In this document: positions 1-64,000 of the stretch, in pieces
Position numbering within the stretch: the first letter of the stretch is position 1
Layout: each line of letters begins with the position of its first letter
Origin: a virus
Taxonomy: Duplodnaviria > Heunggongvirae > Uroviricota > Caudoviricetes
Direction: 5' to 3' (one strand)
IMG/VR virus record: IMGVR_UViG_3300031992_000008
Location: 1 to 64,000 of that record
Length of the DNA: 64,000 nucleotides
Notes under the pieces: generated by a model
The model's input: the letters and a program-made list of their open reading frames with translations, nothing else
Told to the model about the DNA's origin: nothing
Databases searched by the model: none
Translations under genes and position numbers: made by a program

Positions 1-116
1 CCCGGAGTCCATTGTCATGGCGGAAGGAATGAATTTAATAAATTCACTATGGAACGAATAGCAGTAGCTGAAAAATTCTTTGATGCAATTATTGCAGGTG
101 CCCTCAATAAATAGAT

Positions 117-140
117 AAAGCCCTTCGTGGCTTTCTTTTT
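117..140 (+). terminator. intrinsic terminator (AAAGCC/GGCTTT stem plus T5)
   Basis: Hairpin plus T-run immediately before early promoter box. Confidence 0.5.
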
Positions 141-170
141 GATTTGTATATTATACAATAGAAACTTTTA
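141..170 (+). promoter_or_regulatory. early-class phage promoter box (GTATATTATACAATAGAAAC)
   Basis: Conserved motif shared with 2512, 3083, 8255, 8801, 12845 and minus-strand copies. Confidence 0.55.
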
Positions 171-179
171 GAGGTAATT

Positions 180-494
180 ATGGATGATGAATTTAAATTC
201 AAACCAGAACTTCTTGGCTTATTCTTCTCGCAGAGATATCTCTTTGAGAAACATATAAAGGGCTATAAGGAAGAAAACTATGGGTGGTACCAAGAAGGTG
301 ACAAGAAAGGTCTAAGAGGACGCATCACCGCTGATGGTGTGGAATTAGAATTCGATACCTTGGCATTTGAAAAGGATCCAAGAAATATGGATCACAACTT
401 TATCATGTTTGGAGGAGTTGCCCACAGCTTTAATGATTACTGTGATCAAGGCGAGATTGAGCAACTATTCTTAGATATGTCTGAATGGATTTAA
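180..494 (+). CDS. hypothetical early protein (104 aa)
   Basis: ORF with GAGGT SD 8 nt upstream; first gene after early promoter box at 141-170. Confidence 0.6.
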   Translation: MDDEFKFKPELLGLFFSQRYLFEKHIKGYKEENYGWYQEGDKKGLRGRITADGVELEFDTLAFEKDPRNMDHNFIMFGGVAHSFNDYCDQGEIEQLFLDMSEWI

Positions 495-521
495 CTTTAA
501 ATCAAAAGAAGGGTATTAACG

Positions 522-662
522 ATGCTTAAATTCGGCGGATTACTATTAGCCCTATCTGGTGCTGTTATGCCGTATGAGAATGCTTTTCAATATGCAGTCG
601 GAGGTGTTATGATTTTTGTAGGAACAATTATTTTCTTAAATACCAAGGATAAACGTATATGA
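522..662 (+). CDS. small hydrophobic protein (46 aa), not in ORF track
   Basis: ATG at 522 with GAAGGG SD; protein MLKFGGLLLALSGAV...VGGVMIFVGTIIFL is TM-like; stop overlaps next start (ATGATGA). Confidence 0.4.
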   Translation: MLKFGGLLLALSGAVMPYENAFQYAVGGVMIFVGTIIFLNTKDKRI

Positions 663-967
663 TGAATAATTTGAAAGTATTTGATGTTGACAAGATGGCA
701 GATGTGAGGTCATTGAGTGGCCGATTTTATCGAAAGTCCGATGTGGATGATGTCATTGCTGCGATGGACACCGAAATTGAGAAGTTAGAAGCGGACTATA
801 AGGAAGCCTGTGACCGCTTGAAGACTGCAAACCTCATTAAGGATGAGCAGAAAGCGAAAGCAGACAAACTACTTTCTTGTTTGAAGAGTCTAGTGATGCG
901 CGACCTTATCAAGGATTGCCCGGATAAGACCTCTGCCATTGAAATCATAAAGGAGTATGACAAATGA
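659..967 (+). CDS. hypothetical protein (102 aa)
   Basis: ORF, AAGGA SD. Confidence 0.6.
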   Translation: MMNNLKVFDVDKMADVRSLSGRFYRKSDVDDVIAAMDTEIEKLEADYKEACDRLKTANLIKDEQKAKADKLLSCLKSLVMRDLIKDCPDKTSAIEIIKEYDK

Positions 968-1164
968 TAACTTGCGTAATTTTAGTGATTTTATGGGTAG
1001 CATATACAGTTGCCATTGGCAAATTCTTCTTTTACATATGCGATCTACCACCTGCACCACTGTTTGATGATAATTCTATAGGTATCTGCGCAGGATTTGT
1101 CCTTGCATTGGCTGGATGGATAGGATTCTCCATTTTTGTGTGGTGGTATCTATTTGGATGCTAA
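964..1164 (+). CDS. small membrane protein (66 aa)
   Basis: ATGA overlap with upstream stop; two hydrophobic helices. Confidence 0.4.
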   Translation: MITCVILVILWVAYTVAIGKFFFYICDLPPAPLFDDNSIGICAGFVLALAGWIGFSIFVWWYLFGC

Positions 1165-1213
1165 GAGGTATTTGAATTATGGTGACAAATATACAACTGA
1201 CTATGGAGATTAG

Positions 1214-1591
1214 ATGATAGATAAATCTAAATTTTATACTATTAGCGACATAGAGAGCGAATTTTCTGCAACAGTAATTACTGCCATTAGACAACGAGAC
1301 GAATATATTAAAGAATTGGAACGAATCAAATTCAAGTATGAATTTGGAAAGCACTTTGACCAGATTCATTCTTTCCTCTTTGAACTGGATTTCTGGGAAA
1401 TTACTGAACTAATTGGCGAAGAATTTGACAGGAGATTCTCGTTTAAGAGCAAGAATGGCTGTTTTATTCTAAATTGTAAATTGGACGGTAATACTGAAAA
1501 TTACAGAATCAAGAGAATTAGTGAAACTGAATATTTTGTAGAATGCGGGCTTGACAAGATTTTCAGTGAACTGGAAAAATTGGAGAAGTAA
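1214..1591 (+). CDS. hypothetical protein (125 aa)
   Basis: ORF with GGAG SD. Confidence 0.6.
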   Translation: MIDKSKFYTISDIESEFSATVITAIRQRDEYIKELERIKFKYEFGKHFDQIHSFLFELDFWEITELIGEEFDRRFSFKSKNGCFILNCKLDGNTENYRIKRISETEYFVECGLDKIFSELEKLEK

Positions 1592-1592
1592 A

Positions 1593-2069
1593 ATGAGCGA
1601 TAAAGAACAACAGCTTCTTGATTTGTTTGAAAAACACAAGAAAGACTTAGACGGTGGTAGACTGGAAGCTCTTTTTGAATTTACTGAAGAGCTTGAAAAA
1701 GAATTAAAGCAAAGCCCTAAGTATGGAAAAATTACTACTGCAATTATGCACTCTTATATCATGAGTGCTTATCAGGTAGGACGTAAGCGAGCAGAGGACT
1801 ACTATAAAGCACTAAGGAAAGATGAAGAAGAACACAGATTCCATTTGACTTGTGAAGAAACACCTCCAGATGGCGAATTGGTTTACTGTGTTGGTAAAGA
1901 TCACTGTACACAGAAGGAATTGTCCGGTATCTATTTCTATCATAGCGGATATTGGTGGACTGACGAACAACGCAAATCTGACGAATGTTGGTTTGATGGA
2001 TCTGGCATAAACGATTATGTATTCTATAAATGGATGAAACTTCCAAAGGATGAATCAAATGAAGATTAG
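1593..2069 (+). CDS. hypothetical protein (158 aa from second ATG)
   Basis: GGAGAAG SD precedes ATG at 1593 directly after upstream stop; track start 1551 lacks SD. Confidence 0.55.
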   Translation: MSDKEQQLLDLFEKHKKDLDGGRLEALFEFTEELEKELKQSPKYGKITTAIMHSYIMSAYQVGRKRAEDYYKALRKDEEEHRFHLTCEETPPDGELVYCVGKDHCTQKELSGIYFYHSGYWWTDEQRKSDECWFDGSGINDYVFYKWMKLPKDESNED

Positions 2070-2265
2070 TAAAATAATTGAAGAACTCACCGAGCTAAAA
2101 GAAATCATTGGCGACAGGGAAGTAGAAGGATGCATGGCAAATAGCGCTGTGACATCTGTCAATATCTTGTACCTGAATGATGAAGGTGGCTATACCAGTA
2201 CATGTCTGGAAGGTGAGAAGCTGAAGGCAAAGACATTGGGCAATATGGCTAAAGAGCAAAATTAG
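2059..2265 (+). CDS. hypothetical small protein (68 aa)
   Basis: AAAGGA SD 9 nt before ATG 2059; overlaps upstream stop. Confidence 0.4.
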   Translation: MKISKIIEELTELKEIIGDREVEGCMANSAVTSVNILYLNDEGGYTSTCLEGEKLKAKTLGNMAKEQN

Positions 2266-2283
2266 CCTAATTTGACTATACAC

Positions 2284-2480
2284 AGAACTAATAAATGGCG
2301 ATGTTACTGGATGCTTGCCAGTAAGCTCAACTAAGATAGAATGGTTCGCTCCTCCACGGAAAGAAGGTCGTTACGTGAGAGGAATCAGCGGGGCCGCAAG
2401 GGATCCACATGGCCTTCTTAGTGGAAACCCAGAATCTCAAGATATGCGCCTTGAGACTATTTTATCTTTGTTTTAATTTT
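2284..2480 (+). ncRNA. GC-rich structured non-coding region (candidate ncRNA or structured 3' UTR)
   Basis: About 200 nt with no ORF in any frame; GC well above flanks; several stable stems (ttactgg/ccagtaa, aagaagg/ccttctt, ctcaag/cttgag). Confidence 0.3.
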
Positions 2481-2511
2481 AGGTCTACCCGAAGGTAGGC
2501 CTTTTATTTTT
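2481..2511 (+). terminator. intrinsic terminator (8-bp stem, CGAA tetraloop, T-run)
   Basis: aggtctaccCGAAggtaggcct then TTTTATTTTT. Confidence 0.65.
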
Positions 2512-2547
2512 GATTTGTATATTATAGAATAGACAATCTTAACCATG
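2512..2547 (+). promoter_or_regulatory. early-class promoter box (GTATATTATAGAATAGACAATCTTAACC)
   Basis: Motif conservation; SD and ATG follow. Confidence 0.6.
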
Positions 2548-2552
2548 GAGTA

Positions 2553-3047
2553 ATGATGGACTACAAAAAGACTGAGGAATGCTATAAAGATATAAATGAG
2601 AGAATTAGTAGCCTGACAAGACTGATAGAAGCTAAAAATGACGAGCTAGCAGAATTAAAACAAGTTCTGAAGATGGAACTAAACAAAGAAAAACTGAAAG
2701 AATACCAAGACTGGAAGTTTGACAATAGATGGTTTGCCGAACTCGATCTTATTAACAAAGACCAAGAGACAGGTAAGATTTACTTCTATCATATAGAAAA
2801 AGCTTCAAAACCTGTGGTAGACGAGCGTGGAAATCCATTTGTTGATGCTAAAATTGATATAGAAATTGTCATAGAAACATATCCGAATAGAGACAAGACT
2901 ATCCGAGAAATGTTCAATGACAGTAAGCGGTTAAAATTGCGGCGTATAAAAGAAATTCCGGGAATGGTTGTGAGGGCCAAGGTAGAAGCTGCTCTTAATA
3001 CTCTAGCAACACGACTTAATATGTTCTTAGGCCCAGATGAGGGATAA
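2553..3047 (+). CDS. hypothetical early protein with coiled-coil N-terminus (164 aa)
   Basis: Single-gene operon between terminator 2481-2511 / promoter box and terminator 3057-3086. Confidence 0.65.
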   Translation: MMDYKKTEECYKDINERISSLTRLIEAKNDELAELKQVLKMELNKEKLKEYQDWKFDNRWFAELDLINKDQETGKIYFYHIEKASKPVVDERGNPFVDAKIDIEIVIETYPNRDKTIREMFNDSKRLKLRRIKEIPGMVVRAKVEAALNTLATRLNMFLGPDEG

Positions 3048-3056
3048 CCAAACTAT

Positions 3057-3086
3057 AAGGCATTTCTATAATGCCTTTCTTTTTTG
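3057..3086 (+). terminator. intrinsic terminator
   Basis: aaggcat ttctata atgcctt then TCTTTTTT. Confidence 0.65.
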
Positions 3087-3120
3087 GTTAGTATATTATA
3101 GTATGTACATTAAACCTTAA
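3083..3120 (+). promoter_or_regulatory. early-class promoter box (GTATATTATAGTATGTACATTAAACC)
   Basis: Motif conservation. Confidence 0.55.
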
Positions 3121-3128
3121 GGAGACCT

Positions 3129-3671
3129 ATGTACACTATTAGTAGATTTATCGACGACATAGAAAAAGCTCTCTATCCCTATCATCTCGGAGAGTTCAAA
3201 GTACATGAAGAAAAGAACAGCTGCGGATACCTAGAAGGATCTACAGATCTTAAGAAAGTTTCGTATATATGGTATGGCAAAGAGATTGCCAATATTATCC
3301 TTGACACTGACTTAGGTACGACTATCGTACATGCTAGAAAAAGTCTCGTTAAAGACGATTTGCATATTATTCATCCTTTCTTCTTGAAGAGATATGTAAG
3401 AAAGTGCATGAAGTATGAACTCAAGTGGATCAAAGGTAGAAACAAGATCTGGGATATCTTTGATGACATCCACAGACCAAGACTAGACATGAATATTCCC
3501 TATAAAGAGAATAAGGAGATTGTGCTATCTCGAATTGCAGAGAAGTGCTTTGAAGAATATGCACAAAATGGTGAGCAACTAGGAATCTTCCTGAAAAAGA
3601 TTGCGAAATATGTTGCCCCGAATTGGACAGTAGACATCAATGTTACAACTAACCCTAAAGAGGATCAATAG
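3129..3671 (+). CDS. hypothetical protein (180 aa)
   Basis: AAGGAG SD; first gene of operon after promoter box at 3091. Confidence 0.65.
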   Translation: MYTISRFIDDIEKALYPYHLGEFKVHEEKNSCGYLEGSTDLKKVSYIWYGKEIANIILDTDLGTTIVHARKSLVKDDLHIIHPFFLKRYVRKCMKYELKWIKGRNKIWDIFDDIHRPRLDMNIPYKENKEIVLSRIAEKCFEEYAQNGEQLGIFLKKIAKYVAPNWTVDINVTTNPKEDQ

Positions 3672-4394
3672 ATGCTTAAAGCAATTAAGAAATTTTTGAC
3701 TAAATTGTTCGGTGTTGATAATCACATTGACACCACCTTGGCAAATAGCCTAAAGCCTACACGTACTCCGTTAGAAAATCGTCTTTCTATCGAGGCTGAA
3801 GAGCTTGGAATTCTCATAGATTACCTTGTAAAAGTTCGTGAATCGCTCAATTACGAGAGTGTTATCAATGCAGCTGATATCAAGATAACTTCTCAAGAAG
3901 TCCTTAGAGCTGCAGAACATGCCAAAACATTAGCGTATCTTGTTAAGGCTACCAAAGACAAAGGCTTTGACGAGATCAAAGAACGTTTTATCAGGGCAAT
4001 AGAGAATGCCGGAAAGAACGGTTACTACAGTGCAGTAGTATTCTTTAATTGTTGTATCGGCGTCATAGACAAGGAATTTTATCTGCATAATAGTATTTTT
4101 AATGTAAATGATTACTATACGAATCTCATTCAAGCCGTTAATATATACGTTACCATTAAAGACCTACAGAAAAAAGGTTTCAAATTTAGAAGAACTGGAT
4201 ATGACTTTATTATCTCTACTGATGAAACAGTAGTAGATGAGCTTAAGATAGAGCCTAAGCTTCTTCATGTCTATAAGTCTTCAGAAGACATTGAGCCTTT
4301 ACTGAAGGATTATGAAGTAAACGCAAAGAAGCTCTACGATGAATTCCCTGAGCTCTTTGGCCCCGAGCTTAAACAAATATTCAATTTTAACTAA
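3672..4394 (+). CDS. hypothetical protein (240 aa)
   Basis: ATG immediately after upstream TAG. Confidence 0.65.
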   Translation: MLKAIKKFLTKLFGVDNHIDTTLANSLKPTRTPLENRLSIEAEELGILIDYLVKVRESLNYESVINAADIKITSQEVLRAAEHAKTLAYLVKATKDKGFDEIKERFIRAIENAGKNGYYSAVVFFNCCIGVIDKEFYLHNSIFNVNDYYTNLIQAVNIYVTIKDLQKKGFKFRRTGYDFIISTDETVVDELKIEPKLLHVYKSSEDIEPLLKDYEVNAKKLYDEFPELFGPELKQIFNFN

Positions 4395-4403
4395 GGATTT
4401 TCT

Positions 4404-4841
4404 ATGACAAAAACAAAAATAAAAGAATTAGCCGATGAGACTGCATACTTGATTCTAGATACTCTTATTGCATATCCACTTAGCAGTGAAAGTCAAAGAT
4501 GCGATGGAGAAGGATACCCATATTACGGCAGAGGAACTCCAATAGTGCTATCTGATGCTGATGAATTGGAAAAATTTAAGAGCGAATGTTTTTCCGTTAT
4601 TGGGGAGAACGTATTTAATTCTCTTACTGTCGCTAAGCCTGGTAGCCAAAGTATTTATAATGGTTGCATTGAAGATTATTGTAGTAAACAACTCAACAAA
4701 GCATTATACAATATTTTAAAGGATAGACCTAAGGATATTTACCAATTACTTAGAAATAATCTAGATGCAGCTGATTATTCTGGATTTGACTTTATGGAAA
4801 TTTTAGATGATCTTAAGAAGACATTCAGTATAGAACCTTAG
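4404..4841 (+). CDS. hypothetical protein (145 aa)
   Basis: ORF with AAGGA SD. Confidence 0.6.
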   Translation: MTKTKIKELADETAYLILDTLIAYPLSSESQRCDGEGYPYYGRGTPIVLSDADELEKFKSECFSVIGENVFNSLTVAKPGSQSIYNGCIEDYCSKQLNKALYNILKDRPKDIYQLLRNNLDAADYSGFDFMEILDDLKKTFSIEP

Positions 4842-4868
4842 GCTAAAATTCGATTTTGAATAGGAGAA

Positions 4869-5369
4869 ATGATGCCGAATTTCTTTAAATTAGTGCTCGA
4901 CGTATACTCAGAATGTTTGAGGCATGTTTGGGCATGGACAAAAATACTACTGATCGGGCTTGCAGTTCTGCTGCCCGGTCTTATTTGCCTAATATACATG
5001 TTCGCTACTAATACTCCAGATATAGGGATCATCCCAAGTATTATAGTGATCTGGCTGATAGTTCTATGGGCTCCGATCCCATTAAGGCCCTTCTTTTACA
5101 AAGACAAGGCGTTATTAGAAATGTACACTCAATACTTGATTCATGTAGCTGCAGCCATTTGTTTGGTTATCGCAGTCATCATCTATTTAGGGTGGATGTT
5201 TCTTCCAATACTCATAGAAGTAGCCATATGCACTATAGGAGATCGAAATCCTATGCCTCTTGAGGGGCTATTGATCTTGATAGGGAACCTTATATGGGGG
5301 CCAGTAGCTTACTGTATGTTTAACATGCTTTTAGAGAAGATATACAAGAATGACAAAAAGGAGTCATAA
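4869..5369 (+). CDS. polytopic membrane protein (166 aa, about 4 TM helices)
   Basis: Hydrophobic segments; AGGAG SD; conserved 5' UTR hairpin motif upstream. Confidence 0.6.
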   Translation: MMPNFFKLVLDVYSECLRHVWAWTKILLIGLAVLLPGLICLIYMFATNTPDIGIIPSIIVIWLIVLWAPIPLRPFFYKDKALLEMYTQYLIHVAAAICLVIAVIIYLGWMFLPILIEVAICTIGDRNPMPLEGLLILIGNLIWGPVAYCMFNMLLEKIYKNDKKES

Positions 5370-5815
5370 TGAAAGACCTCTATATGTTCGGTGTGAACAT
5401 TGCAAAAGCCGACAGCCATAATAAAGTCTATTGCGAAGTACTCAAAGCTATAAAAGCAGGTATACAATCTGGAAAGAAGAGCCTTAGGATCGTCTGTACA
5501 GCTATATCTGATTCTAGAATAGCTACTGGGCCTTGGCCTATTCCTATTAAGATTGGAGACCACCCTGATGACCAAAGCGTCGGAGTGGTTTTCAATACAG
5601 GTTTCTATGATCTTTCTACTGTAACCGTTGAAGAACGAATGTCGTTCATGAAGGGCGCAATGGAAAAATTTGGGAAATTAGCCTTATACTATCTATACAA
5701 CATAGTCTTTCAAGTTATGTGTGAAGCCAATCATTATTATATCATCGCAGACCTAAACTACAAGTTCAGACTAAAATTCGATTTCGAAAGGAGAAACAAA
5801 AATGAACCCATCTGA
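5369..5815 (+). CDS. hypothetical protein (148 aa)
   Basis: AAGGAG SD; TAATG overlap with upstream gene. Confidence 0.55.
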   Translation: MKDLYMFGVNIAKADSHNKVYCEVLKAIKAGIQSGKKSLRIVCTAISDSRIATGPWPIPIKIGDHPDDQSVGVVFNTGFYDLSTVTVEERMSFMKGAMEKFGKLALYYLYNIVFQVMCEANHYYIIADLNYKFRLKFDFERRNKNEPI

Positions 5816-6242
5816 AGAAATCTATGAAGGCATGATTGCATGTGATGAGAATGGCGAGTATGTCAAGCTTCAGAAGCTCGAAAATGAAACAAAGCTCGGA
5901 GATATGCCCAGAGGATTCGGAGATGTACTTATTGAGACATGGAAAACCGACGGGCAATGGAACAAGGATTTAGTTCCAAGCGAGTTCTTTTACTTTATCG
6001 AGCACAAAGATTATGACAATGAAGACTGCGAGACTATGTATTATGAAAGTGTGTCATCATTGATCGATGATTTTGAAAATTGGATGCTCGACGAAGATGA
6101 AGACAAATATGGCTATAAATATTTCTTGGACATGGAATCTCACGACTGTCCAAAAGAGTTTACCGTAGCCAAATTTGATCAGCTCATGAACTGGGCTTTC
6201 TCACTTAAACACAAGGTTGCTCTTGTAGCTGCCGAACACTAA
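5802..6242 (+). CDS. hypothetical acidic protein (146 aa)
   Basis: AGGAGAAA SD; overlaps 3' end of upstream gene. Confidence 0.6.
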   Translation: MNPSEEIYEGMIACDENGEYVKLQKLENETKLGDMPRGFGDVLIETWKTDGQWNKDLVPSEFFYFIEHKDYDNEDCETMYYESVSSLIDDFENWMLDEDEDKYGYKYFLDMESHDCPKEFTVAKFDQLMNWAFSLKHKVALVAAEH

Positions 6243-6257
6243 CAAGGGAAATTCACA

Positions 6258-6851
6258 ATGGACAATAAAATCAAAGAACAGATTGACGCAATCTTTGCCA
6301 AGCATCCCGGCAATATGATTTGTCTTGAGATGTATGGTGATCAAGACTATGATGGAATCGCCACCCAACGTGAATGGGATGAATGGATGGAAAGATTCGA
6401 CAATGAAATAGAGCTTGAACAAGCTCCTAAAGGTTTTCCGATTAAGAAAGCTGCGTTTGCCAATCTTGGATTCGACTATGATAGTTTTCCGGCTGATGAT
6501 ATTCCAATCATCAACGATCTTTCTGGTCTTATCTGCAGTGTTCTGCCTTGGGAAATGGAAGATTTCAATGGCGAGGTAAACCATTACTGGTATGGTCTGG
6601 TAGTTGTCACGAGAGACTACAAAGTCCTTCGTGTTACTTCCGATGGTACTAGTCTTCTCTACAGATCTGAAATTGGTGATCTTTCCAAAATGGGATCCCA
6701 AGAAGAAGAAATCGAGAAGCTTGCTCTGGCTTCAATCAAAGAATCTGTCGGAAACATTCTTAGCAAGTTTAAGAGCGTAGTATCTGACAAAGGAAAGTCT
6801 CAGGTCTTTGGTATGGTTGAAGACTTGGATCGAGCAATCACGAAAGGCTAA
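6258..6851 (+). CDS. hypothetical protein (197 aa)
   Basis: ORF. Confidence 0.6.
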   Translation: MDNKIKEQIDAIFAKHPGNMICLEMYGDQDYDGIATQREWDEWMERFDNEIELEQAPKGFPIKKAAFANLGFDYDSFPADDIPIINDLSGLICSVLPWEMEDFNGEVNHYWYGLVVVTRDYKVLRVTSDGTSLLYRSEIGDLSKMGSQEEEIEKLALASIKESVGNILSKFKSVVSDKGKSQVFGMVEDLDRAITKG

Positions 6852-6852
6852 A

Positions 6853-7128
6853 ATGAGTGGACTGAGATCGTATTTCTACTACGAAGATACTGTTATAACT
6901 CCGGCTACTCGTCGATATCGAGTATATCATGCAGACGAAGCCGATAAGTATATTGTGGAACAGAAAGAGCAGCTACAAACAGAGCTTGATAAAAGTAACC
7001 GTCGTGTAGCTGCATTGGCAGAACTGCACTCTGCGTTGAAGCGTCTCGTTGTTAGCGGCTTTTTCAGCGGAATAACCAAACAGACAATAGAAGGCTTGCT
7101 AAAAGATACAGACATCGATAATATATAA
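6853..7128 (+). CDS. hypothetical protein (91 aa)
   Basis: ATG at 6853 directly follows upstream TAA with AAAGG SD; track start 6808 is inside upstream gene. Confidence 0.5.
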   Translation: MSGLRSYFYYEDTVITPATRRYRVYHADEADKYIVEQKEQLQTELDKSNRRVAALAELHSALKRLVVSGFFSGITKQTIEGLLKDTDIDNI

Positions 7129-7154
7129 GACTATGACTATTTAGGAGACAATCG

Positions 7155-8186
7155 ATGCATACATACCGCATTACAACATCAGATTCTCTGCTAGAAATAG
7201 GAGAATATCGAGACATCGGTCACGATGAACTTGTAGACTACGATAGAGTAAGATGCCTCAATGAAAGTGTAGCTAAAAACTGCGCTAATGCCATTTCAGA
7301 CTTTTGTAAAAAACATAAGGGAATTCAATTCAAACCTGCAGATATCACAAAAGTTATTAGGGAAAATAGTGGCATACAATGCACAAGCCTAATGCGTTTT
7401 CTCGGAACACTCGAACAGTCGTCCGAGCAAAAAGAACTTTTGGGCAAGTTCACCAAAAAATGTCCTAAGAACGTTACCTCTGAAAAAGGAGATACAATGT
7501 CAGAAGCATACAAGATCCAAAAAGTCGATGAAAGCGACATCAAGATCGAGCATCTTGAAGATAACGAAGTCATTGGCGAATGGACTCTTACTATCCCTAC
7601 GGCATCTGTGCGCAACAAGTGCTTCGATTTGCTGATGGATATCTATGTGAATCACGAAAATTCGCTTGATATCGTCTGTCTCGAAGCGCTCGAAACTGCG
7701 GTCAACAATGCAGATGTTCGAAAGGAATATGACGTAATGGTAAAAGAACTCATTGACCAAGGAGTTCTCCCCGCATGCTTTGATATCAAGAAGAAAATCA
7801 AGGCTCGTAACAAACTCACAACAACAACCTTAAAGGAAGAATCCACCATGGATATCAAAGAAATAATTAAACTAAAGATGATGACCAAGATCCTCAACAA
7901 GAAGGGTGAAATTGATGTCAAGCAACTGATGATGATTCAGATGCTCTCCAACGACGAAGGCTTTGAAATTACCGATGTCATCAAGACAAAGCTCATGGCA
8001 AGCCTCTTCGACGGTAAGGCCGATCTTGACAACATGACCACTGAACAGCTCATGGTCTATGGTATGCTTCAGAACGGTGAATTCGATATCCAGAAGCTCA
8101 TCGAAATCAAGTTCATGAGCAAGATTCTCGACGAAGACGACGAAGAAGTTGAAGACGACAAGGACAAGGCAGCTGAACGTAAGTAA
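7155..8186 (+). CDS. hypothetical protein (343 aa) with about 4 internal C-terminal repeats
   Basis: AGGAG SD; repeated K(L/F)M..(I/L)...D....L.. units in residues 238-330; last gene before terminator 8212-8242. Confidence 0.65.
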   Translation: MHTYRITTSDSLLEIGEYRDIGHDELVDYDRVRCLNESVAKNCANAISDFCKKHKGIQFKPADITKVIRENSGIQCTSLMRFLGTLEQSSEQKELLGKFTKKCPKNVTSEKGDTMSEAYKIQKVDESDIKIEHLEDNEVIGEWTLTIPTASVRNKCFDLLMDIYVNHENSLDIVCLEALETAVNNADVRKEYDVMVKELIDQGVLPACFDIKKKIKARNKLTTTTLKEESTMDIKEIIKLKMMTKILNKKGEIDVKQLMMIQMLSNDEGFEITDVIKTKLMASLFDGKADLDNMTTEQLMVYGMLQNGEFDIQKLIEIKFMSKILDEDDEEVEDDKDKAAERK

Positions 8187-8211
8187 GCTGTAGTGATCCG
8201 TGTACATTGAG

Positions 8212-8242
8212 AGTGGCGCTAGCAGTGCCACTTTCTTTTTTG
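8212..8242 (+). terminator. intrinsic terminator
   Basis: agtggcgctagcagtgccact then TTCTTTTTT. Confidence 0.6.
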
Positions 8243-8254
8243 TAAATTTCTGTG

Positions 8255-8288
8255 TTCCGGCGGTATATTAAATAGAGAATCTTAACCA
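8255..8288 (+). promoter_or_regulatory. early-class promoter box (GGTATATTAAATAGAGAATCTTAACC)
   Basis: Motif conservation. Confidence 0.6.
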
Positions 8289-8305
8289 TCAACAAGGAGT
8301 AAGCC

Positions 8306-8407
8306 ATGAAAAAGATTCTTACCGCAATCGCTGTACAGTGGGCGATTCTTATAACTTTGGACACTGTAGAAAGAGCATACCACATCTGGAGGAAGAAAAA
8401 TGTCTAA
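8306..8407 (+). CDS. small protein (33 aa), not in ORF track
   Basis: AAGGAG SD 7 nt before ATG 8306, directly downstream of promoter box; MKKILTAIAVQWAILITLDTVERAYHIWRKKNV. Confidence 0.3.
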   Translation: MKKILTAIAVQWAILITLDTVERAYHIWRKKNV

Positions 8408-8771
8408 TACCAGCAGCTCTACTCGCCAGCTTATCGACGAAAATGCAAATATCGTTAATGATCTCAGGGTAAAGACTGAGAACAAGCGTTTCGTCAGGTT
8501 TGTCAAGGGTAAGTCCTATTCTATTAGGGTCGTCGAAAAAGTTTTCGTGAAAGATACTACGACAGTTCTGTTCCTGATCAGAGAGACTACTGTAACGAAA
8601 CATGGAGCTGCCTTCGGGCAGATTTATCGTAAGTGTCTTTTCGAAGATCTGAAGAATGATCTAAAACAGACTCTGTATAAAGTCATCGGAAGAATCTGTA
8701 ATAACGAAACATCATTCCAGAAGTATCTACGCCAAGCCAAGAAGAAATTTGAAGAGGCTGAGGTGGCCTAG
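8400..8771 (+). CDS. hypothetical protein (123 aa)
   Basis: GGAGGAAG SD. Confidence 0.55.
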   Translation: MSNTSSSTRQLIDENANIVNDLRVKTENKRFVRFVKGKSYSIRVVEKVFVKDTTTVLFLIRETTVTKHGAAFGQIYRKCLFEDLKNDLKQTLYKVIGRICNNETSFQKYLRQAKKKFEEAEVA

Positions 8772-8774
8772 AGA

Positions 8775-8802
8775 CAAGCGGTTAATAGCCGCTTTCTTTT
8801 TT
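8775..8802 (+). terminator. intrinsic terminator
   Basis: aagcgg ttaata gccgctt then TCTTTTTT. Confidence 0.6.
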
Positions 8803-8830
8803 GTATATAATTTAATAGACTAACTTAACC
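8801..8830 (+). promoter_or_regulatory. early-class promoter box (GTATATAATTTAATAGACTAACTTAACC)
   Basis: Motif conservation. Confidence 0.6.
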
Positions 8831-8845
8831 AAACTCAGGAGACTT

Positions 8846-9352
8846 ATGAAAAACAAAAAAGTCATAACGGAAGATATGGGCGTTGACGAAGAGCTCATTA
8901 AATACGGAAAGCAGGTTCTTGCAGATGCACTGAAACGCGAAGAGCATCATGTGATGACACAAGAACCGTCTGACGAAGATGCTTCGAAGTACGTAGAACA
9001 GAGTAGGTACGTCTTTAGTAGGGCGTACGAAATGTTCTGCAATTTCATCGATAATACAATCATCGATGTTACTAAGACTACAGAAGCCGAATTTGACAAG
9101 GCTGTATACAAGTTTGCCATGGTGCTAGTCCCGGCACTTGAAAAAGAATTCCCGGAGGTGTTCAATGCGTTTATTGCGCCATTGATGCCTGAAGACAAGA
9201 AAGAGGCTATCGTTGTGAGAAACTCCATTCTTAGCTACTGCGGAAATCTCTTAGTTCAACCATTAGTATTGGCTATCGCAACCAGATTCCTTGAACATCG
9301 AGACATCGAGTTTAAGACTTCCGGTAAAGCTAATAAGGTTGTAATGAATTAG
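8846..9352 (+). CDS. hypothetical protein (168 aa)
   Basis: AGGAG SD; first gene after promoter box 8801-8830. Confidence 0.6.
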   Translation: MKNKKVITEDMGVDEELIKYGKQVLADALKREEHHVMTQEPSDEDASKYVEQSRYVFSRAYEMFCNFIDNTIIDVTKTTEAEFDKAVYKFAMVLVPALEKEFPEVFNAFIAPLMPEDKKEAIVVRNSILSYCGNLLVQPLVLAIATRFLEHRDIEFKTSGKANKVVMN

Positions 9353-9373
9353 ACAAACCATGAGGTAAATTGT

Positions 9374-9517
9374 ATGAGAAGATTCGTGCTTAACATGATC
9401 TACTTCTTAATATTCTTGGTAATAATCACAGCTCTACTGAAGTTCTTAGCCATTGGCTTTTGGACTTTCGTAGGTATAGCTTTGCTGTTCTTCATTTTCA
9501 AAGGACTCATAAAATGA
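9374..9517 (+). CDS. small two-helix membrane protein (47 aa), LiaI/PspB-like by position
   Basis: GAGGT SD; hydrophobic; stop overlaps next start (ATGA); not in ORF track. Confidence 0.45.
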   Translation: MRRFVLNMIYFLIFLVIITALLKFLAIGFWTFVGIALLFFIFKGLIK

Positions 9518-10266
9518 TCATCAAAGACGGAATATTTGTTCTGATTATGACGCTTGCGTCTATAATAGGATTACGCTTTCTACCAGTAACACCAGCTGTT
9601 AGCTTACTTGTAATCTTCACTGTCCTAGAGATTCTGATATCTATCTACTACAGGAAATCAAGATGCTTTAAGAATTCCTTCGGAGGAAACAGAAGGGAAA
9701 TTGGAACACTTGGATCTTTCTTCTTGTCATTCTGGATGTTCCTATTTGTTATTCCAACAATCCCATTTGATAAGTATGATGGCAAAATGCTATATATTGG
9801 TACACTCGTAGCTATACAGCTACTAATCACTATTGGAATAGTGCTATCGCTTATCGTTGGATATGCTGAAGGCGTCTTCGAAGAAGAAGCAAAAGCTAAA
9901 AAGGCAGAAAAATTATTGTCTGGAAAAGTCGTAGAGACCTATGTGAATGCTCAATTTAAGGATGGGATCATCTATCTTGCGAAGAGCATGAAAATAGGCG
10001 GAGATCCGTTGAGCACGTATCATCAGGATTTCCCTTCAGACAATGTATCCGCAATAGTCAAGACGACGAAAGATTCTGTAAGTTGGCGTACAGATGTCTA
10101 TCGGGAAGCGAAGAAACTTTGCCCGATTGTGAACAACGACCTGCTGTATGTGAGGTTTGCAAATCAAACATACACAGAAGCCTCAACAGGCAGATTGATA
10201 ATAACTGGAAGGCCTGATTATGTGAATAAGGTTCTTCTAAGCCTTAATCTCTCAACCTTAACCTAA
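9514..10266 (+). CDS. membrane protein (N-terminal about 4 TM helices plus C-terminal soluble domain)
   Basis: ATGA-coupled to upstream small TM gene; immediately upstream of PspA homologue. Confidence 0.6.
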   Translation: MIIKDGIFVLIMTLASIIGLRFLPVTPAVSLLVIFTVLEILISIYYRKSRCFKNSFGGNRREIGTLGSFFLSFWMFLFVIPTIPFDKYDGKMLYIGTLVAIQLLITIGIVLSLIVGYAEGVFEEEAKAKKAEKLLSGKVVETYVNAQFKDGIIYLAKSMKIGGDPLSTYHQDFPSDNVSAIVKTTKDSVSWRTDVYREAKKLCPIVNNDLLYVRFANQTYTEASTGRLIITGRPDYVNKVLLSLNLSTLT

Positions 10267-10289
10267 CAAACTCAAAGGAAAAACAAACA

Positions 10290-10955
10290 ATGAACATCTT
10301 CAAATTCTTCAAAATCAAGACAAAGACTGTTGGCGAAAAACTCGACAACCTCGTAACATTCGATGAAAAACTCCGCAACGCAAAGGAAGAGCTGCAGAAG
10401 TCTAAGGCAGCCGTTGTGGAAGATGCTGTGAACATTCATGAATCCGAAAAGATCGCAAAGAAGGCTCTTGAGCTGAATAATACGCAGATCGAAATCGTCA
10501 AGGGCAAGCTTGCCAAGGCTATCAAGAGCGGCGAAGATAACAAGGCAGAAGCCCTGTTCTCCAATCTTGAATCCTTGCAGACTGCCAACAAGATTCACGA
10601 AAAGTCTTACAATGACATTCAGAAGAGCCGTGAAAAGATCGATAAGAAGGTCGTAAGTATCGATAACAAGATCTTCAAGGTCTCTGCTAAGCTCGATGGT
10701 CTGAAGCAGGTTCGTGCAGCACAGGAAATGGTTGCAAAGCTTGCTGGTGTTTCCACTAACAACGCTGTCGGAAATGTTCTCAAGGACATCGAAGACTTCG
10801 TTGAACATGAAGAATGGAAACTCGAATCTAAGCAGGAAGTTCAGGATCTTCTCGACAAGAATGCCTCTACAGAAGACACTGAAGAAGAAGTTGAATCCAG
10901 CGCCCATGAACGCTTTGAAGCTTACAAGGCTAGCATTCTGAGCGAATCCAAGTAA
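10290..10955 (+). CDS. PspA/IM30/Vipp1 (ESCRT-III-like) family protein
   Basis: N-terminus MNIFKFFK..EKLDNLV and long coiled coil align to E. coli PspA (MGIFSRFADIV..); GC3-rich codons. Confidence 0.7.
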   Translation: MNIFKFFKIKTKTVGEKLDNLVTFDEKLRNAKEELQKSKAAVVEDAVNIHESEKIAKKALELNNTQIEIVKGKLAKAIKSGEDNKAEALFSNLESLQTANKIHEKSYNDIQKSREKIDKKVVSIDNKIFKVSAKLDGLKQVRAAQEMVAKLAGVSTNNAVGNVLKDIEDFVEHEEWKLESKQEVQDLLDKNASTEDTEEEVESSAHERFEAYKASILSESK

Positions 10956-10967
10956 TCCCTAAACATA

Positions 10968-11002
10968 CGGGGTGGGTCGAATGACTCACCCCATTTTTAT
11001 TT
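10968..11002 (+). terminator. intrinsic terminator after PspA gene
   Basis: ggggtgggtc gaat gactcacccc then ATTTTTATTTT. Confidence 0.65.
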
Positions 11003-11006
11003 TCCT

Positions 11007-11468
11007 ATGAATGAAAAGAGCAACTTCGAAAGAAATATTGTCATCGGAATCTTTATGCTTGTTCTTACTATCGTCGGAGTCATCTATTTGAATCTGTCGC
11101 AGAACTATAAGAACTCTCATGAAGAAGAGATGAAAAGACTAGAAATAGAGGCTATGAAGAAGCCAACAAAGGAAGCTATCAAGGCTGCTATCTTGGATTC
11201 AATCAAGATCAACCAAAGATACTTCATACAGACGGACAGCTTCACTCCACCGCCTCCTCCGCCACCATCAAAGAATGAAAAACCTAAAAAGCTTGTCTTG
11301 GAGTATGAGCAGAATCTCAAAGACGGAACAAGGAATCTAATCAGGTTTACAGCCGATAATCCTACTCCGGAAGAAAGAGTAGCTCTATACACGATGTTCG
11401 ATACAGAAGTATCGAAAGTCATAAACATCAAAGGACAAGACTTTAGCGTTAATCTGATGAGGGAATAA
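11007..11468 (+). CDS. bitopic membrane protein with poly-proline tract (153 aa)
   Basis: N-terminal TM helix; PPPPPPPS; follows terminator 10968-11002. Confidence 0.55.
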   Translation: MNEKSNFERNIVIGIFMLVLTIVGVIYLNLSQNYKNSHEEEMKRLEIEAMKKPTKEAIKAAILDSIKINQRYFIQTDSFTPPPPPPPSKNEKPKKLVLEYEQNLKDGTRNLIRFTADNPTPEERVALYTMFDTEVSKVINIKGQDFSVNLMRE

Positions 11469-12025
11469 TGAAACTAATGCCTTCTTTTTGCATGGAAGAA
11501 AAACATGGTCTAACACTTGGATTCTGTCTTCTTATATTGTTCATCATTGTGCCATGTATCGCTGCTAGCTGTGCCTGTGAATCATGCCAAGATGAATACC
11601 ATAAGAAGAAATCTGTAGAAGATAATTCCAGTGGTGTGACTGCTAGCAAGGTCAGCAAGATGACTAGATATGTGCATATTGGAGACATTGCAGTAATGTG
11701 CATCAATGGAAGAAGTGATGTCAATGTGTTAAATATTAAGACAGGAGATTACGTGCTAATCTCAGATACTAAGATAGACGTCTATCGCACTATTGGCACT
11801 GCGGTGAAGAAGCTATTTCCGGAAAGAAACATGGAAGACTACTACATCAAGGACGAATGTCTATCAAGCCTCAGAAAATCATGCCATCCTGTGAGTAATT
11901 GTATTAACGGAAATTTGTCTAGAGCAGATTGTCAAACAACCTGTAACCTGTACGATATCCCAGTACCATCTGACCGAGGAAACAAGGATGAACTAGTAGG
12001 AATGTACGGTATAACCATAAGGTAG
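11468..12025 (+). CDS. secreted/membrane-anchored cysteine-rich protein (185 aa)
   Basis: Hydrophobic signal-like N-terminus; about 12 Cys; TAATG overlap. Confidence 0.55.
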   Translation: MKLMPSFCMEEKHGLTLGFCLLILFIIVPCIAASCACESCQDEYHKKKSVEDNSSGVTASKVSKMTRYVHIGDIAVMCINGRSDVNVLNIKTGDYVLISDTKIDVYRTIGTAVKKLFPERNMEDYYIKDECLSSLRKSCHPVSNCINGNLSRADCQTTCNLYDIPVPSDRGNKDELVGMYGITIR

Positions 12026-12029
12026 AAAT

Positions 12030-12524
12030 ATGCCACAAATATTTGCTGGTTTCTTTATATTATTCTTGTTATCCGTAACTATCGCCTTTGGTGTGCCAAG
12101 CGGCGAAGAGTTTCGTGAAAAACACGCTCATGGAGAATTTCTAATGAGCGATAGCTTTACGAGCATTGGAAAAGCTGAACTGCGATATAACGATGACAAT
12201 GAGCCTACTATGAAATTCTATTCAAATGATTTTTCATACAAGTTCTCTGTCACCGATGGGAGTGCCAAGAGCACCATTGAACTGATGGACAAGTTGGTAT
12301 TCCAGTTGTATCACAAGAATCAGCCTTACTATCTTTCATATGAGTGCACGAGATTTCTAAGATCCGTTGAAGGAAAGAAGTCGTACTGTAAAACAGACAA
12401 CTCTTTACCGATGTGCAGAGCCGAGTGTGAGATCTATCAAGGCGATGGAATTCCTGACAAAGCTAAGTATATCGTGGAAAAACGAATAGCAAAGGATATA
12501 ACGAATGAAAATCAAGTACTTTGA
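12030..12524 (+). CDS. secreted protein with signal peptide (164 aa)
   Basis: N-terminal MPQIFAGFFILFLLSVTIAFG signal-like; AAGGTAG SD. Confidence 0.55.
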   Translation: MPQIFAGFFILFLLSVTIAFGVPSGEEFREKHAHGEFLMSDSFTSIGKAELRYNDDNEPTMKFYSNDFSYKFSVTDGSAKSTIELMDKLVFQLYHKNQPYYLSYECTRFLRSVEGKKSYCKTDNSLPMCRAECEIYQGDGIPDKAKYIVEKRIAKDITNENQVL

Positions 12525-12783
12525 TACAGAAATCGAATGTACAGTCGATGAATTTGAGGATATGATCGCTAGAGGGATTTTCAAGTCCAAAGTGAAACCC
12601 GAAGAATTCATCCATGACCTAATCCGCAAGGATCCGCCGCAAGCACCGTCATGGCCTGAAACCGTGGCGTTGTATGGCTGTCAAGTACCTGCTGATCAGA
12701 TCAAGTTTGAACAACCTTTATTTTATAAAGGTACTACAGCCTTACATGCAGATGAAACAGATGACAATAAAAACAAATCATGA
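12505..12783 (+). CDS. hypothetical protein (92 aa)
   Basis: ORF overlapping upstream 3' end; followed by terminator 12829-12859. Confidence 0.45.
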   Translation: MKIKYFDTEIECTVDEFEDMIARGIFKSKVKPEEFIHDLIRKDPPQAPSWPETVALYGCQVPADQIKFEQPLFYKGTTALHADETDDNKNKS

Positions 12784-12828
12784 CGTCTGAAAAGTAAAGT
12801 CTCATCTACCAAACAAGGAACCGTTGCG

Positions 12829-12859
12829 AATGCAGCGGTTTCTTTTTTATATTAAGAAA
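12829..12859 (+). terminator. intrinsic terminator
   Basis: aaccgttgc gaat gcagcggtt then TCTTTTTT. Confidence 0.6.
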
Positions 12860-12890
12860 CGATCATGTAATTAAACGTGATAATCTTCTT
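12845..12890 (+). promoter_or_regulatory. early-class promoter-like box (TTATATTAAGAAAC)
   Basis: Resembles box at 141-170. Confidence 0.4.
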
Positions 12891-12901
12891 ATGAGAACAG
12901 C

Positions 12902-13243
12902 ATGAAACCTTTAAAGTTCATTAGACTACAAAGAGTACTCATAAATAACTTTGACAAGTTCATTCCTGTCATCGAAATACAAGAAGGTGGATGCGCTTGG
13001 GACTTTCCTCCTCCGTACTTTTTAGCATACCCTAAACACATGGAATTATACTGCGGTGTAGGAATGAAACCTGCTCTGAAGTGTATTTCGGCAGAACAAA
13101 CATGTGTTCAGGGCTACATTGAGTATTGGAGAACAGAATATCTCGATAAGATTCCCTTTATGAATAGTATCGACGAATTCGTTAGGCGTTTCCCAGATTC
13201 ATACCGCAAGTATGTTGAATTTCCCGGAGAAAAAGATGGCTGA
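12902..13243 (+). CDS. hypothetical protein (113 aa)
   Basis: First ORF after promoter-like TTATATTAAGAAAC. Confidence 0.55.
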   Translation: MKPLKFIRLQRVLINNFDKFIPVIEIQEGGCAWDFPPPYFLAYPKHMELYCGVGMKPALKCISAEQTCVQGYIEYWRTEYLDKIPFMNSIDEFVRRFPDSYRKYVEFPGEKDG

Positions 13244-13622
13244 TAGTGGAATGACAGAAGACAAAAAAGAGGAGCCTTTCAAAGCTCCTCATCTCGATAC
13301 AGACATTGAAGAAATCGAGGAAGTCTGTAAATATAAGGACTTCCGTGGCAGCGAACAGGAATGCAAGATTATCTTTAAGCCTAACGATTGCGAAATGGCA
13401 TCAAGAAATCTGGCAACACTAGTGCAGCCTATTACCGGTATCTATATATCTGATAAGGAAAAAGTCAGAAGTATGATCAACAGAATGCTTGGCGAAGAAC
13501 ACAAATGTTGCTTTGGAATAAGCGTAGAGCCAAGATGTGATTTAAGATTTACTGACTGTGAAGCTGTAATTGGAAAAATGATTACCGAATTCTTGGAGGC
13601 ATTGCATGAAAGTAAGAGTTAA
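13236..13622 (+). CDS. hypothetical protein (128 aa)
   Basis: GGAGAAAAAG SD before ATG 13236. Confidence 0.5.
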   Translation: MADSGMTEDKKEEPFKAPHLDTDIEEIEEVCKYKDFRGSEQECKIIFKPNDCEMASRNLATLVQPITGIYISDKEKVRSMINRMLGEEHKCCFGISVEPRCDLRFTDCEAVIGKMITEFLEALHESKS

Positions 13623-13857
13623 AAAAAGTACGGATACAATAGTATCAAAACTTGAAGGTGTCGGAATAGACGATAATTCTGTATGTATCTTCATCAGATG
13701 GTATAATGAAAATTTTATTCCAGTAAGTGACGTAGACAAATTAGAGTATTTGTGCAACGGAAAATGGAAAGAAATAGAACTCTGGGAGAATGAAGACACT
13801 CCACGTAAACCAGAAGAAATCTATAATGAACTCGAAAAACTCTTCCTAAAAGGATAA
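13606..13857 (+). CDS. hypothetical protein (83 aa)
   Basis: GGAGG SD. Confidence 0.5.
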   Translation: MKVRVKKSTDTIVSKLEGVGIDDNSVCIFIRWYNENFIPVSDVDKLEYLCNGKWKEIELWENEDTPRKPEEIYNELEKLFLKG

Positions 13858-13861
13858 AACA

Positions 13862-14428
13862 ATGGTCAAAACAGCCGAACATAATAGAATGACATTTGAG
13901 GTCGTTCAATATACTGGAAAGAACTATGATGAATGTACTGCATTCATCGACAGTAATGGTATGTGGCCTCATATAGACGAGGATGCATCTTTTAGAATTC
14001 CTCCTAATAAAGCCATCGCAACCATGCGAACCAATGTCTTCCCCGGTGATTTTATCATCAAGGATGTATCTGGCTTGTTCATGAAGGATTGCTTCTATGC
14101 TACCTCTAAAGGAGCGTTTGAACTGTTCTTCAGACTGAAAGAATCAGAAAATGAAGTCCATGACTTTGGTTGGGCTCTTCGTCAGCTCAAGGCTGGAGAA
14201 AAGGTTCAGCGCAAAGGTTGGAATAGTAAGGGTATGTTCATTACCCTTCAGCCTGGATCCACAGTGAAGGGTGAACTCATGCGTAACGAACCTGCAAAGG
14301 AATTCTATAGCGGCAAACATTGTGTTATCATGTCTCATATAGATATGAAAGCGGCTGACGATTCCTACACAGTTGGTTGGAATGCAAGCCAAATTGACAT
14401 GCTAGCAGAAGACTGGCAGTTAGCTTAA
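13862..14428 (+). CDS. DUF2829 (Tad2-like anti-Thoeris sponge fold) fused to a about 100-aa N-terminal domain
   Basis: C-terminal FGWALRQLKAGEKVQRKGWNSKGMFITLQ...HIDMKAADDSY.VGWNASQIDMLAEDWQLA matches the DUF2829 signature (..KVRRKGWNGKGM...MKTADG...W.ASQTDMLAEDW..). Confidence 0.7.
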   Translation: MVKTAEHNRMTFEVVQYTGKNYDECTAFIDSNGMWPHIDEDASFRIPPNKAIATMRTNVFPGDFIIKDVSGLFMKDCFYATSKGAFELFFRLKESENEVHDFGWALRQLKAGEKVQRKGWNSKGMFITLQPGSTVKGELMRNEPAKEFYSGKHCVIMSHIDMKAADDSYTVGWNASQIDMLAEDWQLA

Positions 14429-14580
14429 CCATAATAAGGAAACTATGAAGGACGATCTTTATAAGGACATGCTTCCGAAATTAGATGGACTGGGAGATAA
14501 TCGTATCTCCCAGAATTCTTTTCCCGGAAGTACGTTCCTGAACCTACATTTCGACTATCATTCAAAGCTAAAGGAGCTCA

Positions 14581-15120
14581 ATGGAAACGGTAACACCAGA
14601 GAACATTGACGACTTTGTTGATAAGGCTATCAATGCTTGTTACGATAGGGCGAATCGAGCATTAGTCGATATAGCCAACAGACCAAGAGAAGTTCCGAAA
14701 CCAGAACCAAAACCGGAACCTAAACCAAAGCCTAAGCCAAAGCCTAAAGAATCTGAGGAGGATCCAGAAAGAATTCACGATAAGGATTTTAGAATCCTAG
14801 CGAAGAAGTATGGATTCGATATTAGAACCGAAGGCCCAGATGATGATGATGCACTGTACGCATATGATGCAATACATCCTACGGCTAATGACTGGTTCCT
14901 GAATGTAGCTATGCTTAAATCCAGTGGTGTAGCAATCGTTGGACGCAAGTATACTACAGAATCACGTAACAAAGGAATGGTCTTCAATATAATCGGTACG
15001 ACAGAATGTACTACTGTCAAAGAACTGGAAGAAGCCATCTGCACCATTGCCAAAAGTAGAGACGAATTCTTCAAACCTAAATCTACTAAGCGTAGTCAGA
15101 ACAGATCTCGTACTTGGTAA
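14581..15120 (+). CDS. hypothetical protein with (PK/PE)n linker
   Basis: AAGGAG SD; PKPEPKPEPKPKPKPKPKE repeat. Confidence 0.55.
   Translation: METVTPENIDDFVDKAINACYDRANRALVDIANRPREVPKPEPKPEPKPKPKPKPKESEEDPERIHDKDFRILAKKYGFDIRTEGPDDDDALYAYDAIHPTANDWFLNVAMLKSSGVAIVGRKYTTESRNKGMVFNIIGTTECTTVKELEEAICTIAKSRDEFFKPKSTKRSQNRSRTW
14696..14752 (+). repeat. coding low-complexity repeat (CCNAAR)n encoding (PK/PE)n
   Basis: Direct repetition in sequence. Confidence 0.7.
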
Positions 15121-15151
15121 CTAACAAACACACACAACAAGGAAAAAACAC

Positions 15152-16747
15152 ATGGAAATCAATGCACTTACTATCAGTGCCATTGCAGTGGGAGCTCTCC
15201 TGCTGCTCCTCGCCTTCATTTTCATTATTGGATACGTTAAAGCTCCGCCTGATACCGCATATGTCATTTCCGGTATCCGTAAACAGCCTCGCTTCCTCAT
15301 TGGTCGAGCTGGTGTTCGTATTCCGTTCTTGGAACAGAAGGACGAGCTTGTACTCAAGGCTATTCAAGTCGATGTAAATACGTCCGATGAAATTCCCACA
15401 GCGGATTTCATCAATATTACTGTCGATGCAAACGTCAACGTACAAGTTGATACTGAACTAGAAAAGAAAGAAGAAGAACGTTCTGGATTGCTTCAGAAAG
15501 CCGCTAGAAACTTCCTCAATCTTAAGGAAAAAGACATCATGGCAATGGTTCGACCAGTTCTTGAAGGTAATGTTCGAGAAATCGTTGGCAAGATGAATCT
15601 CAAAGCTATGGTGAATGATCGCCAGAAATTCTCTACTCTGGTTTCTGAAAACGTGCAGCCTGACCTTGCTGCCATGGGCTTAAAGCTCGTGTCTTTTAAT
15701 GTGCAGAACTTTAAGGACAAGGAAGGCACTATTAGGAACATGGGTATCGACAATATTGAAGCAATCCGTAAGGATGCTGAAATCGCAAAGTCAAATGCCC
15801 AGAGAGATATTCGCATTGCTAAGGCTGAAGCTGACAATGAAGCCAGCATTGCAGAAGTAAAGTCTAAAACTGCAGTCGCCGAACGTGAGACTGATCTTGC
15901 TATCAAGAAGGCAGACCTCAAGAAGAAGTCTGATATCCAAGAAGCAATCGCCGATGCTGCTAAGGGCATCGAAGCCGCTAATCAGCAGAAAACCTTGAAT
16001 ATCACGGAAGCCGAAGCTGAAACTGCAAAGCAGATGAAGCTCATCGAAGTCCGTCAGGAAGAAGCTAATGTTACCGAAAAGGAACTTGTTGCCAAGGTGA
16101 TTCGTCCGGCTGAAGCTGCAAAGCAAGCCACTATCATTAAGGCTGAAGGTGAACAGAAGGCTAAGCTCATTGCTGCTGAAACCAACCTTGAAACCACCAA
16201 GAAGAATGCTGATGCTGAAAAGTATCAGCGTGAACGTGAAGCTGAAGTCAAGCTGTTCAATGAACAGAAGGATGCGGAGGCCGAGCGCTACAAACAAGAG
16301 CAAAACGCCGAAGGTGTCAAGGCTATGGCTGACGCTGACCTTAAGACTGCTCTTGCTAAGGCTCAAGGTGTTGAAGCTAACGGTAAGGCTGAAGCTGCTG
16401 CTATCGAAGCTAAGGGTCTCGCCGAAGCCGAAGCCAAGGACAAGATGGCTGATGCTATGGCTAAGTTTGGCGATGCCGCTAAGCAAGACCTTACTCTTGA
16501 AACCGTTAAGGCGTTTGTTGCTGTTCTTCCGGAAGTTGCTGGTAACATTACCAAGCACTTCGAGAAGGTTGGTAACTACACTATCTACGGTGAAGGTGGC
16601 GGTGCTAAGCTGGTTGGTGATGCAACTCAGGCAATGTCTCAGATTATTGCATCCGTCAAGGAAGCAACTGGTCTTGATGCCGCAGGTATCTTGAACAGCT
16701 TCCTTGGTAGCCGTACTGCACTCGCAGTAGCTGACAAGAAAGAGTAA
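15152..16747 (+). CDS. flotillin (SPFH/band-7 domain, FloT/YuaG-like), 531 aa
   Basis: N-terminal TM helix then YVKAPPDTAYVISG SPFH start; VSFNVQNFKDKEGT..IAKAEADNEA..KGLAEAEAKDKMADAMAKFG aligns almost residue-for-residue with B. subtilis FloT; EA-rich coiled coil. Confidence 0.9.
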   Translation: MEINALTISAIAVGALLLLLAFIFIIGYVKAPPDTAYVISGIRKQPRFLIGRAGVRIPFLEQKDELVLKAIQVDVNTSDEIPTADFINITVDANVNVQVDTELEKKEEERSGLLQKAARNFLNLKEKDIMAMVRPVLEGNVREIVGKMNLKAMVNDRQKFSTLVSENVQPDLAAMGLKLVSFNVQNFKDKEGTIRNMGIDNIEAIRKDAEIAKSNAQRDIRIAKAEADNEASIAEVKSKTAVAERETDLAIKKADLKKKSDIQEAIADAAKGIEAANQQKTLNITEAEAETAKQMKLIEVRQEEANVTEKELVAKVIRPAEAAKQATIIKAEGEQKAKLIAAETNLETTKKNADAEKYQREREAEVKLFNEQKDAEAERYKQEQNAEGVKAMADADLKTALAKAQGVEANGKAEAAAIEAKGLAEAEAKDKMADAMAKFGDAAKQDLTLETVKAFVAVLPEVAGNITKHFEKVGNYTIYGEGGGAKLVGDATQAMSQIIASVKEATGLDAAGILNSFLGSRTALAVADKKE

Positions 16748-16781
16748 AACTAAAAGATTTTACCCATAAAACCTCGATGGG

Positions 16782-16816
16782 GAGAGGCTCTAGAAATAGA
16801 GTCTCTCTTTTTTTCG
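16782..16816 (+). terminator. intrinsic terminator after flotillin gene
   Basis: gagaggctct agaaat agagtctctc then TTTTTTT. Confidence 0.7.
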
Positions 16817-16879
16817 TAAAATTCTATGCTCCGACATTATATTATTAATGGCCTTATAATCCTATAAGACAGTGTTACT

Positions 16880-17087
16880 AGCCCACAAAGACTAGTGCAA
16901 CCGTCATATCTAACCGGAAGATATGACTAACTGTGCGTTTGTTCCATTCGCACATAAAAGGAAAATGGATATTATTGAGACAACGGTACTGTCTCATAGG
17001 TGATCCGCATCTTATGTATATTTGATGCGATAAGGTCACACCGAACGGATAACGGTAAATATTATCCAAAAGGCAAGGAGGTACTTC
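16880..17087 (+). ncRNA. multi-hairpin structured region (candidate ncRNA or riboregulatory leader of tiny ORF)
   Basis: Five consecutive stems: gtcatatct/agatatgac, tgtgcg/cgcaca, tgagaca/tgtctca, cgcatc/gatgcg, ggataa/ttatcc. Confidence 0.3.
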
Positions 17088-17180
17088 ATGTACAGATACC
17101 GCTTCTTCCTCAGCAACCTCGACGTAGTCGAAGTCTATGCAGACTCATACGCCGATGCCATCGCTGAATTCCTCGTCTAA
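17088..17180 (+). CDS. tiny ORF (30 aa), not in ORF track
   Basis: Strong AAGGAGGT SD 7 nt upstream; GC3-rich codons like highly expressed genes; preceded by a multi-hairpin leader. Confidence 0.3.
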   Translation: MYRYRFFLSNLDVVEVYADSYADAIAEFLV

Positions 17181-17234
17181 AAAAGACAGGAATAGGAACT
17201 CTCGTGCGCAGACAGCGAGAATAAATAATTAGGC

Positions 17235-17264
17235 GAGAATCTCTAAAGATGGCTTAGAGAATCT
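17235..17264. repeat. 11-bp inverted repeat (GAGAATCTCTAA n7 TTAGAGAATCT), 1 mismatch
   Basis: Seen in sequence; 80 nt upstream of DUF1874 gene. Confidence 0.6.
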
Positions 17265-17345
17265 AGGGAATGCAAAACCACTTAACTGTGGCTTCTCGAA
17301 ACTGTGCTGGCCCAATGACCAGAAACCGTTACAAAGAGGTGTCCT

Positions 17346-17639
17346 ATGACAACAATTTGTAATGCCTTCAGCCTCCAGATGATGAAGGAATTCCCTGCGA
17401 CAATCACGATTGAAGAAATCGCTGAACCGTCCAAGGAAGAACTTTCGAAGATGGATTCGGCTGTTGGTCATGCTGACACTGCAGCTGTCCTTGGTGTGCC
17501 GTTCGTTCGCAAGAACGTTCAGCTCGAAAAAGGCGATGTTGTGGTTGTCGCTCAGCTTACTGGAGGCCGTCTCCCGGAAGGTTCTAGAACCCTACCGGAA
17601 GGCTTTGCCTTTAAGTGGCTGAAGGTGACCATCGGCTGA
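17346..17639 (+). CDS. DUF1874 (STIV B116-like) family protein
   Basis: MTTICNAFSLQM... and SAVGHADTAAVLG resemble the DUF1874 signature (..NS.L., SAIGHEsTA.LL); AGAGGTG SD. Confidence 0.5.
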   Translation: MTTICNAFSLQMMKEFPATITIEEIAEPSKEELSKMDSAVGHADTAAVLGVPFVRKNVQLEKGDVVVVAQLTGGRLPEGSRTLPEGFAFKWLKVTIG

Positions 17640-17688
17640 TAGCTGAAGAGCTACGCACGAATACAATGCCAATGTATAAACGTGCGAA

Positions 17689-17732
17689 TAAAAAAAAGGA
17701 TAGCAGCCTATGCTGCGTCCTTTTCTTTTTTC
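17689..17732. terminator. bidirectional terminator between convergent genes
   Basis: A8 run, hairpin aggatagcagc ctat gctgcgtcct, T-rich run. Confidence 0.5.
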
Positions 17733-18010
17733 CTAGCTTTAGATCTCCTGCAAGCTTCTAGATACTTAGCATATCTCACAGGATCCTTTTTCATAGCTTC
17801 ACGCTTCTTAGCATTACGCTCACGTTCTTTTTCCTTAAACAATGGATCAGTAGCCTTTCTATGGTCATATGATTTCTTTGATCTTACGGCATCTGGAGTT
17901 CTGCCTTTGCTCTTCCGTTTCTTTTTTACAGGAGCTGAAATGTATGCATTAATAAATGATAAAGAGGATTCTGTCAGTCGTGCTTTTGTATCCTTGTATA
18001 TGTCGCTCAT
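17708..18010 (-). CDS. small highly basic Lys/Arg-rich protein (100 aa), possible DNA-binding or internal virion protein
   Basis: AGGAAGG SD; KKKRKSKGR..KKREAMKK..RRSKARKKEK; immediately downstream of capsid-like gene. Confidence 0.6.
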   Translation of the reverse strand: MSDIYKDTKARLTESSLSFINAYISAPVKKKRKSKGRTPDAVRSKKSYDHRKATDPLFKEKERERNAKKREAMKKDPVRYAKYLEACRRSKARKKEKDAA

Positions 18011-18013
18011 AAT

Positions 18014-18050
18014 ACCTTCCTATAATAGTCTCATTCTTATATATTTTTTC
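18014..18050 (-). promoter_or_regulatory. early-like promoter box on minus strand (TATATAAGAATGAGACTATTATAGG)
   Basis: Resembles GTATATAATTTAATAGACT box; precedes SD of basic-protein gene. Confidence 0.35.
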
Positions 18051-18063
18051 TTTTTTATAAATA

Positions 18064-18109
18064 AAAAGAAAAAAAAAATAAATGGCCTAGACCGAAGTCT
18101 AGACCATTT
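18064..18109 (-). terminator. strong intrinsic terminator after capsid-like gene (12-bp stem, CGAA/TTCG tetraloop, T10 on minus strand)
   Basis: aaatggcctagac cgaa gtctagaccattt preceded by A13 on plus strand. Confidence 0.75.
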
Positions 18110-18125
18110 AAAGTCTTCACAACAA

Positions 18126-19964
18126 TTAGTGGATGAACGTTTCCGTAGGCAAGTACGGGCTCGTTCCAGCAAACGAATAGAAATTCGCGCTATTGTTGGT
18201 AATTGTCACACGACCAGCACCCGGAAGCACGTCAACGTAAGCGTAACGGCGAGAGGTGAGGATCGTCGGAACATAGGTATTGCGCGGGCTGTTGTAGCCA
18301 GAGCCAGCCTGTTCGAGCATGAAGCTATAGGTGTACAGCTTGTAAGTCATCTGATCCTGAACGGTCGGGATGAAGAGCACACGGATAGCACCCTGCGGGA
18401 TGTTCGGGGAGGACACAACCTTCCAGCTGTTGATGCCCTGATACTGACCGAAGGCAATGTTAGCATTCACGCCAGCATATTCGGACTGACCGTTACCCTG
18501 ATAGACCCAGTTGATTTCCGGCACGAGGGCGGCATCCAACGGGTTGCAAGCGGCAACGAAGTAACCCTGTTCATAATGGTACATGTTGATGATGCTCATA
18601 GAGAGATGGTCGAGCACCTTGCCAAGCATCTTGGGCCATTCAGCCGGGTTCAGCTGGTAGTTACCAACGGGCTTAGCAGAGAATGCACGAACGAAGTCAC
18701 CATTCGGAGCCTGTTCGATAGCATCATCGATAACTTCATCCATGAAGTTCACACCATCCAAGTCCATCTTCTGAGCGAGGAAGCTAGAGAGGATTTCGAC
18801 GAGCTTGGAGACACCATTCAGAGTGAACATACGGAGCAAATCCGTGATGTATTCATTCGGAACCGGAGCTTCAAGGTGTTCGCCAGTACCGATGTGGATT
18901 TCCTTATCGCGGATATCGAAGCCAACCTGAAGCGTGCTGTTGTTCATAACAGAGGACACGAAGGCCTTGATCATCACGAAATTGAGCTTGTCGCCCTGAT
19001 CCATGAGAGTGAGACGACCAGTCTTCACGTCAACGTCACCGTAGACGGAGTCAGTGAGGGTCACAATCACAGTACCAGCTTCGCCACCAACGCAAGTGGC
19101 ATCAACTTCGACATCGAGCGAGATCACACCCTTGATGCCACCACGACGAGTACCGCATTCGATCTTGCAGTTCTTGACGAGGTCATTGGCAGTGAGGGCT
19201 TCACCATTGAGGGTGAGTTCGGTAGCAAGTTCAGTAGCAACGCCATTGTAGAACACGGTGTCGCCAGCGGCAGGAGCCTTGAACTGAGCGCAAATGATAG
19301 AAACATTCACGTCAACTTCATCGTTGTCCTTAACCATGGCAAGAGCGTCAGAATACTTCTGAGTGACAGTGCCATAGGTGGTCGTGGTCTTGTCATTACC
19401 GTATTCGTCCACATCCTTACCAGTGAGGAGGTTCATGGAGAAGCAACGGTTCGTGAACTTGAACTTCACATCTTCAGCAAGGCGAACCTTAGAGACAGCG
19501 GTATCGATGTCCATGAGGTTTTCAGGCACATAGTGCTTGTTGCCCTGCAAGTCCTTGAGCCAAGGATGGAGGTAGTTGATGGTGAACTTCGGCTTTTCGA
19601 CAGCTTCGGTCGGGAGAGCCTTGTTCATAGCGGTACGAGCCCAGCTCTTACGGAGCATCGGGGTCTGAAGGAAGGACATCGGAGAAACAGTACCGAGAGC
19701 AGCTTCTTCAAGAGCTTCAAGGCGAGAGGCTTCAGCGATGGTCTTGAACTGCTCGGCTTCTTCGTCATTAAGACCCTGAGCGAGCATTTCAGTATAACGA
19801 CCAAAGAGGGAGTTGTCGGACATCACATCTTTAAAGTCGTCGGCGTTGAACACGTTGATGTTGCTAGCGGAGAATTCTTCAGCCACTTCACGAAGAGTAG
19901 AGGTAAAGGAATCACTCACAGCAGACACCTTCGAGGACGGTTGCATGTAAGAAATGTTAGACAT
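18126..19964 (-). CDS. major capsid-like structural protein (612 aa); function tentative (alternative: nuclear-shell-like protein)
   Basis: Strongest codon/GC bias in window; AAGGAAG SD; followed by 12-bp-stem CGAA-tetraloop terminator; Ala/Glu-rich N-terminal segment resembling a cleavable propeptide. Confidence 0.6.
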   Translation of the reverse strand: MSNISYMQPSSKVSAVSDSFTSTLREVAEEFSASNINVFNADDFKDVMSDNSLFGRYTEMLAQGLNDEEAEQFKTIAEASRLEALEEAALGTVSPMSFLQTPMLRKSWARTAMNKALPTEAVEKPKFTINYLHPWLKDLQGNKHYVPENLMDIDTAVSKVRLAEDVKFKFTNRCFSMNLLTGKDVDEYGNDKTTTTYGTVTQKYSDALAMVKDNDEVDVNVSIICAQFKAPAAGDTVFYNGVATELATELTLNGEALTANDLVKNCKIECGTRRGGIKGVISLDVEVDATCVGGEAGTVIVTLTDSVYGDVDVKTGRLTLMDQGDKLNFVMIKAFVSSVMNNSTLQVGFDIRDKEIHIGTGEHLEAPVPNEYITDLLRMFTLNGVSKLVEILSSFLAQKMDLDGVNFMDEVIDDAIEQAPNGDFVRAFSAKPVGNYQLNPAEWPKMLGKVLDHLSMSIINMYHYEQGYFVAACNPLDAALVPEINWVYQGNGQSEYAGVNANIAFGQYQGINSWKVVSSPNIPQGAIRVLFIPTVQDQMTYKLYTYSFMLEQAGSGYNSPRNTYVPTILTSRRYAYVDVLPGAGRVTITNNSANFYSFAGTSPYLPTETFIH

Positions 19965-20045
19965 TGTTTGTCTTCCTTATTTTTAGGTGAAACAGAGCCA
20001 AAACATAAAGTTATCTTGACTCAGAAACGAAAAAACCTATTTATA

Positions 20046-20057
20046 CTAGGATCCTAG
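20046..20057. repeat. perfect 12-bp palindrome CTAGGATCCTAG in divergent promoter region
   Basis: Between capsid-like (minus) and rusA (plus). Confidence 0.6.
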
Positions 20058-20197
20058 GTATTTTCTCAATGTATAGTTAGATGGAGTTAAAATTTTTGAG
20101 TGAAAATTGTAAGTTTTTTGCGTATCTAGATGTTGAACGAACAAAGATTGATTTATCAAATGAACTTTTTATAAATACAATATCAAAGGAGTCTATC

Positions 20198-20725
20198 ATG
20201 GCAGAATGCAAAGCTGAAGTTAAGCTGAGTAAGAAAGAACAAAAAGCTCAGGCTGAATATGAGAAGCTTGTAGAAGCAGAAAAGAAAAAGGTCACTAAAG
20301 TTCTACATATTACTATTATGGGAGAACCTAAAGCTTGGAAGCGTGAGAGAGCAAGACTTGGCAAGGGAAGAACTTTCGTTGCCATGTATGACCCTAACAC
20401 TTCCATAAAGAAGGTTATCCAAGACTATATTATTGACGAGATGGCTGAACAAGGCATTTCTAAAATAATGGAAGCTCCGGTATACTTAAGAGTGGAAAGT
20501 TATAAGAAGATTCCCAAATCTCTTAGTGCAGCTAAAGCAAGGCTGTATGAAGAAAAATGGCTTCTTCCTGCGTCTAAACCGGACGTTGATAACTATTCAA
20601 AGCTCTTCATGGATGCCGCAAACAGTATTCTATGGGATGATGACAAACAGGTAGCCCATCTTGAGGCTTGGAAGTATTTGTCAATCAACCCTAGATTGGA
20701 GATCTTTGTTGAATTCAAGGAGTAA
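20198..20725 (+). CDS. rusA: RusA-family Holliday junction resolvase with Lys-rich N-terminal extension
   Basis: KPDVDNYSKLFMDAANSILWDDDKQV matches the RusA catalytic Asp motif (D.DN..K...D.L..DD); AAGGAG SD at internal ATG 20198. Confidence 0.65.
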   Translation: MAECKAEVKLSKKEQKAQAEYEKLVEAEKKKVTKVLHITIMGEPKAWKRERARLGKGRTFVAMYDPNTSIKKVIQDYIIDEMAEQGISKIMEAPVYLRVESYKKIPKSLSAAKARLYEEKWLLPASKPDVDNYSKLFMDAANSILWDDDKQVAHLEAWKYLSINPRLEIFVEFKE

Positions 20726-20727
20726 CA

Positions 20728-21927
20728 ATGAACTTAGCCGTTACAGGGGTAAATAATTATCGTTCAAGAGTGAACGATGAGCTCGGAATGAGCGCAGTTA
20801 TGGCTTCACTAAATGAACTTTGGGCAGCAAGACAAGATAATATTTCCGCTGCAATGGAAGGATTAAACCGTGCTTTTAATTTCTGTATCAGTAGGTGCAA
20901 TGGCGAATTCGATAGCAGCTGGCTATTTAAAGTGTCAGCGCTCATCGATAATCTAAGCTTCGCTATAAAAGAAAAAATGAAGCAAGGTTATACAATCAAG
21001 AAAAAGCTCTTAAAGAGATTTTTCATGTCTTGTCTATATGCTGATGAAAGCATAACTGCTATGATTCTAGAAGACGAAAAGAAATTCTCTAAGCTGATGT
21101 CTCACTTTAACTCCAGAGCATTATATAATTCTACTGGAGTTGAAAAGGTAAGAAAGGCAAACGAGACATTCGGCGTAGTAGATACTGAGATAGATCCTGA
21201 TTGCACTTATACAACAATGATGCTAAATTCCATTACTAGAAACAGTGTTGAAACTATGGATGAAGCTGATATTGCAGGATGGGTGTCGGAACTAAAGTAT
21301 TACGATAATGTTGATGATATGGAAGAGGATCTTAGGGTAGAAAGAGAAAAACCTACCGGATCTGTTATCTCCCTAAGGATTCCAAATACTGATCATGGAA
21401 TCATGGTATCTATGACTGAAGTTCAAACTATGGAAGATCCATGTTTGATCAGTCCAGATGTTCTATGGGGTGTCCTGTATCTACTTGATGATTATGCTGC
21501 ACAAAACAAGGATCCGAATTTCGACGGAGTCTTCATAGACAGACTTAAAGATTTCTATCTTGAAGTCGAAAAATGCAAGACCGAGCGAGAAAAGATCACT
21601 TGCTATCTTAATGGTTGTAAAGATTATTCTAACGATCTTGAAGACGCAGCAGAAATCATGACTAAATATAATATTCCCAAGGTAATATCGTCATGGGCTA
21701 TTGACGAGTACCCTGAGAGTGTGAAGTTAGTCGGTGGAATGTTGTCTTCCGGTGAACACATTATCTTTGAACAAGCTCTGATTCCAGAATCGGAAGAGAC
21801 GATGTTTATTGAGACAGCGGACTATGATGCCTTTGTAGGCATTGTACAAAGCATCAATTCATCTTATGAACGCTTGAAGTTCTACTACGATGAATTCGAG
21901 TCTCGCAAACAAGACAAAAAAGAATAA
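20728..21927 (+). CDS. hypothetical protein (399 aa)
   Basis: AAGGAG SD; followed by bidirectional terminator. Confidence 0.65.
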   Translation: MNLAVTGVNNYRSRVNDELGMSAVMASLNELWAARQDNISAAMEGLNRAFNFCISRCNGEFDSSWLFKVSALIDNLSFAIKEKMKQGYTIKKKLLKRFFMSCLYADESITAMILEDEKKFSKLMSHFNSRALYNSTGVEKVRKANETFGVVDTEIDPDCTYTTMMLNSITRNSVETMDEADIAGWVSELKYYDNVDDMEEDLRVEREKPTGSVISLRIPNTDHGIMVSMTEVQTMEDPCLISPDVLWGVLYLLDDYAAQNKDPNFDGVFIDRLKDFYLEVEKCKTEREKITCYLNGCKDYSNDLEDAAEIMTKYNIPKVISSWAIDEYPESVKLVGGMLSSGEHIIFEQALIPESEETMFIETADYDAFVGIVQSINSSYERLKFYYDEFESRKQDKKE

Positions 21928-21958
21928 ATAAACATAGGCTTTAAGCCTATGTTTTTAT
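21928..21958. terminator. bidirectional terminator
   Basis: acataggct tta agcctatgt flanked by A-run and T-run. Confidence 0.65.
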
Positions 21959-22512
21959 TTTTTGTCTTTCATTAATTCATACAGCATCGCATTATTAATT
22001 AACATCTTCGACGCAGTATACAAGTCAAATCTTCTACACAGCTCAACCATTGCTATGAATCCACTGTAAGGTACGAAAGCTGCTACGTCTGCAGTGAAGT
22101 ACAAATACACGCCTGGTTCAGATGTCTTCGCCTCTGTATTGTTGTCAACGAATGGCACAAATAACAGAGACCTACCGTTACACAAGTCTTCTATCTTGAA
22201 GCCATTCTCATATCCTTTCTTGACATAATAACAGCCATTTTCTATATAGAACGATTCACCAATAAATTCTTCACATTCCTTCATTCCAGCCTTGAATGTT
22301 TCCATACACAGATATGAAGCAGTTGCAGAATAATAAGATCCGCCGTCTCTATAAGAAATCGTAAGATAATCACTGGACAACATCCTTAAAGACTTTGAAC
22401 CGTCATTTCTACTAAATTCCTTGAATGTATCTTCATCGTTCCTGACTAACAGAGAAATCCTTACACCTGAGTTTGGGATAATAAGAATAGTCTCTTCTAT
22501 GGTATCGTACAT
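21955..22512 (-). CDS. hypothetical protein (185 aa)
   Basis: AAGGAG SD. Confidence 0.65.
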   Translation of the reverse strand: MYDTIEETILIIPNSGVRISLLVRNDEDTFKEFSRNDGSKSLRMLSSDYLTISYRDGGSYYSATASYLCMETFKAGMKECEEFIGESFYIENGCYYVKKGYENGFKIEDLCNGRSLLFVPFVDNNTEAKTSEPGVYLYFTADVAAFVPYSGFIAMVELCRRFDLYTASKMLINNAMLYELMKDKK

Positions 22513-22553
22513 AAAAATACTCCTTGTTGGTCTTCAACAAGGAGTTCAGTGCA

Positions 22554-22979
22554 TTAAGGAATTGGTTTGTTTCTTAGTTGGCTAATTTTATGCTTATTGA
22601 TTTCTATCACAGCGTGCTGAATCACGTTGTATTCGCCAGTTACATACGAAACAAGGTTCTCCATATCGCCTAAATAAATATAAAGAATTTGCCTGTACGT
22701 TGGAGATACTTCAGCGATAGTAGACGTTACTAACCTAGCGATGTCCATCATGCTCTTATCAGAGCTAACGATGTCAGCTTGGTCACTGTTTTTAGCGATA
22801 GCCGATGTAATAGCTATGTAATGTTTGACTTTCTTCTGGATGATCTCAAGGAGTAGTGCAAAATCACGTTCCTTGTTCAGACCATACTTCAGGAGGTACG
22901 CACTCCTCAGTCTTGCCATCGCTTTCTCTTCTTTCTTCTTCCTTCTCTTGGCAAAGAAATTCTTTATCCACTTGATCAT
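22554..22979 (-). CDS. hypothetical protein (141 aa); start uncertain
   Basis: GGAG SD before ATG 22979; overlaps 3' end of upstream gene by about 116 nt (alternative start 22919). Confidence 0.5.
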   Translation of the reverse strand: MIKWIKNFFAKRRKKKEEKAMARLRSAYLLKYGLNKERDFALLLEIIQKKVKHYIAITSAIAKNSDQADIVSSDKSMMDIARLVTSTIAEVSPTYRQILYIYLGDMENLVSYVTGEYNVIQHAVIEINKHKISQLRNKPIP

Positions 22980-23667
22980 GTTTTTCTCCGTTTTGGTTAG
23001 TAATTTGTATGATCCGTTCTACCTGTCTGGGCATAATTCTAAGTTTCCTGATATTAGAATTATTCAGGCTCTCGGATGCAGAAGCCTTGACTAAGAACTT
23101 CAATCTCTCAATGTCATCCTTCGTCATTACATAGGCGAATTTCTTTACGAAGTTCTGCCAGTTTCCGGTAACATTCTTCAGGGAGAGTGTGATAGCCCCA
23201 CTATGGGCTAGTTCATGAGCTGTCAGTGATAGCGGAATTAATCCTACATTTCCCAAGAAATGCTCAAGTACTACTCTGGAGACAATGGTAAAACTAGATA
23301 CGTCTTCATTGTTAGCCAAAGCATCATCAAGGATTATCCTAGTAATGTCAAATAAAGAAAACGGGAAGTGATGAATTTCGATTCTGCAATCCTCTCTGGT
23401 TACACCAGCGAAGATTGCGCAATCATTCATCTCTGCATTTTCTTTTAGGAACGAGAGGTAATCACGAAGTTCCATAGAAGCCCTAACGAGCTTCTCTAGA
23501 TACTTCACGTACTTGGCTTTGGCTTTATGGTCTTCTTGAAGATAAGCGAGGTTTTCAAATTTACCGTAACCGTCAAACTTGTCAGTATCTTTAAACGTAA
23601 CTTTAGTAGATAAAGTATTATCTGACTCTGTTTGAGTAGGCGGTTCTATATCCTTTGGCAATTGCAT
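22864..23667 (-). CDS. putative zinc-metallopeptidase-like protein (HEXXH: TAHELAHSG), paralogue A
   Basis: GAGAAGGAAG SD before ATG 23667 (track start 23694 is TTG); HEXXH motif; paralogue of 23829..24545. Confidence 0.6.
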   Translation of the reverse strand: MQLPKDIEPPTQTESDNTLSTKVTFKDTDKFDGYGKFENLAYLQEDHKAKAKYVKYLEKLVRASMELRDYLSFLKENAEMNDCAIFAGVTREDCRIEIHHFPFSLFDITRIILDDALANNEDVSSFTIVSRVVLEHFLGNVGLIPLSLTAHELAHSGAITLSLKNVTGNWQNFVKKFAYVMTKDDIERLKFLVKASASESLNNSNIRKLRIMPRQVERIIQITNQNGEKHDQVDKEFLCQEKEEERRESDGKTEECVPPEVWSEQGT

Positions 23668-23863
23668 AAGCTTCCTTCTCTGTTGGATTTTCAATGATTA
23701 ATGTTCTAGTATCACGATCAATTCTTATATTATATCTAGCGACAAGTTTAATTATATAATCTGATATCAGATTGCCTCTGAGCATATGGCATAACTCAAC
23801 ACGGTCTCTAACTTCTATTTCTTCTGAATCAATCGATGGAGGTGGTATTACTATCGACTGCAT
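23618..23863 (-). CDS. small overlapping ORF (81 aa), doubtful
   Basis: ATG with AGGTAGG SD, but overlaps both paralogue genes. Confidence 0.25.
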   Translation of the reverse strand: MQSIVIPPPSIDSEEIEVRDRVELCHMLRGNLISDYIIKLVARYNIRIDRDTRTLIIENPTEKEAYAIAKGYRTAYSNRVR

Positions 23864-24545
23864 TATAACCTACCTGTGGGATTTCTGATGGTGAATATAC
23901 TGGCTGTTTCTTGACAGTCAGGAAATTCTTATCCTTATTTAATATATAGCCTTTCTTCGTCATATCTATAAGCTTCGAGAAGCTGGCTACAGTTTCAGGT
24001 TCAAGGTCTTCCTTATACTCCTTAAAAAATTCTAAGAAATGCCCACAGACACTTGATAGCGGAATGAAAACCTTTCCACTGTGTCTAAGCTGGTGTACAG
24101 TCTTCGACAGTACTGTAAATCCTACCTTTAAGTCAAAGTGTAGCTTCATTACTACATCGGCTACCATAAATGTATTGAAGGGTATGTGCTCCCTAATAAA
24201 TCTACTAGTGACTGCCGAGCAGATTTCATATAGAGTAAACGGATAGTGGTCTACTTCTAGGGTAGCATCTTCACTAGATACCATTCCAAGAACATTGCAG
24301 GTTTGAATTCCAGTTCCACCAAATTCATTATGCACTTTATAAATAAAGGTCTTGTACTCATCAGACTGTCTAACCATCTTTTCACATGCTTTAATAAAGG
24401 CATTGTACTCTCTGGAATCCAAAATTTTTTCTCTTTTAAATACCTCTTTAAAATAATCTCCAGAGACAGCCCCATCCTTATGGGTTACATTAATCTGGTT
24501 TTCTACTTTAATATTTGCCGAAACGATTTCTTCAATGGGATCCAT
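23829..24545 (-). CDS. paralogue B of HEXXH protein, motif degenerated to HQLRH
   Basis: AAAGGAG SD before ATG 24545; shares (E/D)(I/V)(H/D)H(F/Y)PF(S/T)L(F/Y)(D/E)I and H.L.HSG blocks with 22864..23667. Confidence 0.6.
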   Translation of the reverse strand: MDPIEEIVSANIKVENQINVTHKDGAVSGDYFKEVFKREKILDSREYNAFIKACEKMVRQSDEYKTFIYKVHNEFGGTGIQTCNVLGMVSSEDATLEVDHYPFTLYEICSAVTSRFIREHIPFNTFMVADVVMKLHFDLKVGFTVLSKTVHQLRHSGKVFIPLSSVCGHFLEFFKEYKEDLEPETVASFSKLIDMTKKGYILNKDKNFLTVKKQPVYSPSEIPQVGYNAVDSNTTSID

Positions 24546-24570
24546 AATATCTCCTTTCAAGATATAGTTC

Positions 24571-24602
24571 GAAAAAAGAAATGGCTCTATATAGAGCCAT
24601 TC
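24571..24602 (-). terminator. intrinsic terminator (minus strand)
   Basis: 11-bp palindromic stem aaatggctctat/atagagccatt with T-run on minus strand. Confidence 0.6.
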
Positions 24603-24608
24603 CTAAAA

Positions 24609-24779
24609 TTACATTGGAACCGTGATAGTCTCGCTATTACCGATTTTCTCACCATTAAGCTCAAGGCTTATAGTAAATTCCGTATACGACTTGTCACCAT
24701 CGTATCCAATGCTATCGTTGGAGTTTATTTTAATTGTTAGATTTTCTTTTAGGAAAGCTATAAGTTCTTCCTTACTCAT
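24609..24779 (-). CDS. small protein (56 aa)
   Basis: AGAGAGG SD before ATG 24779 (track start 24848 is TTG); followed on minus strand by terminator 24571-24602. Confidence 0.4.
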   Translation of the reverse strand: MSKEELIAFLKENLTIKINSNDSIGYDGDKSYTEFTISLELNGEKIGNSETITVPM

Positions 24780-24899
24780 CCTAGCCTCTCTTACCAATGG
24801 GAGGATCTGGGAGGCTTCCCCACGGAAGTCTTCCAAAGCTGTTGTCAATTAATCGAGCCATTTTTTTCATTTTTGTATTCCTTTGTTATGCCTACAACA

Positions 24900-24925
24900 T
24901 TATAGACACTATTTAATATGTGACC
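24900..24925 (-). promoter_or_regulatory. early-class promoter box on minus strand (plus-strand ACACTATTTAATAT = reverse complement of ATATTAAATAGTGT)
   Basis: Matches GGTATATTAAATAGAG box; drives minus-strand genes from 24779. Confidence 0.5.
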
Positions 24926-24956
24926 AACGTTTTCAAAAATACATTTTGCAATAGAC

Positions 24957-24976
24957 CTAACTAAAGAATGACAACC
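24957..24976 (+). promoter_or_regulatory. class-2 leader element (CTAACTAAAGAATGACAACC)
   Basis: Variant of GAACTTCATAATGAA found at 45891, 51027, 59318. Confidence 0.35.
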
Positions 24977-24995
24977 ACATACAATGGAGTAAAAC

Positions 24996-25730
24996 ATGTC
25001 CGAAGAAACCAAAACCGAAGAAATCAAGTCTGAAGCTGTCGATATGGAAGCCGAAGCTAAGCAGCGTGAAGCAGCAGAAGAACAGAACCGTGAATATGCT
25101 ATCAAGCACATTGTAGAAGTCTACAAGGGTGAAACCATGAAGCATATCGAAGTGACTAAGGGTTACTATAAGACTCTGTACTTCGAACTCCAGAAGGAAA
25201 TGACTGAAACTGGTAAGGGAATCCCTGACTTTGAAAAGTCTGCTATGGAATACTTTGAAAACGTCACTTCCCACCATGACGAAGATAAGCTTAGCAATCC
25301 TGAAGTTACCAAGTATCTTGCTCTTCGCCACTTCAATCATTCTACCCACGGCGAATTCCGTATCACTGAAGAAGAAGCTGAAAGAGGCGAAGAACTTATC
25401 CGTCAGCACCGTATCAGCAATACCCACCACGTTGAATGCGGTATGTTCCATTTGGCTCGTTGCACTACGTTCGGTGAAAACAAGTCTCCGTTCAAGTACA
25501 ACTACTTTGCACTTATGGAAATGGCTGCTGACTGGTGTTCCGTGGCTGAAGAACTTGGTGTTGACGTAATCCGTTGGTTCCATACACAGCTTAAGCGTGG
25601 AGTGTATGTGCTTCCGGATGAAGTGATCCAGACTCTTGAACACTTTGCAAGGCTCTTGAAACCGTTCCTCGAAGAAAACCGCAAGCTTGGAAGATTCGGT
25701 CTTAATCAGCCTGATCATTGCATCAAGTAA
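24996..25730 (+). CDS. hypothetical acidic protein (244 aa), probably highly expressed
   Basis: GGAG SD; GC3-rich codons; class-2 leader element upstream; terminator downstream. Confidence 0.7.
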   Translation: MSEETKTEEIKSEAVDMEAEAKQREAAEEQNREYAIKHIVEVYKGETMKHIEVTKGYYKTLYFELQKEMTETGKGIPDFEKSAMEYFENVTSHHDEDKLSNPEVTKYLALRHFNHSTHGEFRITEEEAERGEELIRQHRISNTHHVECGMFHLARCTTFGENKSPFKYNYFALMEMAADWCSVAEELGVDVIRWFHTQLKRGVYVLPDEVIQTLEHFARLLKPFLEENRKLGRFGLNQPDHCIK

Positions 25731-25736
25731 GAACTT

Positions 25737-25768
25737 ATAGCTGAAGAAAATTCTTCAGCTATTTTTAT
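25737..25768 (+). terminator. intrinsic terminator
   Basis: atagctgaagaa aa ttcttcagctat then TTTTAT. Confidence 0.65.
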
Positions 25769-25781
25769 ATAGTGAGGCTGT

Positions 25782-25961
25782 ATGAACGAAGAGATAAGGA
25801 CAATGGCTACTATCTATGCAGCACAGAATGCCGGAAATCCAGATGGTTTCTACTATTCCATTACAGCTCCGGGCCATTTTGCTGCCGTAGCATTTGTAGC
25901 CTTTATTGTACTTATAGGGGTGGTACTTTTTATTTTTGATATTTTCTCACCAAAGGAATAA
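25782..25961 (+). CDS. small protein with C-terminal TM helix (59 aa), not in ORF track
   Basis: GTGAGG SD; ..FAAVAFVAFIVLIGVVLFIFDIF; stop 1 nt before next ATG. Confidence 0.45.
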   Translation: MNEEIRTMATIYAAQNAGNPDGFYYSITAPGHFAAVAFVAFIVLIGVVLFIFDIFSPKE

Positions 25962-25962
25962 T

Positions 25963-26379
25963 ATGGATGAAGAAGTAAACATTGATGTAAAGGAAACTAC
26001 TCTTGAAAATTTCCTGAGTAAGAATGAATCCGTCGTTAAGCAGATAATTTCTAAGATCCCTGCCGGAAACAAGGAAATGCTATCGAATCTAGTATTAAAG
26101 ATTCTTGATGACAAAAGTACAAAGCTTCTGTCTGTGATCGGAACTAGACTTAAGCGTGAGATTGGATTCCAACAGGAGCTAAAGCTACTGTTGTGGTTTA
26201 TATCTGAAAAGGTGCTACTAACAGGAAAGAACCAGTGGAGCAGAATATCTGGAGGAGCCTATAGCGGATTCCCCGATGCTGTGAAGGCAGATATTATGAG
26301 CCGAAAAGTCTATATCGCATATATAAACGAGGCAGATTTTAATGGTTTGACTGTAAAAGATATCGAAAATTCTTTATAA
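25963..26379 (+). CDS. hypothetical protein (138 aa)
   Basis: AAAGGA SD before ATG 25963 (track start 25936 is TTG). Confidence 0.55.
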   Translation: MDEEVNIDVKETTLENFLSKNESVVKQIISKIPAGNKEMLSNLVLKILDDKSTKLLSVIGTRLKREIGFQQELKLLLWFISEKVLLTGKNQWSRISGGAYSGFPDAVKADIMSRKVYIAYINEADFNGLTVKDIENSL

Positions 26380-26414
26380 ATGAACTGAATTTACTAACTA
26401 ACCATTGAAATACG

Positions 26415-26424
26415 GGTCGCGACC
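26415..26424. repeat. perfect 10-bp palindrome GGTCGCGACC
   Basis: GC-rich palindrome in AT-rich leader, 55 nt upstream of 26478 gene. Confidence 0.5.
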
Positions 26425-26477
26425 GAAGAAACCTGTAGTTTTCATAAACGTTTAACTTACAAACAAGGATACATACT

Positions 26478-27575
26478 ATGTACTTTGAAAAATTCCTCGA
26501 CGGCTCCTACGCCGCCTCTGAAAGCGTTTCGCACGTGGATATTCTCGTTTCCGCTATGGAAGGCGCTGAATTTGCCGCTGACGCTGAAATCGCTCTTATC
26601 GAAGAAGATGGTCGTCTTTGCATGACCGTTGGTGCTGAAGGTATCGGCGATGCTATGGCTGCTGTTGCTGACAAGGCCAAGGAAATTGGTACGAAGATTT
26701 GGAAGTGGCTCGTTGAGTTCATGCGCAAGGTTCGTGCTTTCGTGTCTCAGGCCATCATTTCTCTCCGTCAGGGTGCTGTTATGAACACTCTGAAGAAGAT
26801 CATTGCTAAGGGTAAGACCAAGGCTAAGAATGATGAATGGATGGAAAATGCTCCGAAGCCGGAACGTGTTACCAAGTGGAACGTTGATTTGCAGCGTGCT
26901 GTGAACGGCATTTGGTTCATCACTGAAAAGGCTATCGACAAGCTCTATGACACCGCTGGCAAGCTCAACAACAAGCTCACCAAGTCGATGGGCAAGTCTG
27001 AATCTTTCGGTAGCACTCACGATGGTACGGGTGCTTATACCAACATGAAGTCCGGCGTTGCTGACTCTGATGGCGAAATCGATGCTATCCTCGATGAAAT
27101 TCCGACCATCAAGGATGACAATGGCACCACGCAGACCTTCAGAAACCACACCACGACTGCTCAGGGCAAGATGGCTAACTCTCAGTGGGCCATTCGTCTC
27201 GATGGCAATATCGTGAAGCAGATGAAGATTGACTCCAACGAAAACAACAGCAAAATCATTCAGAAGGCTGTTTCCGCTGCCAACTGGCTCGCCAACAGCA
27301 TGAAGAAGGATCCTGTCCTCAAGGCTTACGACATTCTCAAGCTCCTCGATACCGAAGTGTCCTTCGTGAAGAAACTCTGCGAAGACGCTGGTAAGGCTGG
27401 TGCTAAGGAACTCAAGAGAATCAAGAAGATCCAGAAGGCCGTTTCCAAGATCGGTACGACTGTTACGCTCTTCTGCCGTCGTCAGCTCGGTTCCTACAAG
27501 AAGGCTACTGCGCTCATCATGCGTATGTACTCTGTTGCTGGTTCCATGGAAAAGGACGACTATAACGAAGACTAA
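26478..27575 (+). CDS. hypothetical Ala-rich protein (365 aa), probably highly expressed (virion?)
   Basis: AAGGA SD; GC3-rich codons; perfect 10-bp palindrome about 55 nt upstream; terminator downstream. Confidence 0.7.
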   Translation: MYFEKFLDGSYAASESVSHVDILVSAMEGAEFAADAEIALIEEDGRLCMTVGAEGIGDAMAAVADKAKEIGTKIWKWLVEFMRKVRAFVSQAIISLRQGAVMNTLKKIIAKGKTKAKNDEWMENAPKPERVTKWNVDLQRAVNGIWFITEKAIDKLYDTAGKLNNKLTKSMGKSESFGSTHDGTGAYTNMKSGVADSDGEIDAILDEIPTIKDDNGTTQTFRNHTTTAQGKMANSQWAIRLDGNIVKQMKIDSNENNSKIIQKAVSAANWLANSMKKDPVLKAYDILKLLDTEVSFVKKLCEDAGKAGAKELKRIKKIQKAVSKIGTTVTLFCRRQLGSYKKATALIMRMYSVAGSMEKDDYNED

Positions 27576-27600
27576 TTCGGCCTCGTTTCTAGTGCTTATT

Positions 27601-27637
27601 AAACCTATAAGGGTAAAACCTTATAGGTTTATTTTTA
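27601..27637 (+). terminator. intrinsic terminator
   Basis: aaacctataagg gtaaa accttataggttt then ATTTTTAT. Confidence 0.65.
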
Positions 27638-27669
27638 TGAACTCATGATTGAAAAACAATGAGGACATT

Positions 27670-28059
27670 ATGGACTTGAAAGAATTTGAAAACCTCTCCG
27701 TAGAGGATAAGGAAATCCTTATGGAGATCCTTAATGATACTATGGATATCTTTAGAGAATACCCTGACGAAGAAGAACCTGAAAAGGTTGAAGCTCAAGA
27801 AGGCGTAATGATTAAGCGCATGAACTGGACTACTCAGGGCGTGATAGATAAGAAGGTGTCTAAGGTCTGTGTGCTTTTGGCTAAAGCTAATGGCGATCCA
27901 TTGTACAATAGATTCAAAGTCTTTAGAGATAAATGGAGATTCTTCAGAGAGAAGATTCGTCTCAAATACGGTGGAAGAGCCAGAGCTATTGTACTTTCCA
28001 ATGGTGGTGTGAATGCTACCGATCTTGGAGAAGCTGTGAAGGCTGCTCTGCATAAATAA
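27670..28059 (+). CDS. hypothetical protein (129 aa)
   Basis: GAGGA SD before ATG 27670. Confidence 0.55.
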   Translation: MDLKEFENLSVEDKEILMEILNDTMDIFREYPDEEEPEKVEAQEGVMIKRMNWTTQGVIDKKVSKVCVLLAKANGDPLYNRFKVFRDKWRFFREKIRLKYGGRARAIVLSNGGVNATDLGEAVKAALHK

Positions 28060-28106
28060 TACTAGTGTCTCTAAACAGAGACACTTAATTTAACCAAAGG
28101 AACCAT

Positions 28107-28859
28107 ATGGAACTTGAATACTCTAATTTTGATGAGGAAATCGAAGCTCTGAAGAAAGAAGCAAACGAGCTAGATTCCCTGTATAAAGACTCTGAAATAC
28201 TTTTAAAGAATGTGCAGAACTCTAGGAGCCGTGGAAGTCTAGCATTCTCCCATCTCCAGACTGGAAACTTGATTGCAATTAAAAATGCCAAAATATCCGC
28301 TATCAAAGGCATAATGACACTCAAGGAAAAGAAATTCAAACAGCAGCTACAGAAGTTTGCTCTTGATGAAGCTAGCAATAGTGGTGGTTTCTCTGTTGGT
28401 GAGCTTGTTGATATCTTGTCTGCCAATAACGTATCGTATAATCCTAAGAATTTCACTGATGCTGAAGTTGTTGAAGAGGACTTTGAAGCCAAGGTCAAAG
28501 AGCAGCTTGAGAAGTCTAAGGAAGTTGCCAAAGCTTCTTATGCGGAGAATGATGGTGGAGACTTTACTCCTGAAGAATATGAAGCTCCTGAACCAGAGCA
28601 GGATCCGGATACTATCGCAGTTGAAGACCTTGTGGACATTCCTGTTAAGACTAGCGAATACGAAATTGTTGCTGAAGCTAAGACTGGAAAGCTTCATGTG
28701 ATCGACCTTGCAGCTAGCCATGATGATATCATTGTCGAAATGGATAAGAACCTAGTTGGTATAAATGAGGACGAGTTAGCTGAAATGGATACCAGTGGTA
28801 TAATCCCTAAGGCTAAATTCAGAGGCAAGGATATCGAAGTAGTCGAGATTGAGACTTAA
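28107..28859 (+). CDS. hypothetical acidic protein (250 aa)
   Basis: AAAGGAA SD; terminator downstream. Confidence 0.65.
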   Translation: MELEYSNFDEEIEALKKEANELDSLYKDSEILLKNVQNSRSRGSLAFSHLQTGNLIAIKNAKISAIKGIMTLKEKKFKQQLQKFALDEASNSGGFSVGELVDILSANNVSYNPKNFTDAEVVEEDFEAKVKEQLEKSKEVAKASYAENDGGDFTPEEYEAPEPEQDPDTIAVEDLVDIPVKTSEYEIVAEAKTGKLHVIDLAASHDDIIVEMDKNLVGINEDELAEMDTSGIIPKAKFRGKDIEVVEIET

Positions 28860-28862
28860 ATT

Positions 28863-28891
28863 AATGGTGTACTTAGGTACACCATTTTTTA
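28863..28891 (+). terminator. intrinsic terminator
   Basis: aatggtgtac ttag gtacaccatt then TTTT. Confidence 0.65.
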
Positions 28892-28932
28892 ATCTTCTTA
28901 ACTAATAAATGCACGAAGATAGAGAGGACTAT

Positions 28933-30843
28933 ATGAGCGATAAGTACAAACTAGTTTCAGTCAAAAAATTGACTACAAAGACTGGTCTGAATTATTACAA
29001 TAATGGTGTACTGACCGTATACTACAAGAACGGTAAGCGTACATATGAATTTGATGAAGATCCGACTGTGAGATTCCATGTCTCTAAGCCTGAATTTGTA
29101 GAGAAGCATGGAGACAATCCTTACGTCGTTCCTCTGGAAGAAACTGAAGAGATCGAATGCAAGTATAAGGAAGTCTATGAAGCCATTATTGACTATCAGG
29201 CTACATTTGATCCTGAAGCTGCTGTAAAGAATTCGAAGTTGCTTGATAGCTTTAGAAAGCGTAAAGTTAGTCCCGAGAATTTCTTTCTCTGCCCATTCGT
29301 CCATGGCGCTGACGTTGATCTCACTGACCACTATATTCGCAGGTTCAACGATGAAAAAATCGCCCCTAATGGTGGAGAAGACCAAGATGTTCGTCTGAAC
29401 AAGGTGTTCTGGGATATTGAATGCGATAACTACATCGTAAGACGATTTGTTGAAGCGGATGAAGCTATCACTCCTATTAATGCTATATCTTGTTTCGATA
29501 GTAGAACGGCTACGCTCGTATTGAGATTCCTTGATGATACCATCGAAGGACAGTATGTGGCAAAGAATCCTCAGATTGACAAGTTCAAACACGAGATCGA
29601 TGCTATTACTGCGAAGTATGAAGCCGAGTGGAACGAAATTCAGACTAAAATCTTCAAAGAAATAAAGAAGCCACATATCAATGTCGAAATCAAGTTCTAT
29701 GGGTATGAAATAGATCTTATTCAGGATCACTTCAATGATCTCAACTACAGGTTTGGTGCAGACGTTGTCATAGCATTCAACCATGGCTTTGACTGGGGTT
29801 TCACTATCAAGCGTCTTGAGAATCTTGGGTTCGATCCGGGCGATATAATTGCTCCTAAAGAATTTCCGAAGGATTATCGTAGGGCTTACTACATTGCGGA
29901 CAGATTTGCAAAGGATATTAAGAAGCGCCATGACGCATTCTATATTCCTGCTTTCTATTGCATTATCGATATGCAGCAGAACTATTATGCAATCCGTAAC
30001 ATGAGCCCAGAAGACTATACTCTTGACTGGTTGGCTGAAAGTGTTATCGGTGTCCGTAAGGTTGAACACGATGATATTGAAATGGCTGACTTCCCATACG
30101 AAGACTACGAGTTGTTCTGTAAATACTCAGGACAGGATACTCTGGTTATGTACTGGATTGAAGAGAAAGTCAGTGACGTTGATACGATCATGCTATTCAG
30201 AGGTCTAACACATACTCGTGAGAACAAGGTGTTGACCAAGACTACAATGCTTCGTAACTTCATCGAGTGGTTCTTTATCAACAAGTGCGATCTGGTGCTG
30301 TCTAACAACCGTACAAGATTGTTCAATAAGATCTACGACAAGAAGCGAGCCAACGGAGATAATCCTATCAAGTATCCAGAGCTAGAGCCGTATAGGAAAG
30401 ATGCTATGGGCGCCGACTATACCGAAGTAGGCGAAGCTGAAGATGAAGACGAATTGTTAAATGATGATCTTGAAGAAATCGAGTCTCAGGTTACAAAGAT
30501 TCAAGAAGAAAAGAAAGTCAAGTTCAAGGGTGCATTCGTGGCTGACCCTAATCTTCTTATCGCAAACGGTATTAAGATTTTGGGTAAGGCTAGTACATTG
30601 ATCTATGACTTTGTATGTGACTCTGACTTGTCTTCTCTATATCCGTCTATTAAGATTGCGTGGAACCTCTTTATCACGACTATGCTTGGAAAGATTCTTC
30701 CGAAGAGCAATACGAATGATATCGAATACTCTGCAACTCTTGCCAATTATATCATGACTAGAAACGATATCAAAATTGGCGAACAATATTTTGGACTTCC
30801 GTCGCACACGGAATGGACAAAGATGATTCTCTCTCGTGCATAA
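28933..30843 (+). CDS. family-B DNA polymerase, N-terminal part only (3'-5' exonuclease domain plus motif A)
   Basis: Exo I VFWDIECD, Exo II NHGFDWGFTI, Exo III YSGQDTLVMY, motif A DFVCDSDLSSLYPSI; ORF stops about 65 aa after motif A; motifs B and C absent. Confidence 0.7.
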   Translation: MSDKYKLVSVKKLTTKTGLNYYNNGVLTVYYKNGKRTYEFDEDPTVRFHVSKPEFVEKHGDNPYVVPLEETEEIECKYKEVYEAIIDYQATFDPEAAVKNSKLLDSFRKRKVSPENFFLCPFVHGADVDLTDHYIRRFNDEKIAPNGGEDQDVRLNKVFWDIECDNYIVRRFVEADEAITPINAISCFDSRTATLVLRFLDDTIEGQYVAKNPQIDKFKHEIDAITAKYEAEWNEIQTKIFKEIKKPHINVEIKFYGYEIDLIQDHFNDLNYRFGADVVIAFNHGFDWGFTIKRLENLGFDPGDIIAPKEFPKDYRRAYYIADRFAKDIKKRHDAFYIPAFYCIIDMQQNYYAIRNMSPEDYTLDWLAESVIGVRKVEHDDIEMADFPYEDYELFCKYSGQDTLVMYWIEEKVSDVDTIMLFRGLTHTRENKVLTKTTMLRNFIEWFFINKCDLVLSNNRTRLFNKIYDKKRANGDNPIKYPELEPYRKDAMGADYTEVGEAEDEDELLNDDLEEIESQVTKIQEEKKVKFKGAFVADPNLLIANGIKILGKASTLIYDFVCDSDLSSLYPSIKIAWNLFITTMLGKILPKSNTNDIEYSATLANYIMTRNDIKIGEQYFGLPSHTEWTKMILSRA

Positions 30844-30846
30844 AAA

Positions 30847-30884
30847 TTATCCACTAGGCTTTTGCTTAGTGGATAATTTTATAT
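30847..30884 (+). terminator. intrinsic terminator after polymerase fragment
   Basis: attatccactagg cttttg cttagtggataat then TTTAT. Confidence 0.55.
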
Positions 30885-30916
30885 AAAGATATAGCCTTAA
30901 TTAAGGAGTCTATTAT

Positions 30917-31048
30917 AATGGCCACAGAAATAGAAGAAAAAGAAGACGAAAGAAGCTTCGAAGAAATTGAAAAAGAAGCCAATGAAAATTTCAATACACG
31001 AATCGATACACTCTTAGAAGAGGTACTTTATGGAATCTAGCGCACTGA
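30917..31048 (+). CDS. small acidic ORF (43 aa), doubtful
   Basis: AAGGAG SD 7 nt upstream; MATEIEEKEDERSFEEIEKEANENF...; overlaps next gene start. Confidence 0.25.
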
Positions 31049-31938
31049 GCGAAATGGCCCATACTGCGGAAATGGTTAATCCGTCTCCGGAGACAACGCC
31101 ATTTGTCAGATCTTCAGCATTGTTCAAGTTTGTGCTGAAGATGAAGAAGAAAATTAGTGATGAACACTTCGATTATGTCGAGAAGTGTCTGAAGACTATC
31201 GCTGATCCCAATAACAACGCTAATAATTGCGTCATGTTTACGGACATTGAAAATGAAACGATGGATCAGCCGTTGTGGTATTTCGGTCTTAACAAGGAAA
31301 CATTAGAACCTGAACCGATTGATGTTATGAAGTATCCCGATTACAGGACGTATTCTTTGATCGTCATTAGTGGCGGTAAGAATATTTGTATTCCCGGAAA
31401 CTGGCGTGATACGATTATCTGTCCGTTCATTGATACGAAGTCAATCTTCAAGAACATCAAGAAAGCTAAAGACTATAATCCGGTCTTTACAAATACGAAA
31501 GCTTTGGAATCTGAAAGCAGTGGAAGACTTACTCTCTTCTATACTAGAGAGATTCCGATGATTTTCGACATGACAGATTGGAATCTTAAGCATGGTTCCT
31601 TTACAGATGAAGCAGGTCATATCCATATCTCTCTGGTTGGCGCTCAAGGTGTCGTTGTTAAGTTCCGAGAATTAGTGTCGGATGCTGATAAGTATGCTGA
31701 CTATATTTTCAAGAATGACAATCTCGATCATCCTGAAAGATTCTTCTTCCCTGAAAACGTTCCCGATGGTTCTGAATTTGCAAAATACAGATATCTTCCG
31801 GGCGTAGTCATGCGAAAGGATGCCAAAGGACACATTTTCCCATCTGTGGAAATTCCGTGTATCTCCGGTATCAACAGTGATCTCTACACTGAAGAATCTG
31901 AAGATATGCAGGAATACTGTGTCTTACTGAGGACTTAG
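31030..31938 (+). CDS. hypothetical protein (302 aa)
   Basis: GAAGG SD. Confidence 0.6.
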   Translation: MESSALSEMAHTAEMVNPSPETTPFVRSSALFKFVLKMKKKISDEHFDYVEKCLKTIADPNNNANNCVMFTDIENETMDQPLWYFGLNKETLEPEPIDVMKYPDYRTYSLIVISGGKNICIPGNWRDTIICPFIDTKSIFKNIKKAKDYNPVFTNTKALESESSGRLTLFYTREIPMIFDMTDWNLKHGSFTDEAGHIHISLVGAQGVVVKFRELVSDADKYADYIFKNDNLDHPERFFFPENVPDGSEFAKYRYLPGVVMRKDAKGHIFPSVEIPCISGINSDLYTEESEDMQEYCVLLRT

Positions 31939-32025
31939 CGAAAAAGTCTTGTGGGGGTGTTAGCAATAATACCCTTACTTTTTTGTATATGGAACTTTCT
32001 AATGAAATTTATACAAGAGGCTGAC

Positions 32026-34845
32026 ATGGCAACTGAAGTGGATCCGACCCTTAACACCATTAGTAATGATCAATTTGGATTTATGCAAGCTTTTATGAAG
32101 CTTGCAGAAAAATGTTTCCCGCAGGTTCCGGATAATGCTGAAGATACTACTAAGGCTGGCATGTTCGGATACTTGACCGAAATTGCTTCTCATAGCTCTA
32201 AGGCTTCGCAGTTCCATAGAAATTTGCTCTATAACGAATTTTTCTTGAATACTGCTATCATGCCTTCGACAGTCTACAACACGGCTGAGTCGGAAGGCGT
32301 TGAACTCAAGGCTTCTAGACCTTCGTCTTGTACCCTCGTTGTTAACATTGAGAAGACTAAGTTCCTTAGCCTGATCGATGCTAGTGATACAGACTGGCTT
32401 GTTATCAATAGAGAAGATTTCCTTGTAAATCTTGATGATGTTGAGTTTAGACTTCCGTTCTCTTTGATCTTTAGCCGTAATGCCAATGGTATCAAAGGCT
32501 ACTACAGAAGTATTTCTATCTCTGATGGTGGAAGGACTTGGTCTGCTGAAGCTCCGCTGTTTGAAACCCAGTATGACTTCAAGAACAACTTCTCAGTTCC
32601 TATTAAGGAATTCTTTGATCCGGCTGCAAATGCTACGATGGTTTCTTTTTCCATCCTTGTGTTCAATGTGATCTTTGAATACTACGAAAACATCTATACT
32701 GACTCCTCTAATGCAAGTATTAGTAAGTACATGATCGACTTCGAAAATAAGTATGTCAGTGCTACTGCATTTGAAAGAGTTAATGAAGAAGATGAATGGC
32801 AACAGCTGGAAGTAGTCACATCTTCTCTGAAGAGCGTTAGTGAAACTAGTCATAGTGTCTTCTTGAAGAGACTTGATAGCGATACTGTGCTCTACTACTT
32901 CGGTCGTGGTGACAGGTCTTATATTCCTGAAAACGGAACCTTCCTAAGATTTATTGTTGCTACTACCAACGGCGAAAATGGTAACTTTACCTTCAAGGGT
33001 ACTCCTGCCATTAGCATTGATAAGGTTGACTACGCATCCGAATTTACTTCTTGGGTATTCTCCTCTCCGGCAGGTGGATCTGACGAAGATTCTCTGATGA
33101 CTCATAAGAAGGATATCTATACTAACCGTACCAAGGCTAAGCTTCTTGGTTCTGAAAACGACCTTAATGAATTTTTTGCTAGTACGTCTGTTGGTAATGA
33201 GAAGACTAAAGTTCTGGTGTTCAAGAAAAGTGATGACTTGATTAACCGTGAATTTAACTCATTCTGTATGCTTTCCGATGACACTTGTACATACGAAACA
33301 AACACTATTCCGAATGTTCGTATTAATAATGTGATCGAAGAAGGTGATACTAAGAGAGCAAAGATTCTTCCTTATATGCCCATCAAGTATACGCTGCCAT
33401 ATGGTACCAAACATGATACTAACTCTGAGGCATACTATAAGGATGCTGAGGTAATTGATGTACGAGATCCGATCAACGACATCAAGTCTCTATTGCTCAA
33501 TAGAAATGAGTTCATTTACTTCTCGCCGTACTCATATTATTTAATTAGTGGCGATACTAAAATAGATGTATACATCTATGATGAGCACGTTGACGAGAAT
33601 TACTCTGTCTTCATCAAGACCCTTACATCTGAATCTACGGATACTCCTATTATTAACTTTGTGAAGGCAAAGAGAAATCCTGCTCTTAGTAATCTCATCC
33701 ATGTATATGCCTATGTGACTGAAGCTGAGACTAGCAATAACCGTTATTTTTTGATGCTAAAGAATAATGAAGATAAGACCATTGCAATCGAACTTGTAAG
33801 AAATGTCGATGAAGGCTGTTATGAGATTGCTCTCTACACCACTGACATTGCTTCAGGTACTACTTATAAAGCTCATAGCATTGGTGTTAAGAGCTATGGC
33901 TATGATATGTACGAGACTGAGTTCTATGCTGAAGGATCTGATACTCCTTCGTGGAAGAAACAGGATCTTGAACAGTTCTTGGCTACAGCAGAAGCATATA
34001 TCTATTGTCTTGAACCAATCGATAACAACAACTTGATTCCTGACAACAAGTCCGAGTACGACGATCTTAAGGGTGCTACCATAGAACTGGTTGATTACAG
34101 ACTTAAGTCTATCAGTACAATTTCTGGTGGCTTTAAGTTCTTCGAGAACATGAATGATGTTATGTCCGTCGAAGTTAAGATCAGACCTAATGAAGACCCT
34201 GATACACATGATATTTTTCTCGATATGATGCCGCTCGTTGGTGGTAGGATGCTCTACTCTGACTCCGTTTACAATAGCTTCATGGCTCTCGAAAAGAGTG
34301 TCGTAGAATCTATCAGAGCAGCTGCAAAACGTCTTCACAACAATACTAGACTGAACCTTAAGTTCTTCAACACTTATGGAAGGACTACATTCTGGTATGG
34401 TCAGACCCTTGCCACGTCTGAAAGTGAACAAGTCACGAAGTGCTTGGAGAAACCGAACCTCTTCTATGAAATCATTGTCGATAGACCTAACGGTTACGAT
34501 GAAGATATCGAAAAGGGAATCTCCGGAATTATCCGCAACTGGACTGAATCCTTGTTTGACATGATTTACAACAATGTGCTTATCACAGAACGTATTTCTC
34601 TTAGTAACCTATTGAAAGAATTGGAATCTAAGATTACAGACTGTGACTCCATCAATATTAAATCTGTTAATGAGATTGATCACCTTAAGTATATCATTCC
34701 TATTACTGGATATAGAGATCTACTGTCTGGTGAAGGGTCTAAGGAAGACTTCGTTCCTTCATTCTTGTCTGTGAACCTTGGTGTTCTTAATGAAAGCCGT
34801 TCTCTCAAGAAAGAAAACGATATCCTTATTCAGTTCATTTCTTAA
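32026..34845 (+). CDS. large hypothetical protein (about 939 aa); possibly portal or other virion protein
   Basis: AGAGG SD before ATG 32026 (track start 31951 is GTG); size and position upstream of the terminase are the only basis for the portal guess. Confidence 0.6.
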   Translation: MATEVDPTLNTISNDQFGFMQAFMKLAEKCFPQVPDNAEDTTKAGMFGYLTEIASHSSKASQFHRNLLYNEFFLNTAIMPSTVYNTAESEGVELKASRPSSCTLVVNIEKTKFLSLIDASDTDWLVINREDFLVNLDDVEFRLPFSLIFSRNANGIKGYYRSISISDGGRTWSAEAPLFETQYDFKNNFSVPIKEFFDPAANATMVSFSILVFNVIFEYYENIYTDSSNASISKYMIDFENKYVSATAFERVNEEDEWQQLEVVTSSLKSVSETSHSVFLKRLDSDTVLYYFGRGDRSYIPENGTFLRFIVATTNGENGNFTFKGTPAISIDKVDYASEFTSWVFSSPAGGSDEDSLMTHKKDIYTNRTKAKLLGSENDLNEFFASTSVGNEKTKVLVFKKSDDLINREFNSFCMLSDDTCTYETNTIPNVRINNVIEEGDTKRAKILPYMPIKYTLPYGTKHDTNSEAYYKDAEVIDVRDPINDIKSLLLNRNEFIYFSPYSYYLISGDTKIDVYIYDEHVDENYSVFIKTLTSESTDTPIINFVKAKRNPALSNLIHVYAYVTEAETSNNRYFLMLKNNEDKTIAIELVRNVDEGCYEIALYTTDIASGTTYKAHSIGVKSYGYDMYETEFYAEGSDTPSWKKQDLEQFLATAEAYIYCLEPIDNNNLIPDNKSEYDDLKGATIELVDYRLKSISTISGGFKFFENMNDVMSVEVKIRPNEDPDTHDIFLDMMPLVGGRMLYSDSVYNSFMALEKSVVESIRAAAKRLHNNTRLNLKFFNTYGRTTFWYGQTLATSESEQVTKCLEKPNLFYEIIVDRPNGYDEDIEKGISGIIRNWTESLFDMIYNNVLITERISLSNLLKELESKITDCDSINIKSVNEIDHLKYIIPITGYRDLLSGEGSKEDFVPSFLSVNLGVLNESRSLKKENDILIQFIS

Positions 34846-34885
34846 AATTAAATTCAGTATACTAATGTATACTGAATTTTTTATT
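34846..34885. terminator. bidirectional terminator
   Basis: aattcagtatac taatg tatactgaatt with flanking A and T runs. Confidence 0.65.
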
Positions 34886-35615
34886 AGTCAATGTCAGGAA
34901 CCAAGGATACTGGCAGAAGATCCGAATCTGTGACGGTATCAGACTTTATGCCAGCACCAATCAAGAATGTATCAAAAGTATTCAATGCAACTTTCTCGAA
35001 CACTGAAGATCCTTCCAAGACATCCTTGAGGTTTACATAACCGTCAGTCTGGATCTTCTCATACATAACTCTCTTGGCACCCATGTTGTCGCTTCGTGCT
35101 CCCATGAGCTCCTGAAGAGTAGCATCGTTCTGCTGAAGGATCAATGCATAGGATTCAACGTCGGAGTTTCTTGCAACCTTAGAATCAGAAGTCACAGTAC
35201 CAGTGAGCTGGTTTCTCTTATCAATGTCAAGGGTCACACCAGACTTATGAGTAACAACTTGTTCAAGTCTCTTGATGGAAAGATACAATACTGGAACTCT
35301 GGTAGCAGTTCTAATGAAGTCTCCATTGCTGTTCTTCTGGTCTCTGTAGTAGACGTATTCCTCCATAGGAATATTTAGAATCTTCAGAGCCTTTTCAATC
35401 TGACCGAAGTCCGGTTCATTCTTGAACGGAAGAACTTCAAGTCTAAAATAAGCGTCCTTATCGGCAAGGAACTTGTTCATCCAAGAATTAAACTGAGCAT
35501 CACTCATTTTATTAAACATGGTTCTATACTTTTCAGTATTCTCACCAGATTTGTCTAGAGTGCTCATCACGCTATAAACAAGGTCTTCTACTTTCTTTCT
35601 TTTTCCAGTACTCAT
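34884..35615 (-). CDS. hypothetical protein (243 aa)
   Basis: AAAGGAG SD before internal ATG 35615; divergent from terminase gene. Confidence 0.6.
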   Translation of the reverse strand: MSTGKRKKVEDLVYSVMSTLDKSGENTEKYRTMFNKMSDAQFNSWMNKFLADKDAYFRLEVLPFKNEPDFGQIEKALKILNIPMEEYVYYRDQKNSNGDFIRTATRVPVLYLSIKRLEQVVTHKSGVTLDIDKRNQLTGTVTSDSKVARNSDVESYALILQQNDATLQELMGARSDNMGAKRVMYEKIQTDGYVNLKDVLEGSSVFEKVALNTFDTFLIGAGIKSDTVTDSDLLPVSLVPDID

Positions 35616-35677
35616 AAGGAAACTCCTTTCTATTATTGAGTTCATAGCCGAACTAGTTATTGAACTAAGGAGCAATT

Positions 35678-37648
35678 ATGAACTTGAAACTTTCCGAAAT
35701 GGTAGCCCGAAAAGTTTCATATCAATTAACTAAAAATACTAGCTTCCTTAAGATACACCAATTCCTTAAGGAAAAAGGAATCAAGAACAATAAGTTCTTT
35801 CTAGCATTATATGATAAAGATCTAGAGAATATAGACCCTAGGGCTGCTAACCTTCCTAAAAAAATTAAAGCTAAGATTATTACAGAATGCAGAGTGAATC
35901 CTTGGTACTTCTTCAGAGAAGTCGTAAGAATCCCTGTGCCGGGTGGTGACATCCCCTACGAACTCCACCGTGGTAACTTAGCTCTGAACTACCTGTCGTT
36001 GAACAATATCGATACCATTGTCTTAATGCCTCGTCAGCATGGTAAGACTATTGGCGCTGTGGTATTGTTCGTATGGCTTTTCTTTTTTGGTACTAAGAAT
36101 ACTACTGTAACCTTTATGAACAAGAAGTATTCTGATGCTCAGGTTAACCTCAAGAGATTCAAGAATATTGTTGAATTGCTACCCAAGTGGATGGTCGAAG
36201 CTAGAAGCCCGAGAGAAGACCAAGAATCTTCTACGACTTTCTCAAGAATGACCAGATTGAAGAATGTTATCACGGCTATGCCAGCTGCTACCTCTCCTGA
36301 AGATGCTGATAAGCTTGGTCGTGGTCTTACGATGCCTTGTTGGTACTTTGACGAAATTGCGTTCGCCAAGTATAATGAAATCATCTATACGGCTGCTGCT
36401 CCGGCTGTGTCTCAGGCTGCTATCGAAGCTGAAAAGACTGGTGTGCCTCACTTCAAGCTGTTCACTACAACGCCTAACTCTATCGACGTAGATGAAGGTG
36501 GATGGTGCAAACATGAAGTCATTGAAGCTGCTTGCGAATTTGATGAAGAGATGTACGATGTTCCTTCCAATCTTCTCAGACAATATGTCTATGATAGATC
36601 CACCAATAACTTTGTGCATATCGAATTTACTTGGAAGGAACTTGGAAGAGATGAGAAGTGGTATGAACAACAGTGTAGAGACCTTCAGTACAATAGACAG
36701 AGAATCAAGCGTGAAGTTGACCTTGAATGGACTCTTTCGGCTGATAAGTCTCCATTCTCTGAAGAAGAACTTGAAAGAGTATCGCATTTCGTTATCCCCA
36801 AGGAAAAGGAATATACCCTTAGAATTGGTGATAGCGGAAACCATAAGCTTACCGTGTTAGAGAATGTAGACTTCTTTAAACCAGTAATACTTGCAGTTGA
36901 CGTTGGCGGTGGACAGGGATCTGACTTCTCTGTTGTCCACATGCTTGATATCGACGATTTCCACGAAATAGGTTATTTTGCTTCTAATAGAATTAACCCA
37001 ATCCCGTTCGCAAGGATTATTATAAGTATAGTGAGGAATCTGTTCTCTAACTCTGTTCTCATAGTGGAAAGAAACAGCTATGGCCTTGATGTCATAACTA
37101 CGCTACTTGAGAATGACTTTACTAGAAACAAGGTATTCTATCGTACTATCAATAATCCGATTCCGAACCAAGGTAACAAGATTCAAAGGGTATATGGTAT
37201 CGATACTACTTCTGGCTCTAGAGATATCATGATCTCTAATTGCTTCATGTATGTAGCTGACGAGCCTCACCTATTTAGATGCAGACATACTTATAATGAA
37301 CTCAAGACTATCGAAAGAAAGAATAACGGCAAGGTAGAACATGCTCAAGGAGCACACGATGACTTCTTGATGTCGTATCTAATCGGTCGTTATGGAGCTT
37401 CATTTGAGAGCTTTAAGATGTTCAAGAGAAGAGTATGTGCTTCGTCTCTTAGGGAACGTAAGGATGTAGCTAGATCGGAAGAGAAAAATACTGTGGTCAT
37501 AGAAACGACTAGAAGTATTGAAGACTACCTTGATAGGGGTGACTCTAAAATGAGGAGAGTCTTTTCTCTCAATTTCGATAATAAGCCGAACTTATCAATG
37601 AAAACTGCAAAACAAGGATTTGACATATGGGGAAATACCAAGACATAG
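35678..37648 (+). CDS. terL: terminase large subunit
   Basis: Walker A LMPRQHGKT, Walker B CWYFDEIAF, RNaseH-like nuclease Asp block AVDVGGGQGSDFSVVHMLD; AAGGAG SD. Confidence 0.85.
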   Translation: MNLKLSEMVARKVSYQLTKNTSFLKIHQFLKEKGIKNNKFFLALYDKDLENIDPRAANLPKKIKAKIITECRVNPWYFFREVVRIPVPGGDIPYELHRGNLALNYLSLNNIDTIVLMPRQHGKTIGAVVLFVWLFFFGTKNTTVTFMNKKYSDAQVNLKRFKNIVELLPKWMVEARSPREDQESSTTFSRMTRLKNVITAMPAATSPEDADKLGRGLTMPCWYFDEIAFAKYNEIIYTAAAPAVSQAAIEAEKTGVPHFKLFTTTPNSIDVDEGGWCKHEVIEAACEFDEEMYDVPSNLLRQYVYDRSTNNFVHIEFTWKELGRDEKWYEQQCRDLQYNRQRIKREVDLEWTLSADKSPFSEEELERVSHFVIPKEKEYTLRIGDSGNHKLTVLENVDFFKPVILAVDVGGGQGSDFSVVHMLDIDDFHEIGYFASNRINPIPFARIIISIVRNLFSNSVLIVERNSYGLDVITTLLENDFTRNKVFYRTINNPIPNQGNKIQRVYGIDTTSGSRDIMISNCFMYVADEPHLFRCRHTYNELKTIERKNNGKVEHAQGAHDDFLMSYLIGRYGASFESFKMFKRRVCASSLRERKDVARSEEKNTVVIETTRSIEDYLDRGDSKMRRVFSLNFDNKPNLSMKTAKQGFDIWGNTKT

Positions 37649-38445
37649 ATTCCGACGTGGAAGACTTGGAATTTGGCTCAGCTAATTCCGAATTTAGACT
37701 GGATGACCCTGTTCTAGCTCTAGAAGAAAGACTGCTTCAACAGATGGATAATCTTAGAATCATTCCGACTGAAACTCAGGAAAATGTGTTCACAGGATTT
37801 ACTAATTCTATCATGGCTTTGAGAGAAGCTGCTAGACAGAAAGGTAATACTGACAAGGCTAATTTCTTGACGGAATATCTGTATGATATTCGCATGAGAA
37901 TGCTTACCAAGTTCAAGGACTTTATTGGAATTGAGGCTAATGGTAATACATTCGGAAGCGTTGAAGGCGGTGGGGCAGACTTCGCTGATCTGGTTCAAGC
38001 CTTCTACCTTTTCCTGATTATCTACAGAAAGGAAAATCTCACTAATTATATTACGAAAACCATTCTGAACCATAAGAAGGAATTTCTTGCTACATATAAG
38101 AGCAGATCTTCTAGAAAGAATATTGGGGCTCAGAAGAAGTATAATTCCGTGAGCGATGCCTCGATCCTGGTGATCCTCGATTGTCTCGAAGATATTATTA
38201 ATGATGTGCTTGAAGGCACTGTGGCCTCCGAAGACTTCTATAAAGAATTTCAGGTGATGTGCGCTGATAACGAAGAAGAATGGCAGAATGCTGTTCTGCT
38301 CGATGCACTGGAACTTCCGGTTCTGCCTAAAGCCTTTGATTCTTTAATCAAGTCTCTGAATGACCCTATTAATGCTGAAACAAAGCATCTCATCACACTC
38401 AATGTATATCAACAATTAAGCGAAACTGCTTTCAAAAATCAATAG
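37627..38445 (+). CDS. hypothetical protein (272 aa)
   Basis: AAGGA SD; 22-nt overlap with terL. Confidence 0.6.
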   Translation: MGKYQDIDSDVEDLEFGSANSEFRLDDPVLALEERLLQQMDNLRIIPTETQENVFTGFTNSIMALREAARQKGNTDKANFLTEYLYDIRMRMLTKFKDFIGIEANGNTFGSVEGGGADFADLVQAFYLFLIIYRKENLTNYITKTILNHKKEFLATYKSRSSRKNIGAQKKYNSVSDASILVILDCLEDIINDVLEGTVASEDFYKEFQVMCADNEEEWQNAVLLDALELPVLPKAFDSLIKSLNDPINAETKHLITLNVYQQLSETAFKNQ

Positions 38446-38453
38446 GAGAAGCT

Positions 38454-39332
38454 ATGGAAGCTCTGAATGAAGAAACTAAGGATCTCAACACTGCTTTGAA
38501 AGAGGCTGAGAAGAATGTAAATGAAGTGTCAGCCAAGCTTGACGAAATTGCCGAAGACAATGAAAAGCTTCGTTCGGAAATGAGCGAAGATGAACTTAAG
38601 GCTTTCGACAAAGCTAAGGAAATGCTTGAAGCTGAAACCAGTGATGACGAAAAGGCTCAGCTCGCTACTATGCGTGATGCAGCAGCTGTCGCACTCGTCG
38701 GTAGCACTATTCGCCAGTTCAATTTGATCCATAAGATCTCTCGTGCATTCGTCAATGTGGATGCAGTGAAGGGTCTTAACAACTTCATGCGTGAACAGAT
38801 GAAGAACTGCAAGCTCAGCGGAAAGGCTAGAGCTGCTAAGAAGCGCAAGCTTGAAATTGAATATCGTGTTCTGCGTAACGGTCATAAGCAGTTCCAAGAA
38901 GGTGTCAACCTTAAAAATTTCAACTTCATCTTCTTCAATGGCTTTAAGCCCTGCCAGAATGATCAGGAATTTAAGGAAGCCACTAAGAAGGCTATCGAAG
39001 AACTCAAGAAGATTTCCGGTAAGCAGAATATTGAATCTCTCTTGCTCAATCTTCGTTACTGTGTAAAGTTCCCGATGAACTCTCTCTATGGCTATTTTGC
39101 AATGGCTATGGTGAAGTACTGTTCTAAGATCGGTGGCTTTGACTCTAAACAGTTCATTAAGAGCATCGTTCGTAACCTTACTACGATTGCTATTGTGGCT
39201 GTCGCAAACAAAGGTCTCGGTGAAGAAGAAATTGCTAAGCTTGACTTGTCTGTCATCGAAGCATTTGCAGCTGGTGTTGAAGCCTTCGATACGAAACTTT
39301 CTGAATTCATTTCGGAAAAGAAAGAAGGATAA
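38454..39332 (+). CDS. hypothetical coiled-coil protein (292 aa) carrying a PolB motif-B-like nonapeptide KFPMNSLYG
   Basis: AGGAG SD; GC3-richer codons; no motif C. Confidence 0.65.
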   Translation: MEALNEETKDLNTALKEAEKNVNEVSAKLDEIAEDNEKLRSEMSEDELKAFDKAKEMLEAETSDDEKAQLATMRDAAAVALVGSTIRQFNLIHKISRAFVNVDAVKGLNNFMREQMKNCKLSGKARAAKKRKLEIEYRVLRNGHKQFQEGVNLKNFNFIFFNGFKPCQNDQEFKEATKKAIEELKKISGKQNIESLLLNLRYCVKFPMNSLYGYFAMAMVKYCSKIGGFDSKQFIKSIVRNLTTIAIVAVANKGLGEEEIAKLDLSVIEAFAAGVEAFDTKLSEFISEKKEG

Positions 39333-39361
39333 AACTTCATTATTGAATAAAGAGGATCACT

Positions 39362-40093
39362 ATGGCTTTACCGTTTCTAAAAAAAGTTGAGAATGACTAC
39401 ATTCTTACAGCTGCAAAGGCTGTAGTATATGTACCTGCATACTTCTTTGATAATGAGAAGATTGCTACTACTGAAGGCGACGTGTTGAAGACCATAGGAT
39501 TCATCTTTGTCGAGGTTTACAAGACTGCAACCTCTAAACCTGACCTTTATCAAATTGACTGCCCAGTAAGAATCTCTATTCCGTTCTCTGAATCTAAAAA
39601 GGAAAAGAAAACCTTTAAGAGTGCTAGAGACGAAGATGAATACATGGCATTTACCATCGAAGGTAATTCCATTATGATTCAAGAGGCTCTGAATGTGCAG
39701 AATGGTAAGAATAGTGAATTATTCATGAACTTCTTGCTTGGTGGTAAGCTTCCTGAGAACTTGAAGTATTCTGATATTGCGCACTTCTTGAAAGAAGTTT
39801 CCGCTATGAATGGTACGTCTCTAGGAGTACCCATGTCGGTTGTTGAAGCAATGGTAGGCGAAATGTGCCGAAGTGCTAAAGATATTTATACACCTTACCG
39901 TAAAATAGCTGGAAAGAATGGCGACGAGTCTGGTTATATGAATATCCGAATTCAAGAACTGCCAAGAGTTACTTCGACTTTTTCTGGGATTGCATTTGAA
40001 GATGTTACTTCAGCCGTATCCGTTGGATGCGTTGCTGGTAAGAAGGGCATCAAAGATAATGAAACTCCTTTCGAAAAAGTCATCCACTGTTAA
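39362..40093 (+). CDS. hypothetical protein (243 aa)
   Basis: AGAGGA SD; bidirectional terminator downstream. Confidence 0.6.
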   Translation: MALPFLKKVENDYILTAAKAVVYVPAYFFDNEKIATTEGDVLKTIGFIFVEVYKTATSKPDLYQIDCPVRISIPFSESKKEKKTFKSARDEDEYMAFTIEGNSIMIQEALNVQNGKNSELFMNFLLGGKLPENLKYSDIAHFLKEVSAMNGTSLGVPMSVVEAMVGEMCRSAKDIYTPYRKIAGKNGDESGYMNIRIQELPRVTSTFSGIAFEDVTSAVSVGCVAGKKGIKDNETPFEKVIHC

Positions 40094-40139
40094 AAAAAAA
40101 ACGTGGCTCCTTAGCTGGAGTCACGTCTTATTTTTTTTG
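40092..40139. terminator. bidirectional terminator
   Basis: A10, hairpin acgtggctcc ttagc tggagtcacgt, then T8. Confidence 0.7.
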
Positions 40140-40142
40140 TCG

Positions 40143-40349
40143 TTAGCAGAAAAACTGCATAACGACCGGGATTATTTCTGCTGTCTTTTCTGCCACAGGT
40201 TCTGCCACAGGCTGCAGCAGATGCAGAATCTGGAAGACTGCATAAGCAATTATACCCAACAGAATGATGATCGGCAGCAATGCTGTTGCAATTGCTCCAA
40301 CGAAGATGACCAACATGAAGATCAATCCGGCGATGATAACGTAAAACAT
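40143..40349 (-). CDS. small membrane protein (68 aa)
   Basis: TAAGGAG SD before internal ATG 40349; two TM helices. Confidence 0.5.
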   Translation of the reverse strand: MFYVIIAGLIFMLVIFVGAIATALLPIIILLGIIAYAVFQILHLLQPVAEPVAEKTAEIIPVVMQFFC

Positions 40350-40366
40350 GATAGGCTCCTTATAAG

Positions 40367-40555
40367 TCAGCCGATTGTTTGAATTGCTGCTGCTAGTATT
40401 CCGGCTATAAATGCCAACAACAGTTGTCTTCTCATTGTTACTACGCCGTACAGAAGACATAATACGACGATGGGTAGTAGTATGATTATCATAATATACC
40501 TCATCTTATAATATGAGGCCATGACACAAAATTTTACGGATCTTAGAAATCTCAT
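40367..40555 (-). CDS. small membrane protein (up to 62 aa; start uncertain)
   Basis: Hydrophobic ORF ending 17 nt before the SD of the next small TM gene. Confidence 0.3.
   Translation of the reverse strand: MRFLRSVKFCVMASYYKMRYIMIIILLPIVVLCLLYGVVTMRRQLLLAFIAGILAAAIQTIG
40527..40538 (+). promoter_or_regulatory. class-2 promoter element AAAATTTTACGG
   Basis: Same element at 51014 and 59288; about 130 nt upstream of giant structural gene. Confidence 0.4.
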
Positions 40556-40668
40556 TCTACAAATCTCGAAACTCTAAAATTTGGCAATCCTTGCAGGAAC
40601 TCTAAAATGAGCATCGATATTTCATAAATGTCTATGAATATTAACTTTAGCATACAAGGAGGCCAATA

Positions 40669-43600
40669 ATGGCTGCAGATTCTCTACCGAAATATATGCA
40701 CCCGCATTCGAGTGCACGTATTATCGATAATGCCGTTCTGACTGTCTCGTCTAGCGGCTTGACCAATATGTTCATTGCCCTTGAAGCTGAAAAAGGTATG
40801 CCGAATGAAGCCACCTATATCACTACCCAGAGTGAGTGGATTTTCAACTTTGGCGAACCCAACTACAGCAAGTATGGACAAGGAGCATTGAACGCTCTTA
40901 ACTACATCAACGCAGGTGGTGGTGCATGGGTGATCCGTGTTGTGCCTGATGATGAAAGATTCGCTTCGCTCTCTCTTGGCATCGGCTATCGTGCAAACCA
41001 GCCCTTTACCAATGATGAAGAGAAGTACAGACGTCTTGAAATGACTTCTGAACAGATTAAGTTGTGGAATGCTGCCCAGACTGATGATACCCTCAAGTAT
41101 GCAATCGATAAGAAGTCTGGCAACTTTGCTATTCTTCCGTTGTTCTACATCGAAGAAAATGGCAACATCAACGCTGCTTTGAAGCTCCAGACTCTTGACG
41201 AAATTGAATCTTACAAGCTCAAGAACACTGATGCTAGCAAGACCATCAATGCCGTTGCTAAGAAGAATGTGATTACCTATTCTAATCCGTTCATCGAAGT
41301 CTCCGGTGTCTTTGATCCTGAAAACGAAGAACTGAGATTCCTCGCAGACAGAGCTTATACCGAATTCGTTGAAGGTCAGGAAATCGGTGGTATTGAATTC
41401 GGCAATGTTGCTGAAGAAAACTGCAAGGCCTATATCCGTATCGATAAGTACTTTGCTACTGATGCAAATGATGACACGATCAAGGATAAGACTGGCAGTG
41501 TCAAGACTTTTGACTACTATGATGCCGCTTACAAGGCTGCTCAGTCCAGCAATCAGAATGCTGAAGAAAGCGATGGTTCTGGTGAATTCGATCCGGCTGA
41601 TCATGTGTTTGCGTTCTCTGGTACGATCCGTATCTATTCCGAAGCTGCCGATGGACAGCCGTTTGGCGAAGTGATCTATGATGTGCTCGCAGCTATTTTC
41701 GGTACCGATGCACAGACCGTAACAAAGGGTAAGGCAGAATTCAATACTGAACTCAATGGCGACGCTAGCTTCTCTGATGATATTCAGAAGGGTAAGAAGC
41801 ATACTGCTAAGTGGCTTCAGGAAAACCGTAATGAATACTCCAACGCTAGAACTGTCTACAAGAAAGTCAAGCCTAGCGAATTCTTCGGTAGCGCCAATAC
41901 GATCGTTAATACCAAGATTCTTCTGAATATTGGTACTCCCGATTCTCAGACTTGGGATTACTCCTTCGAAGTTTACAAGGAAAGTCTGCCCGGTCAGTAC
42001 ATTCCTGTCGCATCTTCTCTCATTGACAACAGCACTGCCTTTACGGAAGTAGAGCTCACTGAATGGAATGCCCTGCATGGTACATTCTATAAGCTCGGCG
42101 GTAAGGCTGATCCTGAAAGCGATTTTGAAGATGTCGTTGACAGCACTCAGCAGAAGATTGTTAACAAAGAACCGTCTACGGGTGCTACCAAGAACTCCAC
42201 GCTTTACTATGTGAAGTATGTGACGACTGGTGAACCTGTCTACTCGACCTCTATTACTGAATCTGAAGCTTACAGATTCAACAGAGTTAAGGCTACATCT
42301 GAAGATGAAACCGTGACCTTGTCTACTCCGGCTGAATTCCCGGCTTCTGCTATGAACACCAAGTATGCAAGCCTCTTGAATACTAAGGTGTCCTTCAGCT
42401 CCGATGTTTCTAAGGAAGGTCACTGGGAAGCTACTGTTCCTGAAGGCGCTACCCTGACGGATGCAGTTGACTTCATCAACTTCTTCTTCAGCGCTCCTTC
42501 GATGATTGAAACTAAGGACAACTCTAACGCTGGTGAATTCCTCGTTAACGTTTCCTTCAGCGAAAATGCTTACATCGGTGAAAGCGAATATGTGTCTATC
42601 AAGGGTACTGCTCTTGGAAACCTCTTCAAGCGTGCTGACGATGGTGCTATTCAGGACAATAACAATGAAAATGTGACGGATGATACCAATGAAGGTATCT
42701 CTGGTACTTCTACTGGCGAATCTGACGAACCGAAGTACATTCTTCGTACTGACATCAAGCCGTCCGAAGTTCCTAGCACTGTTGCTAAGTTCATTGTCAA
42801 CGGTAGCTTCCAGCCTGTCGAAATCGACAACATTCCGGCATCTGCTCTTCTCTGCTTGCTTGCTGATAAGACCAACAGAGAAAATGGTACTGCTGAACTC
42901 AAGACCGATCTTGGCGAAAATTTCGAATTCGAATATGCCAATACTTGTGTCTTGCTGGCTGGAATCGATTCTGTTGCTGGTTTCAATGGCACGATTACGC
43001 TTGCTTTTGTTTCTGACTCTATCGAAAACTTGGCTATCAAGGCTTATGACGAAGCTGTTAGCGGTGGTGAAACCTCCATTACGGCTACTCAGATCCCCGG
43101 TGAAAAGGTTCCGTACGTCAGATACTCTGACAACTTTGATGGTTCTATCTTTGAACCTAACTATGACTACATTGAACGTATCTATGATACCGTTGGTCTC
43201 GTGACTACGACTTACACGGCCTTCGATTATCCTGAAAATGCCAACTACTTCCCGTACAATATCCAAGATGGTGTAAAGGTGAAGACCCCGGAAATCTGGG
43301 CTGGCATTGAAAGTGCTAAGGAAGGCTACTCTGTCGCTGCTGCTAGAGACGAAATCAAGGATGTTGATCTTCAGGATCTCAAGCTCGATAAGACTTGCTT
43401 TGCTGAATTCTGCCGCTTCTTGCCCAAGGGCTCTGGTAAGTGGTACAACAGACTCGGTGTGTCGCTCTCCTACGATGACAACTTCGACGGTACCTATCCT
43501 GATTGGAGTATGTTCAAGCTCACTGTGTTCGAAAGAAGTAACGGTGAAGAGATCTCTCGTGAACAGTTCGCTGTCTCGTTGGATCCTGATGCTGTGTCCG

Positions 43601-44937
43601 CTACTAAGGAAAGTCTCTTCATTGAAGACGTCGTTAACACCTACTCGTCTTACCTGACTTGTGTGGTGAACTATGATAACCTCCGCAACTTCATTGAAAC
43701 GAAGTTTGCTGTGGTTGACGACAACAACAAGCCCGTCAAGGATGAAGATGACAATGAAATCTTCGTTAGCGTTGATACCGTCATCAAGTACATCTTCGGA
43801 CGCATCGATCTCGATGATTTCAATAAGAGAACGTTCGGCGATGACTATCAGGTTAACACCCTCAGCAAGTATGCATTTACTTCGTTGATGAGCGTTAACG
43901 GCGTGGATGAAGATGGCTGTGCCTTCGACACCTCTCGCTACAACAGTGATAGTCTCTATGAATACACTGAACCCTTCAATTCGTTCTGGTTCTTCACGAC
44001 TGTTTCCTCTGCTGCTTCGCTCTACTTGGGCGGTGGCTCCTATGGTAACGGTTGGGGCTATGAATACGAAGACGAAGAGGGTAATCCGCAGCATACTAGC
44101 ACGCTGACTCAGGCTCTCGTAAGAGCATACAGTGGTGTAACTGATCCGTTCATCACTAACACGAACCTCTGTGAATTCGACCTCATGTTCGATGCTAACT
44201 ACGAAACTGACGTTCGTACTGCTATGACGAAGCTGGCCTCTGAAACTCGTCAGGACTGTATCGCACTCCTTGACCAAGGCTTGTCTATCGCCAATGCTAC
44301 ACAGGCTATCGATAAGAGAAAGAACGAAGAAAACTTCGACACCTTCTATGCTTCCATCTTTACGCAGCATCTTGTTGTGAACGATGTGTGGTCTGGTAAG
44401 GTCATCAAGGTTACTCCGACATTCTTCCTTGCTTCGAAGATTCCTGCTAACGATACTGCTAACGGCAAGACTATGAACTTCGTTGGCCCCCGTCGTGGTA
44501 CTATCGGTGGATTCCGTTCTATTTCGTTCATGCCTACAGCTTACGAAATGAGCGAACTCTACAAGGCTCAGGTGAACTACATCGAACGTGACGCTCTTGG
44601 TGTGTTCTTTGCTACTGAACTCACGTCTCAGACTAAGAATACTCCGTTGACCCTTATCCATGCTGTTCGCGCTATCTTGGCTCTGAAGAGAGACTTCCTC
44701 AAGATCAGCCGTAACTACCGTAGCGAATATGCTACTGGTGCTGTTCAGGCTAACTTGCTGGGCGAACTCAACGCTTGTGCTGCCGAATACATCCTTCAGG
44801 GTGCGTTCAAGTACATCACGCCTAAGATTGCCTCTACGGACTACGATGTCCAGCAGAGAATCTGCCGCATTGATGTGTCTGTGGCCTTCGTTGACATCAT
44901 GGAAAGATTCGTCTTCTCCTTCGTTGTTGAACGCTAA
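40669..44937 (+). CDS. giant acidic virion structural protein (1422 aa), likely tail-associated
   Basis: Strong AAGGAGG SD; class-2 promoter element upstream; terminator downstream; followed by baseplate spike gene. Confidence 0.8.
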   Translation: MAADSLPKYMHPHSSARIIDNAVLTVSSSGLTNMFIALEAEKGMPNEATYITTQSEWIFNFGEPNYSKYGQGALNALNYINAGGGAWVIRVVPDDERFASLSLGIGYRANQPFTNDEEKYRRLEMTSEQIKLWNAAQTDDTLKYAIDKKSGNFAILPLFYIEENGNINAALKLQTLDEIESYKLKNTDASKTINAVAKKNVITYSNPFIEVSGVFDPENEELRFLADRAYTEFVEGQEIGGIEFGNVAEENCKAYIRIDKYFATDANDDTIKDKTGSVKTFDYYDAAYKAAQSSNQNAEESDGSGEFDPADHVFAFSGTIRIYSEAADGQPFGEVIYDVLAAIFGTDAQTVTKGKAEFNTELNGDASFSDDIQKGKKHTAKWLQENRNEYSNARTVYKKVKPSEFFGSANTIVNTKILLNIGTPDSQTWDYSFEVYKESLPGQYIPVASSLIDNSTAFTEVELTEWNALHGTFYKLGGKADPESDFEDVVDSTQQKIVNKEPSTGATKNSTLYYVKYVTTGEPVYSTSITESEAYRFNRVKATSEDETVTLSTPAEFPASAMNTKYASLLNTKVSFSSDVSKEGHWEATVPEGATLTDAVDFINFFFSAPSMIETKDNSNAGEFLVNVSFSENAYIGESEYVSIKGTALGNLFKRADDGAIQDNNNENVTDDTNEGISGTSTGESDEPKYILRTDIKPSEVPSTVAKFIVNGSFQPVEIDNIPASALLCLLADKTNRENGTAELKTDLGENFEFEYANTCVLLAGIDSVAGFNGTITLAFVSDSIENLAIKAYDEAVSGGETSITATQIPGEKVPYVRYSDNFDGSIFEPNYDYIERIYDTVGLVTTTYTAFDYPENANYFPYNIQDGVKVKTPEIWAGIESAKEGYSVAAARDEIKDVDLQDLKLDKTCFAEFCRFLPKGSGKWYNRLGVSLSYDDNFDGTYPDWSMFKLTVFERSNGEEISREQFAVSLDPDAVSATKESLFIEDVVNTYSSYLTCVVNYDNLRNFIETKFAVVDDNNKPVKDEDDNEIFVSVDTVIKYIFGRIDLDDFNKRTFGDDYQVNTLSKYAFTSLMSVNGVDEDGCAFDTSRYNSDSLYEYTEPFNSFWFFTTVSSAASLYLGGGSYGNGWGYEYEDEEGNPQHTSTLTQALVRAYSGVTDPFITNTNLCEFDLMFDANYETDVRTAMTKLASETRQDCIALLDQGLSIANATQAIDKRKNEENFDTFYASIFTQHLVVNDVWSGKVIKVTPTFFLASKIPANDTANGKTMNFVGPRRGTIGGFRSISFMPTAYEMSELYKAQVNYIERDALGVFFATELTSQTKNTPLTLIHAVRAILALKRDFLKISRNYRSEYATGAVQANLLGELNACAAEYILQGAFKYITPKIASTDYDVQQRICRIDVSVAFVDIMERFVFSFVVER

Positions 44938-44945
44938 AGTAAATA

Positions 44946-44984
44946 GAATTCCTGTATCCAAAAGATACAGGAATTTTATATTTT
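44946..44984 (+). terminator. intrinsic terminator after giant structural gene
   Basis: aattcctgtatc caaaa gatacaggaatt then TTATATTTT. Confidence 0.65.
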
Positions 44985-45010
44985 GAACTTTCAAATAGTA
45001 AGGAGTTACT

Positions 45011-45850
45011 ATGTTATTTGAAAAGTTCAGAAAGCCTCTAGACCTATCCGGATTTTTTGAAGGAATTGTTGTTGTAAACGAAGATCCTGAAAGTAAAGGT
45101 AGAGTCGGTGTAGCTATTAAGAAACTGATGCCATTTGCTGGTACTTATAAGAAGAAAGATGAGAAGCAGGAGACTGTAGCTCCTAATTCTAACAAGGATT
45201 CTAACAATAATCTGTCCGGTACTCAGAATGCGTTAACTTCTGTTAACTACTTATGGTGCAATAGGGCTTCCAACAGATTTGAGCAGAACGATGAAACAAC
45301 CAATAAGAAAGCTCAGACTGGCAGCTTTATCATTCCTCCTGTCGGTGCTACTGTATTCGTGATATTCCTTAATAGAGACATCAGATGTCCATACTATCTT
45401 CCATTTGGCCCGTCCGTAGAAGGTAATGAAAAGCTAATCAACGGTAGTGGTGATGGAGACATCAACACCGACCTTATCCATCAGACTGTCAATAAGGATA
45501 TTGTAGGATTCGACAATGCTACTAAGGAATTCTATATCCAGATGAGCGACAAGAGTGGTCTAACTATTAATGCTGATAAGAAGACCATTCTCATTCATAC
45601 AGCGAAGTCTGCTGCAAAGGTAGAATTAGACGATGATGAGATCAATATCACAGCTGATACAGTAAATGTTAAGGCTAAGGATATTCTTGTTCAGTCTGAA
45701 TCTAGTATAACCTTTGATTCAAAGGGAACTATCTCTATCAAGACTACGGATTCTGCTGCATGGGCTCCAAACATAATCCAGATGTGTCCTATCGGAAACT
45801 TCATGCATGGTGGATCTGCTGCCGCAATTAATAATCTTAAGGGTATGTAA
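45011..45850 (+). CDS. baseplate central spike / gpV-like protein
   Basis: N-terminal GIVVVNEDPESKGRVGVAIKKLMP resembles the Phage_base_V OB-fold start (G.V..vD....RvrV..P); TAAGGAG SD. Confidence 0.5.
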   Translation: MLFEKFRKPLDLSGFFEGIVVVNEDPESKGRVGVAIKKLMPFAGTYKKKDEKQETVAPNSNKDSNNNLSGTQNALTSVNYLWCNRASNRFEQNDETTNKKAQTGSFIIPPVGATVFVIFLNRDIRCPYYLPFGPSVEGNEKLINGSGDGDINTDLIHQTVNKDIVGFDNATKEFYIQMSDKSGLTINADKKTILIHTAKSAAKVELDDDEINITADTVNVKAKDILVQSESSITFDSKGTISIKTTDSAAWAPNIIQMCPIGNFMHGGSAAAINNLKGM

Positions 45851-45856
45851 ATATAA

Positions 45857-45887
45857 GTCTAGGTACAAAAGTACCTAGATTTTTTAT
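45857..45887 (+). terminator. intrinsic terminator
   Basis: gtctaggtac aaaa gtacctagat then TTTTTAT. Confidence 0.65.
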
Positions 45888-45890
45888 CAG

Positions 45891-45905
45891 GAACTTCATA
45901 ATGAA
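45891..45905 (+). promoter_or_regulatory. class-2 leader element GAACTTCATAATGAA
   Basis: Conserved element just upstream of SD. Confidence 0.4.
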
Positions 45906-45926
45906 ATTATACCTAGGAGCTAAATA

Positions 45927-48875
45927 ATGTATTTGGCAGACAAGCAAAAACAGGATGCGAAGATTTTCAAAGAGCTCATTAACTTTGCTTCTAATCTTGT
46001 TCTCAAGGATCAGACGACTGCAGATTACTATGAGTCCTATAAATCGATTACATACGCCAATAGCTATATCTCGGCTATTGACGGAACTATGCAGACTGAA
46101 AATGGTATTCCTGTCTTTACCTCTAATGAGCTCAAGGAATACAATGCTATTCCGGATGCTCCTAAGTACTTCATTGAATGCTTCAGGATGAACTCTCTGT
46201 ATATTGGTACCAGCGATAAGAGACTCAAGGAAGTCTCTGAAGCTAGCTTTAATACCAATTATAGTGCGTCTACTGCACCATTCAGAGGAAATGTTTACGA
46301 AGCCAACCTTTATTATAGAACGATCTATTGCAAGTATGGATGCGATCCGTATGATGCAAGACTTGCAGACGATCTTTCTATCATCGCATACAACTCCGAT
46401 CTTATAACTTCTAACATTAATCTTAATAGATTCAATAAGATCTTTAATGAGTGCAAGACTCTATTTCTTAGGACGATGTATAATACGGCGTTCGAAGGTG
46501 TCCAGCCGTATAGAAGTTTCGTTAGCTTCTTCCTGACAGTGATGACTGTCATCAGATATCAGGATGAAAAGCTTGGTGACCTTTCTCTGTATAAGAATTA
46601 TTCCGCCAAGGATATCAAGAACCTGTTCTATAGCTTCGGCTTCTTCAATGATACCGTTATTCCGGCAGCATTCAAAGAAGATGTAGCAAGATCCCTGTAC
46701 AAGCTTATCAATGCCAAGGCTACAGATGAGGCATTCGATATTGTTGTCAAGGATATTTTTAAGTCCGACAGTATTCGTTTGAGTAAGTATGTTCTTGTTA
46801 AGGAATTTTATCCGGAATACGTCAATGACTTCTTGAACCCGAAGGCTCCGTATCATGAGATTGTCTATGGTAGCGATCATGATGATAATGTAACCTTGAA
46901 GTTCTACAGAATTCCTTACGAGATTGAGAACAGCGCTGAATACATCGAAAAGATGAAGGATGAGCTGACTCCGATCTCGTTCGAAGAAATTGCTGATGAG
47001 GATAGATTCTGGTTCCCAAATATCACAAAGGTGATAGACGACCCAGACCATCCCGGAATGAAAAAGGTTGTTAAGGATATTGATGCTATCGGAAAACTAG
47101 TTGCAGAAGATCTGCCTTTCGGAGTGATTGAGACTAAGTTCTTATCTGTCTCATATAAGAATGATGATCTTGTTAAGTCTTCCGAGAAGCTAGCTCTATT
47201 CTTCTCGCTAGTTCACAATGTTAATTCTCCGGCCTTGATGGTAGAATCACAGGTAATGAAGGACACTGTTCACATCTTCGACCTGATGATCGCATTTGTG
47301 TACACCAGAGCTATTCTAATTACCGGAGGTAATCCTAGTAATATTGCTGTCGGCGACCGTTATAGTCTTGATGGCACTAACAGAGAATTCAAGCACTTCC
47401 TGGAAATGCTTAATGAGACTTTAAGACCTCATAACGATCCTCTGTACTTGTATGATTTTGCCAATAAACGTGTTGAGAACCGAATTCCGAAGGAAGGCGG
47501 TGCTATGGATCTGGCCTCTGTGGTGGCTGGTGTGGAAGATTCTGGTGGTATGTCTGTCGAGAACTTCCCGGACAGGAGTGCATTACAAGGTGCTGGTGAA
47601 AGCTTCGGCTTATCCCAAATAGTAACCATGGAAGATCTCCTAGAAGTCTATAAGAGAATCTGTGAATACTTGGACGATTCTGGGTTTGCAACTAGATATA
47701 TCGAACAGGGTTACGAATACCTTAGTCCAGACTTTATTACCGTAAATGATGATAAAAGCTGCAATATCAATTATGACATTCTCAAGCAGGAAAATAATCA
47801 TCTAATCCTTATTGGAGATGATAGAAATAGAGAAGCAGAACCAGATATCATCAGGACTATCTCTAGTGGCGACGCAGAACATCTTCTCCTGAAGTACGGA
47901 GTGGATGAAGGCGGTAATTACCACTTTAACAGACTTCTTACTTTTGGTCTGAATAACTATTTCGAATTGAAGAATGCTCTTCATATCAAAGAAGCACTGG
48001 TAGCCAGTAATACAGACATCAGTAACCAGAGATATGATGGTGAAGATACATACCTCAAATTCTTGAGTGCTAATCATCCAGAGTTTACTGCTTCGATAAT
48101 GAAAATCATTGAAGAAGAAGCTGAAGACGATATGCTTGAAAAAATAGAGGCTATATCTTCGAATCTTGCCAATGAAATTGATGCTGTCTTCCGTAAGTAC
48201 GAAGTAAACGACGTTTCGTTCGGTTCTCTCAATAGTCTTGCTGTAGCTGCTTTCGCATCCTCGTTAATTGGATTTATTAAGAGTATTACGATGCAGATTA
48301 GATCTACATCCGATAATACCCTTGAAGTCGAAATCAATGAGGGTGCTGAAGACAAGATGACTATGATGGATAACCTGTTCTACAAGGACAAGCAGCACAG
48401 GTTACTCACTGATGGAAGCATTCTTGAAGATGCAATCGATCCTACTACTGGTCATGTTATTTTCAAAGATTCTCCGTATCTCGGACACTTCGAACGTGAC
48501 ATTATCAGAGAATTCGATCCACTTACTATTGACGCAGATCTAGAAGCTACCTATGACTACAATGGTATTATTGATATAATGCGCAAAGGAGCCATCGGTA
48601 AACCTACCGTTTGTAGAACTTCAGAGTTGGAAGGTCTTGATCTAGCTGGATACTTGGAATCTAAGGAAGAACTCTTTGCTCATATCGTCGATTACGACGG
48701 TTCCAGAGGTATTCCGGATCTTCCGAATGGTGGATTCATAGGAAGACACTTCAGACTTGCAACAAACGTTTCTAGTAGATATAACCAGAAGCTCAAAGAT
48801 ACCAAGGTTAACATTCCGTTCAGATACATTGATGTTGCGAAAGCTTCTGATTTTATTCCAGACGAAGAAGGATAA
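45927..48875 (+). CDS. large structural protein (982 aa), probably baseplate or tail fibre component
   Basis: AGGAG SD; class-2 leader element; position after spike gene. Confidence 0.7.
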   Translation: MYLADKQKQDAKIFKELINFASNLVLKDQTTADYYESYKSITYANSYISAIDGTMQTENGIPVFTSNELKEYNAIPDAPKYFIECFRMNSLYIGTSDKRLKEVSEASFNTNYSASTAPFRGNVYEANLYYRTIYCKYGCDPYDARLADDLSIIAYNSDLITSNINLNRFNKIFNECKTLFLRTMYNTAFEGVQPYRSFVSFFLTVMTVIRYQDEKLGDLSLYKNYSAKDIKNLFYSFGFFNDTVIPAAFKEDVARSLYKLINAKATDEAFDIVVKDIFKSDSIRLSKYVLVKEFYPEYVNDFLNPKAPYHEIVYGSDHDDNVTLKFYRIPYEIENSAEYIEKMKDELTPISFEEIADEDRFWFPNITKVIDDPDHPGMKKVVKDIDAIGKLVAEDLPFGVIETKFLSVSYKNDDLVKSSEKLALFFSLVHNVNSPALMVESQVMKDTVHIFDLMIAFVYTRAILITGGNPSNIAVGDRYSLDGTNREFKHFLEMLNETLRPHNDPLYLYDFANKRVENRIPKEGGAMDLASVVAGVEDSGGMSVENFPDRSALQGAGESFGLSQIVTMEDLLEVYKRICEYLDDSGFATRYIEQGYEYLSPDFITVNDDKSCNINYDILKQENNHLILIGDDRNREAEPDIIRTISSGDAEHLLLKYGVDEGGNYHFNRLLTFGLNNYFELKNALHIKEALVASNTDISNQRYDGEDTYLKFLSANHPEFTASIMKIIEEEAEDDMLEKIEAISSNLANEIDAVFRKYEVNDVSFGSLNSLAVAAFASSLIGFIKSITMQIRSTSDNTLEVEINEGAEDKMTMMDNLFYKDKQHRLLTDGSILEDAIDPTTGHVIFKDSPYLGHFERDIIREFDPLTIDADLEATYDYNGIIDIMRKGAIGKPTVCRTSELEGLDLAGYLESKEELFAHIVDYDGSRGIPDLPNGGFIGRHFRLATNVSSRYNQKLKDTKVNIPFRYIDVAKASDFIPDEEG

Positions 48876-48898
48876 TTTACAGACTATATTGATGCTCA

Positions 48899-48943
48899 AT
48901 AAAAAATATAGACTATCAACCGATAGTCTATATTTTAAATTTG
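48899..48943. terminator. bidirectional terminator
   Basis: A7, hairpin tatagactatc aacc gatagtctata, then TTTTAAATTT. Confidence 0.65.
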
Positions 48944-48953
48944 GCAGGAAAGA

Positions 48954-49232
48954 TTAGGCATCAGCCGACGTGTCAGTCGATGCATCAGACGAACCTTCTT
49001 CAGAACCATCTTCAGGAATTTCAGAACCGATTGCCTTAGCAAAAGCTTCCTGATTGAAGACTTCGAGGGATTCGCCATCAACCTTAGCAGAGGTCATGCA
49101 CTTGTAAGGAATAGTTACAGTGCCAGCATCGGTGCGGACAACGAGGTCGATAAACTGAGCATCAACAGAATTGGAGTCGTAAGCACCAGCGAAATTCTGA
49201 TCATGTTCTTTCCAAGTAACGTTAATGAGCAT
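48954..49232 (-). CDS. stand-alone copy of the N-terminal domain of the BspA-LRR protein, with acidic Ser/Asp tail
   Basis: TAAGGAG SD; MLINVTWKEHDQNFAGAY..AKVDGESLEVFNQEAFAKAIGS aligns with N-terminus of 49285..50451. Confidence 0.6.
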   Translation of the reverse strand: MLINVTWKEHDQNFAGAYDSNSVDAQFIDLVVRTDAGTVTIPYKCMTSAKVDGESLEVFNQEAFAKAIGSEIPEDGSEEGSSDASTDTSADA

Positions 49233-49284
49233 AATGAGATCTCCTTATTGATATGCATTCATCATTATCTAGTTGTATAGATAA

Positions 49285-50451
49285 TTATGCTTTTCCTCCC
49301 CAGCTGGACGGAATATTATCCAAGGCAGTCTCATCTTGCTTAATACCGCAAAGTCTGAATGTACTATCGTGGGACGCTTTTCCGTAGGTTTCGATATAAC
49401 CATTCAGTAATTCATAGGTACTCTCAATAGAAGCCTTTGAGACATTGCAGCAGCCTCTAAAGGCATTACTAGAGATTGCAGAATTGTTTGCAGTAATTTT
49501 AGGAAGCTTTGTCAGAGAAGTCATCGTGTAGAAAGTATTAATAAGCGAAGGCTGAGCTCCGGAATTAATGATAATATCTCCAATTTCTGTAATATGGAAT
49601 AGTCTATTAAAAGCATAGGTGAAGGAATATGCTTTTGTAGTAATGCTCGGAAGCTTTCCATATACAGGAATATCATACCAGAGATTAGTTCCAATGAAAC
49701 CATCAAGCACAGTAGCTTCTTTCAGATTCCAATCTACAATTTCGACTTTTCCGGTATACTCGATATTAGAAGGAAGACCATATCCGGCTGCTCTCCAAGA
49801 CGCTGCTTCATTATAAATATTCTCTCCTTCAGTTATCTTCAGATCTTCAGGCATTGTCTGATCAAAGTTTTCATCGATAAACAGCGAAGAACCAAGTCCA
49901 TCAAAGCTTCCATAGCCAAATGCTGCTCTAAGGCTTGTTCCCTCTGTCACGCCCCAAAGCCAGATATTATCCTCTTCATTGATAAGCTGCCAGTCGGCTG
50001 CAAATTCCTTTTTCCTTTCATTAGTACCATAATCGTCATCTCTGGTACAAGCCGTTCCAGTAGCAAGCTGGTGATCGATAGGATTATAGCTCTTGTTCAA
50101 GAACTTAATCTTTACCCAAATATCTCTAGGTTCCGGTTCTGGTTCAGGAGGTACAGGAGGCTCCGGTGGTACAGGAGGAACTGGTTTAGGATCTTCGCTA
50201 CTATCTCCAGAATCACTTGAATCATCTGGCTTAAGGTCAGACCCAATAACGGCAGCAAAAGTCTCCTGATTAAATACCTCGATTTTTTCACCATCAATCT
50301 TTGCAGATACGATTGTATCATATTTAAGATTGAAACTTTTTCTATCTTTAGTGAATACAACAATGCTATCTTCCAAGACAGAAATACTCTTGGAGTTTAC
50401 TGCAACAGCAAAGTTTCTTCCATTTTCTTTCCAGTTAAAATTGAAAAGCAT
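49285..50451 (-). CDS. protein with N-terminal duplicated domain, Pro-rich linker and C-terminal BspA-type leucine-rich repeats (LRR_5-like)
   Basis: GAGG SD before ATG 50451; PVPPVPPEPPVPPEPEPEP linker; repeats such as ISSNAFRGCCNVSKASI and YSFTYAFNRLFHITEI fit the BspA LRR pattern. Confidence 0.6.
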   Translation of the reverse strand: MLFNFNWKENGRNFAVAVNSKSISVLEDSIVVFTKDRKSFNLKYDTIVSAKIDGEKIEVFNQETFAAVIGSDLKPDDSSDSGDSSEDPKPVPPVPPEPPVPPEPEPEPRDIWVKIKFLNKSYNPIDHQLATGTACTRDDDYGTNERKKEFAADWQLINEEDNIWLWGVTEGTSLRAAFGYGSFDGLGSSLFIDENFDQTMPEDLKITEGENIYNEAASWRAAGYGLPSNIEYTGKVEIVDWNLKEATVLDGFIGTNLWYDIPVYGKLPSITTKAYSFTYAFNRLFHITEIGDIIINSGAQPSLINTFYTMTSLTKLPKITANNSAISSNAFRGCCNVSKASIESTYELLNGYIETYGKASHDSTFRLCGIKQDETALDNIPSSWGGKA

Positions 50452-50540
50452 GATACGCCTCATTGATATATTTATTAGGAGTTGACTAGGTAAGCAACTT
50501 CATAAAGTAGAACTTAGTTACTTTTCTAGTTGTATTACAG

Positions 50541-50568
50541 AAGAAAAAAAGAAGCCAAAGGCTTCTTT
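50541..50568 (-). terminator. intrinsic terminator (minus strand)
   Basis: aagaagcc aaa ggcttctt with T-run on minus strand. Confidence 0.55.
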
Positions 50569-50960
50569 TATTTTAATGGGATTACTTTATCAAGATCGCC
50601 CAGAATTATTTCGGTATTAGAACCGGAATTATACCAAGAGCTCAGTTGAACATTTTCTTCGCCGAAGCGTTCGGCGAGCCAGTTGTATAATACTTTCGCT
50701 GTATTACAATGAACTCCGGATATTTCGATGATCCCTTCGTCACTATCAACCACTTCATGGTAGACGCTAGCCATGTGTTTATTGTAGTTCTTGGGGAATA
50801 CGAACTTTACCTTTGTCACTGTCTTTGCGAGAAGAATTCCAACGATATCTTCAAGAATCTCAGTTTCATTGTCTTCAAGCCATTCGGAAAGTCTTTCTCT
50901 CTCCTCATCGGCAAGTTCCTTGAATCTTTCAGCGATGTATTTCTTGCAGTCTTTTGTCAT
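50568..50960 (-). CDS. hypothetical protein (130 aa), early-type promoter on minus strand
   Basis: AAAGGAG SD; upstream (minus) ATATTAAATAGTG..AACTTAAC box. Confidence 0.6.
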   Translation of the reverse strand: MTKDCKKYIAERFKELADEERERLSEWLEDNETEILEDIVGILLAKTVTKVKFVFPKNYNKHMASVYHEVVDSDEGIIEISGVHCNTAKVLYNWLAERFGEENVQLSSWYNSGSNTEIILGDLDKVIPLK

Positions 50961-50986
50961 AATAAGTCTCCTTTGTTAAGTTAATG

Positions 50987-51000
50987 ACACTATTTAATAT
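50987..51000 (-). promoter_or_regulatory. early-class promoter box on minus strand (reverse complement ATATTAAATAGTGT, then AACTTAAC-AAAGGAG)
   Basis: Near-identical to box at 8801-8830. Confidence 0.55.
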
Positions 51001-51013
51001 ACATACTCGACGT

Positions 51014-51040
51014 AAAATTTTACAGTAACTTCATAATGAA
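51014..51040 (+). promoter_or_regulatory. class-2 promoter: AAAATTTTAC plus AACTTCATAATGAA
   Basis: Both conserved elements adjacent, 13 nt upstream of SD. Confidence 0.45.
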
Positions 51041-51052
51041 CAAGGAGAATAT

Positions 51053-51544
51053 ATGCTTCATAAAGTAGAGCTCAGTTACAATGTTGGCCCATCCGTTGTA
51101 GAATATTCTGTAACTGGTGATGTCATCCTTTATGGTGATATCCTAGTTATTGAAGTAACACCTGATTATAAGATTTCTGCTCCCGTAAGATCTATTGTTT
51201 CCCTAAAGATTGATGGTAAGATGCTCGATAGATCTTTCCCAAAGAATATAGAAGCACTACTGGATTCTATCCCGTATCCTTCGTATAATGGTAAACCGAC
51301 TAACAAGGTTCACCATAGTTGTACGGTAAGATTCTTTAGAGGCTGTGAAGAGTGCTGTCAGATTTTCTCTTCTGTTATGTTGACAGCCGGAGAAAACGCC
51401 CTTACGCTCATGGACTACAGATTTGTCAATAACAGCTTTAGGTATGACGAAATTCTAGAGCTATCTATTGATGGTGAGATTGTGGAATTTGAAGATGAAT
51501 TAACCTATGAAAAAATGAGATCAGTTCTCAATAATCTAAAGTGA
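51053..51544 (+). CDS. hypothetical protein (163 aa)
   Basis: AAGGAG SD; AAATTTTAC and AACTTCATAATGAA elements upstream. Confidence 0.6.
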   Translation: MLHKVELSYNVGPSVVEYSVTGDVILYGDILVIEVTPDYKISAPVRSIVSLKIDGKMLDRSFPKNIEALLDSIPYPSYNGKPTNKVHHSCTVRFFRGCEECCQIFSSVMLTAGENALTLMDYRFVNNSFRYDEILELSIDGEIVEFEDELTYEKMRSVLNNLK

Positions 51545-51551
51545 GGTATCT

Positions 51552-51791
51552 ATGATATGCGAACTTAGACTCAAGACAAAAGGCCATTCAAAGCTTCCTA
51601 ATGTCTACTCTGTAGCTGCCGATTCTTTGATAGCTATGTCTAAATATTTTACATTTACGACTACTAACAAGACTCCTATGCAAGTCTTCTATGATGATAT
51701 TATCAGCCTTCAGATTAATGAAGAGGTAATCGAAAAACCAAACTTCGTGAAGCTAGCTGACAAGATGCTTCTATTATCTCCAATCGAATAG
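51552..51791 (+). CDS. hypothetical protein (79 aa)
   Basis: GAGGT SD; terminator downstream. Confidence 0.5.
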   Translation: MICELRLKTKGHSKLPNVYSVAADSLIAMSKYFTFTTTNKTPMQVFYDDIISLQINEEVIEKPNFVKLADKMLLLSPIE

Positions 51792-51796
51792 AACAA

Positions 51797-51840
51797 TAAA
51801 TCTCTCTTTTTGAGAGATTTATTTTTTTTTTTATTTTTAT
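51797..51840 (+). terminator. intrinsic terminator with long T-tract
   Basis: aaatctctc ttttt gagagattt then T11. Confidence 0.7.
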
Positions 51841-51907
51841 ACCTAGAAAAAAAAATAAAATTCTGTATCAATAAATATTGGTAACTAATTATTGCAAGGA
51901 GTTTATT

Positions 51908-53350
51908 ATGAAACTAATAGTAGAACCATTCAGACTGATTCTCAGAGATGCCAACGAAAGACTGTTGAAATTTCTAAGATCCAAGCTGGCCATTTATGAT
52001 AACTACTGCAAATGGCCTAAGATTCTTTGGACTGCCATTCTAGAAAGAACTAATGGCGACCTTTTGCTCCCTAGATTTATTCCTAGAAAATATATCTTCG
52101 GCGATAATCTCATTGTAGAGAGAAACAACGAAACGGAATACGCAGAAGATGTTATCCGTATTAACATGGATGCTAGCCCTAAGAATGATCTCCAGAGAGA
52201 CGCATTGGCTTATCTATTCGATGATCTCAACAGATTCAGAGAGAATGTCAGGGTTCTAGACTTACCTACAGGAGCTGGAAAGACTTTCTTAGCTTTGTGT
52301 GCTATTTCTAGGCTCGGAGTGAAGGCCTGTATTTTCGTTCATAAGATCACTATGATTGAAACTCCTTGGATTAAAGATATCTTGAACTTTACCGATATCA
52401 GACGAGATGAAATCTGTGTAATTCAGGGTTCAGATAGTATCAAGAGAGCATACAAAAACAAGGATAAATACAAGATCTTTATATGTGTACACAAGACTTT
52501 TGAAACCATTGCCATGAAGAGCGATGGTGAGGAAGTCATTAGAACAATGTATAAAAATCTTGGAATCGGACTGAACATCATTGATGAAGCCCATAGAGAA
52601 TTACTCGACGTGTTCTATATCAACATGTTCTCTCCGTGTAAAAGAGCTCTCTATCTTACTGCTACACTTGGGCGTGTGGACTATAAGGAAAATGAAATCT
52701 TTAGATACATCGTTCCTGTCACTGACACGTTTAGAAGCAATGTATATATTGCCGATAACAAAATCATAACATACTGTCCTAGACCTTTTAGTACCACAGT
52801 CGATGAAGTTTGGGAAAAGAAGTTCCATAACATAGTCGGTATCAAGCTATCTGTATACTGTGATTATATCATGGCTAACGAAGATATTCGTTGTATGCTC
52901 TACGATGGCATCAAAACCGCTATAGATGAAATCCTAAAGGTCAATCCAGAAGGACAGATAACTATTCTTCTTGGAACACTCGAACTCGTACAATGGATCT
53001 ATGATGGTCTAGCTATAGATTATCCTGAGATTGAAATCGGGAACTTCACTTCCTTGATAGCTCCTAAGAAGCGCATCAATGAACTTAATAAGAAGATCAT
53101 TCTATCTACAGAAAAGTCTATGGACAGCGCAACCGACTGCAACGTTGATAATCTCATTATGACTGTTCCAGTAACGAATGATATTCAGCTGACACAGATT
53201 ATTGGTCGTATCAGAAACAAGGATAATCATCCTGCTCCATACTTTGTTTATGATATCTTTGATACATCTTTGCCTAAAATGTTAAAGAACTTCAATACTC
53301 GAAAGAAGATTATCACTGAGCATTTGGCTAAAGAAGTAAAGAAGGCATAG
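51908..53350 (+). CDS. SF2 DEAH-box helicase
   Basis: Motif I LPTGAGKT, motif II IIDEAHREL, motif VI QIIGRIRN; AAGGAG SD before ATG 51908. Confidence 0.75.
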   Translation: MKLIVEPFRLILRDANERLLKFLRSKLAIYDNYCKWPKILWTAILERTNGDLLLPRFIPRKYIFGDNLIVERNNETEYAEDVIRINMDASPKNDLQRDALAYLFDDLNRFRENVRVLDLPTGAGKTFLALCAISRLGVKACIFVHKITMIETPWIKDILNFTDIRRDEICVIQGSDSIKRAYKNKDKYKIFICVHKTFETIAMKSDGEEVIRTMYKNLGIGLNIIDEAHRELLDVFYINMFSPCKRALYLTATLGRVDYKENEIFRYIVPVTDTFRSNVYIADNKIITYCPRPFSTTVDEVWEKKFHNIVGIKLSVYCDYIMANEDIRCMLYDGIKTAIDEILKVNPEGQITILLGTLELVQWIYDGLAIDYPEIEIGNFTSLIAPKKRINELNKKIILSTEKSMDSATDCNVDNLIMTVPVTNDIQLTQIIGRIRNKDNHPAPYFVYDIFDTSLPKMLKNFNTRKKIITEHLAKEVKKA

Positions 53351-53384
53351 CAGTATATTAAGATATAACAATCAAAGGAGTAAT

Positions 53385-54032
53385 ATGGCTGTTGTATCAC
53401 TTGCCAAGAATGCGAAGAAAGCTTTTGAAGCTGTCTATAAACTGGTCAATGCCTTCTATGAGAAACCGAAGTCTATCTCTATGGAAGGACAATACGCCCA
53501 GTGCAACTTCTGTGGAACTAGAGGGATCAGGGAAATATTCGTTGCGAACTCTTCCAATGAAATTTTCCTTCCCGGATTTCCCAATTTCAGCATAGACATG
53601 GATTTGCTTGCTGAATTAAAGAAACCTAAGATCCTAGTTGACATTAAGGATGGCGACAATTGTGTGAATATAACAAAGCTTGCAACAGAGAAGATACCGG
53701 AAGAAAAGGTAACTCTGTACGAACATGACTGGAAGAGAAAAGAGAATCCGTTTGACTTACTTGATAGTCTTGAATGGGTGGAACTAGAGCTACCCGCATC
53801 TTTTGAAGTAGTGAAATACAACTTTGAGACTGGTAATGTGGCATTACCCGGTGCAGAGGATACTAATGGCGCTGTTCTGTATATCGACAGTAAGATAATG
53901 CCAAAAGACAAGATGAGAGGTACCTGTTATCTCGCTATTGAAGCATATGAAGAAAACTTCATTTATCCTGTCATTTACTGTGAAGGCGAAAACTTCAAAA
54001 TCCTTATTAGGTATATGAAGATTCTTAGCTAG
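53385..54032 (+). CDS. hypothetical protein (215 aa)
   Basis: AAAGGAG SD. Confidence 0.6.
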   Translation: MAVVSLAKNAKKAFEAVYKLVNAFYEKPKSISMEGQYAQCNFCGTRGIREIFVANSSNEIFLPGFPNFSIDMDLLAELKKPKILVDIKDGDNCVNITKLATEKIPEEKVTLYEHDWKRKENPFDLLDSLEWVELELPASFEVVKYNFETGNVALPGAEDTNGAVLYIDSKIMPKDKMRGTCYLAIEAYEENFIYPVIYCEGENFKILIRYMKILS

Positions 54033-54059
54033 AACTAAACAATGAAATGAGAGGATATT

Positions 54060-55082
54060 ATGGCAAATAAGCTTAACAATGCATTCGAAGTCATCAATGC
54101 AATCTATGACGATCTTAGAGAAGCTACTAGAGGACAAGAAGCAGAAGTCGATGATACTATCAAAGAGATGAAGAAAAGTCTCAATGATAAGAGAGAAAAA
54201 TTCGAGAGATTCTTTAATTGGGAGAATGTTACCTTCAAACCATTTGAGGAGCTCGATAAAACAGACTCTGATACAATAATGCGCAATGCTATCTCTAATA
54301 GCGAAAAAGTTGCAAGATACAAAGCTATCGGGAAATACATTGAAAGTGATTTTGCCGGAAGTTCTCTAACCGTTGCGTTGGAAACATTCTCTAATCTGTT
54401 CTTGAGCATCGTTTCAGACTCCGCTTCTGATACTGTACTTGAGTTCTACAATAGCGAATATTATTCGACCTCTATTGGAATTCTGAAGACTACAGCAAGA
54501 GGTTTGCCATTACTTATTCCTGACCCAAGAAAGCCTCATAATGAGCTTATTAGACATTTTGACAGAACTACAATGCTTGGTCTAATTGCTAGAAATGCGA
54601 TCCGAGGCGGATTCATCTATGATGCTTCCTGTTTGTACAGGATTATTGCAATCGCTGCAATGCTATCACAGCTGAATAAGCAAATCAAAGAAGAAGAACG
54701 CGAAATAGATACTCTCGATCTGAAAACAGTACTGAATAATAGGGCATTCTTCGAATCACACTTCAAGCAATATTTCACTGAAGGATATCGCGATGCCTTC
54801 ATCAGCGGTGCTGATAACCAAAATATCAAGAATTTTAAAATTGAAACGCTTAACTCTCTAACATCGTTGGCGCAAGCTTTTGCCACATTAACGGTCGTAG
54901 ACTTTTCATTCTTCTATCCGTTTATAGTGACAAGATATATCGTTAATGCTAAAGATCCAATTACAGCAGGAGCAAATGAGTTCGACAGTGATCTCTTTAG
55001 TCTCAAAACGTTTACGGATTCTTCCATAGCTCTTTACGAAGAAATCTTAGCTTACAACGATTACATCATAAACAATGCATAG
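54060..55082 (+). CDS. hypothetical protein (340 aa)
   Basis: GAGAGGA SD. Confidence 0.6.
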   Translation: MANKLNNAFEVINAIYDDLREATRGQEAEVDDTIKEMKKSLNDKREKFERFFNWENVTFKPFEELDKTDSDTIMRNAISNSEKVARYKAIGKYIESDFAGSSLTVALETFSNLFLSIVSDSASDTVLEFYNSEYYSTSIGILKTTARGLPLLIPDPRKPHNELIRHFDRTTMLGLIARNAIRGGFIYDASCLYRIIAIAAMLSQLNKQIKEEEREIDTLDLKTVLNNRAFFESHFKQYFTEGYRDAFISGADNQNIKNFKIETLNSLTSLAQAFATLTVVDFSFFYPFIVTRYIVNAKDPITAGANEFDSDLFSLKTFTDSSIALYEEILAYNDYIINNA

Positions 55083-55091
55083 GAGAAAACT

Positions 55092-55334
55092 ATGTCGATT
55101 TTTGATAAGGCCACCATTGAATGTGGCTTTAGGAACGAAGAGTATCACAAGGCTCTGCCTGAGAGAATCTTCACAAACAAAGAAAGAAACAAGTATATTT
55201 TCGATGAGAAGCATACAGACCTCTATGAAGCTCTTGTAGCTCTTATGTCTGCCTTCCGTGCTGATAACTTGAAGGAAGTTGCTAAGTGTCAGCGTGAATT
55301 CGAAATTCTCTATTGTTACTACGAGGACTATTAA
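55092..55334 (+). CDS. hypothetical protein (80 aa)
   Basis: AGGAGAAA SD. Confidence 0.5.
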   Translation: MSIFDKATIECGFRNEEYHKALPERIFTNKERNKYIFDEKHTDLYEALVALMSAFRADNLKEVAKCQREFEILYCYYEDY

Positions 55335-56248
55335 TGGGTATCTTTACAAAACGCGAATATCTCTGTGATGGAATTGGCTTCATTACGAGACTAAGACTAT
55401 TCGGCAAGCGCTATGGTATGTACAGGCTTCTTGTCGCCAGAAAAGACTTGCCTGAAGAGGATCTGAAAGACCTTATCTCTATGGGTGTAGTAGATGCAGA
55501 TAGGGCTAAATACTTCTCTATCATGGGCGATAAGGGTCTCTTCAAGAATCGCATTTCTATCATCGACTATTACGATGAAAGAATGAGGCTCTTTGCTTCT
55601 GTTTCCAGCAAAGCTGGCAGCCGTACCATCAAGTACTATGAGTTCGATGAAGGTGGAGCAGTGCGTCGTGGTTGCAACACGATCACCTACGAAGGGAATG
55701 GTCATAAGGGCGAATACCGCTACATTAGCAAGCGTGTTAACACCTTTACTACAGACCAAGATCCGATTCTAAACATCATGTGTTCTAAGTCTTTCTACAC
55801 GAATGACAATAATGATGACAATAGTATCATCTCTATCGAGCGCATTATGAACTATAATGTCGTCGATCCGGAGTCCAGACCTAAGGCTGACCTGCTCAAA
55901 ATTGCTTTCAAGAGTGGCAGGGTGAATAACATCGTTGTGAATAATCAGAATGATGACATTCTTATGGCTGAAACAGAACTCCCTACTGGCAAAAAGATTT
56001 ACATCTATAAGAATATCACTCAGGTATATATGAGCCACTTTTCTGACTCTATTGATGGTGATGAAAAGAAACTTACAGAATGTATCGATTATGTCATCGA
56101 TGTGGATACGCCGACAAGCAAAATGCGAAACATCTCTAATGGTGCAGAGTTCGATTTCGACAGTTCACTGTTGGAGCTTCTCTTCAAGGAAGTGGCAGAA
56201 GCCAAATACCCCGAAGAGTTCATCACAAAAGTTATAACAAAACTCTAA
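55334..56248 (+). CDS. hypothetical protein (304 aa)
   Basis: GAGGA SD; TAATG overlap. Confidence 0.6.
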   Translation: MGIFTKREYLCDGIGFITRLRLFGKRYGMYRLLVARKDLPEEDLKDLISMGVVDADRAKYFSIMGDKGLFKNRISIIDYYDERMRLFASVSSKAGSRTIKYYEFDEGGAVRRGCNTITYEGNGHKGEYRYISKRVNTFTTDQDPILNIMCSKSFYTNDNNDDNSIISIERIMNYNVVDPESRPKADLLKIAFKSGRVNNIVVNNQNDDILMAETELPTGKKIYIYKNITQVYMSHFSDSIDGDEKKLTECIDYVIDVDTPTSKMRNISNGAEFDFDSSLLELLFKEVAEAKYPEEFITKVITKL

Positions 56249-56256
56249 TATATTAA

Positions 56257-56298
56257 TAGGAGAATCTTGGAAAGTTTCTGGGATTCTCCTATTTTAAC
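56257..56298 (+). terminator. stem-loop upstream of RNAP beta fragment (terminator or attenuator)
   Basis: taggagaatc ...16 nt... gattctccta then TTTTAACC; weak T-run. Confidence 0.35.
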
Positions 56299-56311
56299 CA
56301 AAGGAAGATAC

Positions 56312-58204
56312 ATGCCTGACCATTCAGCTATGGAAAGTGAGCTACTTGTTCCGAATGCGAACAAGATTGATGGGCCAAGATTAAATATGGTGTGTAACCA
56401 TTTGAATCAGGCTCTTGTATTAGACGACCCGGAACCACCTCTGTTGTTCACCAACTTTGAAAATCAGGTTGGAGAAGTTTCTTCAAGCATTCTAACTTAT
56501 GACAATGACCAAAAGCTCTTGAAGAAAATCAAAAAGAATGAATCGACCTATGCCATCATCATGGAAGATACGAAGACTGGTAAGATCGATTTTAAAGAAA
56601 TTGCAGCATCAAAGAGACTGACTGAACACTACGGTTATCTTAACCGTATTCCTGACTATGATGCTCTTGACGAAGGCATGACTATCGGTGCTGGAGAAGT
56701 TATTTCTTCTGCATCATCTTATGATGACGAACTGAACCTTGGATTTGGAAAGAACCTTAAGACCATCTTCTATAACCATAAGGATGGTACGATTGAAGAT
56801 GCAATTGTAATCTCTCAATCTGCTGCCGAAAAGATGAAGTTCACGGAAATTTCCGAGTATGGAATTCTTATCAACAGCAATGATGTTCTGTTGAATTTGT
56901 ATGGAGACGTTGGTAATTATCAGTGCCTTCCGTCGATTTATCAGGAAATCAGTAATGGTATCATTTGTGCTAGAAGACGTTATGAGAAGAGATCTTCGTT
57001 TGCAAGATTTACGGATTCCACGGCAAGAAAGATCATTGCATCGGATGCCGTATTCAGTGGTAATGGTTATGTCGAAGACATCACTATTTATGCTAACGTA
57101 AACGCAGATGCTCTGAATGAACCTTGGAGTGCACAGATCAAGGACATTTTGGAAAACCAAGAACGCTACTGGCTCGAAATCATCGAAGCCTTGTGGCCTT
57201 ATAAAGATACTGGAAGACTGACTCCGGATGCATCTTATGCTCTGGCTAGGTATTCCGAAAGTGTCAAGGGGCCTCATAGTGAAAAGAAGCCTTGGATTGC
57301 CAAGAATGAATTTGACTTCCTGTATATCGTTGTCAAGGTATGCCATCAGAGACCGCTTGAAGTCGGCTGTAAGATTACTAACAGGTATGGCTCTAAGGGT
57401 GTGATTTCTAAGATCCTGCCCGATAATGAAATGCCTGAAACAGAAGACGGGGATCATGCAGAAGTCTGTATGTCACCGTTGGGTATCATCGGTCGATTGA
57501 ATCCGGGAGCTTTGTTTGAGCTTGCGATTAATGAGATTGCAGACAATTTCAGAAAGCGTGGAGCTAACTTGGATCTTGATGGCAAGATCAATATGATGTA
57601 CGAATGCTACAAGAGCTTAAATTACGACCAATACTTCAATGTAAAGGAATTTGTCGATAGCTTGAGTAGGGAAGAGCAGGAAGAGTTCATCAATGAGATG
57701 TATGATAGGGGCTTCCCGATTCATATGCCTCCATTCTTCAATAACATCAGTTTTGAAGAGTATGCAGAAATCATTGATACCTACGACATCAAGCAGACGA
57801 AGTTCAAGGGAATTGACAAGCCGTTGACATTTGCGAAAGCGTACTTCATGAGACTTAAACAAGAACCATCCGGCAAGCAATCGGCAAGATGCGTCGGTCT
57901 GCTGAGTTCTAAGGGTGTTCCGAACAAGAGTAAGAGTGCGAAGAGCACTGATATTCTGAGTAAGACTCCGATCAGACTTGGCGAACAAGAAACGTCTAAC
58001 CTGATGTTCTCTGGAAACATTTCCGATATCTTTGACCTGCTGTCATTCAATTCACAATCTGCTGAAGACAGACTTGAGTTGGCTACAGCATTGATCAATA
58101 AGAAGGAAGGCGAAGAGATCAAGCTTGAACGGAAAGGCAATAATGTTCCAAAGAGTATGCTTTCGGGCTATCTCTCTGGGCTTGGACTGAAAATCGAGAA
58201 ATGA
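56312..58204 (+). CDS. multisubunit RNA polymerase beta subunit, C-terminal fragment (split rpoB-like)
   Basis: NRYGSKGVISKILPDNEMPETEDGDHAEVCMSPLGIIGRLNPGALFE matches bacterial RpoB GRHGNKGVISKI.P.EDMP..DGTPVDIVLNPLGVPSRMN.GQ; C-terminal PIRLGEQE...LSGLGLKIE matches GGQRFGEME...LKSLGINIEL; AAGGAAG SD. Confidence 0.8.
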   Translation: MPDHSAMESELLVPNANKIDGPRLNMVCNHLNQALVLDDPEPPLLFTNFENQVGEVSSSILTYDNDQKLLKKIKKNESTYAIIMEDTKTGKIDFKEIAASKRLTEHYGYLNRIPDYDALDEGMTIGAGEVISSASSYDDELNLGFGKNLKTIFYNHKDGTIEDAIVISQSAAEKMKFTEISEYGILINSNDVLLNLYGDVGNYQCLPSIYQEISNGIICARRRYEKRSSFARFTDSTARKIIASDAVFSGNGYVEDITIYANVNADALNEPWSAQIKDILENQERYWLEIIEALWPYKDTGRLTPDASYALARYSESVKGPHSEKKPWIAKNEFDFLYIVVKVCHQRPLEVGCKITNRYGSKGVISKILPDNEMPETEDGDHAEVCMSPLGIIGRLNPGALFELAINEIADNFRKRGANLDLDGKINMMYECYKSLNYDQYFNVKEFVDSLSREEQEEFINEMYDRGFPIHMPPFFNNISFEEYAEIIDTYDIKQTKFKGIDKPLTFAKAYFMRLKQEPSGKQSARCVGLLSSKGVPNKSKSAKSTDILSKTPIRLGEQETSNLMFSGNISDIFDLLSFNSQSAEDRLELATALINKKEGEEIKLERKGNNVPKSMLSGYLSGLGLKIEK

Positions 58205-58836
58205 CGGAATTAAATATCGATATAGGCACCAAAGGAATAGCAGCTGTTGTACACTCTACAACAGCTTCTTTAACATTTGTAAATTTCAAAGAAAAGAAGT
58301 GGGTAACGACTTGGCCCACGATAGAAGACAGACTCCTTCTGGACATGTGTGACTACAAGGTCATTGATGATCCGATCGCTGATGCGATTATGCGTATCAA
58401 CAGTCTTGAAGACACCTCAACTACCTGCTGTTGTGCTGGGCATACGGACTACCCTCAAGGTGGTTACATATGGTTTAATACCGTGTCGACTCAGCTAGTA
58501 ACAATCATGGATAGTCTCAAGTACTGGAAAAAGGACGGTATCGACATTTACAGAATCAGGAATGTTGGCAAAGATTTGTCTTTATGGTTTGAAGCCTTAA
58601 AGGAATTGTATAATGCCTTTAAGGATTATCCCAATAAATTCGAACAGTGCCATGTCCTTAATACTGGAGAGACCACTAGGATTGTGTCTCACAAACTTTT
58701 CAAAGATATCGAAGAGATTGATGAGTCTCTTGACGTACCTTTCTATGCAGTGGACAGGAACACCCTGACCTTCGAACAGAGAGAGGTACTCAAGTTGTAT
58801 GACGAATCTCTCCCTTCTGTTACTGTTGAAAAGTAG
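58201..58836 (+). CDS. hypothetical protein (211 aa) translationally coupled to the RNAP fragment
   Basis: ATGA overlap; contains CCCAGH; terminator downstream. Confidence 0.6.
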   Translation: MTELNIDIGTKGIAAVVHSTTASLTFVNFKEKKWVTTWPTIEDRLLLDMCDYKVIDDPIADAIMRINSLEDTSTTCCCAGHTDYPQGGYIWFNTVSTQLVTIMDSLKYWKKDGIDIYRIRNVGKDLSLWFEALKELYNAFKDYPNKFEQCHVLNTGETTRIVSHKLFKDIEEIDESLDVPFYAVDRNTLTFEQREVLKLYDESLPSVTVEK

Positions 58837-58847
58837 AAAAAAGAAAA

Positions 58848-58884
58848 GCCCGTTGCATTACTGCATTGGGCGATTCTTTTTTTT
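58848..58884 (+). terminator. intrinsic terminator
   Basis: gcccgttgca ttac tgcattgggcg then ATTCTTTTTTTT. Confidence 0.55.
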
Positions 58885-59191
58885 AAGCCGCAGCCACCGC
58901 CTTAGCTTCCTTGAGCCATTCAACAGCGCACGGAATCTTGATGCCAGCGCAGAATGCGACAGCACCGAGAACCACGCCAATTTCGTCATGAGTCACTTCT
59001 TCACCGAAGAAATGATCAAAGTTGAACTTGGCTATGATCTCATGTGCCTTTTTCGCAGCACCATACTGAGCTGCAATCATCGGATGGCTGTTGATGTAGC
59101 GAATGTTTTCATGCATGAAGTCGAAGAGCTTATCTTCGAGAACCTTCAAGGAATTCATTGCAGCGGCTTTCTTGGTCATCATCATAGTCAT
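58883..59191 (-). CDS. hypothetical Ala-rich protein (102 aa)
   Basis: AGAGGTG SD; GC3-rich; the overlapping plus-strand ORF 58799..59272 looks like an antisense artefact. Confidence 0.5.
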   Translation of the reverse strand: MTMMMTKKAAAMNSLKVLEDKLFDFMHENIRYINSHPMIAAQYGAAKKAHEIIAKFNFDHFFGEEVTHDEIGVVLGAVAFCAGIKIPCAVEWLKEAKAVAAA

Positions 59192-59287
59192 GGTACACCT
59201 CTTGAGGTTTGCTTCATAGTCATATCAAGAATGTGCACTCGCATCATTCAGGTACTATTCAGCATAAGTTAATATGGGATCATAGAT

Positions 59288-59332
59288 AAAAATTTTACGG
59301 TACATAGATAATCTACCGAACTTATGAATGAA
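59288..59332 (+). promoter_or_regulatory. class-2 promoter: AAAAATTTTACGG .. GAACTTATGAATGAA
   Basis: Both elements upstream of 59347 gene. Confidence 0.45.
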
Positions 59333-59346
59333 CAAAAGGAGTAATT

Positions 59347-59874
59347 ATGCCTGAAGGAATGAATATCAAACCCTACCTCGAAGCCAAAAAGCTTTATCTT
59401 GTTGAATTTGCAAAGGATAAGGTTATCCATAAAGGATATAACGAGAAGGGTGAAACTATTGAGCTTCACGGAATGAAGATTTCCCGTATTGCAGACTGCG
59501 ATTGCAATGTGATTTCCGAAGCAAACGTTTTGGAACACAAGGAATGTGATATCTCTGCCTTGGCAGGTGGGGATAAGTGTATCGTAGCAGTAGTATCTAC
59601 TGACGGTATCACTATTCACTGGTGCGCTTTTGAAATTATCAAAGGTAACAACGAAAGCAATCAGTTCATCATTGGTAAAAAGTGGATGTGCAATGGTGAA
59701 GAATCCAAGATCCTGAATGAAACCTTCCCGGAATACTTCGATCATTGTGCAGTCTCTGGTGAAGAATTCTATGAGAAGAACAAGGAATTCTTGCCTACTG
59801 ACGAAGGTGATAAGCCGTTGGATCTTCCCGAAAAGACCGAGGAATATCATGAAGAAAGCGAAGCTGCTAATTAA
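59347..59874 (+). CDS. hypothetical Cys-containing protein (175 aa)
   Basis: AAAAGGAG SD; AAATTTTACGG and GAACTTATGAATGAA elements upstream. Confidence 0.6.
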   Translation: MPEGMNIKPYLEAKKLYLVEFAKDKVIHKGYNEKGETIELHGMKISRIADCDCNVISEANVLEHKECDISALAGGDKCIVAVVSTDGITIHWCAFEIIKGNNESNQFIIGKKWMCNGEESKILNETFPEYFDHCAVSGEEFYEKNKEFLPTDEGDKPLDLPEKTEEYHEESEAAN

Positions 59875-60015
59875 GGCTATTCTAATGATTCCGCTATCCA
59901 TATTCGCTATGCTAGTGATTTATGGAAGCCACAAATAGAACTTATAGAAATGGTGAGAGCCATTTCTATATTTATTCATCAGAAACTACTAATTGAAAAA
60001 TGAAAAGGAGAGTTT

Positions 60016-60780
60016 ATGCCCTCGGTATTCTTAGCTCAAAATTTCGAAGCGAGATCTAATCCTTCGATTATTCGTGAAACAGACGATGATGTGACCTTCA
60101 GATGTATTTTGCAAGACGGTGACACTCTCAATAGAAATAGAAAGATCTATCCTACTGAAATGATTGAAGCTGCCTTGCAGGATCCTCTACTTCAGGAAGC
60201 TATGCAGTGCGGTACTCTGTATGGTGAGGCAGGTCATCCTTTCGATACCAACATTAAAAGACAGCTGTACATCGACTACGGTAATGTTTCTCATGCTATC
60301 AATAAGATTGATAGAAAGACTAACAAGTTCTATGGCGATGTGACTACTACTGCCAATAATCAAGGTTCTTGGATGAAGAAAGAAGTTGATAAGGGTAAAG
60401 TCTTGTCGTTCTCTATGCGTGGTCTACACAAGCTAAAACAGGAAGGTGATCACTTCCGTGTTGTGAACCTTAAGATCGCTACTTATGACTGGGTTCCCGT
60501 ACCATCTCATGCAGTAGCCAGAATGTGTTCTGCTAGAGAATCTGTAGAAGCTTTTGCAAAGCTGGATGAACATCCGGTTTCTGACGAAGCTTTGAAGGAA
60601 GTTCTGGCTTCTGAAGGTATTAATTCCTTGTTTGCCATTGAAGACATGCTCGATAGCGAAGTAAAGTCTGCTACCGTTGAGAACAAGGTTCTTAAGGTGC
60701 ATGGTAATTCCGGGATTATGTCGTTCAGCAATCTCCGTTCTAAGACCCTTTCGATTCTTGATGACGTCCTTGGAGGTTAA
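60016..60780 (+). CDS. prohead maturation protease, HK97-type (S78-like)
   Basis: LYGEAGHPFD (His), KVLSFSMRGL (Ser) and DWVPVPSHAVARM resemble HK97 gp4 MLWQHD.., ALSGLSIGF, VSPVTFPANDAARV; AAGGAG SD. Confidence 0.5.
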   Translation: MPSVFLAQNFEARSNPSIIRETDDDVTFRCILQDGDTLNRNRKIYPTEMIEAALQDPLLQEAMQCGTLYGEAGHPFDTNIKRQLYIDYGNVSHAINKIDRKTNKFYGDVTTTANNQGSWMKKEVDKGKVLSFSMRGLHKLKQEGDHFRVVNLKIATYDWVPVPSHAVARMCSARESVEAFAKLDEHPVSDEALKEVLASEGINSLFAIEDMLDSEVKSATVENKVLKVHGNSGIMSFSNLRSKTLSILDDVLGG

Positions 60781-60782
60781 TT

Positions 60783-61172
60783 ATGGATGGAAATCTTGCT
60801 AGTGCTCTTGTGGATTTTTTGTTAGAGCTTGGTGGTCTTGTAGTAGCTGTCACAGCTCTTATTAAGGTACGAACCGCAGCCGCTAAAGGCGATTCGACAG
60901 CGACTAAGAGCTCTGAGATGTCTCTGCAATTAGAGAATCTCAAGCACAGAATCGATGGCGAATATAAAAGTGACATAGTTCTTATGAAGCAAAAGCTAGA
61001 TAATGATTATGCTGCTATTAATACGCTTAAAAGCAAGACAGAAGCACAAGGAACCAATCTTGCGACGTTGACTCAGCGTGTTGACGTAGTGGAAAAGCTA
61101 GTAGAGAAAGTAGACAGACTTACAGAGATTGTTATATCTGTACGGACGCTAATGGAAAGTAATAAAAAGTAA
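60783..61172 (+). CDS. coiled-coil protein with hydrophobic N-terminus (129 aa); possible scaffold
   Basis: GGAGG SD; position directly after protease. Confidence 0.55.
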   Translation: MDGNLASALVDFLLELGGLVVAVTALIKVRTAAAKGDSTATKSSEMSLQLENLKHRIDGEYKSDIVLMKQKLDNDYAAINTLKSKTEAQGTNLATLTQRVDVVEKLVEKVDRLTEIVISVRTLMESNKK

Positions 61173-61189
61173 CCTAAAGGAGAAATACA

Positions 61190-61912
61190 ATGGATAACTT
61201 GTGGCTAAGTACAGCCAAGATTATACAACGAGTAAAAGCTCGTTGTGGTGCTGGTATGCGTAATCTTGAGCTGGACGATGATGCTATTGCAGAAATTCTT
61301 AGAGACGAAACACTTCCGACTTTGTCTGTGTATTTCCCCAAGATTATTCATTACATCATCGACATGAAGAATGATATGGTTGATGGACAGCCAGGATTAT
61401 ATTATGTCGAGACTCCTACACAGCTACTTGGAGCAGAAGTTCTTACTTCTCTAAATGGTATTGGAAGCTCTACTACATTCTATGACAGATTCTATAGAGT
61501 CTGCCCGTTCGAGTTTGTACTTTCTTTTTTACAAGACGAAATTGCCAATTTTACCTCTATTCCTTATACGGTACATTTAGTGCCGCCCAATAAAGTAAAT
61601 ATTGCTCCTAATCCACCCGAAGGAATGAACGATAACAGAATGGCACTTAAGCTTAAGGTTGCGCATTCCGACTTTACTGAATTCCATCCGGGTCTTCGTG
61701 AATACATTCTTCAGCTTGCTGCTTGTGATGTCAAGATGGATATCTTGGGATTCAGGCATGTATTTACAAATGTAAATACTACACAGAGTGAACTGGAACT
61801 CTATACAGGCACATATGAAGATGCTGTGAATGAACGAAAAGAGATATTGGAGAAATTTAGACAAAATATGCATCTATCCGCAAATCGCAGAAAGATCTGG
61901 ACTGAATACTAA
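61190..61912 (+). CDS. hypothetical protein (240 aa), possible head component
   Basis: AAAGGAG SD. Confidence 0.6.
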   Translation: MDNLWLSTAKIIQRVKARCGAGMRNLELDDDAIAEILRDETLPTLSVYFPKIIHYIIDMKNDMVDGQPGLYYVETPTQLLGAEVLTSLNGIGSSTTFYDRFYRVCPFEFVLSFLQDEIANFTSIPYTVHLVPPNKVNIAPNPPEGMNDNRMALKLKVAHSDFTEFHPGLREYILQLAACDVKMDILGFRHVFTNVNTTQSELELYTGTYEDAVNERKEILEKFRQNMHLSANRRKIWTEY

Positions 61913-61985
61913 AATAATTAACGCAAAAGATAGTACTGAATAAGAAAAAATTAAAGAAGATGGTTTGCCAGACCATCTTCTATTT

Positions 61986-63281
61986 TTATTTGTTCGCTTC
62001 GAGACTATCCGCGAATTCACGGATCTTCTTTGCAAGGTCAATGTTCTTCTGGCGTTCCGCCTGGAGCTGGGTGCGAAGACTGGTTTGACCAGCTTGGAGT
62101 GCGCCGTTCTTGGAGCTCAAGGCATTGATCCGATCCATGAGAGCATCAATCTTCGAAAGATAGTCGCTTTCCATGTCAGCCATTGCCTTATTTGTAGCTT
62201 CAAGTTCAGCCCTGAGTTCATCGATGCGGATATCTTCGGCAGACTTTTTCTTTTCCTGCCTTTTGGACAACATCTCGTTGAACTTCTCCGGAGAAAGTTC
62301 CTTAAGCTTACTGTTGACCCAGATGCTCATATACTGCTGGGTAACACCAAGTTTTTCGGCATTCTCCTTGACGGTGATCTTCGGATCAAACAGCGCAACA
62401 CGCTGCAGATCGATCCGACGACCCTCATCATATTCTTCGAGAGTGTCTTTGTCGCAATGGCTGCGAAAGTTCTGAACATTTATCCCGTTGTGCTTGCAGT
62501 ACTCCTGATAGGAGAGTCCCGATGCCTTCATAGCCGTAATGCGCTCTTCCCAGATTGCATTACGATTCACTTCTCGCTCCTCAAGCAAGTCCTTAGGACA
62601 ATGCTTTCTGAACTGAGCAGGATTGAGATCCTGTTCCTTACAGAATTCAGGAATCATTTTTCCCGGAAGGTTCCGGAGAGTCTCGATCATAGCATCCCAG
62701 TCGATTACTCGCTTAGGGCCACGGACGAACTCTTTCCGCTGTTCCCATTCCTCCTTTGTGATGTGTTGCCGAAACACTGCTACAGAGATTCCCTTCTCCG
62801 CACAGAATTCGTCAACAGTTTTATCACTAGAGCGGAATTCAGGAATGAGCTCATCCCAGCTCCAGATGGGAAGTTTCCGGTCATAATGTTCCAGCCAAGT
62901 TTTCTTGTCCAATACATTCCTAAGCACTGCTTCTGAAATATCCGGATGGGCGACAAGGTAGTCCTGAACCCTCAGGTTGGGATCCTTGGCAAACTCTCGA
63001 CGAATACGCGCTTTGCGCTTCTTTGAGAATTCCTTAAAGGACTCCTGTACGACAGGAGCAGCCTGAGTAGGCTCAGGTTCCTTCTTGAGAAAGGTACCCA
63101 GCAAGAATTCCTTTTGGGGTTCGGCCAATCCCAACTTAGCCGATGTGCGGATTACAAAGGCAACATTGCCCCTGTTGAGCTTATTCAGCTCGGAAAACAC
63201 CCGCATGTTGGGATGTGCTGGCTTGGAGTCGAGGTACTCTTTGAGTTTTTCTTCTACTTTGGCGATTTCTTCTTCTGTCAT
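61986..63281 (-). CDS. protein with four about 30-aa HTH-like tandem repeats and C-terminal coiled coil; early-promoter driven
   Basis: AAGGAG SD; repeats VDEFCAEKGISVAVFRQHI / IPEFCKEQDLNPAQFRKHC / YQEYCKHNGINVQNFRSHC; minus-strand TATATTATA..CTTAACCA box upstream. Confidence 0.65.
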   Translation of the reverse strand: MTEEEIAKVEEKLKEYLDSKPAHPNMRVFSELNKLNRGNVAFVIRTSAKLGLAEPQKEFLLGTFLKKEPEPTQAAPVVQESFKEFSKKRKARIRREFAKDPNLRVQDYLVAHPDISEAVLRNVLDKKTWLEHYDRKLPIWSWDELIPEFRSSDKTVDEFCAEKGISVAVFRQHITKEEWEQRKEFVRGPKRVIDWDAMIETLRNLPGKMIPEFCKEQDLNPAQFRKHCPKDLLEEREVNRNAIWEERITAMKASGLSYQEYCKHNGINVQNFRSHCDKDTLEEYDEGRRIDLQRVALFDPKITVKENAEKLGVTQQYMSIWVNSKLKELSPEKFNEMLSKRQEKKKSAEDIRIDELRAELEATNKAMADMESDYLSKIDALMDRINALSSKNGALQAGQTSLRTQLQAERQKNIDLAKKIREFADSLEANK

Positions 63282-63299
63282 ATTTATTACTCCTTGTAG

Positions 63300-63345
63300 T
63301 ATGGTTAAGAATTATAGCCAAGATATAATATATTTTCTATTTATA
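63300..63345 (-). promoter_or_regulatory. early-class promoter box on minus strand (TATATTATATCTTGG..CTTAACCA..ACAAGGAG)
   Basis: Full early-box architecture in front of 61986..63281. Confidence 0.55.
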
Positions 63346-63351
63346 ATAAAT

Positions 63352-63389
63352 TACGAAAAAAAAGAAAGAATGGCATGAAGCCATTCTTA
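63352..63389 (-). terminator. intrinsic terminator (minus strand)
   Basis: aagaatggc atga gccattctt with T-run on minus strand. Confidence 0.6.
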
Positions 63390-64000
63390 CTAAACTAAAA
63401 GAGCCTTAAGCTCAGTGAAGACCTTCTTGTAATTTTCGACCTGCTCCAAGAGATCCTTGACTTCTGCCTTGAGCTTTTTATTGTCATTCTTGATCTTCAA
63501 GAGACCTTCAATGCGCAAATCAAGCTCAGTTTTGGTTTTGTTCAAGGGTGCAAGTTTAGGCTTAGAAGGCTCGTGACGCTTGTAAGCATAGAAGTTGTAA
63601 CCCGTGCTAGGCTGCTTCGGCTGAACAGTAACGTCAGCTTTAACAGTTACGACAGGAGTCTCTTCTTTCTTCACAAGTTTCGCCTTCTTTGCCTCAAGGA
63701 TTTTGCGACCTGTTTCAGTATAGGCATAGTGCTTTTCCCAGAATTGCTTACCGCACACCGATTTGAAGGTGATACGGTTTACATCAGGGTGTTGCTCAAG
63801 CCATTCCTGAATCGACATGTTTTTGGCTTCGATCTCCTTCATGCCCTTCCTGATAGTATCAGAAACAGAGCCGTAAGCAGGACGAGCCTTGACACAGTGG
63901 TTCGGTTTTTCCTTGGGAGCTTCCTTAGGCATTTTTGCAGTAGCGATAACCAGTTCACGTTCATAAGAGGACAAGGTGATCACAGTGGAATTTCTCACAA
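63390..64000 (-). CDS. paralogous HTH-like-repeat / coiled-coil protein, 5'-partial at window edge
   Basis: ORF open to window end; MSIQEWLEQHPDVNRITFKSVCGKQFWEKH resembles the repeats of 61986..63281; terminator 63352-63389 downstream. Confidence 0.5.
   Translation of the reverse strand, partial: VRNSTVITLSSYERELVIATAKMPKEAPKEKPNHCVKARPAYGSVSDTIRKGMKEIEAKNMSIQEWLEQHPDVNRITFKSVCGKQFWEKHYAYTETGRKILEAKKAKLVKKEETPVVTVKADVTVQPKQPSTGYNFYAYKRHEPSKPKLAPLNKTKTELDLRIEGLLKIKNDNKKLKAEVKDLLEQVENYKKVFTELKALLV

Follow-up and report, generated by a model that had tools for sequence, protein, structure and literature searches.

The window analysed here, a stretch of 64,000 nucleotides, is by its protein homologs part of a jumbo phage of the AR9/PBS1/phiR1-37 group. 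The nearest isolates at the protein level are PBS1/AR9, phiR1-37, one Listeria jumbo phage and Staphylococcus jumbo phages. Its identified genes include those for an RNAP beta subunit, DNA polymerase, terminase, tail sheath and the major head protein (19964-18126, minus strand). Two RNA polymerase genes are central to what follows:

56267-58204, plus strand: non-virion RNAP (nvRNAP) beta gene, 36% identity with AR9 gp089 (annotation: non-virion RNAP beta C-terminal subunit), downstream of the box at 53354
34884-35615, minus strand: virion RNAP (vRNAP) subunit gene, 51% identity with the gp078 RNAP domain of AR9 (annotation: virion RNAP subunit); also matches phrog_3233, 'RNA polymerase beta subunit', with E 2.5e-42

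The gp078 RNAP domain is the one vRNAP subunit for which a homolog was identified in the window. Together with the gp089 homolog, it marks the phage as one with two RNA polymerases, a virion and a non-virion enzyme.

Between the genes, an AT-rich box with the core TATATTA recurs, often behind a hairpin and ahead of a Shine-Dalgarno site (SD). The individual sites are:

117-179, plus strand: Module 1; hairpin 117-134 (weak) with T-run 135-140, box TATATTAT 147-154, G 161 (putative +1), SD, ATG 180
2481-2552, plus strand: Module 2; terminator 2481-2502 (-13.7 kcal/mol), box 2518-2525, G 2532, CTTAACCA 2538-2545, SD, ATG 2553/2556
3057-3128, plus strand: Module 3; terminator 3057-3077, box 3092-3099, G 3105, AAACCTTAAGGAG in the leader, ATG 3129
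7122-7129, plus strand: weak TATATAAG variant
8209-8305, plus strand: Module 4, 'long' class; box TATATTAA 8264-8271, separated by the spacer GTAAATTTCTGTGTTCCGGCG from terminator 8209-8235, then G 8277, CTTAACCA 8281-8288, ATG 8306
8776-8845, plus strand: Module 5; terminator 8776-8794, box TATATAAT 8804-8811, G 8818, CTTAACCA 8824-8831, ATG 8846
10969-10992, plus strand: strong terminator (-19.8 kcal/mol) with no box following
12815-12901, plus strand: Module 6; box TATATTAA 12848-12855, which overlaps the T-run of terminator 12815-12844, then G 12861 and ATG 12902
16779-16851, plus strand: Module 7, 'long' class; box TATATTAT 16838-16845 behind terminator 16779-16810 (-21.3 kcal/mol), then G 16851
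18030-18110, minus strand: uncertain weak copy; terminator 18110-18079 past the major head gene, TATATAAG 18043-18036, G 18030, ATG 18010
24881-24920, minus strand: box CATATTAA 24920-24913, G 24907, SD, ATG 24880; no terminator
50961-51001, minus strand: box TATATTAA 51001-50994, G 50988, CTTAACAA, SD, ATG 50960
53354-53384, plus strand: box TATATTAA 53354-53361 immediately past a stop codon, no terminator, ATG 53385
63282-63388, minus strand: 'long' class; terminator 63388-63366, box TATATTAT 63332-63325, G 63319, CTTAACCA 63309-63302, ATG 63281

The initial annotation had described six plus-strand copies, each behind a hairpin with a T-run (Modules 1 to 6), and three reverse copies (24920, 51001 and 63332), and all nine could be located. 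The copies at 16838-16845 and 53354-53361 on the plus strand, and the weak ones at 18036-18043 (minus) and 7122-7129 (plus), had been missed. A distance of at most 10 nt between terminator and box was also claimed; in Module 4, 22 nt separate the end of the T-run from the box. AATAGA, given as part of the motif, is present in four of the six plus-strand copies, and the sites at 50987 and 8801, said to be nearly identical over 40 nt, share blocks that need gaps to be aligned. The proposed operon boundaries are essentially right, except that the block 11007-12783 and a possible small ORF at 2315-2476 were omitted. Module 7 is followed by about 500 nt with only a 30-aa ORF (17089-17181), and then by a plus-strand gene (17346-17639).

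TATATTA(A/T) occurs 19 times in the window, in 10 cases at most 120 nt upstream of a same-strand gene start. Non-coding DNA makes up 7.5% of the window and holds 11 to 12 of these copies; 11 compare with 2.1 ± 1.4 expected (0 of 1000 dinucleotide shuffles). Related forms were enriched as well, with 8 copies of GTATATTA against 2.0 expected (reached in none of 100 shuffles) and 9 of TATATTAWA against 1.9. In a blind repeat search the module emerged as the largest and top repeat family, D1, and families D4 and D10 also overlap it. Orientation is strict: every good copy points to the next gene, and its start codon follows the box at 31-54 nt. One match inside a gene, at 23946, is not shared by the relatives.

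An alignment of 32 sites, drawn from the window and from three metagenomic contigs related to it, gave the consensus (G)TATAT(T/A)A(A/T)-N5/6-G, with each box position conserved in 26 to 32 of the 32 sites. The conserved G lies 13 nt from the start of the box, i.e. 5 nt past the 8-mer, in 21 sites, and 14 nt from it, i.e. 6 nt past the 8-mer, in 10. Sites 147, 2518 and 8804 fit TATAT(T/A)AT-6N-G exactly. Upstream of the G that flanks the box at position -1, every position carries 0.4 bit or less, so that there is no conserved -35 element; a weak GTA(A) element was seen about 22 nt upstream of the box.

A terminator hairpin precedes 7 of the 11 good copies. Nine of ten hairpins have the properties of intrinsic terminators, lying after stop codons with fold energies of -9 to -21 kcal/mol (z -4 to -8). 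Among the hairpins of the six plus-strand modules the range is -9 to -19 kcal/mol (z -4 to -6), with the exception of 117-134 (-6 kcal/mol, z -1.3). Most boxes begin 3-15 nt past the terminator stem; in the 'long' class this distance is 28-33 nt and the spacer is conserved. As the boxes lie just past terminators, each early unit would be ended and re-initiated inside an intergenic cassette of 70-100 nt.

The leader behind the box contains a further element. TTAACC was found in 9 of 30 early leaders and in 0 of 44 late-type leaders, and CTTAACCA occurs 6 times against 1.8 expected. TTAACC(A) starts 3-12 nt into the putative transcript. CTTAACC(A) had been reported for most copies, which turned out to be too general: it accompanies three of the six plus-strand copies and four of nine overall.

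A second motif, AACT-N6-TG, is present within 60 nt of 17 gene starts (1.4 expected), nearly all of them at 20-62 kb, and its distance to the start codons of late genes is 24-38 nt. Its copies include:

35651-35662, plus strand: AACT-N6-TG before the terminase gene
24959, 27640, 28900, 31993, 37589, 45892, 51027, 51883, 54033, 59319 and 59984, plus strand: further copies
49274, 24569 and 22546, minus strand: further copies

TG, usually as TGA, is strongly favoured over TA, and the AACA form is not enriched in the window (5 observed, 3.3 expected). The distribution of the two motifs follows the gene content. The boxes precede the small-ORFan units in 1-17 kb, where none of the genes has an AR9 homolog, and the operon that starts at 53385, extends to 58204 and beyond, and contains the nvRNAP beta gene. 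Structural genes have AACT-N6-TG instead. Among the genes it precedes are those for terminase, the prohead protease and the vRNAP subunit (34884-35615); upstream of this last gene, the late-type motif and no TATATTA box was found.

What was observed directly is the motif with its enrichment, the way its copies are oriented and paired with terminators, the fact that relatives conserve it, and the presence of both polymerase gene sets. By analogy with known phages, we consider it probable that the boxes are early promoters of the virion RNAP placed just past intrinsic terminators, thereby insulating the early units. TATAT(T/A)A(A/T) would be the promoter core, centred near -10, and its reader would be a multisubunit RNAP that the virion carries and injects together with the DNA; transcription would most likely start at the conserved G 5-6 nt past the box. 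The early units would carry the small ORFan genes and the non-virion polymerase genes, and the structural and virion-RNAP subunit genes would be controlled by AACT-N6-TG, presumably read by the non-virion polymerase. The enzyme, the expression timing and the start site are thus modelled on AR9 and phiKZ. The assignment to the virion RNAP rests on homology and sequence context. The initial annotation had already suggested a jumbo phage that transcribes its early genes with a packaged polymerase, which the RNAP homologs and the AR9-like box would support. Some observations count against the early-promoter reading, among them the single vRNAP subunit homolog identified in the window. There are also the following. 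Firstly, site 53354 lacks the G at the expected place. Secondly, the G lies mostly 5 nt past the 8-mer, compared with 6 nt in AR9. Thirdly, the block 11007-12783 in the early region, which follows the terminator 10969-10992, has no recognised promoter or box.

The boxes could also be host-type sigma-70/sigma-A promoters as in early T4 transcription, so that the host polymerase, alone or beside the phage enzyme, would transcribe the early genes. TATATT matches the -10 hexamer TATAAT in 5 of 6 positions, the box-to-G distance suits a -10 element, and a consensus scan returned TTGTAA-18-TATATT at 8240, TTAATA-18-TATAAT at 8782 and TTGCGA-18-TATATT at 12824, although shuffled sequence reaches its threshold at a rate of about 44 per 20 kb. 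In the 'long' class, TTGTAA or TTGCGA stands 18 nt upstream of the -10-like part, and (T/C)GTA lies exactly 23 nt upstream of the box at 8 sites. The -10 likeness and these hexamers at 18 nt therefore make the host polymerase possible for some copies. Nevertheless, a -35-like hexamer at this distance is confined to some copies, the -35 region does not exceed 0.4 bit over the 32 sites as opposed to the -35 plus -10 pair of sigma-70 promoters, and in the 'short' class the -35 position falls within the terminator hairpin. Conservation of all eight box positions and of a fixed G also goes beyond the needs of a -10 hexamer. Finally, AR9 has the same core with a similar upstream GTA element unlike TTGACA, and its early transcription, which needs no new protein, is attributed to the injected virion RNAP and not to the host enzyme (PMC5312081). 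Altogether, we regard host promoters as an unlikely explanation.

Comparison with the related metagenomic contigs (lengths of 242 kb and 179 kb) showed both conserved and shuffled sites. Four boxes are kept beside homologous genes: 53354 (L001 7060, there TATATAAA), 24920 (L003 16910, the position also being kept in L004/L005), 12848 (L003 5445) and 63332 (L001 17201). Within 1-17 kb, only the promoter modules can be aligned as DNA between relatives, e.g. Module 6 with L003 5388-5452 at 84% identity. Homologous early genes stand in a different order in L003, with shuffling in promoter-bounded units. Bases 8226-8275 of Module 4 are 90% identical to L004 3163-3211, there ahead of an unrelated gene, and the modules at 147 and 2518 are 87% identical over 39 nt. 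A 1.9-kb stretch is missing from L001; it contains the unit headed by the box 51001-50994, which has a terminator of its own (50569-50547). The divergence of the relatives is too great for junctions to be mapped.

From these similarities one could argue that the units are mainly recombination or mobile cassettes, comparable to the promoter-early stem-loops (PeSLs) of T4, and that their likeness reflects recent duplication or exchange instead of selection for a polymerase recognition sequence. Such mobility is compatible with promoter function, because PeSLs are themselves promoters plus terminators (PMC2839356). Moreover, the 32 sites are dissimilar outside the box and the G, and most copies are therefore not recent duplicates. 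We consider exchange as the main explanation improbable. Tentatively, and with less than even confidence in the two proposals taken jointly, the terminator-box-leader units might be PeSL-like portable cassettes for the swap, insertion or loss of early ORFans, and TTAACC(A) a new signal restricted to early mRNAs. The cassette mechanism could use a virion-RNAP promoter in place of a sigma-70 promoter, and TTAACC(A) could act e.g. in promoter escape, translation, stability or shut-off.

That the box has no promoter role, being an operator bound by some protein of the phage or of the host, or simply AT-rich terminator surroundings, is very improbable: the box is AT-rich and often touches a T-run, but four good copies (53354, 51001, 24920 and L001 7060) have no terminator and no T-rich upstream sequence, orientation is strict with the start codon at 31-54 nt, and the core is identical to experimentally mapped promoters of related phages.

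With the boxes read as virion-RNAP promoters, the outcome is a working transcription map of an uncultivated AR9-like jumbo-phage lineage, comprising about 12 early promoters, terminators and a late-type promoter class. With these two predicted promoter classes, genes of unknown function can be sorted from sequence alone into early (host take-over) and late. Relative to AR9, the two phage polymerases have kept TATATTA in the early box and AA in the late motif unchanged; the sequence extending 5' of the core, the late motif's fourth base and the distance to the start have drifted. The terminator-promoter cassettes are compact and could find use as orthogonal expression parts, and accessory-gene exchange in giant phages can be studied in the shuffled early region.

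Several known systems resemble the one described here. In T4, PeSLs are likewise small terminator-promoter composites between a stop codon and the next SD; they are concentrated in a variable region of small ORFans, as are the modules here, with one cassette ahead of unrelated genes and a gene order that differs among relatives. Unlike in the modules, the promoter of a PeSL is a sigma-70 consensus with -35 and -10 used by the host RNAP, and the stem-loop often lies inside this promoter, whereas the hairpin here is upstream and the phage is unrelated to T4.

All RNAP-encoding jumbo phages carry, ahead of their early operons, an AT-rich motif that spans about 10 nt and lies near -10 (PMC7598289). 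The early consensus is TATATTAC in phiKZ, in line with the resemblance pointed out in the initial annotation (PMC7058600, Table 2), TATATTACDWHDGTG in 201phi2-1 and KATATTATYWAAGTG in OBP/N1M2 (PMC7058600). These phages share the TATATTA core near -10 and a G or TG at the start site, and their promoter is read by the virion RNAP, as we propose here by analogy. They differ in the C or T that follows TATATTA, in conserved -20 and -30 blocks, and in their late signal, TATG, as opposed to AAC(A/T)-N6-T(A/G).

The mapped early promoter of AR9, AAATATATATTAT-(6N)-G+1, is active without new protein synthesis and was assigned to the virion RNAP (PMC5312081). AR9/PBS1 and the window have in common the TATATTAT core with a conserved G, preceded by T, fixed a few nt downstream; early promoters that precede nvRNAP subunit genes as well as operons of small genes with no known function, at about 1 per 5-6 kb; and a subset with a GTA-containing element about 22-24 nt upstream (in AR9 CCGTATTAAA at -25 to -16). 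Both also have a separate AAC(A/T)-N6-T(A/G) class before late genes, and their RNAP subunits are homologous. In AR9 the late promoters, AACA-(6N)-T(A/G)+1, are read by nvRNAP with gp226 on the uracil-containing template strand; the second motif of the window shares the AAC, the 6-nt spacer and T(G/A), but has T as fourth base. The early motifs differ as well: the AR9 core has an AAATA 5' extension where a G is preferred here, and our sites allow A or T at the eighth box position and also A at the sixth. A terminator abuts the box at 7 of 11 sites compared with 2 of 38 in a scan of the same kind on AR9, in whose AT-rich DNA it is insensitive, and protein identity to AR9 is only about 30-50%. 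AR9, to which the phage is closer in its proteins, is a nearer reference than phiKZ, and most likely the signal is of a known kind in a new, uncultivated phage lineage related to AR9.

The succession described in the initial annotation, i.e. stop codon, GC-containing hairpin, T-run, TATATTA(T/A), short leader, strong Shine-Dalgarno (SD) site and ATG, could be read at the boxes it had located, and the observation as such is confirmed. Here, box refers to the putative early-promoter core TATAT(T/A)A(A/T), and module or cassette to the intergenic unit from terminator to ATG.

Boxes in the window, named by their first base
147, 2518, 3092, 8264, 8804 (TATATAAT) and 12848, plus strand: boxes, sequence as initially located
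24920, 51001 and 63332, minus strand: reverse copies, sequence as initially located
16838, plus strand: additional box after the terminator 16779-16810
53354, plus strand: additional box without terminator
18043, minus strand, and 7122, plus strand: weak TATATAAG variants of the box

Some details had to be corrected. A terminator within 10 nt of the box was an overstatement, as 22 nt separate the 8264 box from its own T-run. CTTAACC(A), proposed for most copies, was indeed found, but in three of the six plus-strand copies. Similarly, the 8804 and 51001 copies have blocks in common without being nearly identical.

The box is enriched in the window, with 8 copies of GTATATTA (2.0 expected), 9 of TATATTAWA (1.9 expected) and 6 of CTTAACCA (1.8 expected). 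Considering both strands, 12 of the 19 TATATTAW copies fall into non-coding DNA, which makes up 7.5% of the window, and 10 of the 19 have a same-strand gene start at most 120 nt downstream. When the non-coding segments alone were shuffled, 2.1 +/- 1.4 copies were expected in them; 11 were observed, a number reached in none of 1000 shuffles. The module was also the largest family in a blind repeat search of the window. One high-scoring box, 23946 (-), was taken as a chance occurrence, being intragenic and not kept in relatives. Scanning IMG/VR with TTTTTTGTATATTAWA was uninformative, the hits being over 120 AT-rich contigs unrelated to the phage.

To describe the consensus, sites in the window were aligned with those of loci L001 and L003-L005 of related metagenomic contigs, 32 in all. 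The box counts were T29 A32 T31 A31 T31 T26/A6 A32 A22/T10, where per-column counts are possibly low by one, site 18046(-) being registered three bases off. A G directly precedes the box in 17 of the 32 sites. Downstream, a G usually preceded by T is found at a distance of 13 nt (21 sites) or 14 nt (10 sites) from the box start; by analogy, it would be the start site, in which case leaders would be 18-41 nt long. Placement of the box beside homologous genes is retained for 53354 (L001 7060), 24920 (L003 16910), 12848 (L003 5445) and 63332 (L001 17201). Between 1 and 17 kb, promoter-terminator modules are almost the sole DNA that can be aligned between relatives.

A second motif, AACT-N6-TG, occurs in 36 copies on both strands of the window. 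Seventeen of these lie at most 60 nt upstream of gene starts, mostly 24-38 nt before the ATG, whereas 1.4 were expected. Almost all AACT-N6-TG(A) copies near starts are located in 20-62 kb, where the genes concerned are structural and other non-early ones.

Examples of the late-type motif AACT-N6-TG(A)
24959, 27640, 28900, 31993, 35651, 37589, 45892, 51027, 51883, 54033, 59319 and 59984, plus strand
49274, 24569 and 22546, minus strand

The genes preceded by AACT-N6-TG include terminase, a prohead protease homolog, a baseplate-like gene and a virion-RNAP subunit gene; the sheath gene has TA variants upstream. The motif is retained at homologous positions in relatives. It resembles the late promoter of the Bacillus jumbo phage AR9, AACA-(6N)-T(A/G) (PMC5312081), except that the fourth base is T; AACA itself shows no enrichment in the window (5 versus 3.3 expected). 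Some units carry both signals: late-type motifs occur within the operons of boxes 24920 and 53354, a situation also seen for continuously expressed genes of AR9. Box and late-type motif split the window cleanly, and no other internal evidence speaks as strongly for the box marking a separate temporal class.

Both this partition and the parallel in AR9 support the early-promoter interpretation. By analogy, the boxes are probably early promoters of the kind read by the virion RNAP of jumbo phages, tightly coupled to intrinsic terminators. TTGTAA or TTGCGA stands 18 nt upstream of some copies, for which a host sigma-70/sigma-A promoter is conceivable, albeit improbable: there is no conserved -35 (no position in this region exceeds 0.4 bit among the 32 aligned sites), the full 8-mer and its G are conserved, the box is partitioned against the late motif, and AR9 offers a parallel. 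That the module is purely a recombination cassette, or the box an operator, is less likely still.

Along with these putative virion-RNAP promoters, a leader element was detected. Of 30 early-type leaders, 9 contain TTAACC, as against none of 44 late-type leaders; the element starts 3-12 nt past the putative +1, most commonly at +6 to +8, and lies 0-15 nt upstream of the SD. Given these counts and the variable position, the element is early-specific and loosely placed. It may act in DNA, e.g. in promoter escape, or in RNA, e.g. in translation, stability or shut-off. CTTAACC is complementary to a conserved stretch of 16S rRNA and similar to the T7 gene 10 leader; no weight was given to this.

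In the case of the terminators, nine of ten tested hairpins have stabilities of -9 to -21 kcal/mol (z -4 to -8), with 117-134, the first, as the weak exception. In window and relatives alike, stem end and box are separated by either 3-15 nt ('short' class) or 24-33 nt ('long' class), the latter with a spacer such as GTAAATTTCTGTGWTCCG. A T-rich tract 5' of the box was rejected as promoter element: terminator-less copies are not T-rich upstream, and the T-run is therefore part of the terminator. The 32-site alignment shows a weak GTAA 22-19 nt upstream of the box, and (T/C)G(T/C)(A/G), mostly YGTA, stands exactly 23 nt upstream in eight 'long'-class sites. Scans of viral contigs with 'long'-class spacers yielded relatives already known and chance coding matches, nothing else; a metagenome scan with the spacer extended into the box matched solely a 242-kb contig already known. 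Hairpins with T-runs on both sides lie between convergent genes at 21930-21954 and 61955-61981 and are likely bidirectional terminators.

The strongest early-region terminator, 10969-10992 (-19.8 kcal/mol), has no box after it, so that the four genes of block 11007-12783, also devoid of the late-type motif, are without a recognised promoter; they must be served by read-through or by an unrecognised promoter. Furthermore, the roughly 500 nt past box 16838 (16851-17345, plus strand) contain a sole ORF of 30 aa with a strong SD (17089-17181) and fold somewhat better than shuffles (z -2.9). Relatives carry a 149-aa gene there, but no remnant of the L004 gene exists in 16850-17345; the stretch showed no similarity to relatives, and a relaxed Rfam scan of 16750-17400 gave no match. 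Either a non-coding RNA or the decay of a gene may account for it.

Early units appear in different arrangements. L003 has homologs of window early genes in another order, each with its own box, and two of the window counterparts, 5802-6242 and 12505-12783, sit inside longer operons. An L004 cassette in front of an unrelated 149-aa gene shares 90% identity with cassette 8226-8275. A 1.9-kb stretch, 49285-50985, with own box and terminator, is missing from L001; located between two divergent late-type promoters, it contains a 130-aa gene with early box and terminator and a 388-aa gene whose product faintly matches leucine-rich repeats, and looks like an inserted self-contained unit. In T4-like phages, terminator-promoter PeSL cassettes mediate modular shuffling (PMC2839356, PMC4122927), a parallel to the cassette-bounded shuffling suggested here by gene order and cassette similarity; PeSL promoters, however, are sigma-70 promoters. 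Most worth pursuing are the variant of the late-type motif, the leader element confined to early units and this shuffling.

Regarding the phage itself, PHROG matches comprise DNA polymerase, large terminase, tail sheath, RNAP beta subunit and major head protein. The RNAP protein 56267-58204 is closest to PBS1/AR9 (36% identity; in AR9 gp089, the C-terminal beta subunit of the non-virion RNAP), followed by phiR1-37, a Listeria jumbo phage and Staphylococcus jumbo phages. Protein 34884-35615 (-) shares 51% identity with the RNAP domain of AR9 gp078, whose annotation is virion RNAP subunit, and matches phrog_3233 'RNA polymerase beta subunit' (E 2.5e-42). Among isolated phages, megablast of 1-20000 found none with similar DNA; IMG/VR holds three related contigs of 242, 179 and 56 kb, the largest being Ga0265299_10000024. 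Based on these homologs, the missing DNA-similar isolate and the large related contigs, the phage is, judged by sequence, an uncultivated jumbo phage with a two-polymerase system of AR9/phiKZ type. An exact-protein search with the terminase found no record, no relatives of early protein 7155-8186 were found in IMG/VR, Rfam and tRNA scans of the window gave nothing, and Pfam on ten proteins almost nothing. Adjacent paralogs 22864-23667 (-) and 23829-24545 (-), each about 36% identical to the hypothetical AR9 protein gp261, belong to the minus-strand unit headed by box 24920, which also contains late-type motifs.

Strand assignment required care. ORF 17682-20057 (+) was first taken as a gene; substitution patterns against L003/L005 and a major-head-protein match identify 18126-19964 (-) as the real one. 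Very long ORFs run antisense to real genes and in exact codon register with them, e.g. 40684-44994 (-) against 40669-44937 (+); one of these ORFs, of 1436 aa, is antisense to the sheath gene. It follows that the sense codons TTA, CTA and TCA are nearly missing, an unusual situation at 40.7% GC that misleads strand assignment, 17682-20057 (+) being a shadow of the minus-strand major head gene.

Further antisense-ORF regions
18126-19964/17682-20057
28957-30069
24957-25718
26457-27149
61965-62936

According to a review, all jumbo phages that encode an RNAP have an AT-rich element, roughly 10 nt long and near -10, ahead of their early operons (PMC7598289). The phiKZ comparison made in the initial annotation proved correct: the early consensus is TATATTAC, with TATATTACDWHDGTG or KATATTATYWAAGTG in relatives (PMC7058600). 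The nearer reference for the window is AR9, whose early promoters, AAATATATATTAT-(6N)-G+1, were mapped by dRNA-seq and primer extension, are active without new protein synthesis and were assigned to the injected virion RNAP (PMC5312081). In the AR9 genome, 8 of 29 early promoters were found to carry a conserved CCGTATTAAA 16-25 nt ahead of TATATTAT, an element for which the AR9 paper, in the text consulted, has no mention. It occupies a similar place to the (T/C)GTA that 'long'-class sites of the window phage have at exactly 23 nt from the box.

Follow-up and report, generated by a model that had tools for sequence, protein, structure and literature searches.

A phage protein joining a Tad2-like domain to a divergent PGDYG-like domain: a candidate counter-defence fusion

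Tad2 sponges are a major means by which phages silence TIR/Thoeris and related nucleotide-signalling immunity. The window analysed here, a stretch of 64,000 nucleotides from a Caudoviricetes virus record (IMGVR_UViG_3300031992_000008), apparently of a large rumen phage, contains a gene (13862..14428, ATG start, TAA stop) for a 188-aa protein. An earlier note had read its C-terminal part as a DUF2829/Tad2-like domain and its N-terminal part as a novel domain. Is the product a sponge of this kind, and what is the domain that is joined to it? The gene and the parts of its cassette described below lie on the forward strand.

The gene is the last of a unit of four. A terminator-like hairpin (12815..12844, 13 bp stem followed by a T-run) lies 5′ of the cassette, whose first three genes are small co-oriented ORFans (12902..13857, from gene calls; individually 12902-13243, about 13236-13622 and 13606-13857). 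A second terminator-like hairpin (14490..14513, 10 bp stem), 62 nt past the stop codon of the fusion gene, closes the unit. A Shine-Dalgarno-like AGGA can be read 7 nt 5′ of the ATG (13851..13854), inside the 3′ end of the upstream gene, which ends at 13857; this overlap suggests that the fusion gene is translationally coupled to its neighbour within the cassette. The small genes at 12902-13857 and 14581-15120 gave no match in Pfam, PHROG or PADLOC. The earlier proposal of an anti-defence island was not supported: in these three collections the neighbours match no known anti-defence or defence family and, as they are ORFans, the idea is without independent support and depends solely on the Tad2-like gene itself. 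The 83-aa gene just upstream of the fusion gene is such an ORFan, with one homologue only. Its product also shows a weak similarity to the N-terminus of the protein P0012 (pairwise E 2e-4), which is only suggestive.

A frameshift or an assembly artefact can be ruled out as the origin of the fusion, because an identical 188-aa protein is found on four further contigs, from three samples, and a 94 %-identical variant occupies a syntenic locus (L094), with a dN/dS of about 0.1. More precisely, dN/dS between the query and this variant is 0.12 for the whole gene, 0.10 for the N-terminal domain and 0.13 for the C-terminal domain. The N-terminal domain alone has accumulated 9 synonymous and 4 non-synonymous changes, against a neutral expectation of about 1:4. 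Both domains of the protein are under purifying selection. The value of 0.10 rules out the N-terminal domain as a decaying remnant and, since it is still under such selection, the domain appears to be kept for some function. Against GenBank phages, megablast with 11-18 kb of the window gave no match; tblastn with the full protein returned 208 records, none with a query coverage of at least 80 %.

Pfam PF11195 ‘Tad2-like’ (formerly DUF2829) matches residues 101-187 (14162..14422) with an E value of 9.5e-24 and 84.2 bits, which is far beyond chance given a gathering cut-off of 25 bits, and the match spans profile positions 2-72 of 73. It is the sole Pfam match in the whole protein. The domain assignment of the earlier note is thus confirmed, as are the signature strings it quoted, all of which are found in the translation (KVQRKGWNSKGMFITLQ at residues 114-130, HIDMKAADDSY at 159-169 and WNASQIDMLAEDW at 173-185); the accession it gave, PF10988, was wrong. 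Its description of a two-domain variant is likewise upheld, the PF11195 domain being preceded by a PGDYG-like one. The predicted fold of the C-terminal domain can be superposed on solved Tad2 structures, with an N-terminal helix, an antiparallel sheet and an insertion. With the known Tad2 sponges (SPO1 gp34.65, HgmTad2/meAcrIIA7, SptTad2 and ModTad2, all PF11195) the query shares its phage origin, the domain family, the predicted fold (helix alpha1 followed by the antiparallel sheet and insertion) and two conserved elements of the ligand pocket, namely the W-N loop and W..S..D helix; it differs from them by an extra N-terminal domain of about 95 residues. The profile match, the predicted fold and most of the ligand-contact residues together identify the C-terminal half as a Tad2-family domain.

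A closer look at the predicted ligand pocket supports this assignment, with two exceptions. The beta1-beta2 loop, which covers the ligand in Tad2, reads G119-W120-N121-S122-K123-G124 (14216..14233), and the second half of the predicted pocket is G172-W173-N-A-S176-Q-I178-D179-MLAEDW185 (14375..14416). Ten residues of SPO1 Tad2 contact 1''-3' gcADPR (bioRxiv 10.1101/2023.05.01.538930), of which six are identical in the query: W120 (W25 in SPO1, W21 in HgmTad2), N121 (N26, N22), D166 (D67 in SPO1), W173 (W73, W87), S176 (S76, S90) and D179 (D79, D93). These six core residues are shared by 66-73 of 74 relatives, and the query residues M162 and A164 correspond to the HgmTad2 contacts M76 and A78. 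The HgmTad2 mutants W21A/N22A and S90A/T92A/D93A are weakened in gcADPR binding; of these five binding-critical residues four are conserved in the query, T92 being replaced by Ile. The expectation that the conserved ligand residues of Tad2 would be present is therefore correct for most of them and fails at this position, where I178 stands in place of the adenine-contacting Thr (SPO1 T78, Hgm T92). In the SPO1 and Hgm proteins this Thr makes the sole direct hydrogen bond with adenine, which is lost with the replacement. Among the 74 relatives the position is occupied by T in 51, I in 8, V in 7, A in 4 and P in 2, and in the 94 %-identical variant by Val. The second exception is S122, which sits in the phosphate-binding loop where Gly (Gly23) is usual. 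Owing to these two substitutions, the ligand may be a different one.

The insertion between beta2 and beta5 (ITLQPGSTVKGELMRNEPAKEFY) is of another subtype, shorter than that of HgmTad2. In the HgmTad2/SptTad2 subtype a long insertion bears the residues R31, S47, F70 and N85 that bind cGG and 3'3'-cGAMP; the HgmTad2 residues that bind cGG are absent from the query (R31 is replaced by Q130, F70 by I156 and N85 by V171, and S47 is deleted). Ligands reported for the family include 3'cADPR, His-ADPR, N7-cADPR, cUMP/cCMP and cyclic dinucleotides (PMC12393519), and with such functional plasticity ligand specificity is not readable from homology.

On this evidence the gene product is probably a phage counter-defence protein whose C-terminal half is a Tad2-family sponge, a reading that also draws on the purifying selection, on the recurrence of the fusion, on the siting of relatives in phage early/replication regions and on the activity of other multi-domain Tad2 proteins (below). 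By analogy with the solved Tad2 proteins we infer that four C-terminal domains would assemble into a tetramer, whose inter-protomer pockets would capture a second messenger of host immunity and keep it sequestered. The likeliest ligand would be a TIR/Thoeris signal derived from ADP-ribose, namely 3'cADPR or one of its relatives (for example His-ADPR or N7-cADPR). Anti-Thoeris activity would then follow from sequestration, which would prevent activation of the host effector. The diverged N-terminal domain would sit on the outer face of the tetramer and may have retained a role in scaffolding or partner binding, or have acquired a changed ligand.

The same fold also occurs in anti-CRISPR proteins of the AcrIIA7 type, in which a Tad2-fold tetramer holds tracrRNA in a positive groove and blocks Cas9 loading. 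The top PDB sequence matches of the query are AcrIIA7 entries (9kzr, E 4e-14; 8kbi, E 1e-13), and pdAcrIIA7 (PDB 9kzr) shares with it the Tad2-fold core, an N-terminal extension and the groove lysines. The three lysines essential for sgRNA binding in pdAcrIIA7, K58, K66 and K71 (PMC13133391), are present as K110, K118 and K123, but they are conserved family-wide in Tad2 and hence do not discriminate; the further residues K93 and R101 belong to a long insertion that is missing from the query. Moreover, full-length pdAcrIIA7, with its head, neither bound RNA nor inhibited Cas9 in vitro (PMC13133391), and the N-terminal domain of the query is larger still than that head. An AcrIIA7-type activity is accordingly very improbable. 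The pdAcrIIA7 extension consists of 48 residues forming two helices and auto-inhibits RNA binding, whereas that of the query is an unrelated 95-aa alpha/beta domain. Since the extension silences RNA binding in pdAcrIIA7 (PMC13133391), N-terminal additions can evidently modulate a Tad2-fold tetramer.

What, then, is the N-terminal domain? Residues 1-95 (13862..14146) gave no match in Pfam even at E<=10, PF14083 included, so that the claim of a segment without recognisable motif stands as far as Pfam is concerned. It fails against other profiles: hhalign of residues 1-74 with a 95-sequence standalone family gave a probability of 96.8 % and an E value of 2.7e-10, PHROG 419 matched at E 3e-4 (3.1e-4) and hmmsearch at E 1.4e-6, and the eponymous PGD[YF] motif of the family is found as P61-G62-D63-F64 (14042..14053), D63 being among the few family-invariant residues kept. 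Nor is the domain novel, since small phage proteins of a very large family (SPO1 gp34.82-like, PHROG 419) are its homologues and it is a diverged member of that family. Usually standalone proteins of about 90 residues, they make up no fewer than 7,998 clusters at 90 % identity and are present in 831 GenBank phage records; their genes occur in hundreds of cultured phages, among them SPO1 (gp34.82), mycobacteriophages and staphylococcal phages. The AF2 model of the N-terminal domain (pLDDT 48-87) agrees in the order of its secondary structure with the family model. The domain is followed by a short acidic linker, KESENEVHD (residues 92-100, 14135..14161), where pLDDT drops to about 74; the length of the linker between the two domains varies among the aligned proteins.

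The relation of this family to PF14083 “PGDYG” is real but remote, as a profile of the two-domain protein matches a 19-repeat PGDYG protein (E 1.4e-57). Of 95 canonical relatives, 41 gave sub-threshold matches to PF14083 (best E 0.0049; gathering cut-off 27 bits). The PGDYG-like family has no passing Pfam model, a search for a solved structural relative found none, and no paper on the PGDYG-like/gp34.82 family was found in the literature. With PF14083, PHROG 419 and SPO1 gp34.82 the query shares homology, the P-G-D-F motif, T54, I66, G71 and F86. In family numbering T55, E57, G58, D66, I69, G71, G74, E75, Y77, P78, C79, K80, F84 and Y88 are invariant and K5, K6 and P7 nearly so, but the query keeps only T54, D63, I66, G71, F86 and probably Y79. 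It lacks the K-K-P, TLEG and GE.YPCKPDIF..TY motifs of the family, the counterparts of K-K-P, E-G, G, E and P-C-K being H7-N8-R9, R56-T57, D68, L72 and A80-T81-S82, respectively. Five residues (73-77) are inserted. By sequence comparison, therefore, the domain is a divergent PGDYG-like copy in which most family-invariant residues have been lost.

Other identities of the N-terminal domain were considered and rejected. Acb4 is excluded by the lack of a PF13876 match and of a PDB sequence match to any Acb4 entry, and Sequestin by the lack of a PF21825 match in the query and of a PDB match. Lockin likewise gave no PDB match, and N-termini translated from published Lockin primers look unrelated. 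In SPO1, Acb4 is gp1.3 and the member of the PGDYG-like family is gp34.82. The architecture nevertheless resembles that of the Acb4-Tad2 and Sequestin-Tad2 fusions (PMC12265669), in that a Tad2-like domain is joined to a small, usually standalone phage module and the arrangement recurs in many phages. It differs in the partner, which is neither Acb4 (PF13876) nor Sequestin (PF21825) but a degenerate PGDYG-like copy. A fusion census based on Pfam would probably miss such a partner, because it has no passing Pfam model.

The two-domain architecture is not a one-off: at 50 % identity, no fewer than 96 clusters combine a PGDYG-like with a Tad2-like domain, and the Tad2-like domains fused in this way represent three insertion subtypes. 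Another fusion partner of the PGDYG-like domain is Sequestin (PF21825), whose sponge activity has been verified; the two are alone in P0342 and part of a triple fusion in P0281. As separate genes, PGDYG-like and Tad2 lie 2.1 kb apart in SPO1, and PGDYG-like genes adjoin Tad2-like genes in further loci (L151, L160 and L020-22). Relatives are sited in phage early/replication regions, beside SSB and RecT, and point to Fibrobacter and other rumen bacteria as candidate hosts. P0090, which stands alone and matches the N-terminal domain of the fusion P0004 at 100 % identity, was considered as a split-gene ancestor and rejected, the downstream gene being unrelated to Tad2.

This recurrent pairing raises the possibility that the N-terminal domain, too, binds a ligand or counters a defence, either as a second sponge or by inhibiting a different system, such that one polypeptide would act on two immune pathways. 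There is precedent in the Acb4-Tad2 and Sequestin-Tad2 fusions, which neutralise two pathways. The Acb4-Tad2 protein of Pasteurella phage Pm86 blocks both Thoeris and CBASS, and multi-domain Tad2 proteins are thus functional (PMC12265669). Sequestin itself was discovered through its fusion to known sponges, a standalone phage protein of about 90 residues fits the published profile of a sponge (PMC12265669), and the purifying selection on the query domain points the same way. Two observations weigh against it. The family-invariant polar residues K5, K6, E57, E75, C79 and K80 are replaced in the query, and for this reason the ancestral activity has probably been lost or changed. Furthermore, PGDYG-like domains are also fused to QueE, a MazG-type pyrophosphohydrolase, an annotated nicotinate ribosyltransferase and WDGH, and with such unrelated partners a generic adaptor or regulatory role fits as well as a sponge. 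We consider a dual inhibitor of this type rather unlikely for the query.

Some of the same partners (the PHROG 4159 pyrophosphohydrolase, QueE and the annotated nicotinate ribosyltransferase) would suit a protein that antagonises no defence at all, the Tad2 fold having been re-used for a housekeeping ligand in a small-molecule-binding or regulatory factor of phage nucleotide/NAD metabolism. The two unusual pocket substitutions, S122 and I178, could be accommodated by such a role, and a close standalone homologue of the C-terminal domain is encoded between a carbamoyltransferase-like gene and genes for SSB, DNA polymerase, dUTPase and thymidylate synthase. However, the core of the pocket is conserved, the Sequestin fusions of relatives point to immune signals, and all experimentally characterised PF11195 proteins found in the literature act against defence systems. 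A purely metabolic function is consequently improbable, and a Tad2-family sponge remains the preferred reading of the C-terminal half.

The main value of the fusion gene is as a lead on its partner domain. One new sponge family, Sequestin, has already come to light through its fusion to known sponges, and here Tad2-like domains have an abundant partner in a small domain that lacks a passing Pfam model and that its recurrent pairing with Tad2 marks as a candidate counter-defence module. That the PGDYG-like, SPO1 gp34.82-like family constitutes new phage counter-defence modules, as signal sponges or inhibitors, is put forward tentatively. Were it so, the query protein would represent a dual inhibitor re-specialised in its own lineage; if not, the gene encodes a well-conserved but ordinary homologue of Tad2 that carries an accessory domain. 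Should an anti-defence role of the PGDYG-like domain prove true, a “hypothetical protein” that is very common among phages would gain a function, and the known repertoire of immune-evasion tools would grow.

The fusion gene (13862-14428, + strand) runs from an ATG start to a TAA stop and encodes 188 aa, with AGGA 7 nt 5′ of the ATG and the upstream gene ending 4 nt before it. The three strings quoted for it in the earlier note were located at aa 114-130, 159-169 and 173-185. Four further contigs, out of three samples (SRR9006729, SRR9006730 and JGI 3300024342), encode an identical protein, a database record also places it on a 235-kb contig, and a variant at 94 % identity occurs in a syntenic locus (L094) whose DNA is 90 % identical. 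An assembly artefact is ruled out by these copies and the variant, and the fusion gene is therefore real.

The C-terminal part had been proposed to carry a DUF2829 domain, and a Pfam search bore this out: aa 101-187 match almost the entire profile of PF11195 ("Tad2-like", formerly DUF2829) at E 9.5e-24, scoring 84.2 bits where the cut-off is 25. The accession originally supplied for DUF2829, PF10988, was wrong. PDB sequence matches of this domain were to AcrIIA7 (9kzr), HgmTad2 (8kbi), SptTad2, ModTad2 and SPO1 Tad2 (8sme), and an AlphaFold2 model based on 74 homologues gave it a pLDDT of 93-97. The C-domain is one more member of the known Tad2 family. In SPO1 Tad2, 1''-3' gcADPR is touched by W25, N26, I63, T65, D67, H71, W73, S76, T78 and D79 (bioRxiv 10.1101/2023.05.01.538930), and the HgmTad2 contacts are W21, N22, G23, M76, A78, T82, V84, W87, L88, S90, T92 and D93 (PMC10680739). 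Alignment with the SPO1 gp34.65 sequence from NC_011421 showed that W120, N121, D166, W173, S176 and D179 are all identical to SPO1 Tad2, whilst M162 and A164 are the HgmTad2 residues at their positions. Ile178 replaces SPO1 T78/Hgm T92, the one residue that hydrogen-bonds adenine directly, and Ser122 replaces HgmTad2 G23. Position 178 is T in 51 of 74 close relatives (I in 8, V in 7, A in 4, P in 2), and in the 94 % variant residue 178 is Val and residue 122 is Gly. The HgmTad2 site for cGG and 3'3'-cGAMP was validated by S47A, F70A and R31A/N85A mutants (PMC10680739); its residues are not kept in the alignment, where Q130, a deletion, I156 and V171 were found. Judged from the aligned residues, the pocket retains the intact core of an ADPR-signal sponge, with an altered adenine side and without the Hgm-subtype cyclic-dinucleotide site. 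The AcrIIA7 match raises the alternative of a tracrRNA binder, for which K110, K118 and K123 are present; however, these lysines are shared throughout the Tad2 family and an AcrIIA7 form with an N-terminal extension was inactive in published work (PMC13133391), and we regard this role as very improbable.

The N-terminal domain had been described as novel and without recognisable motif. Pfam is indeed silent on it, even at E<=10, yet two other comparisons place it in a known family, the PGDYG-like proteins of PHROG 419. The entire two-domain architecture recurs, at 44-50 % identity, in around 25 metagenomic proteins (182-192 aa), and one same-architecture relative is annotated from Fibrobacter succinogenes (WP_304039085). 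The N-domains of these relatives strongly keep the pattern KKPV.IE...W.G.N..EI..F ... TLEG ... GDYIIKGV.GEFYPCKPDIFEKTY and match PHROG 419 at E 2e-34, the fusion protein's own N-domain doing so at 3e-4. Moreover, hhalign aligned its aa 1-74 with 95 standalone members at 96.8 % probability (E 2.7e-10). A profile of 12 N-domains found the family in at least 7,998 clusters of a 5.8-billion-protein collection; most of those listed are 80-100 aa long, stand alone and lack any Pfam domain. By tblastn it occurs in 831 GenBank phage records (~1.6 % of such records) with hosts including Bacillus, Mycobacterium, Staphylococcus, Gordonia, Streptococcus and Acinetobacter, and all GenBank matches listed are hypothetical or unannotated. 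In SPO1 (NC_011421) the canonical member gp34.82 (7589-7867) lies 2.1 kb downstream of the archetypal Tad2, gp34.65 (5222-5491), within a common block of small genes. Kinship to Pfam PGDYG (PF14083) is genuine, although it stays short of the threshold: of 95 family members, 41 give sub-threshold matches, structural neighbours in BFVD bear the annotation "PGDYG protein", and the two-domain profile matches, at E 1.4e-57, P0214, whose 3,743 aa include 19 bona fide PGDYG repeats. P0214 is encoded on a 1.13-Mb contig and also carries annexin and Zeta-toxin/AAA_33 domains; within it, 27 stretches match the profile's N-domain part. Among further BFVD hits, at least six proteins of Arthrobacter phage Qui have the PGDYG-like fold, one of them carrying the annotation nicotinate ribosyltransferase, and QueE is joined to this fold in other viral proteins. 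PHROG 4159 combines it with a nucleotide pyrophosphohydrolase. No paper mentioning PGDYG, PF14083, gp34.82 or the family motif was found in the literature searched.

The family invariants, numbered on the canonical standalone member P0141, are T55, E57, G58, D66, I69, G71, G74, E75, Y77, P78, C79, K80, F84 and Y88, with K5-K6-P7 near-invariant. The fusion protein keeps T54, D63 (within P61-G-D-F64), I66, G71, F86 and probably Y79. Elsewhere K-K-P has given way to H7-N8-R9, E-G to R56-T57, G to D68, E to L72 and P-C-K to A80-T81-S82, and there is a five-residue insertion. Relative to L094, a single sequence pair, aa 1-95 show 9 synonymous and 4 non-synonymous changes (dN/dS 0.10), and aa 96-188 show 14 and 9 (dN/dS 0.13). 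Constraint on the N-domain is strongly evidenced for this one pair, since 9 of 13 changes are synonymous when synonymous sites make up ~20 % of the domain. The lost invariants and low dN/dS together argue that the N-domain is maintained, probably for something other than the family's ancestral activity. That the N-domain is itself active, making the protein a true dual inhibitor, seems to us rather unlikely.

We lean towards a reading in which the C-domains would assemble into a Tad2-type tetramer and sequester a TIR-derived ADPR-type signal, the N-domain being an accessory module on the outside. The analysis itself demonstrates predicted fold, pocket residues, constraint and recurrence; oligomerisation, ligand and phenotype are inferred. 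Tad2 family members variously bind 3'cADPR, His-ADPR, N7-cADPR, cUMP/cCMP and cyclic dinucleotides (PMC12393519); given this variety and the I178 and S122 substitutions, homology does not fix the exact ligand. A small-molecule-binding role outside defence is considered improbable.

Terminator-like hairpins at 12815-12844 and 14490-14513 (+) enclose a unit of four small genes, all on the + strand: 12902-13243, about 13236-13622, 13606-13857 and, in fourth place, the fusion gene. Next comes a second unit, which holds the PK-repeat protein (14581-15120) and a flotillin/SPFH protein (15152-16747, by Pfam) and is closed by a hairpin at 16779-16810. The data are compatible with the anti-defence island supposed in the earlier note, but the Tad2-like gene is the sole one that argues for it, its neighbours matching no known anti-defence or defence family in Pfam, PHROG or PADLOC. 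The small genes at 12902-13857 and the PK-repeat gene gave no match of any kind in these three collections. A scan of 28 other ORFs in the first 26 kb returned matches to RusA, STIV_B116-like and PspA only. The 83-aa upstream gene (13606-13857) is an ORFan: among 5.8 billion proteins its single homologue is the one encoded in the variant locus (L094 403-654), at 73 % identity, compared with 94 % for the fusion gene of that locus. A weak similarity (E 2e-4) links the C-terminal part of this 83-aa protein to the N-terminus of P0012, a Tad2-like protein of another phage contig. A 54-aa ORF at 14445-14609, called as a gene in L094, contains the 14490-14513 hairpin and may not be a real gene. Besides the flotillin/SPFH gene, the window carries a large terminase (35678-37648), a ResIII/DEAD helicase (51878-53350) and an RNA-polymerase beta-like protein (Rpb2 domain 6, 56267-58204); with the occurrence of the fusion protein on a 235-kb contig, its source looks like a jumbo phage. 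Two ORFs oppose each other over the same 4.3 kb (40669..44937, +, 1,422 aa; 40684..44994, -, 1,436 aa), and the + strand product has no Pfam match. Relatives of the fusion occur in phage contigs of 55 kb and 157-242 kb, some with Fibrobacter-type paralogous-domain proteins (PF09603), and adjoin SSB and RecT. In L005 (2318-4702), a standalone close homologue of the C-domain at 67 % identity lies between a carbamoyltransferase-like gene and SSB, near genes for a dGTP diphosphohydrolase-like protein, DNA polymerase A, dUTPase and thymidylate synthase.

With a profile built from 15 full-length proteins, 25,198 of 1.84 billion representatives matched at E<=1e-3. When the best 150 of these were classified with separate N- and C-domain HMMs, 78 were N+C, 9 X+N+C and 9 N+X+C, which puts the number of 50 %-identity clusters with both domains at 96 or more. 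Three distinct Tad2 insertion subtypes occur as partners of the N-domain. The extra module of multi-domain relatives is WDGH (PF25311) in P0272 and P0230 (PGDYG-like + WDGH + Tad2-like) and Sequestin (PF21825) in P0281 (PGDYG-like + Sequestin + Tad2-like); P0342 joins the PGDYG-like domain to Sequestin without Tad2. Another recurrent N-terminal Tad2-like partner without a Pfam name (P0049, P0062, P0069, P0313, P0232; motif YIGTK...GY.V.Y.DGY.SWSPK..FE.AYR) at times occurs together with the PGDYG-like domain. Three of the 80 best IMG/VR Tad2-like loci are fused to the N-domain (L014, L044, L065), and L020-L022, which have a common gene layout, carry a weak standalone homologue ~1.9 kb from the Tad2-like gene. 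Of 71 loci from species-representative genomes, a fusion is present in two (Palleronia, Phaeospirillum) and a standalone copy lies no more than 1.5 kb away in two. Linkage looks enriched, given that the family occurs in ~1.6 % of GenBank phage records. The related phage contig L013 has two other genes in common with the window, and its Tad2-like protein, P0012, has a C-domain 78 % identical to that of the fusion protein but a different N-terminal region, so the Tad2 partner is exchangeable even between close relatives. The standalone 84-aa P0090 (L004 882-1136) is 100 % identical to the N-domain of fusion P0004 from another sample, which points to recent domain shuffling; the gene downstream of P0090 is unrelated to Tad2.

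Sponges with several domains have been described before. Sequestin, verified as a sponge against Thoeris, was discovered through its Pfam fusions to Tad2 and Acb4 (PMC12265669), and because Pfam families were the basis of that census, a partner for which no Pfam model passes would probably be missed. No prior description was found of the PGDYG-like partner, which comes from a very large phage family and is also fused to Sequestin. For the fusion protein studied here a counter-defence reading of this family is tempered by its divergent N-domain; it is nevertheless possible, if doubtful, that the PGDYG-like proteins are a new counter-defence family.

Follow-up and report, generated by a model that had tools for sequence, protein, structure and literature searches.

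The open reading frame at positions 15152-16747 of the window (the whole 64,000-nucleotide stretch of DNA that was analysed) encodes a genuine full-length flotillin in which every sequence and fold hallmark is present, and its gene is under strong purifying selection. Judging from its genes, the window is derived from a distant AR9/PBS1-type jumbo phage, and sequence comparisons indicate that the flotillin is a long-standing resident of phages, in an old phage-only branch, and not a recent theft from a host. With respect to function, we lean slightly towards the reading that this genuine, phage-owned and long-kept flotillin would form a membrane cage or microdomains that sustain the host membrane. 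The gene, its signals and the regions of its product are the following:

15140..15144, + strand: Shine-Dalgarno-like AAGGA, 7 nt before the flotillin ATG (direct reading)
15152..16747, + strand: flotillin gene, 531 aa plus stop (ORF listing, Pfam, PDB, Foldseek, dN/dS)
15173..15229, + strand: N-terminal transmembrane/anchor helix, residues 8-26, ISAIAVGALLLLLAFIFII (Kyte-Doolittle, AlphaFold2)
15233..15802, + strand: SPFH/Band_7 domain, residues 28-217 (Pfam PF01145, AlphaFold2)
15728..16465, + strand: Ala/Glu/Lys-rich coiled coil, residues 193-438, ~245 residues (composition, model, flotillin-2 alignment)
16355..16654, + strand: flotillin C-terminal domain, residues 402-501, with KGLAEAEAKDKMADAMAKFGDAAK (Pfam PF15975, flotillin-2 alignment)
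16779..16817, + strand: intrinsic terminator, with a 14-pair stem, a 4-nt loop and a T-run (terminator scan and direct reading)

The ORF starts with the ATG at 15152 and the last base of its stop codon is 16747. The gene has its own terminator (a 14-bp stem plus T-run), as an earlier note on this DNA had stated; the stem-loop occupies positions 16779-16810, begins 32 nt past the stop codon and is followed by TTTTT. Comparison with an independent copy that is 93% identical gave a dN/dS of 0.074 at a dS of 0.64, as expected of a genuine gene rather than a chance ORF.

The N-terminal transmembrane helix, the SPFH domain and the long EA-rich coiled coil described previously are all present in this ORF. 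Residues 8-26 constitute the sole hydrophobic peak of the protein (Kyte-Doolittle 19-residue mean of 3.02), and residues 5-27 are a helix in the AlphaFold2 model, the anchor being directly N-terminal to the SPFH domain. GYVKAPPDTAYVISG, given in the earlier note as the start of this domain, is present at residues 27-41, and the domain is matched by the Band_7 profile PF01145 at residues 52-217 (E 2.2e-17, 64.1 bits versus a cutoff of 23.6); in the model, residues 28-190 form an alpha/beta domain with a pLDDT of 80-90. In a 16-sequence alignment, the flotillin of the window shares an 8-residue insertion within TELEKKEEERSG of the SPFH domain with P0001 and P0002 only. In the coiled coil, which forms two long helices in the model (193-316 and 322-438) and can be aligned to that of flotillin-2, Ala, Glu and Lys make up 53% of residues 218-440, a segment that contains 31 EA/AE dipeptides. 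The Flot profile PF15975 matches residues 402-501 (E 3.1e-7, 31 bits versus a cutoff of 27), and KGLAEAEAKDKMADAMAKFG is located at residues 421-440. The mean pLDDT of the monomer model is 66.8, its confidence being moderate outside the SPFH domain.

Structural searches point in the same direction. All five matches in the PDB sequence search are flotillin-1/2 (best E 2e-36), covering the SPFH and C-terminal stretches, the second stretch aligned to human flotillin-2 being phage residues 376-512. The top Foldseek matches are the flotillin complexes 9l3g and 9bq2 (E 4e-20, 486 aligned columns), and HflK/C, prohibitin, stomatin and erlin rank below them (2e-11 or weaker). The earlier proposal of a full-length flotillin is thus borne out by two profile matches above their Pfam thresholds and by the agreement of the PDB and Foldseek searches. 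The protein matches no family in PHROGs or PADLOC.

Upstream of the flotillin gene, the window contains the following features:

10290..10955, + strand: PspA/IM30(Vipp1)-like gene, 221 aa, 4.2 kb upstream of the flotillin gene (sub-threshold Pfam, predicted fold)
12815..12854, + strand: terminator-like hairpin that probably sets the 5' limit of the unit whose last gene encodes the flotillin (13 pairs plus T-run; scan and direct reading)
13862..14428, + strand: Tad2-like (Thoeris anti-defence 2 domain) gene (Pfam PF11195; same terminator-bounded unit as the flotillin gene)
14581..15120, + strand: upstream ORF, 179 aa, with a PK/PE-repeat linker (ORF listing; 31 nt from the flotillin start)

The ORF at 14581-15120 and the flotillin gene are probably co-transcribed. 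The product of this ORF has no match in Pfam, PADLOC or PHROGs; the ORF is also present in L169, a locus of the same phage from another sample, and no counterpart was found in L089, L004 and L087, which are more distantly related. The Tad2-like assignment is based on a PF11195 match at residues 101-187 (E 9.5e-24, 84.2 bits versus a cutoff of 25). With respect to the early operon suggested in the earlier note, the genes that start at 180, 2553 and 3129 are each preceded, at a distance of 26-30 nt, by an extended element, TTGATTTGTATATTATAgAATAGA, which resembles the AR9 early consensus; the flotillin unit has no full copy in front of it. The short core of this element is only weakly enriched (13 matches versus 6.1 expected; 2 of 100 shuffles reach 13). 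The AR9 late motif AACA-N6-TA/G does not occur in front of the head, sheath and terminase genes of the window and is therefore not transferable to this phage.

The product of the gene at 10290-10955 is probably PspA/Vipp1-like, as far as its predicted fold can tell. The earlier note had called it PspA: the fold ranks Vipp1/PspA proteins first, but the nearly full-length match to PF04012 (E 6e-5, 23.2 bits) falls below the cutoff of 33.9. All four members of this family are under that threshold (best E 9e-6), and JGI labels an 84%-identical homologue as PspA. The AlphaFold2 model is a helical hairpin (helices 14-79 and 83-151, pLDDT >90) whose top nine Foldseek matches are Vipp1/PspA (E 3e-3 to 3e-2, TM ~0.5, ~200 residues), and PDB sequence and profile searches returned only stathmin-like helices. 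The gene was not detected in the flotillin flanks of L089, L004 and L087, indicating that the two genes are not conserved as a dedicated pair.

In the favoured reading, the flotillin would enter the host cytoplasmic membrane during infection by means of its N-terminal helix; there, on the inner membrane face, its coiled coil and C-terminal domain would drive the self-assembly of a large SPFH cage. The resulting phage-controlled microdomains could hold the membrane fluid, intact and organised during the shutdown of host expression and the long cycle of a jumbo phage. This mechanism is modelled on the flotillin family, namely the cryo-EM cages 9bq2 and 9l3g and work on B. subtilis FloT/FloA (PMC7360373, PMC4312047). 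In B. subtilis, membrane fluidity is under the control of flotillins (PMC7360373), and PspA is tethered to the membrane by an SPFH protein (PMC8581546). The phage flotillin may cooperate with the nearby PspA/Vipp1-like protein; counted against the favoured reading are the lack of conservation of the pair in distant relatives and the lack of an NfeD-type partner.

The presence of a Tad2-like gene in the terminator-bounded unit of the flotillin gene and of a PspA-like gene 4 kb upstream also suits a role in counter-defence, which we regard as possible although unlikely. The flotillin, perhaps together with the PspA/Vipp1-like protein, would stabilise or repair the host membrane against abortive-infection effectors that disrupt it, for instance the transmembrane ones of Thoeris or CBASS, in an anti-defence block with Tad2. 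Tad2-like genes are found within 10 kb of the flotillin gene in 13 of 82 viral loci (raw count), and they are located directly upstream of it in L089, L153 and L161, which represent two separate flotillin lineages (L089 on the one hand, L153/L161 on the other). In addition, NAD-salvage genes are located within 10 kb of flotillin genes in L167/L168, L173 and L118, with NAPRTase-like matches also in L110 and L100, and they could offset NAD-depleting defences. However, many phages have the Tad2-like/DUF2829 domain, so that its adjacency may be due to chance, the flotillin matches no PADLOC model and its link to anti-defence genes is purely positional. To our knowledge, no anti-defence protein is an SPFH protein. 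We give little credence to the more specific proposal that large phages have a flotillin of their own, joined here by the PspA/Vipp1-like protein, as a membrane-integrity module that would hold the membrane of the infected cell sealed and organised under attack by abortive-infection effectors, and that would be encoded and expressed alongside the signal sponge Tad2; if it were true, SPFH scaffolds would be a new class of phage counter-defence.

It is rather improbable that the flotillin regulates a protease, that is, that it cages or activates host FtsH, as HflK/C does, and thereby steers the turnover of membrane proteins of phage or host, or host differentiation. Structures of HflK/C-FtsH (7wi3, 9cz2) are among the fold matches, but the match to flotillins is far stronger (E 4e-20 versus ~1e-11), and the surroundings of the flotillin gene yielded no gene or motif related to FtsH. 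In B. subtilis, flotillin overproduction is said to affect differentiation through FtsH. Excess flotillin alters differentiation and cell shape in this bacterium (PMC3892786).

A role in superinfection exclusion or lysis timing, in which the scaffold would block the entry of rival-phage DNA or sequester holins, has only a small chance of being correct. This membrane protein is encoded apart from recognisable structural genes, and many phage membrane proteins act in exclusion or lysis timing. However, no holin or endolysin was identified adjoining the flotillin gene, and the exclusion proteins that are known are small and evolve rapidly, in contrast to conserved scaffolds of 530 residues.

The favoured reading, a phage-owned flotillin that sustains the host membrane, can also be set against the view that the gene is a recently captured host FloT gene and essentially a passenger. 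The earlier note had proposed such a capture on the basis of a high similarity to Firmicutes FloT, a similarity that did not hold: in a pairwise alignment the phage protein shares 31% identity with B. subtilis FloT with 15% gaps, and it scores 212.3 bits against the 700-bit cutoff of the NCBIfam FloT equivalog NF058507, which means that it is not a FloT equivalog. The FloT sequence in this alignment was validated only by its 852 bits on NF058507. The C-terminal block had been called nearly identical to that of FloT, and this is true of the 9-residue core KGLAEAEAK, which is identical and would suit a capture, but not of the protein overall; a looser version of the block aligns even in human flotillin-2. 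The gene is indeed among the most GC-rich of the window (GC 0.464, rank 5 of 75 ORFs, above the window mean), as had been noted. Its GC3 is nevertheless ordinary (0.432, rank 26 of 73; mean 0.412, sd 0.067) and gives no sign of capture, whereas its GC1 reaches 0.612 versus a mean of 0.468 and Ala accounts for 16.6% of the residues. Therefore, the raised GC reflects amino-acid composition (Ala/Glu/Gly codons) and not foreign codon usage.

Comparison with bacteria and other phages also contradicts a recent capture. Although the closest bacterial homologues belong to Clostridia (Lachnospiraceae, Acetatifactor), the best match among 185,579 bacterial species genomes does not exceed 48% identity, and the flotillins of syntenic related phages are 50-55% identical to that of the window. 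In a neighbour-joining tree of 479 columns, the phage flotillins cluster in a viral/metagenomic-only clade (100/100 bootstraps) that has no member from a bacterial genome, and the gene families neighbouring viral and bacterial flotillin loci show zero overlap. L089, L004 and L087 share with the window the flotillin gene, 5-6 neighbouring genes and the major head protein (82, 65 and 64% identity, respectively), and the gene layout of L167 resembles that of L004. With only 50-55% identity between syntenic orthologues, a dN/dS of 0.074 over a dS of 0.64 and an ordinary GC3, a recent capture is very improbable. In L089, the flotillin is 51% identical and the major head protein 82% identical, and the branching of the flotillins conflicts with major-head similarity; the greater divergence of the flotillin and this discordance make its exchange among phages likely.

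The window contains genes for a terminase, a major head protein, a tail sheath, a DNA polymerase and a split RNAP beta, which together with its AR9/PBS1-type relatives support the earlier view of a phage rather than a host chromosome. The nearest cultured relatives, AR9, PBS1, S6 and LPJP1, share 28-30% identity in the major head protein and 36% in RNAP beta, and megablast returned no near-identical DNA among deposited phages. A gene neighbouring the flotillin gene has an identical copy on a 235-kb contig, and the gene order of the window recurs in L169, which is the same phage in an independent sample. That the window is bacterial, or that the flotillin gene is on mis-assembled host DNA, is barely conceivable, since phage hallmark genes flank it on both sides within the window, the arrangement is repeated in the independent assemblies L169, L089, L004 and L087, and Rfam and tRNA scans of the window gave no matches, with neither tRNA nor rRNA genes.

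Of the IMG/VR contigs, at least 238 encode flotillins, which belong to several clades; most of these contigs are from large phages. Among deposited phage genomes only 9 of 50,697 records match the flotillin, none of them closely, in agreement with the rarity claimed before. In the literature searched, no functional study of phage flotillins or expression data on them were found, and neither a jumbo-phage comparative review nor the metagenomic surveys of jumbo and huge phages among the papers found mention flotillin or SPFH proteins. A paper on the Perkons phage was set aside, as its subject is insertion of the phage at the floA gene of the host and not a phage flotillin, and a paper on P. aeruginosa SPFH proteins does not mention phages.

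Flotillins are the classic proteins that organise membrane microdomains in cells; their role in bacteria is still debated, and the structure of the flotillin cage was solved only in 2024-2025. The flotillin described here represents a distinct lineage that is maintained under purifying selection within a jumbo-phage family. Together with the viral contigs mentioned above, this lineage suggests that large phages repeatedly need to remodel or safeguard the host membrane. For the assembly of SPFH cages, phage flotillins would be a compact model based on a single gene, and they could provide a new angle on how phages with long cycles keep or defend the host envelope until lysis.

Several cultured phages possess ORFs of the SPFH superfamily to which no role has been assigned, such as the T4-like phages 44RR, Aeh1 and RB43, the Xanthomonas jumbo phage X1, and the Vibrio phage KIT04. 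These SPFH/Band 7 ORFs have been annotated as such (PMC1524935, PMC13384950), those of the T4-like phages having only weak Band_7 matches (E 1e-5 to 1e-6; PMC1524935). The "flotillin family protein" of KIT04 is 25% identical to the phage flotillin over residues 28-247 only, that is, the SPFH part. Unlike the protein of the window, none of these annotated ORFs is a demonstrated full-length flotillin. Outside phages, HflK/C, prohibitin, stomatin, erlin, QmcA-YbbJ and the major vault protein combine, as flotillin does, the SPFH fold with a helical extension, by which they build cages attached to the membrane. However, they match the phage protein more weakly (E 1e-11 to 1e-8, 210-330 columns) and lack the flotillin C-terminal domain.

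The architecture and length class of B. subtilis FloT (YuaG) are like those of the phage flotillin, with a transmembrane helix followed directly by the SPFH domain. FloT has an NfeD (YuaF-like) gene as partner, whereas no NfeD gene was found upstream of the phage gene: the upstream ORF has no Pfam match, and none of the recurrent neighbour families that were annotated (seven cluster representatives and three ORFs flanking the L004 flotillin gene) is NfeD. The closest bacterial relatives, with 43-48% identity along almost the whole length, are flotillins from Clostridia of the gut and rumen (Lachnospiraceae, Acetatifactor, Ruthenibacterium) and from Fibrobacter MAGs. They branch outside the phage clade, and their gene neighbours, such as D-Tyr-tRNA deacylase and an AI-2E transporter, differ wholly from those of the phage. 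At least one locus of a "Fibrobacter MAG" (L009) carries a phage-only PHROG family and may itself be viral; hence, the "Fibrobacter" sister group is treated cautiously.

The closest solved structures to the phage protein are the human cages of the eukaryotic flotillin-1/flotillin-2 (reggie) complex (PDB 9bq2/9l3g). Identity is ~25%, and the parts are arranged in the same order (SPFH domain, long coiled coil and C-terminal flotillin domain), with conservation of the C-terminal EA..GxAEAE...YGDAAK block. The phage protein differs in its anchoring, since it has a true N-terminal transmembrane helix, unlike animal flotillins, which are anchored to the membrane through a hairpin and acylation. As the phage has one flotillin gene, its product is predicted to form a homo-oligomer, in contrast to the hetero-oligomer of flotillin-1/2.

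The ORF at 15152-16747 encodes a real, full-length flotillin, a member of a well-known protein family, and this flotillin falls in a phage-specific clade. The gene and its immediate surroundings are as follows:

12815-12844, terminator-like hairpin (terminator scan), 5' bound of the flotillin unit
13862-14428 (+), Tad2-like gene (Thoeris anti-defence 2; PF11195, 84 bits), inside the unit
14581-15120 (+), 179-aa ORF with a PK/PE-repeat linker, PKPEPKPEPKPKPKPKPK, ending 31 nt before the flotillin start
7 nt before the flotillin ATG (+), ribosome-binding site AAGGA (direct sequence reading)
15152 (ATG) to 16747 (end of stop) (+), flotillin ORF, 531 aa (ORF listing)
16779-16810, terminator, a 14-pair stem-loop with a T-run 32 nt after the flotillin stop (terminator scan, direct reading)
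17346-17639 (+), small GC-rich ORF (0.507) between flotillin and the major head gene

The position and length of this ORF are as described in the earlier note, and the architecture and other sequence-level features given there are also found. The sole hydrophobic stretch, residues 8-26 (Kyte-Doolittle mean 3.02), forms the N-terminal transmembrane helix and is modelled by AlphaFold2 as a helix at 5-27. Pfam detects the SPFH (Band_7) domain at residues 52-217 (E 2.2e-17; score 64 bits, cutoff 23.6) and the flotillin C-terminal domain, PF15975, at residues 402-501 (E 3.1e-7; score 31 bits, cutoff 27). The EA-repeat coiled coil is evident in residues 218-440, where Ala, Glu and Lys account for 53% of the composition and 31 EA/AE dipeptides are present. 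In the model (mean pLDDT 66.8, 80-90 in the SPFH domain), the N-terminal helix is followed by an alpha/beta domain (28-190), a pair of very long helices (193-316 and 322-438) and a C-terminal region that is also helical. All five significant matches of a PDB sequence search are mammalian flotillin-1/2 (best E 1.9e-36), aligned in two stretches that include the C-terminal block. Foldseek places the cage complexes 9l3g and 9bq2 first (E 4e-20, 486 columns); HflK/C, prohibitin, stomatin, erlin and vault rank behind these flotillin cages (E 1e-11 or weaker). The PDB matches and this ranking identify the product as a true flotillin.

The C-terminal signature block had been considered nearly identical to that of B. 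subtilis FloT (YuaG). The block is indeed present, but the aligned segments of the phage protein (KGLAEAEAKDKMADAMAKFGDAA) and FloT (KGLAEAEAKEKIAAAFEQYGQAA) are identical only in KGLAEAEAK. Human flotillin-2 aligns with a looser form of the block, so that the motif is family-wide and no mark of recent descent. We take the FloT sequence used for comparison to be a valid proxy because it scores 852 bits on NF058507, the NCBIfam FloT equivalog model. The phage flotillin shares 31% identity with it, with 15% gaps (BLASTP), and reaches 212 bits on the same model against a cutoff of 700, values that rule out its identity as a FloT equivalog.

The gene resides in a phage and not in a fragment of host chromosome, since PHROG matches in the window include terminase, head, sheath, DNA polymerase and RNAP beta genes:

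18126-19964 (-), major head protein
28909-30843, DNA polymerase
35678-37648, large terminase
40669-44937 (+), tail sheath
51878-53350, helicase
56267-58204, multisubunit RNAP beta subunit, split

Between the major head protein and its counterparts in Listeria phage LPJP1, Staphylococcus phages S6/PALS_2 and Bacillus phages AR9/PBS1, identity is 28-30%, and RNAP beta is 36% identical to that of PBS1/AR9. The window is a distant, uncultured AR9-type jumbo phage. No DNA-level match was found among deposited phages. A 235,300-bp contig carries a gene identical to a neighbouring gene of the window, and L169, an independent assembly of this phage made from a different sample, repeats the gene order. 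Neither tRNA genes nor Rfam matches were found in the window. The sheath and major head genes are among its most GC-rich, and long stop-free ORFs lie antisense to both: 1436 aa at 40684-44994 (-), opposite the 1422-aa sheath gene, and 791 aa at 17682-20057 (+), opposite the head gene. The PHROG matches indicate that the sheath (+) and head (-) frames are the real genes.

Among 5.8 billion proteins, the closest relative of the flotillin is encoded by a 2-kb metagenome contig (95% identity by BLASTP, or 92.7% when the full length is counted), and all the remaining ones are at most 55% identical. The best bacterial flotillins in species-representative genomes are 43-48% identical and belong to Lachnospiraceae, Acetatifactor, Ruthenibacterium and Fibrobacter MAGs; matches on IMG/VR viral contigs, which are 56-424 kb long, have identities of up to 50-54%. 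The best-matching loci include L089, L004 and L087, relatives of the window's own phage that carry its major head protein at 82, 65 and 64% identity, respectively, with 5-6 adjacent genes in common; the gene layout of another locus, L167, resembles that of L004. In a neighbour-joining tree (181 sequences, 479 columns), the window flotillin belongs to an 11-member clade of viral and metagenomic sequences that contains none of the 80 bacterial-genome sequences. The split of this clade was recovered in 100 of 100 bootstraps of a 61-sequence non-redundant set. An 8-residue insertion in its SPFH domain is common only to the homologues P0001 and P0002 in a 16-sequence alignment. The gene is under purifying selection, with a dN/dS of 0.074 (dS 0.64) against the 93% relative, L166 (88.9% nucleotide identity). 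As the earlier note had stated, it is among the most GC-rich of the window (GC 0.464, rank 5 of 75 ORFs), though its GC3 (0.432, rank 26 of 73) fails to mark it as foreign; the raised GC is due to first-codon positions (GC1 0.612, mean 0.468) and an Ala content of 16.6%. The distance from FloT and from bacterial genomes (at most 48%), the viral clade, the dN/dS and the GC3 together contradict the proposed recent capture from a Firmicutes host and indicate a flotillin long held in this phage lineage and still functional.

In L089, flotillin is far more diverged than the head protein (51% versus 82% identity). The window flotillin is nearest to those of L004/L087 (about 60% over trimmed columns; 52% for L089), whereas the head protein is nearest to that of L089. 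This disagreement suggests that the gene has been exchanged among related phages or evolves faster or at uneven rates. The flotillin of L009, a contig binned as a "Fibrobacter sp." MAG (NZ_JAFWOM010000011.1), groups with viral sequences despite this binning, and L009 9924-11720 shows a full-length match to the phage-only phrog_15344 (E 7e-107). This locus could be a prophage, or phage DNA that was binned in error.

The two hairpins enclose a co-directional unit that ends with flotillin, so that the location of flotillin at the end of an operon-like unit and its own terminator are both borne out. An iterated HMM search places Tad2-like genes no more than 10 kb from flotillin in 13 of the 82 viral loci and in none of the 80 bacterial ones; in L089 and the unrelated L153/L161 lineage, they are its immediate upstream neighbours. 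Since Tad2-like domains are common in phages, this proximity is treated as a lead only. The 179-aa ORF, without match in Pfam, PHROGs or PADLOC, is present in L169 and was not found in the more distant relatives L089, L004 and L087. The small ORF at 17346-17639 is 75% identical to an ORF of L087 and matches phrog_5063 and, weakly, PADLOC Csx16 (E 7e-4). The gap after flotillin (16748-17345) is unusually long (598 nt); no Rfam match was found in it. It contains the element TATATTAT (16838-16845) and a 30-aa ORF, 17089-17181, whose ribosome-binding site, AAGGAGG, is strong. Towards the window's left end, an extended, highly conserved element, TTGATTTGTATATTATAgAATAGA, precedes three gene starts by 26-30 nt:

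129-154 (+), first copy
2500-2525 (+), second copy
3074-3099 (+), third copy

This element is similar to AAATATATATTAT-(6N)-G, the AT-rich consensus for early (virion-RNAP) promoters in AR9. Scanning of the window did not find such an element before the flotillin unit, and the AR9 late motif is absent upstream of the phage's own structural genes.

The earlier note had named PspA as a second membrane scaffold within 7 kb, for which the candidate is:

10290-10955 (+), PspA/IM30(Vipp1)-like ORF (PF04012, 23.2 bits, below the 33.9 cutoff)

The Pfam match is sub-threshold yet near full-length. Only four homologues were found in 5.8 billion proteins, one of which (84% identical) has a precomputed PspA label, and PDB sequence/profile searches matched only stathmin-like helices. 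AlphaFold2 predicts a confident helical hairpin, and Foldseek ranks Vipp1/PspA structures in the first nine places for this model (TM about 0.5, E 3e-3 to 3e-2). A PspA/IM30-like protein is a probable, though borderline, assignment. A PspA-like gene was not detected beside flotillin in L089, L004 or L087, and the pair is therefore not conserved.

The cage structures 9bq2 and 9l3g, together with the reported control of membrane fluidity by B. subtilis flotillins (PMC7360373), are the basis for the proposed role. The phage flotillin would insert into the host inner membrane and then homo-oligomerise, by way of its C-terminal domain and coiled coil, to form an SPFH cage, which would organise or stabilise membrane microdomains. 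This jumbo phage has RNA polymerases of its own and probably shuts off its host. For such a phage, the most economical reading, to which we would give something near an even chance, is that a phage-supplied scaffold keeps the envelope working until lysis. A less likely rival, which draws its support from gene position only, is counter-defence, in which flotillin, the PspA-like protein and Tad2 would act in membrane repair. Other, also less likely, functions are the regulation of FtsH in the manner of HflK/C, and superinfection exclusion or lysis timing. A recently captured passenger gene is contradicted by the FloT and equivalog comparisons, the viral-only clade, the dN/dS and the GC3.

The statement that flotillin is rarely phage-encoded holds for cultured phages, since only 9 of 50,697 deposited phage records have a match; the best ones (36-45% identity) are in unannotated gut "Bacteriophage sp." contigs, and several others are short fragments. 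It does not hold for uncultured large phages: at least 238 IMG/VR contigs encode a relative, the best 80 having a median length of 105 kb (43 of them at least 100 kb). Viral and bacterial clades interleave in the tree, which points to several transfers, and no recurrent neighbour gene families are common to viral and bacterial flotillin loci. Representative loci of other viral clades carry genes characteristic of large phages, namely T4-type topoisomerase II, RNA ligase, CCA-adding enzyme, NAMPT and strong PHROG-only families. The gene of homologue P0079, very prevalent in pig-gut assemblies, has a RegA-type regulator and a T4 neck protein as neighbours. Several unrelated flotillin-carrying phages have NAD+ salvage/synthesis genes (NAPRTase or NAMPT, NAD synthase, NadD/NUDIX-like) within 10 kb of flotillin:

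L167, 16552-21512
L168, 7384-12344
L173, 12951-14237
L118, 8402-10153

Flotillin, SPFH and PspA have zero mentions in a comparative review of jumbo phages (PMC7824862), and flotillin or SPFH zero occurrences in the metagenomic jumbo-/huge-phage surveys retrieved by literature search; no functional study of any phage flotillin was found in the literature searched. Phage SPFH ORFs are already known, but a conserved jumbo-phage flotillin lineage is undescribed in that literature and is open to experimental testing. SPFH/Band 7 ORFs were tabulated in 2006, without function, for the T4-like phages 44RR, Aeh1 and RB43 (PMC1524935), and are listed, also without function, for the Xanthomonas jumbo phage X1 (PMC13384950). 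The "flotillin family protein" of Vibrio phage KIT04 is 25% identical to the window flotillin, in the SPFH part only.
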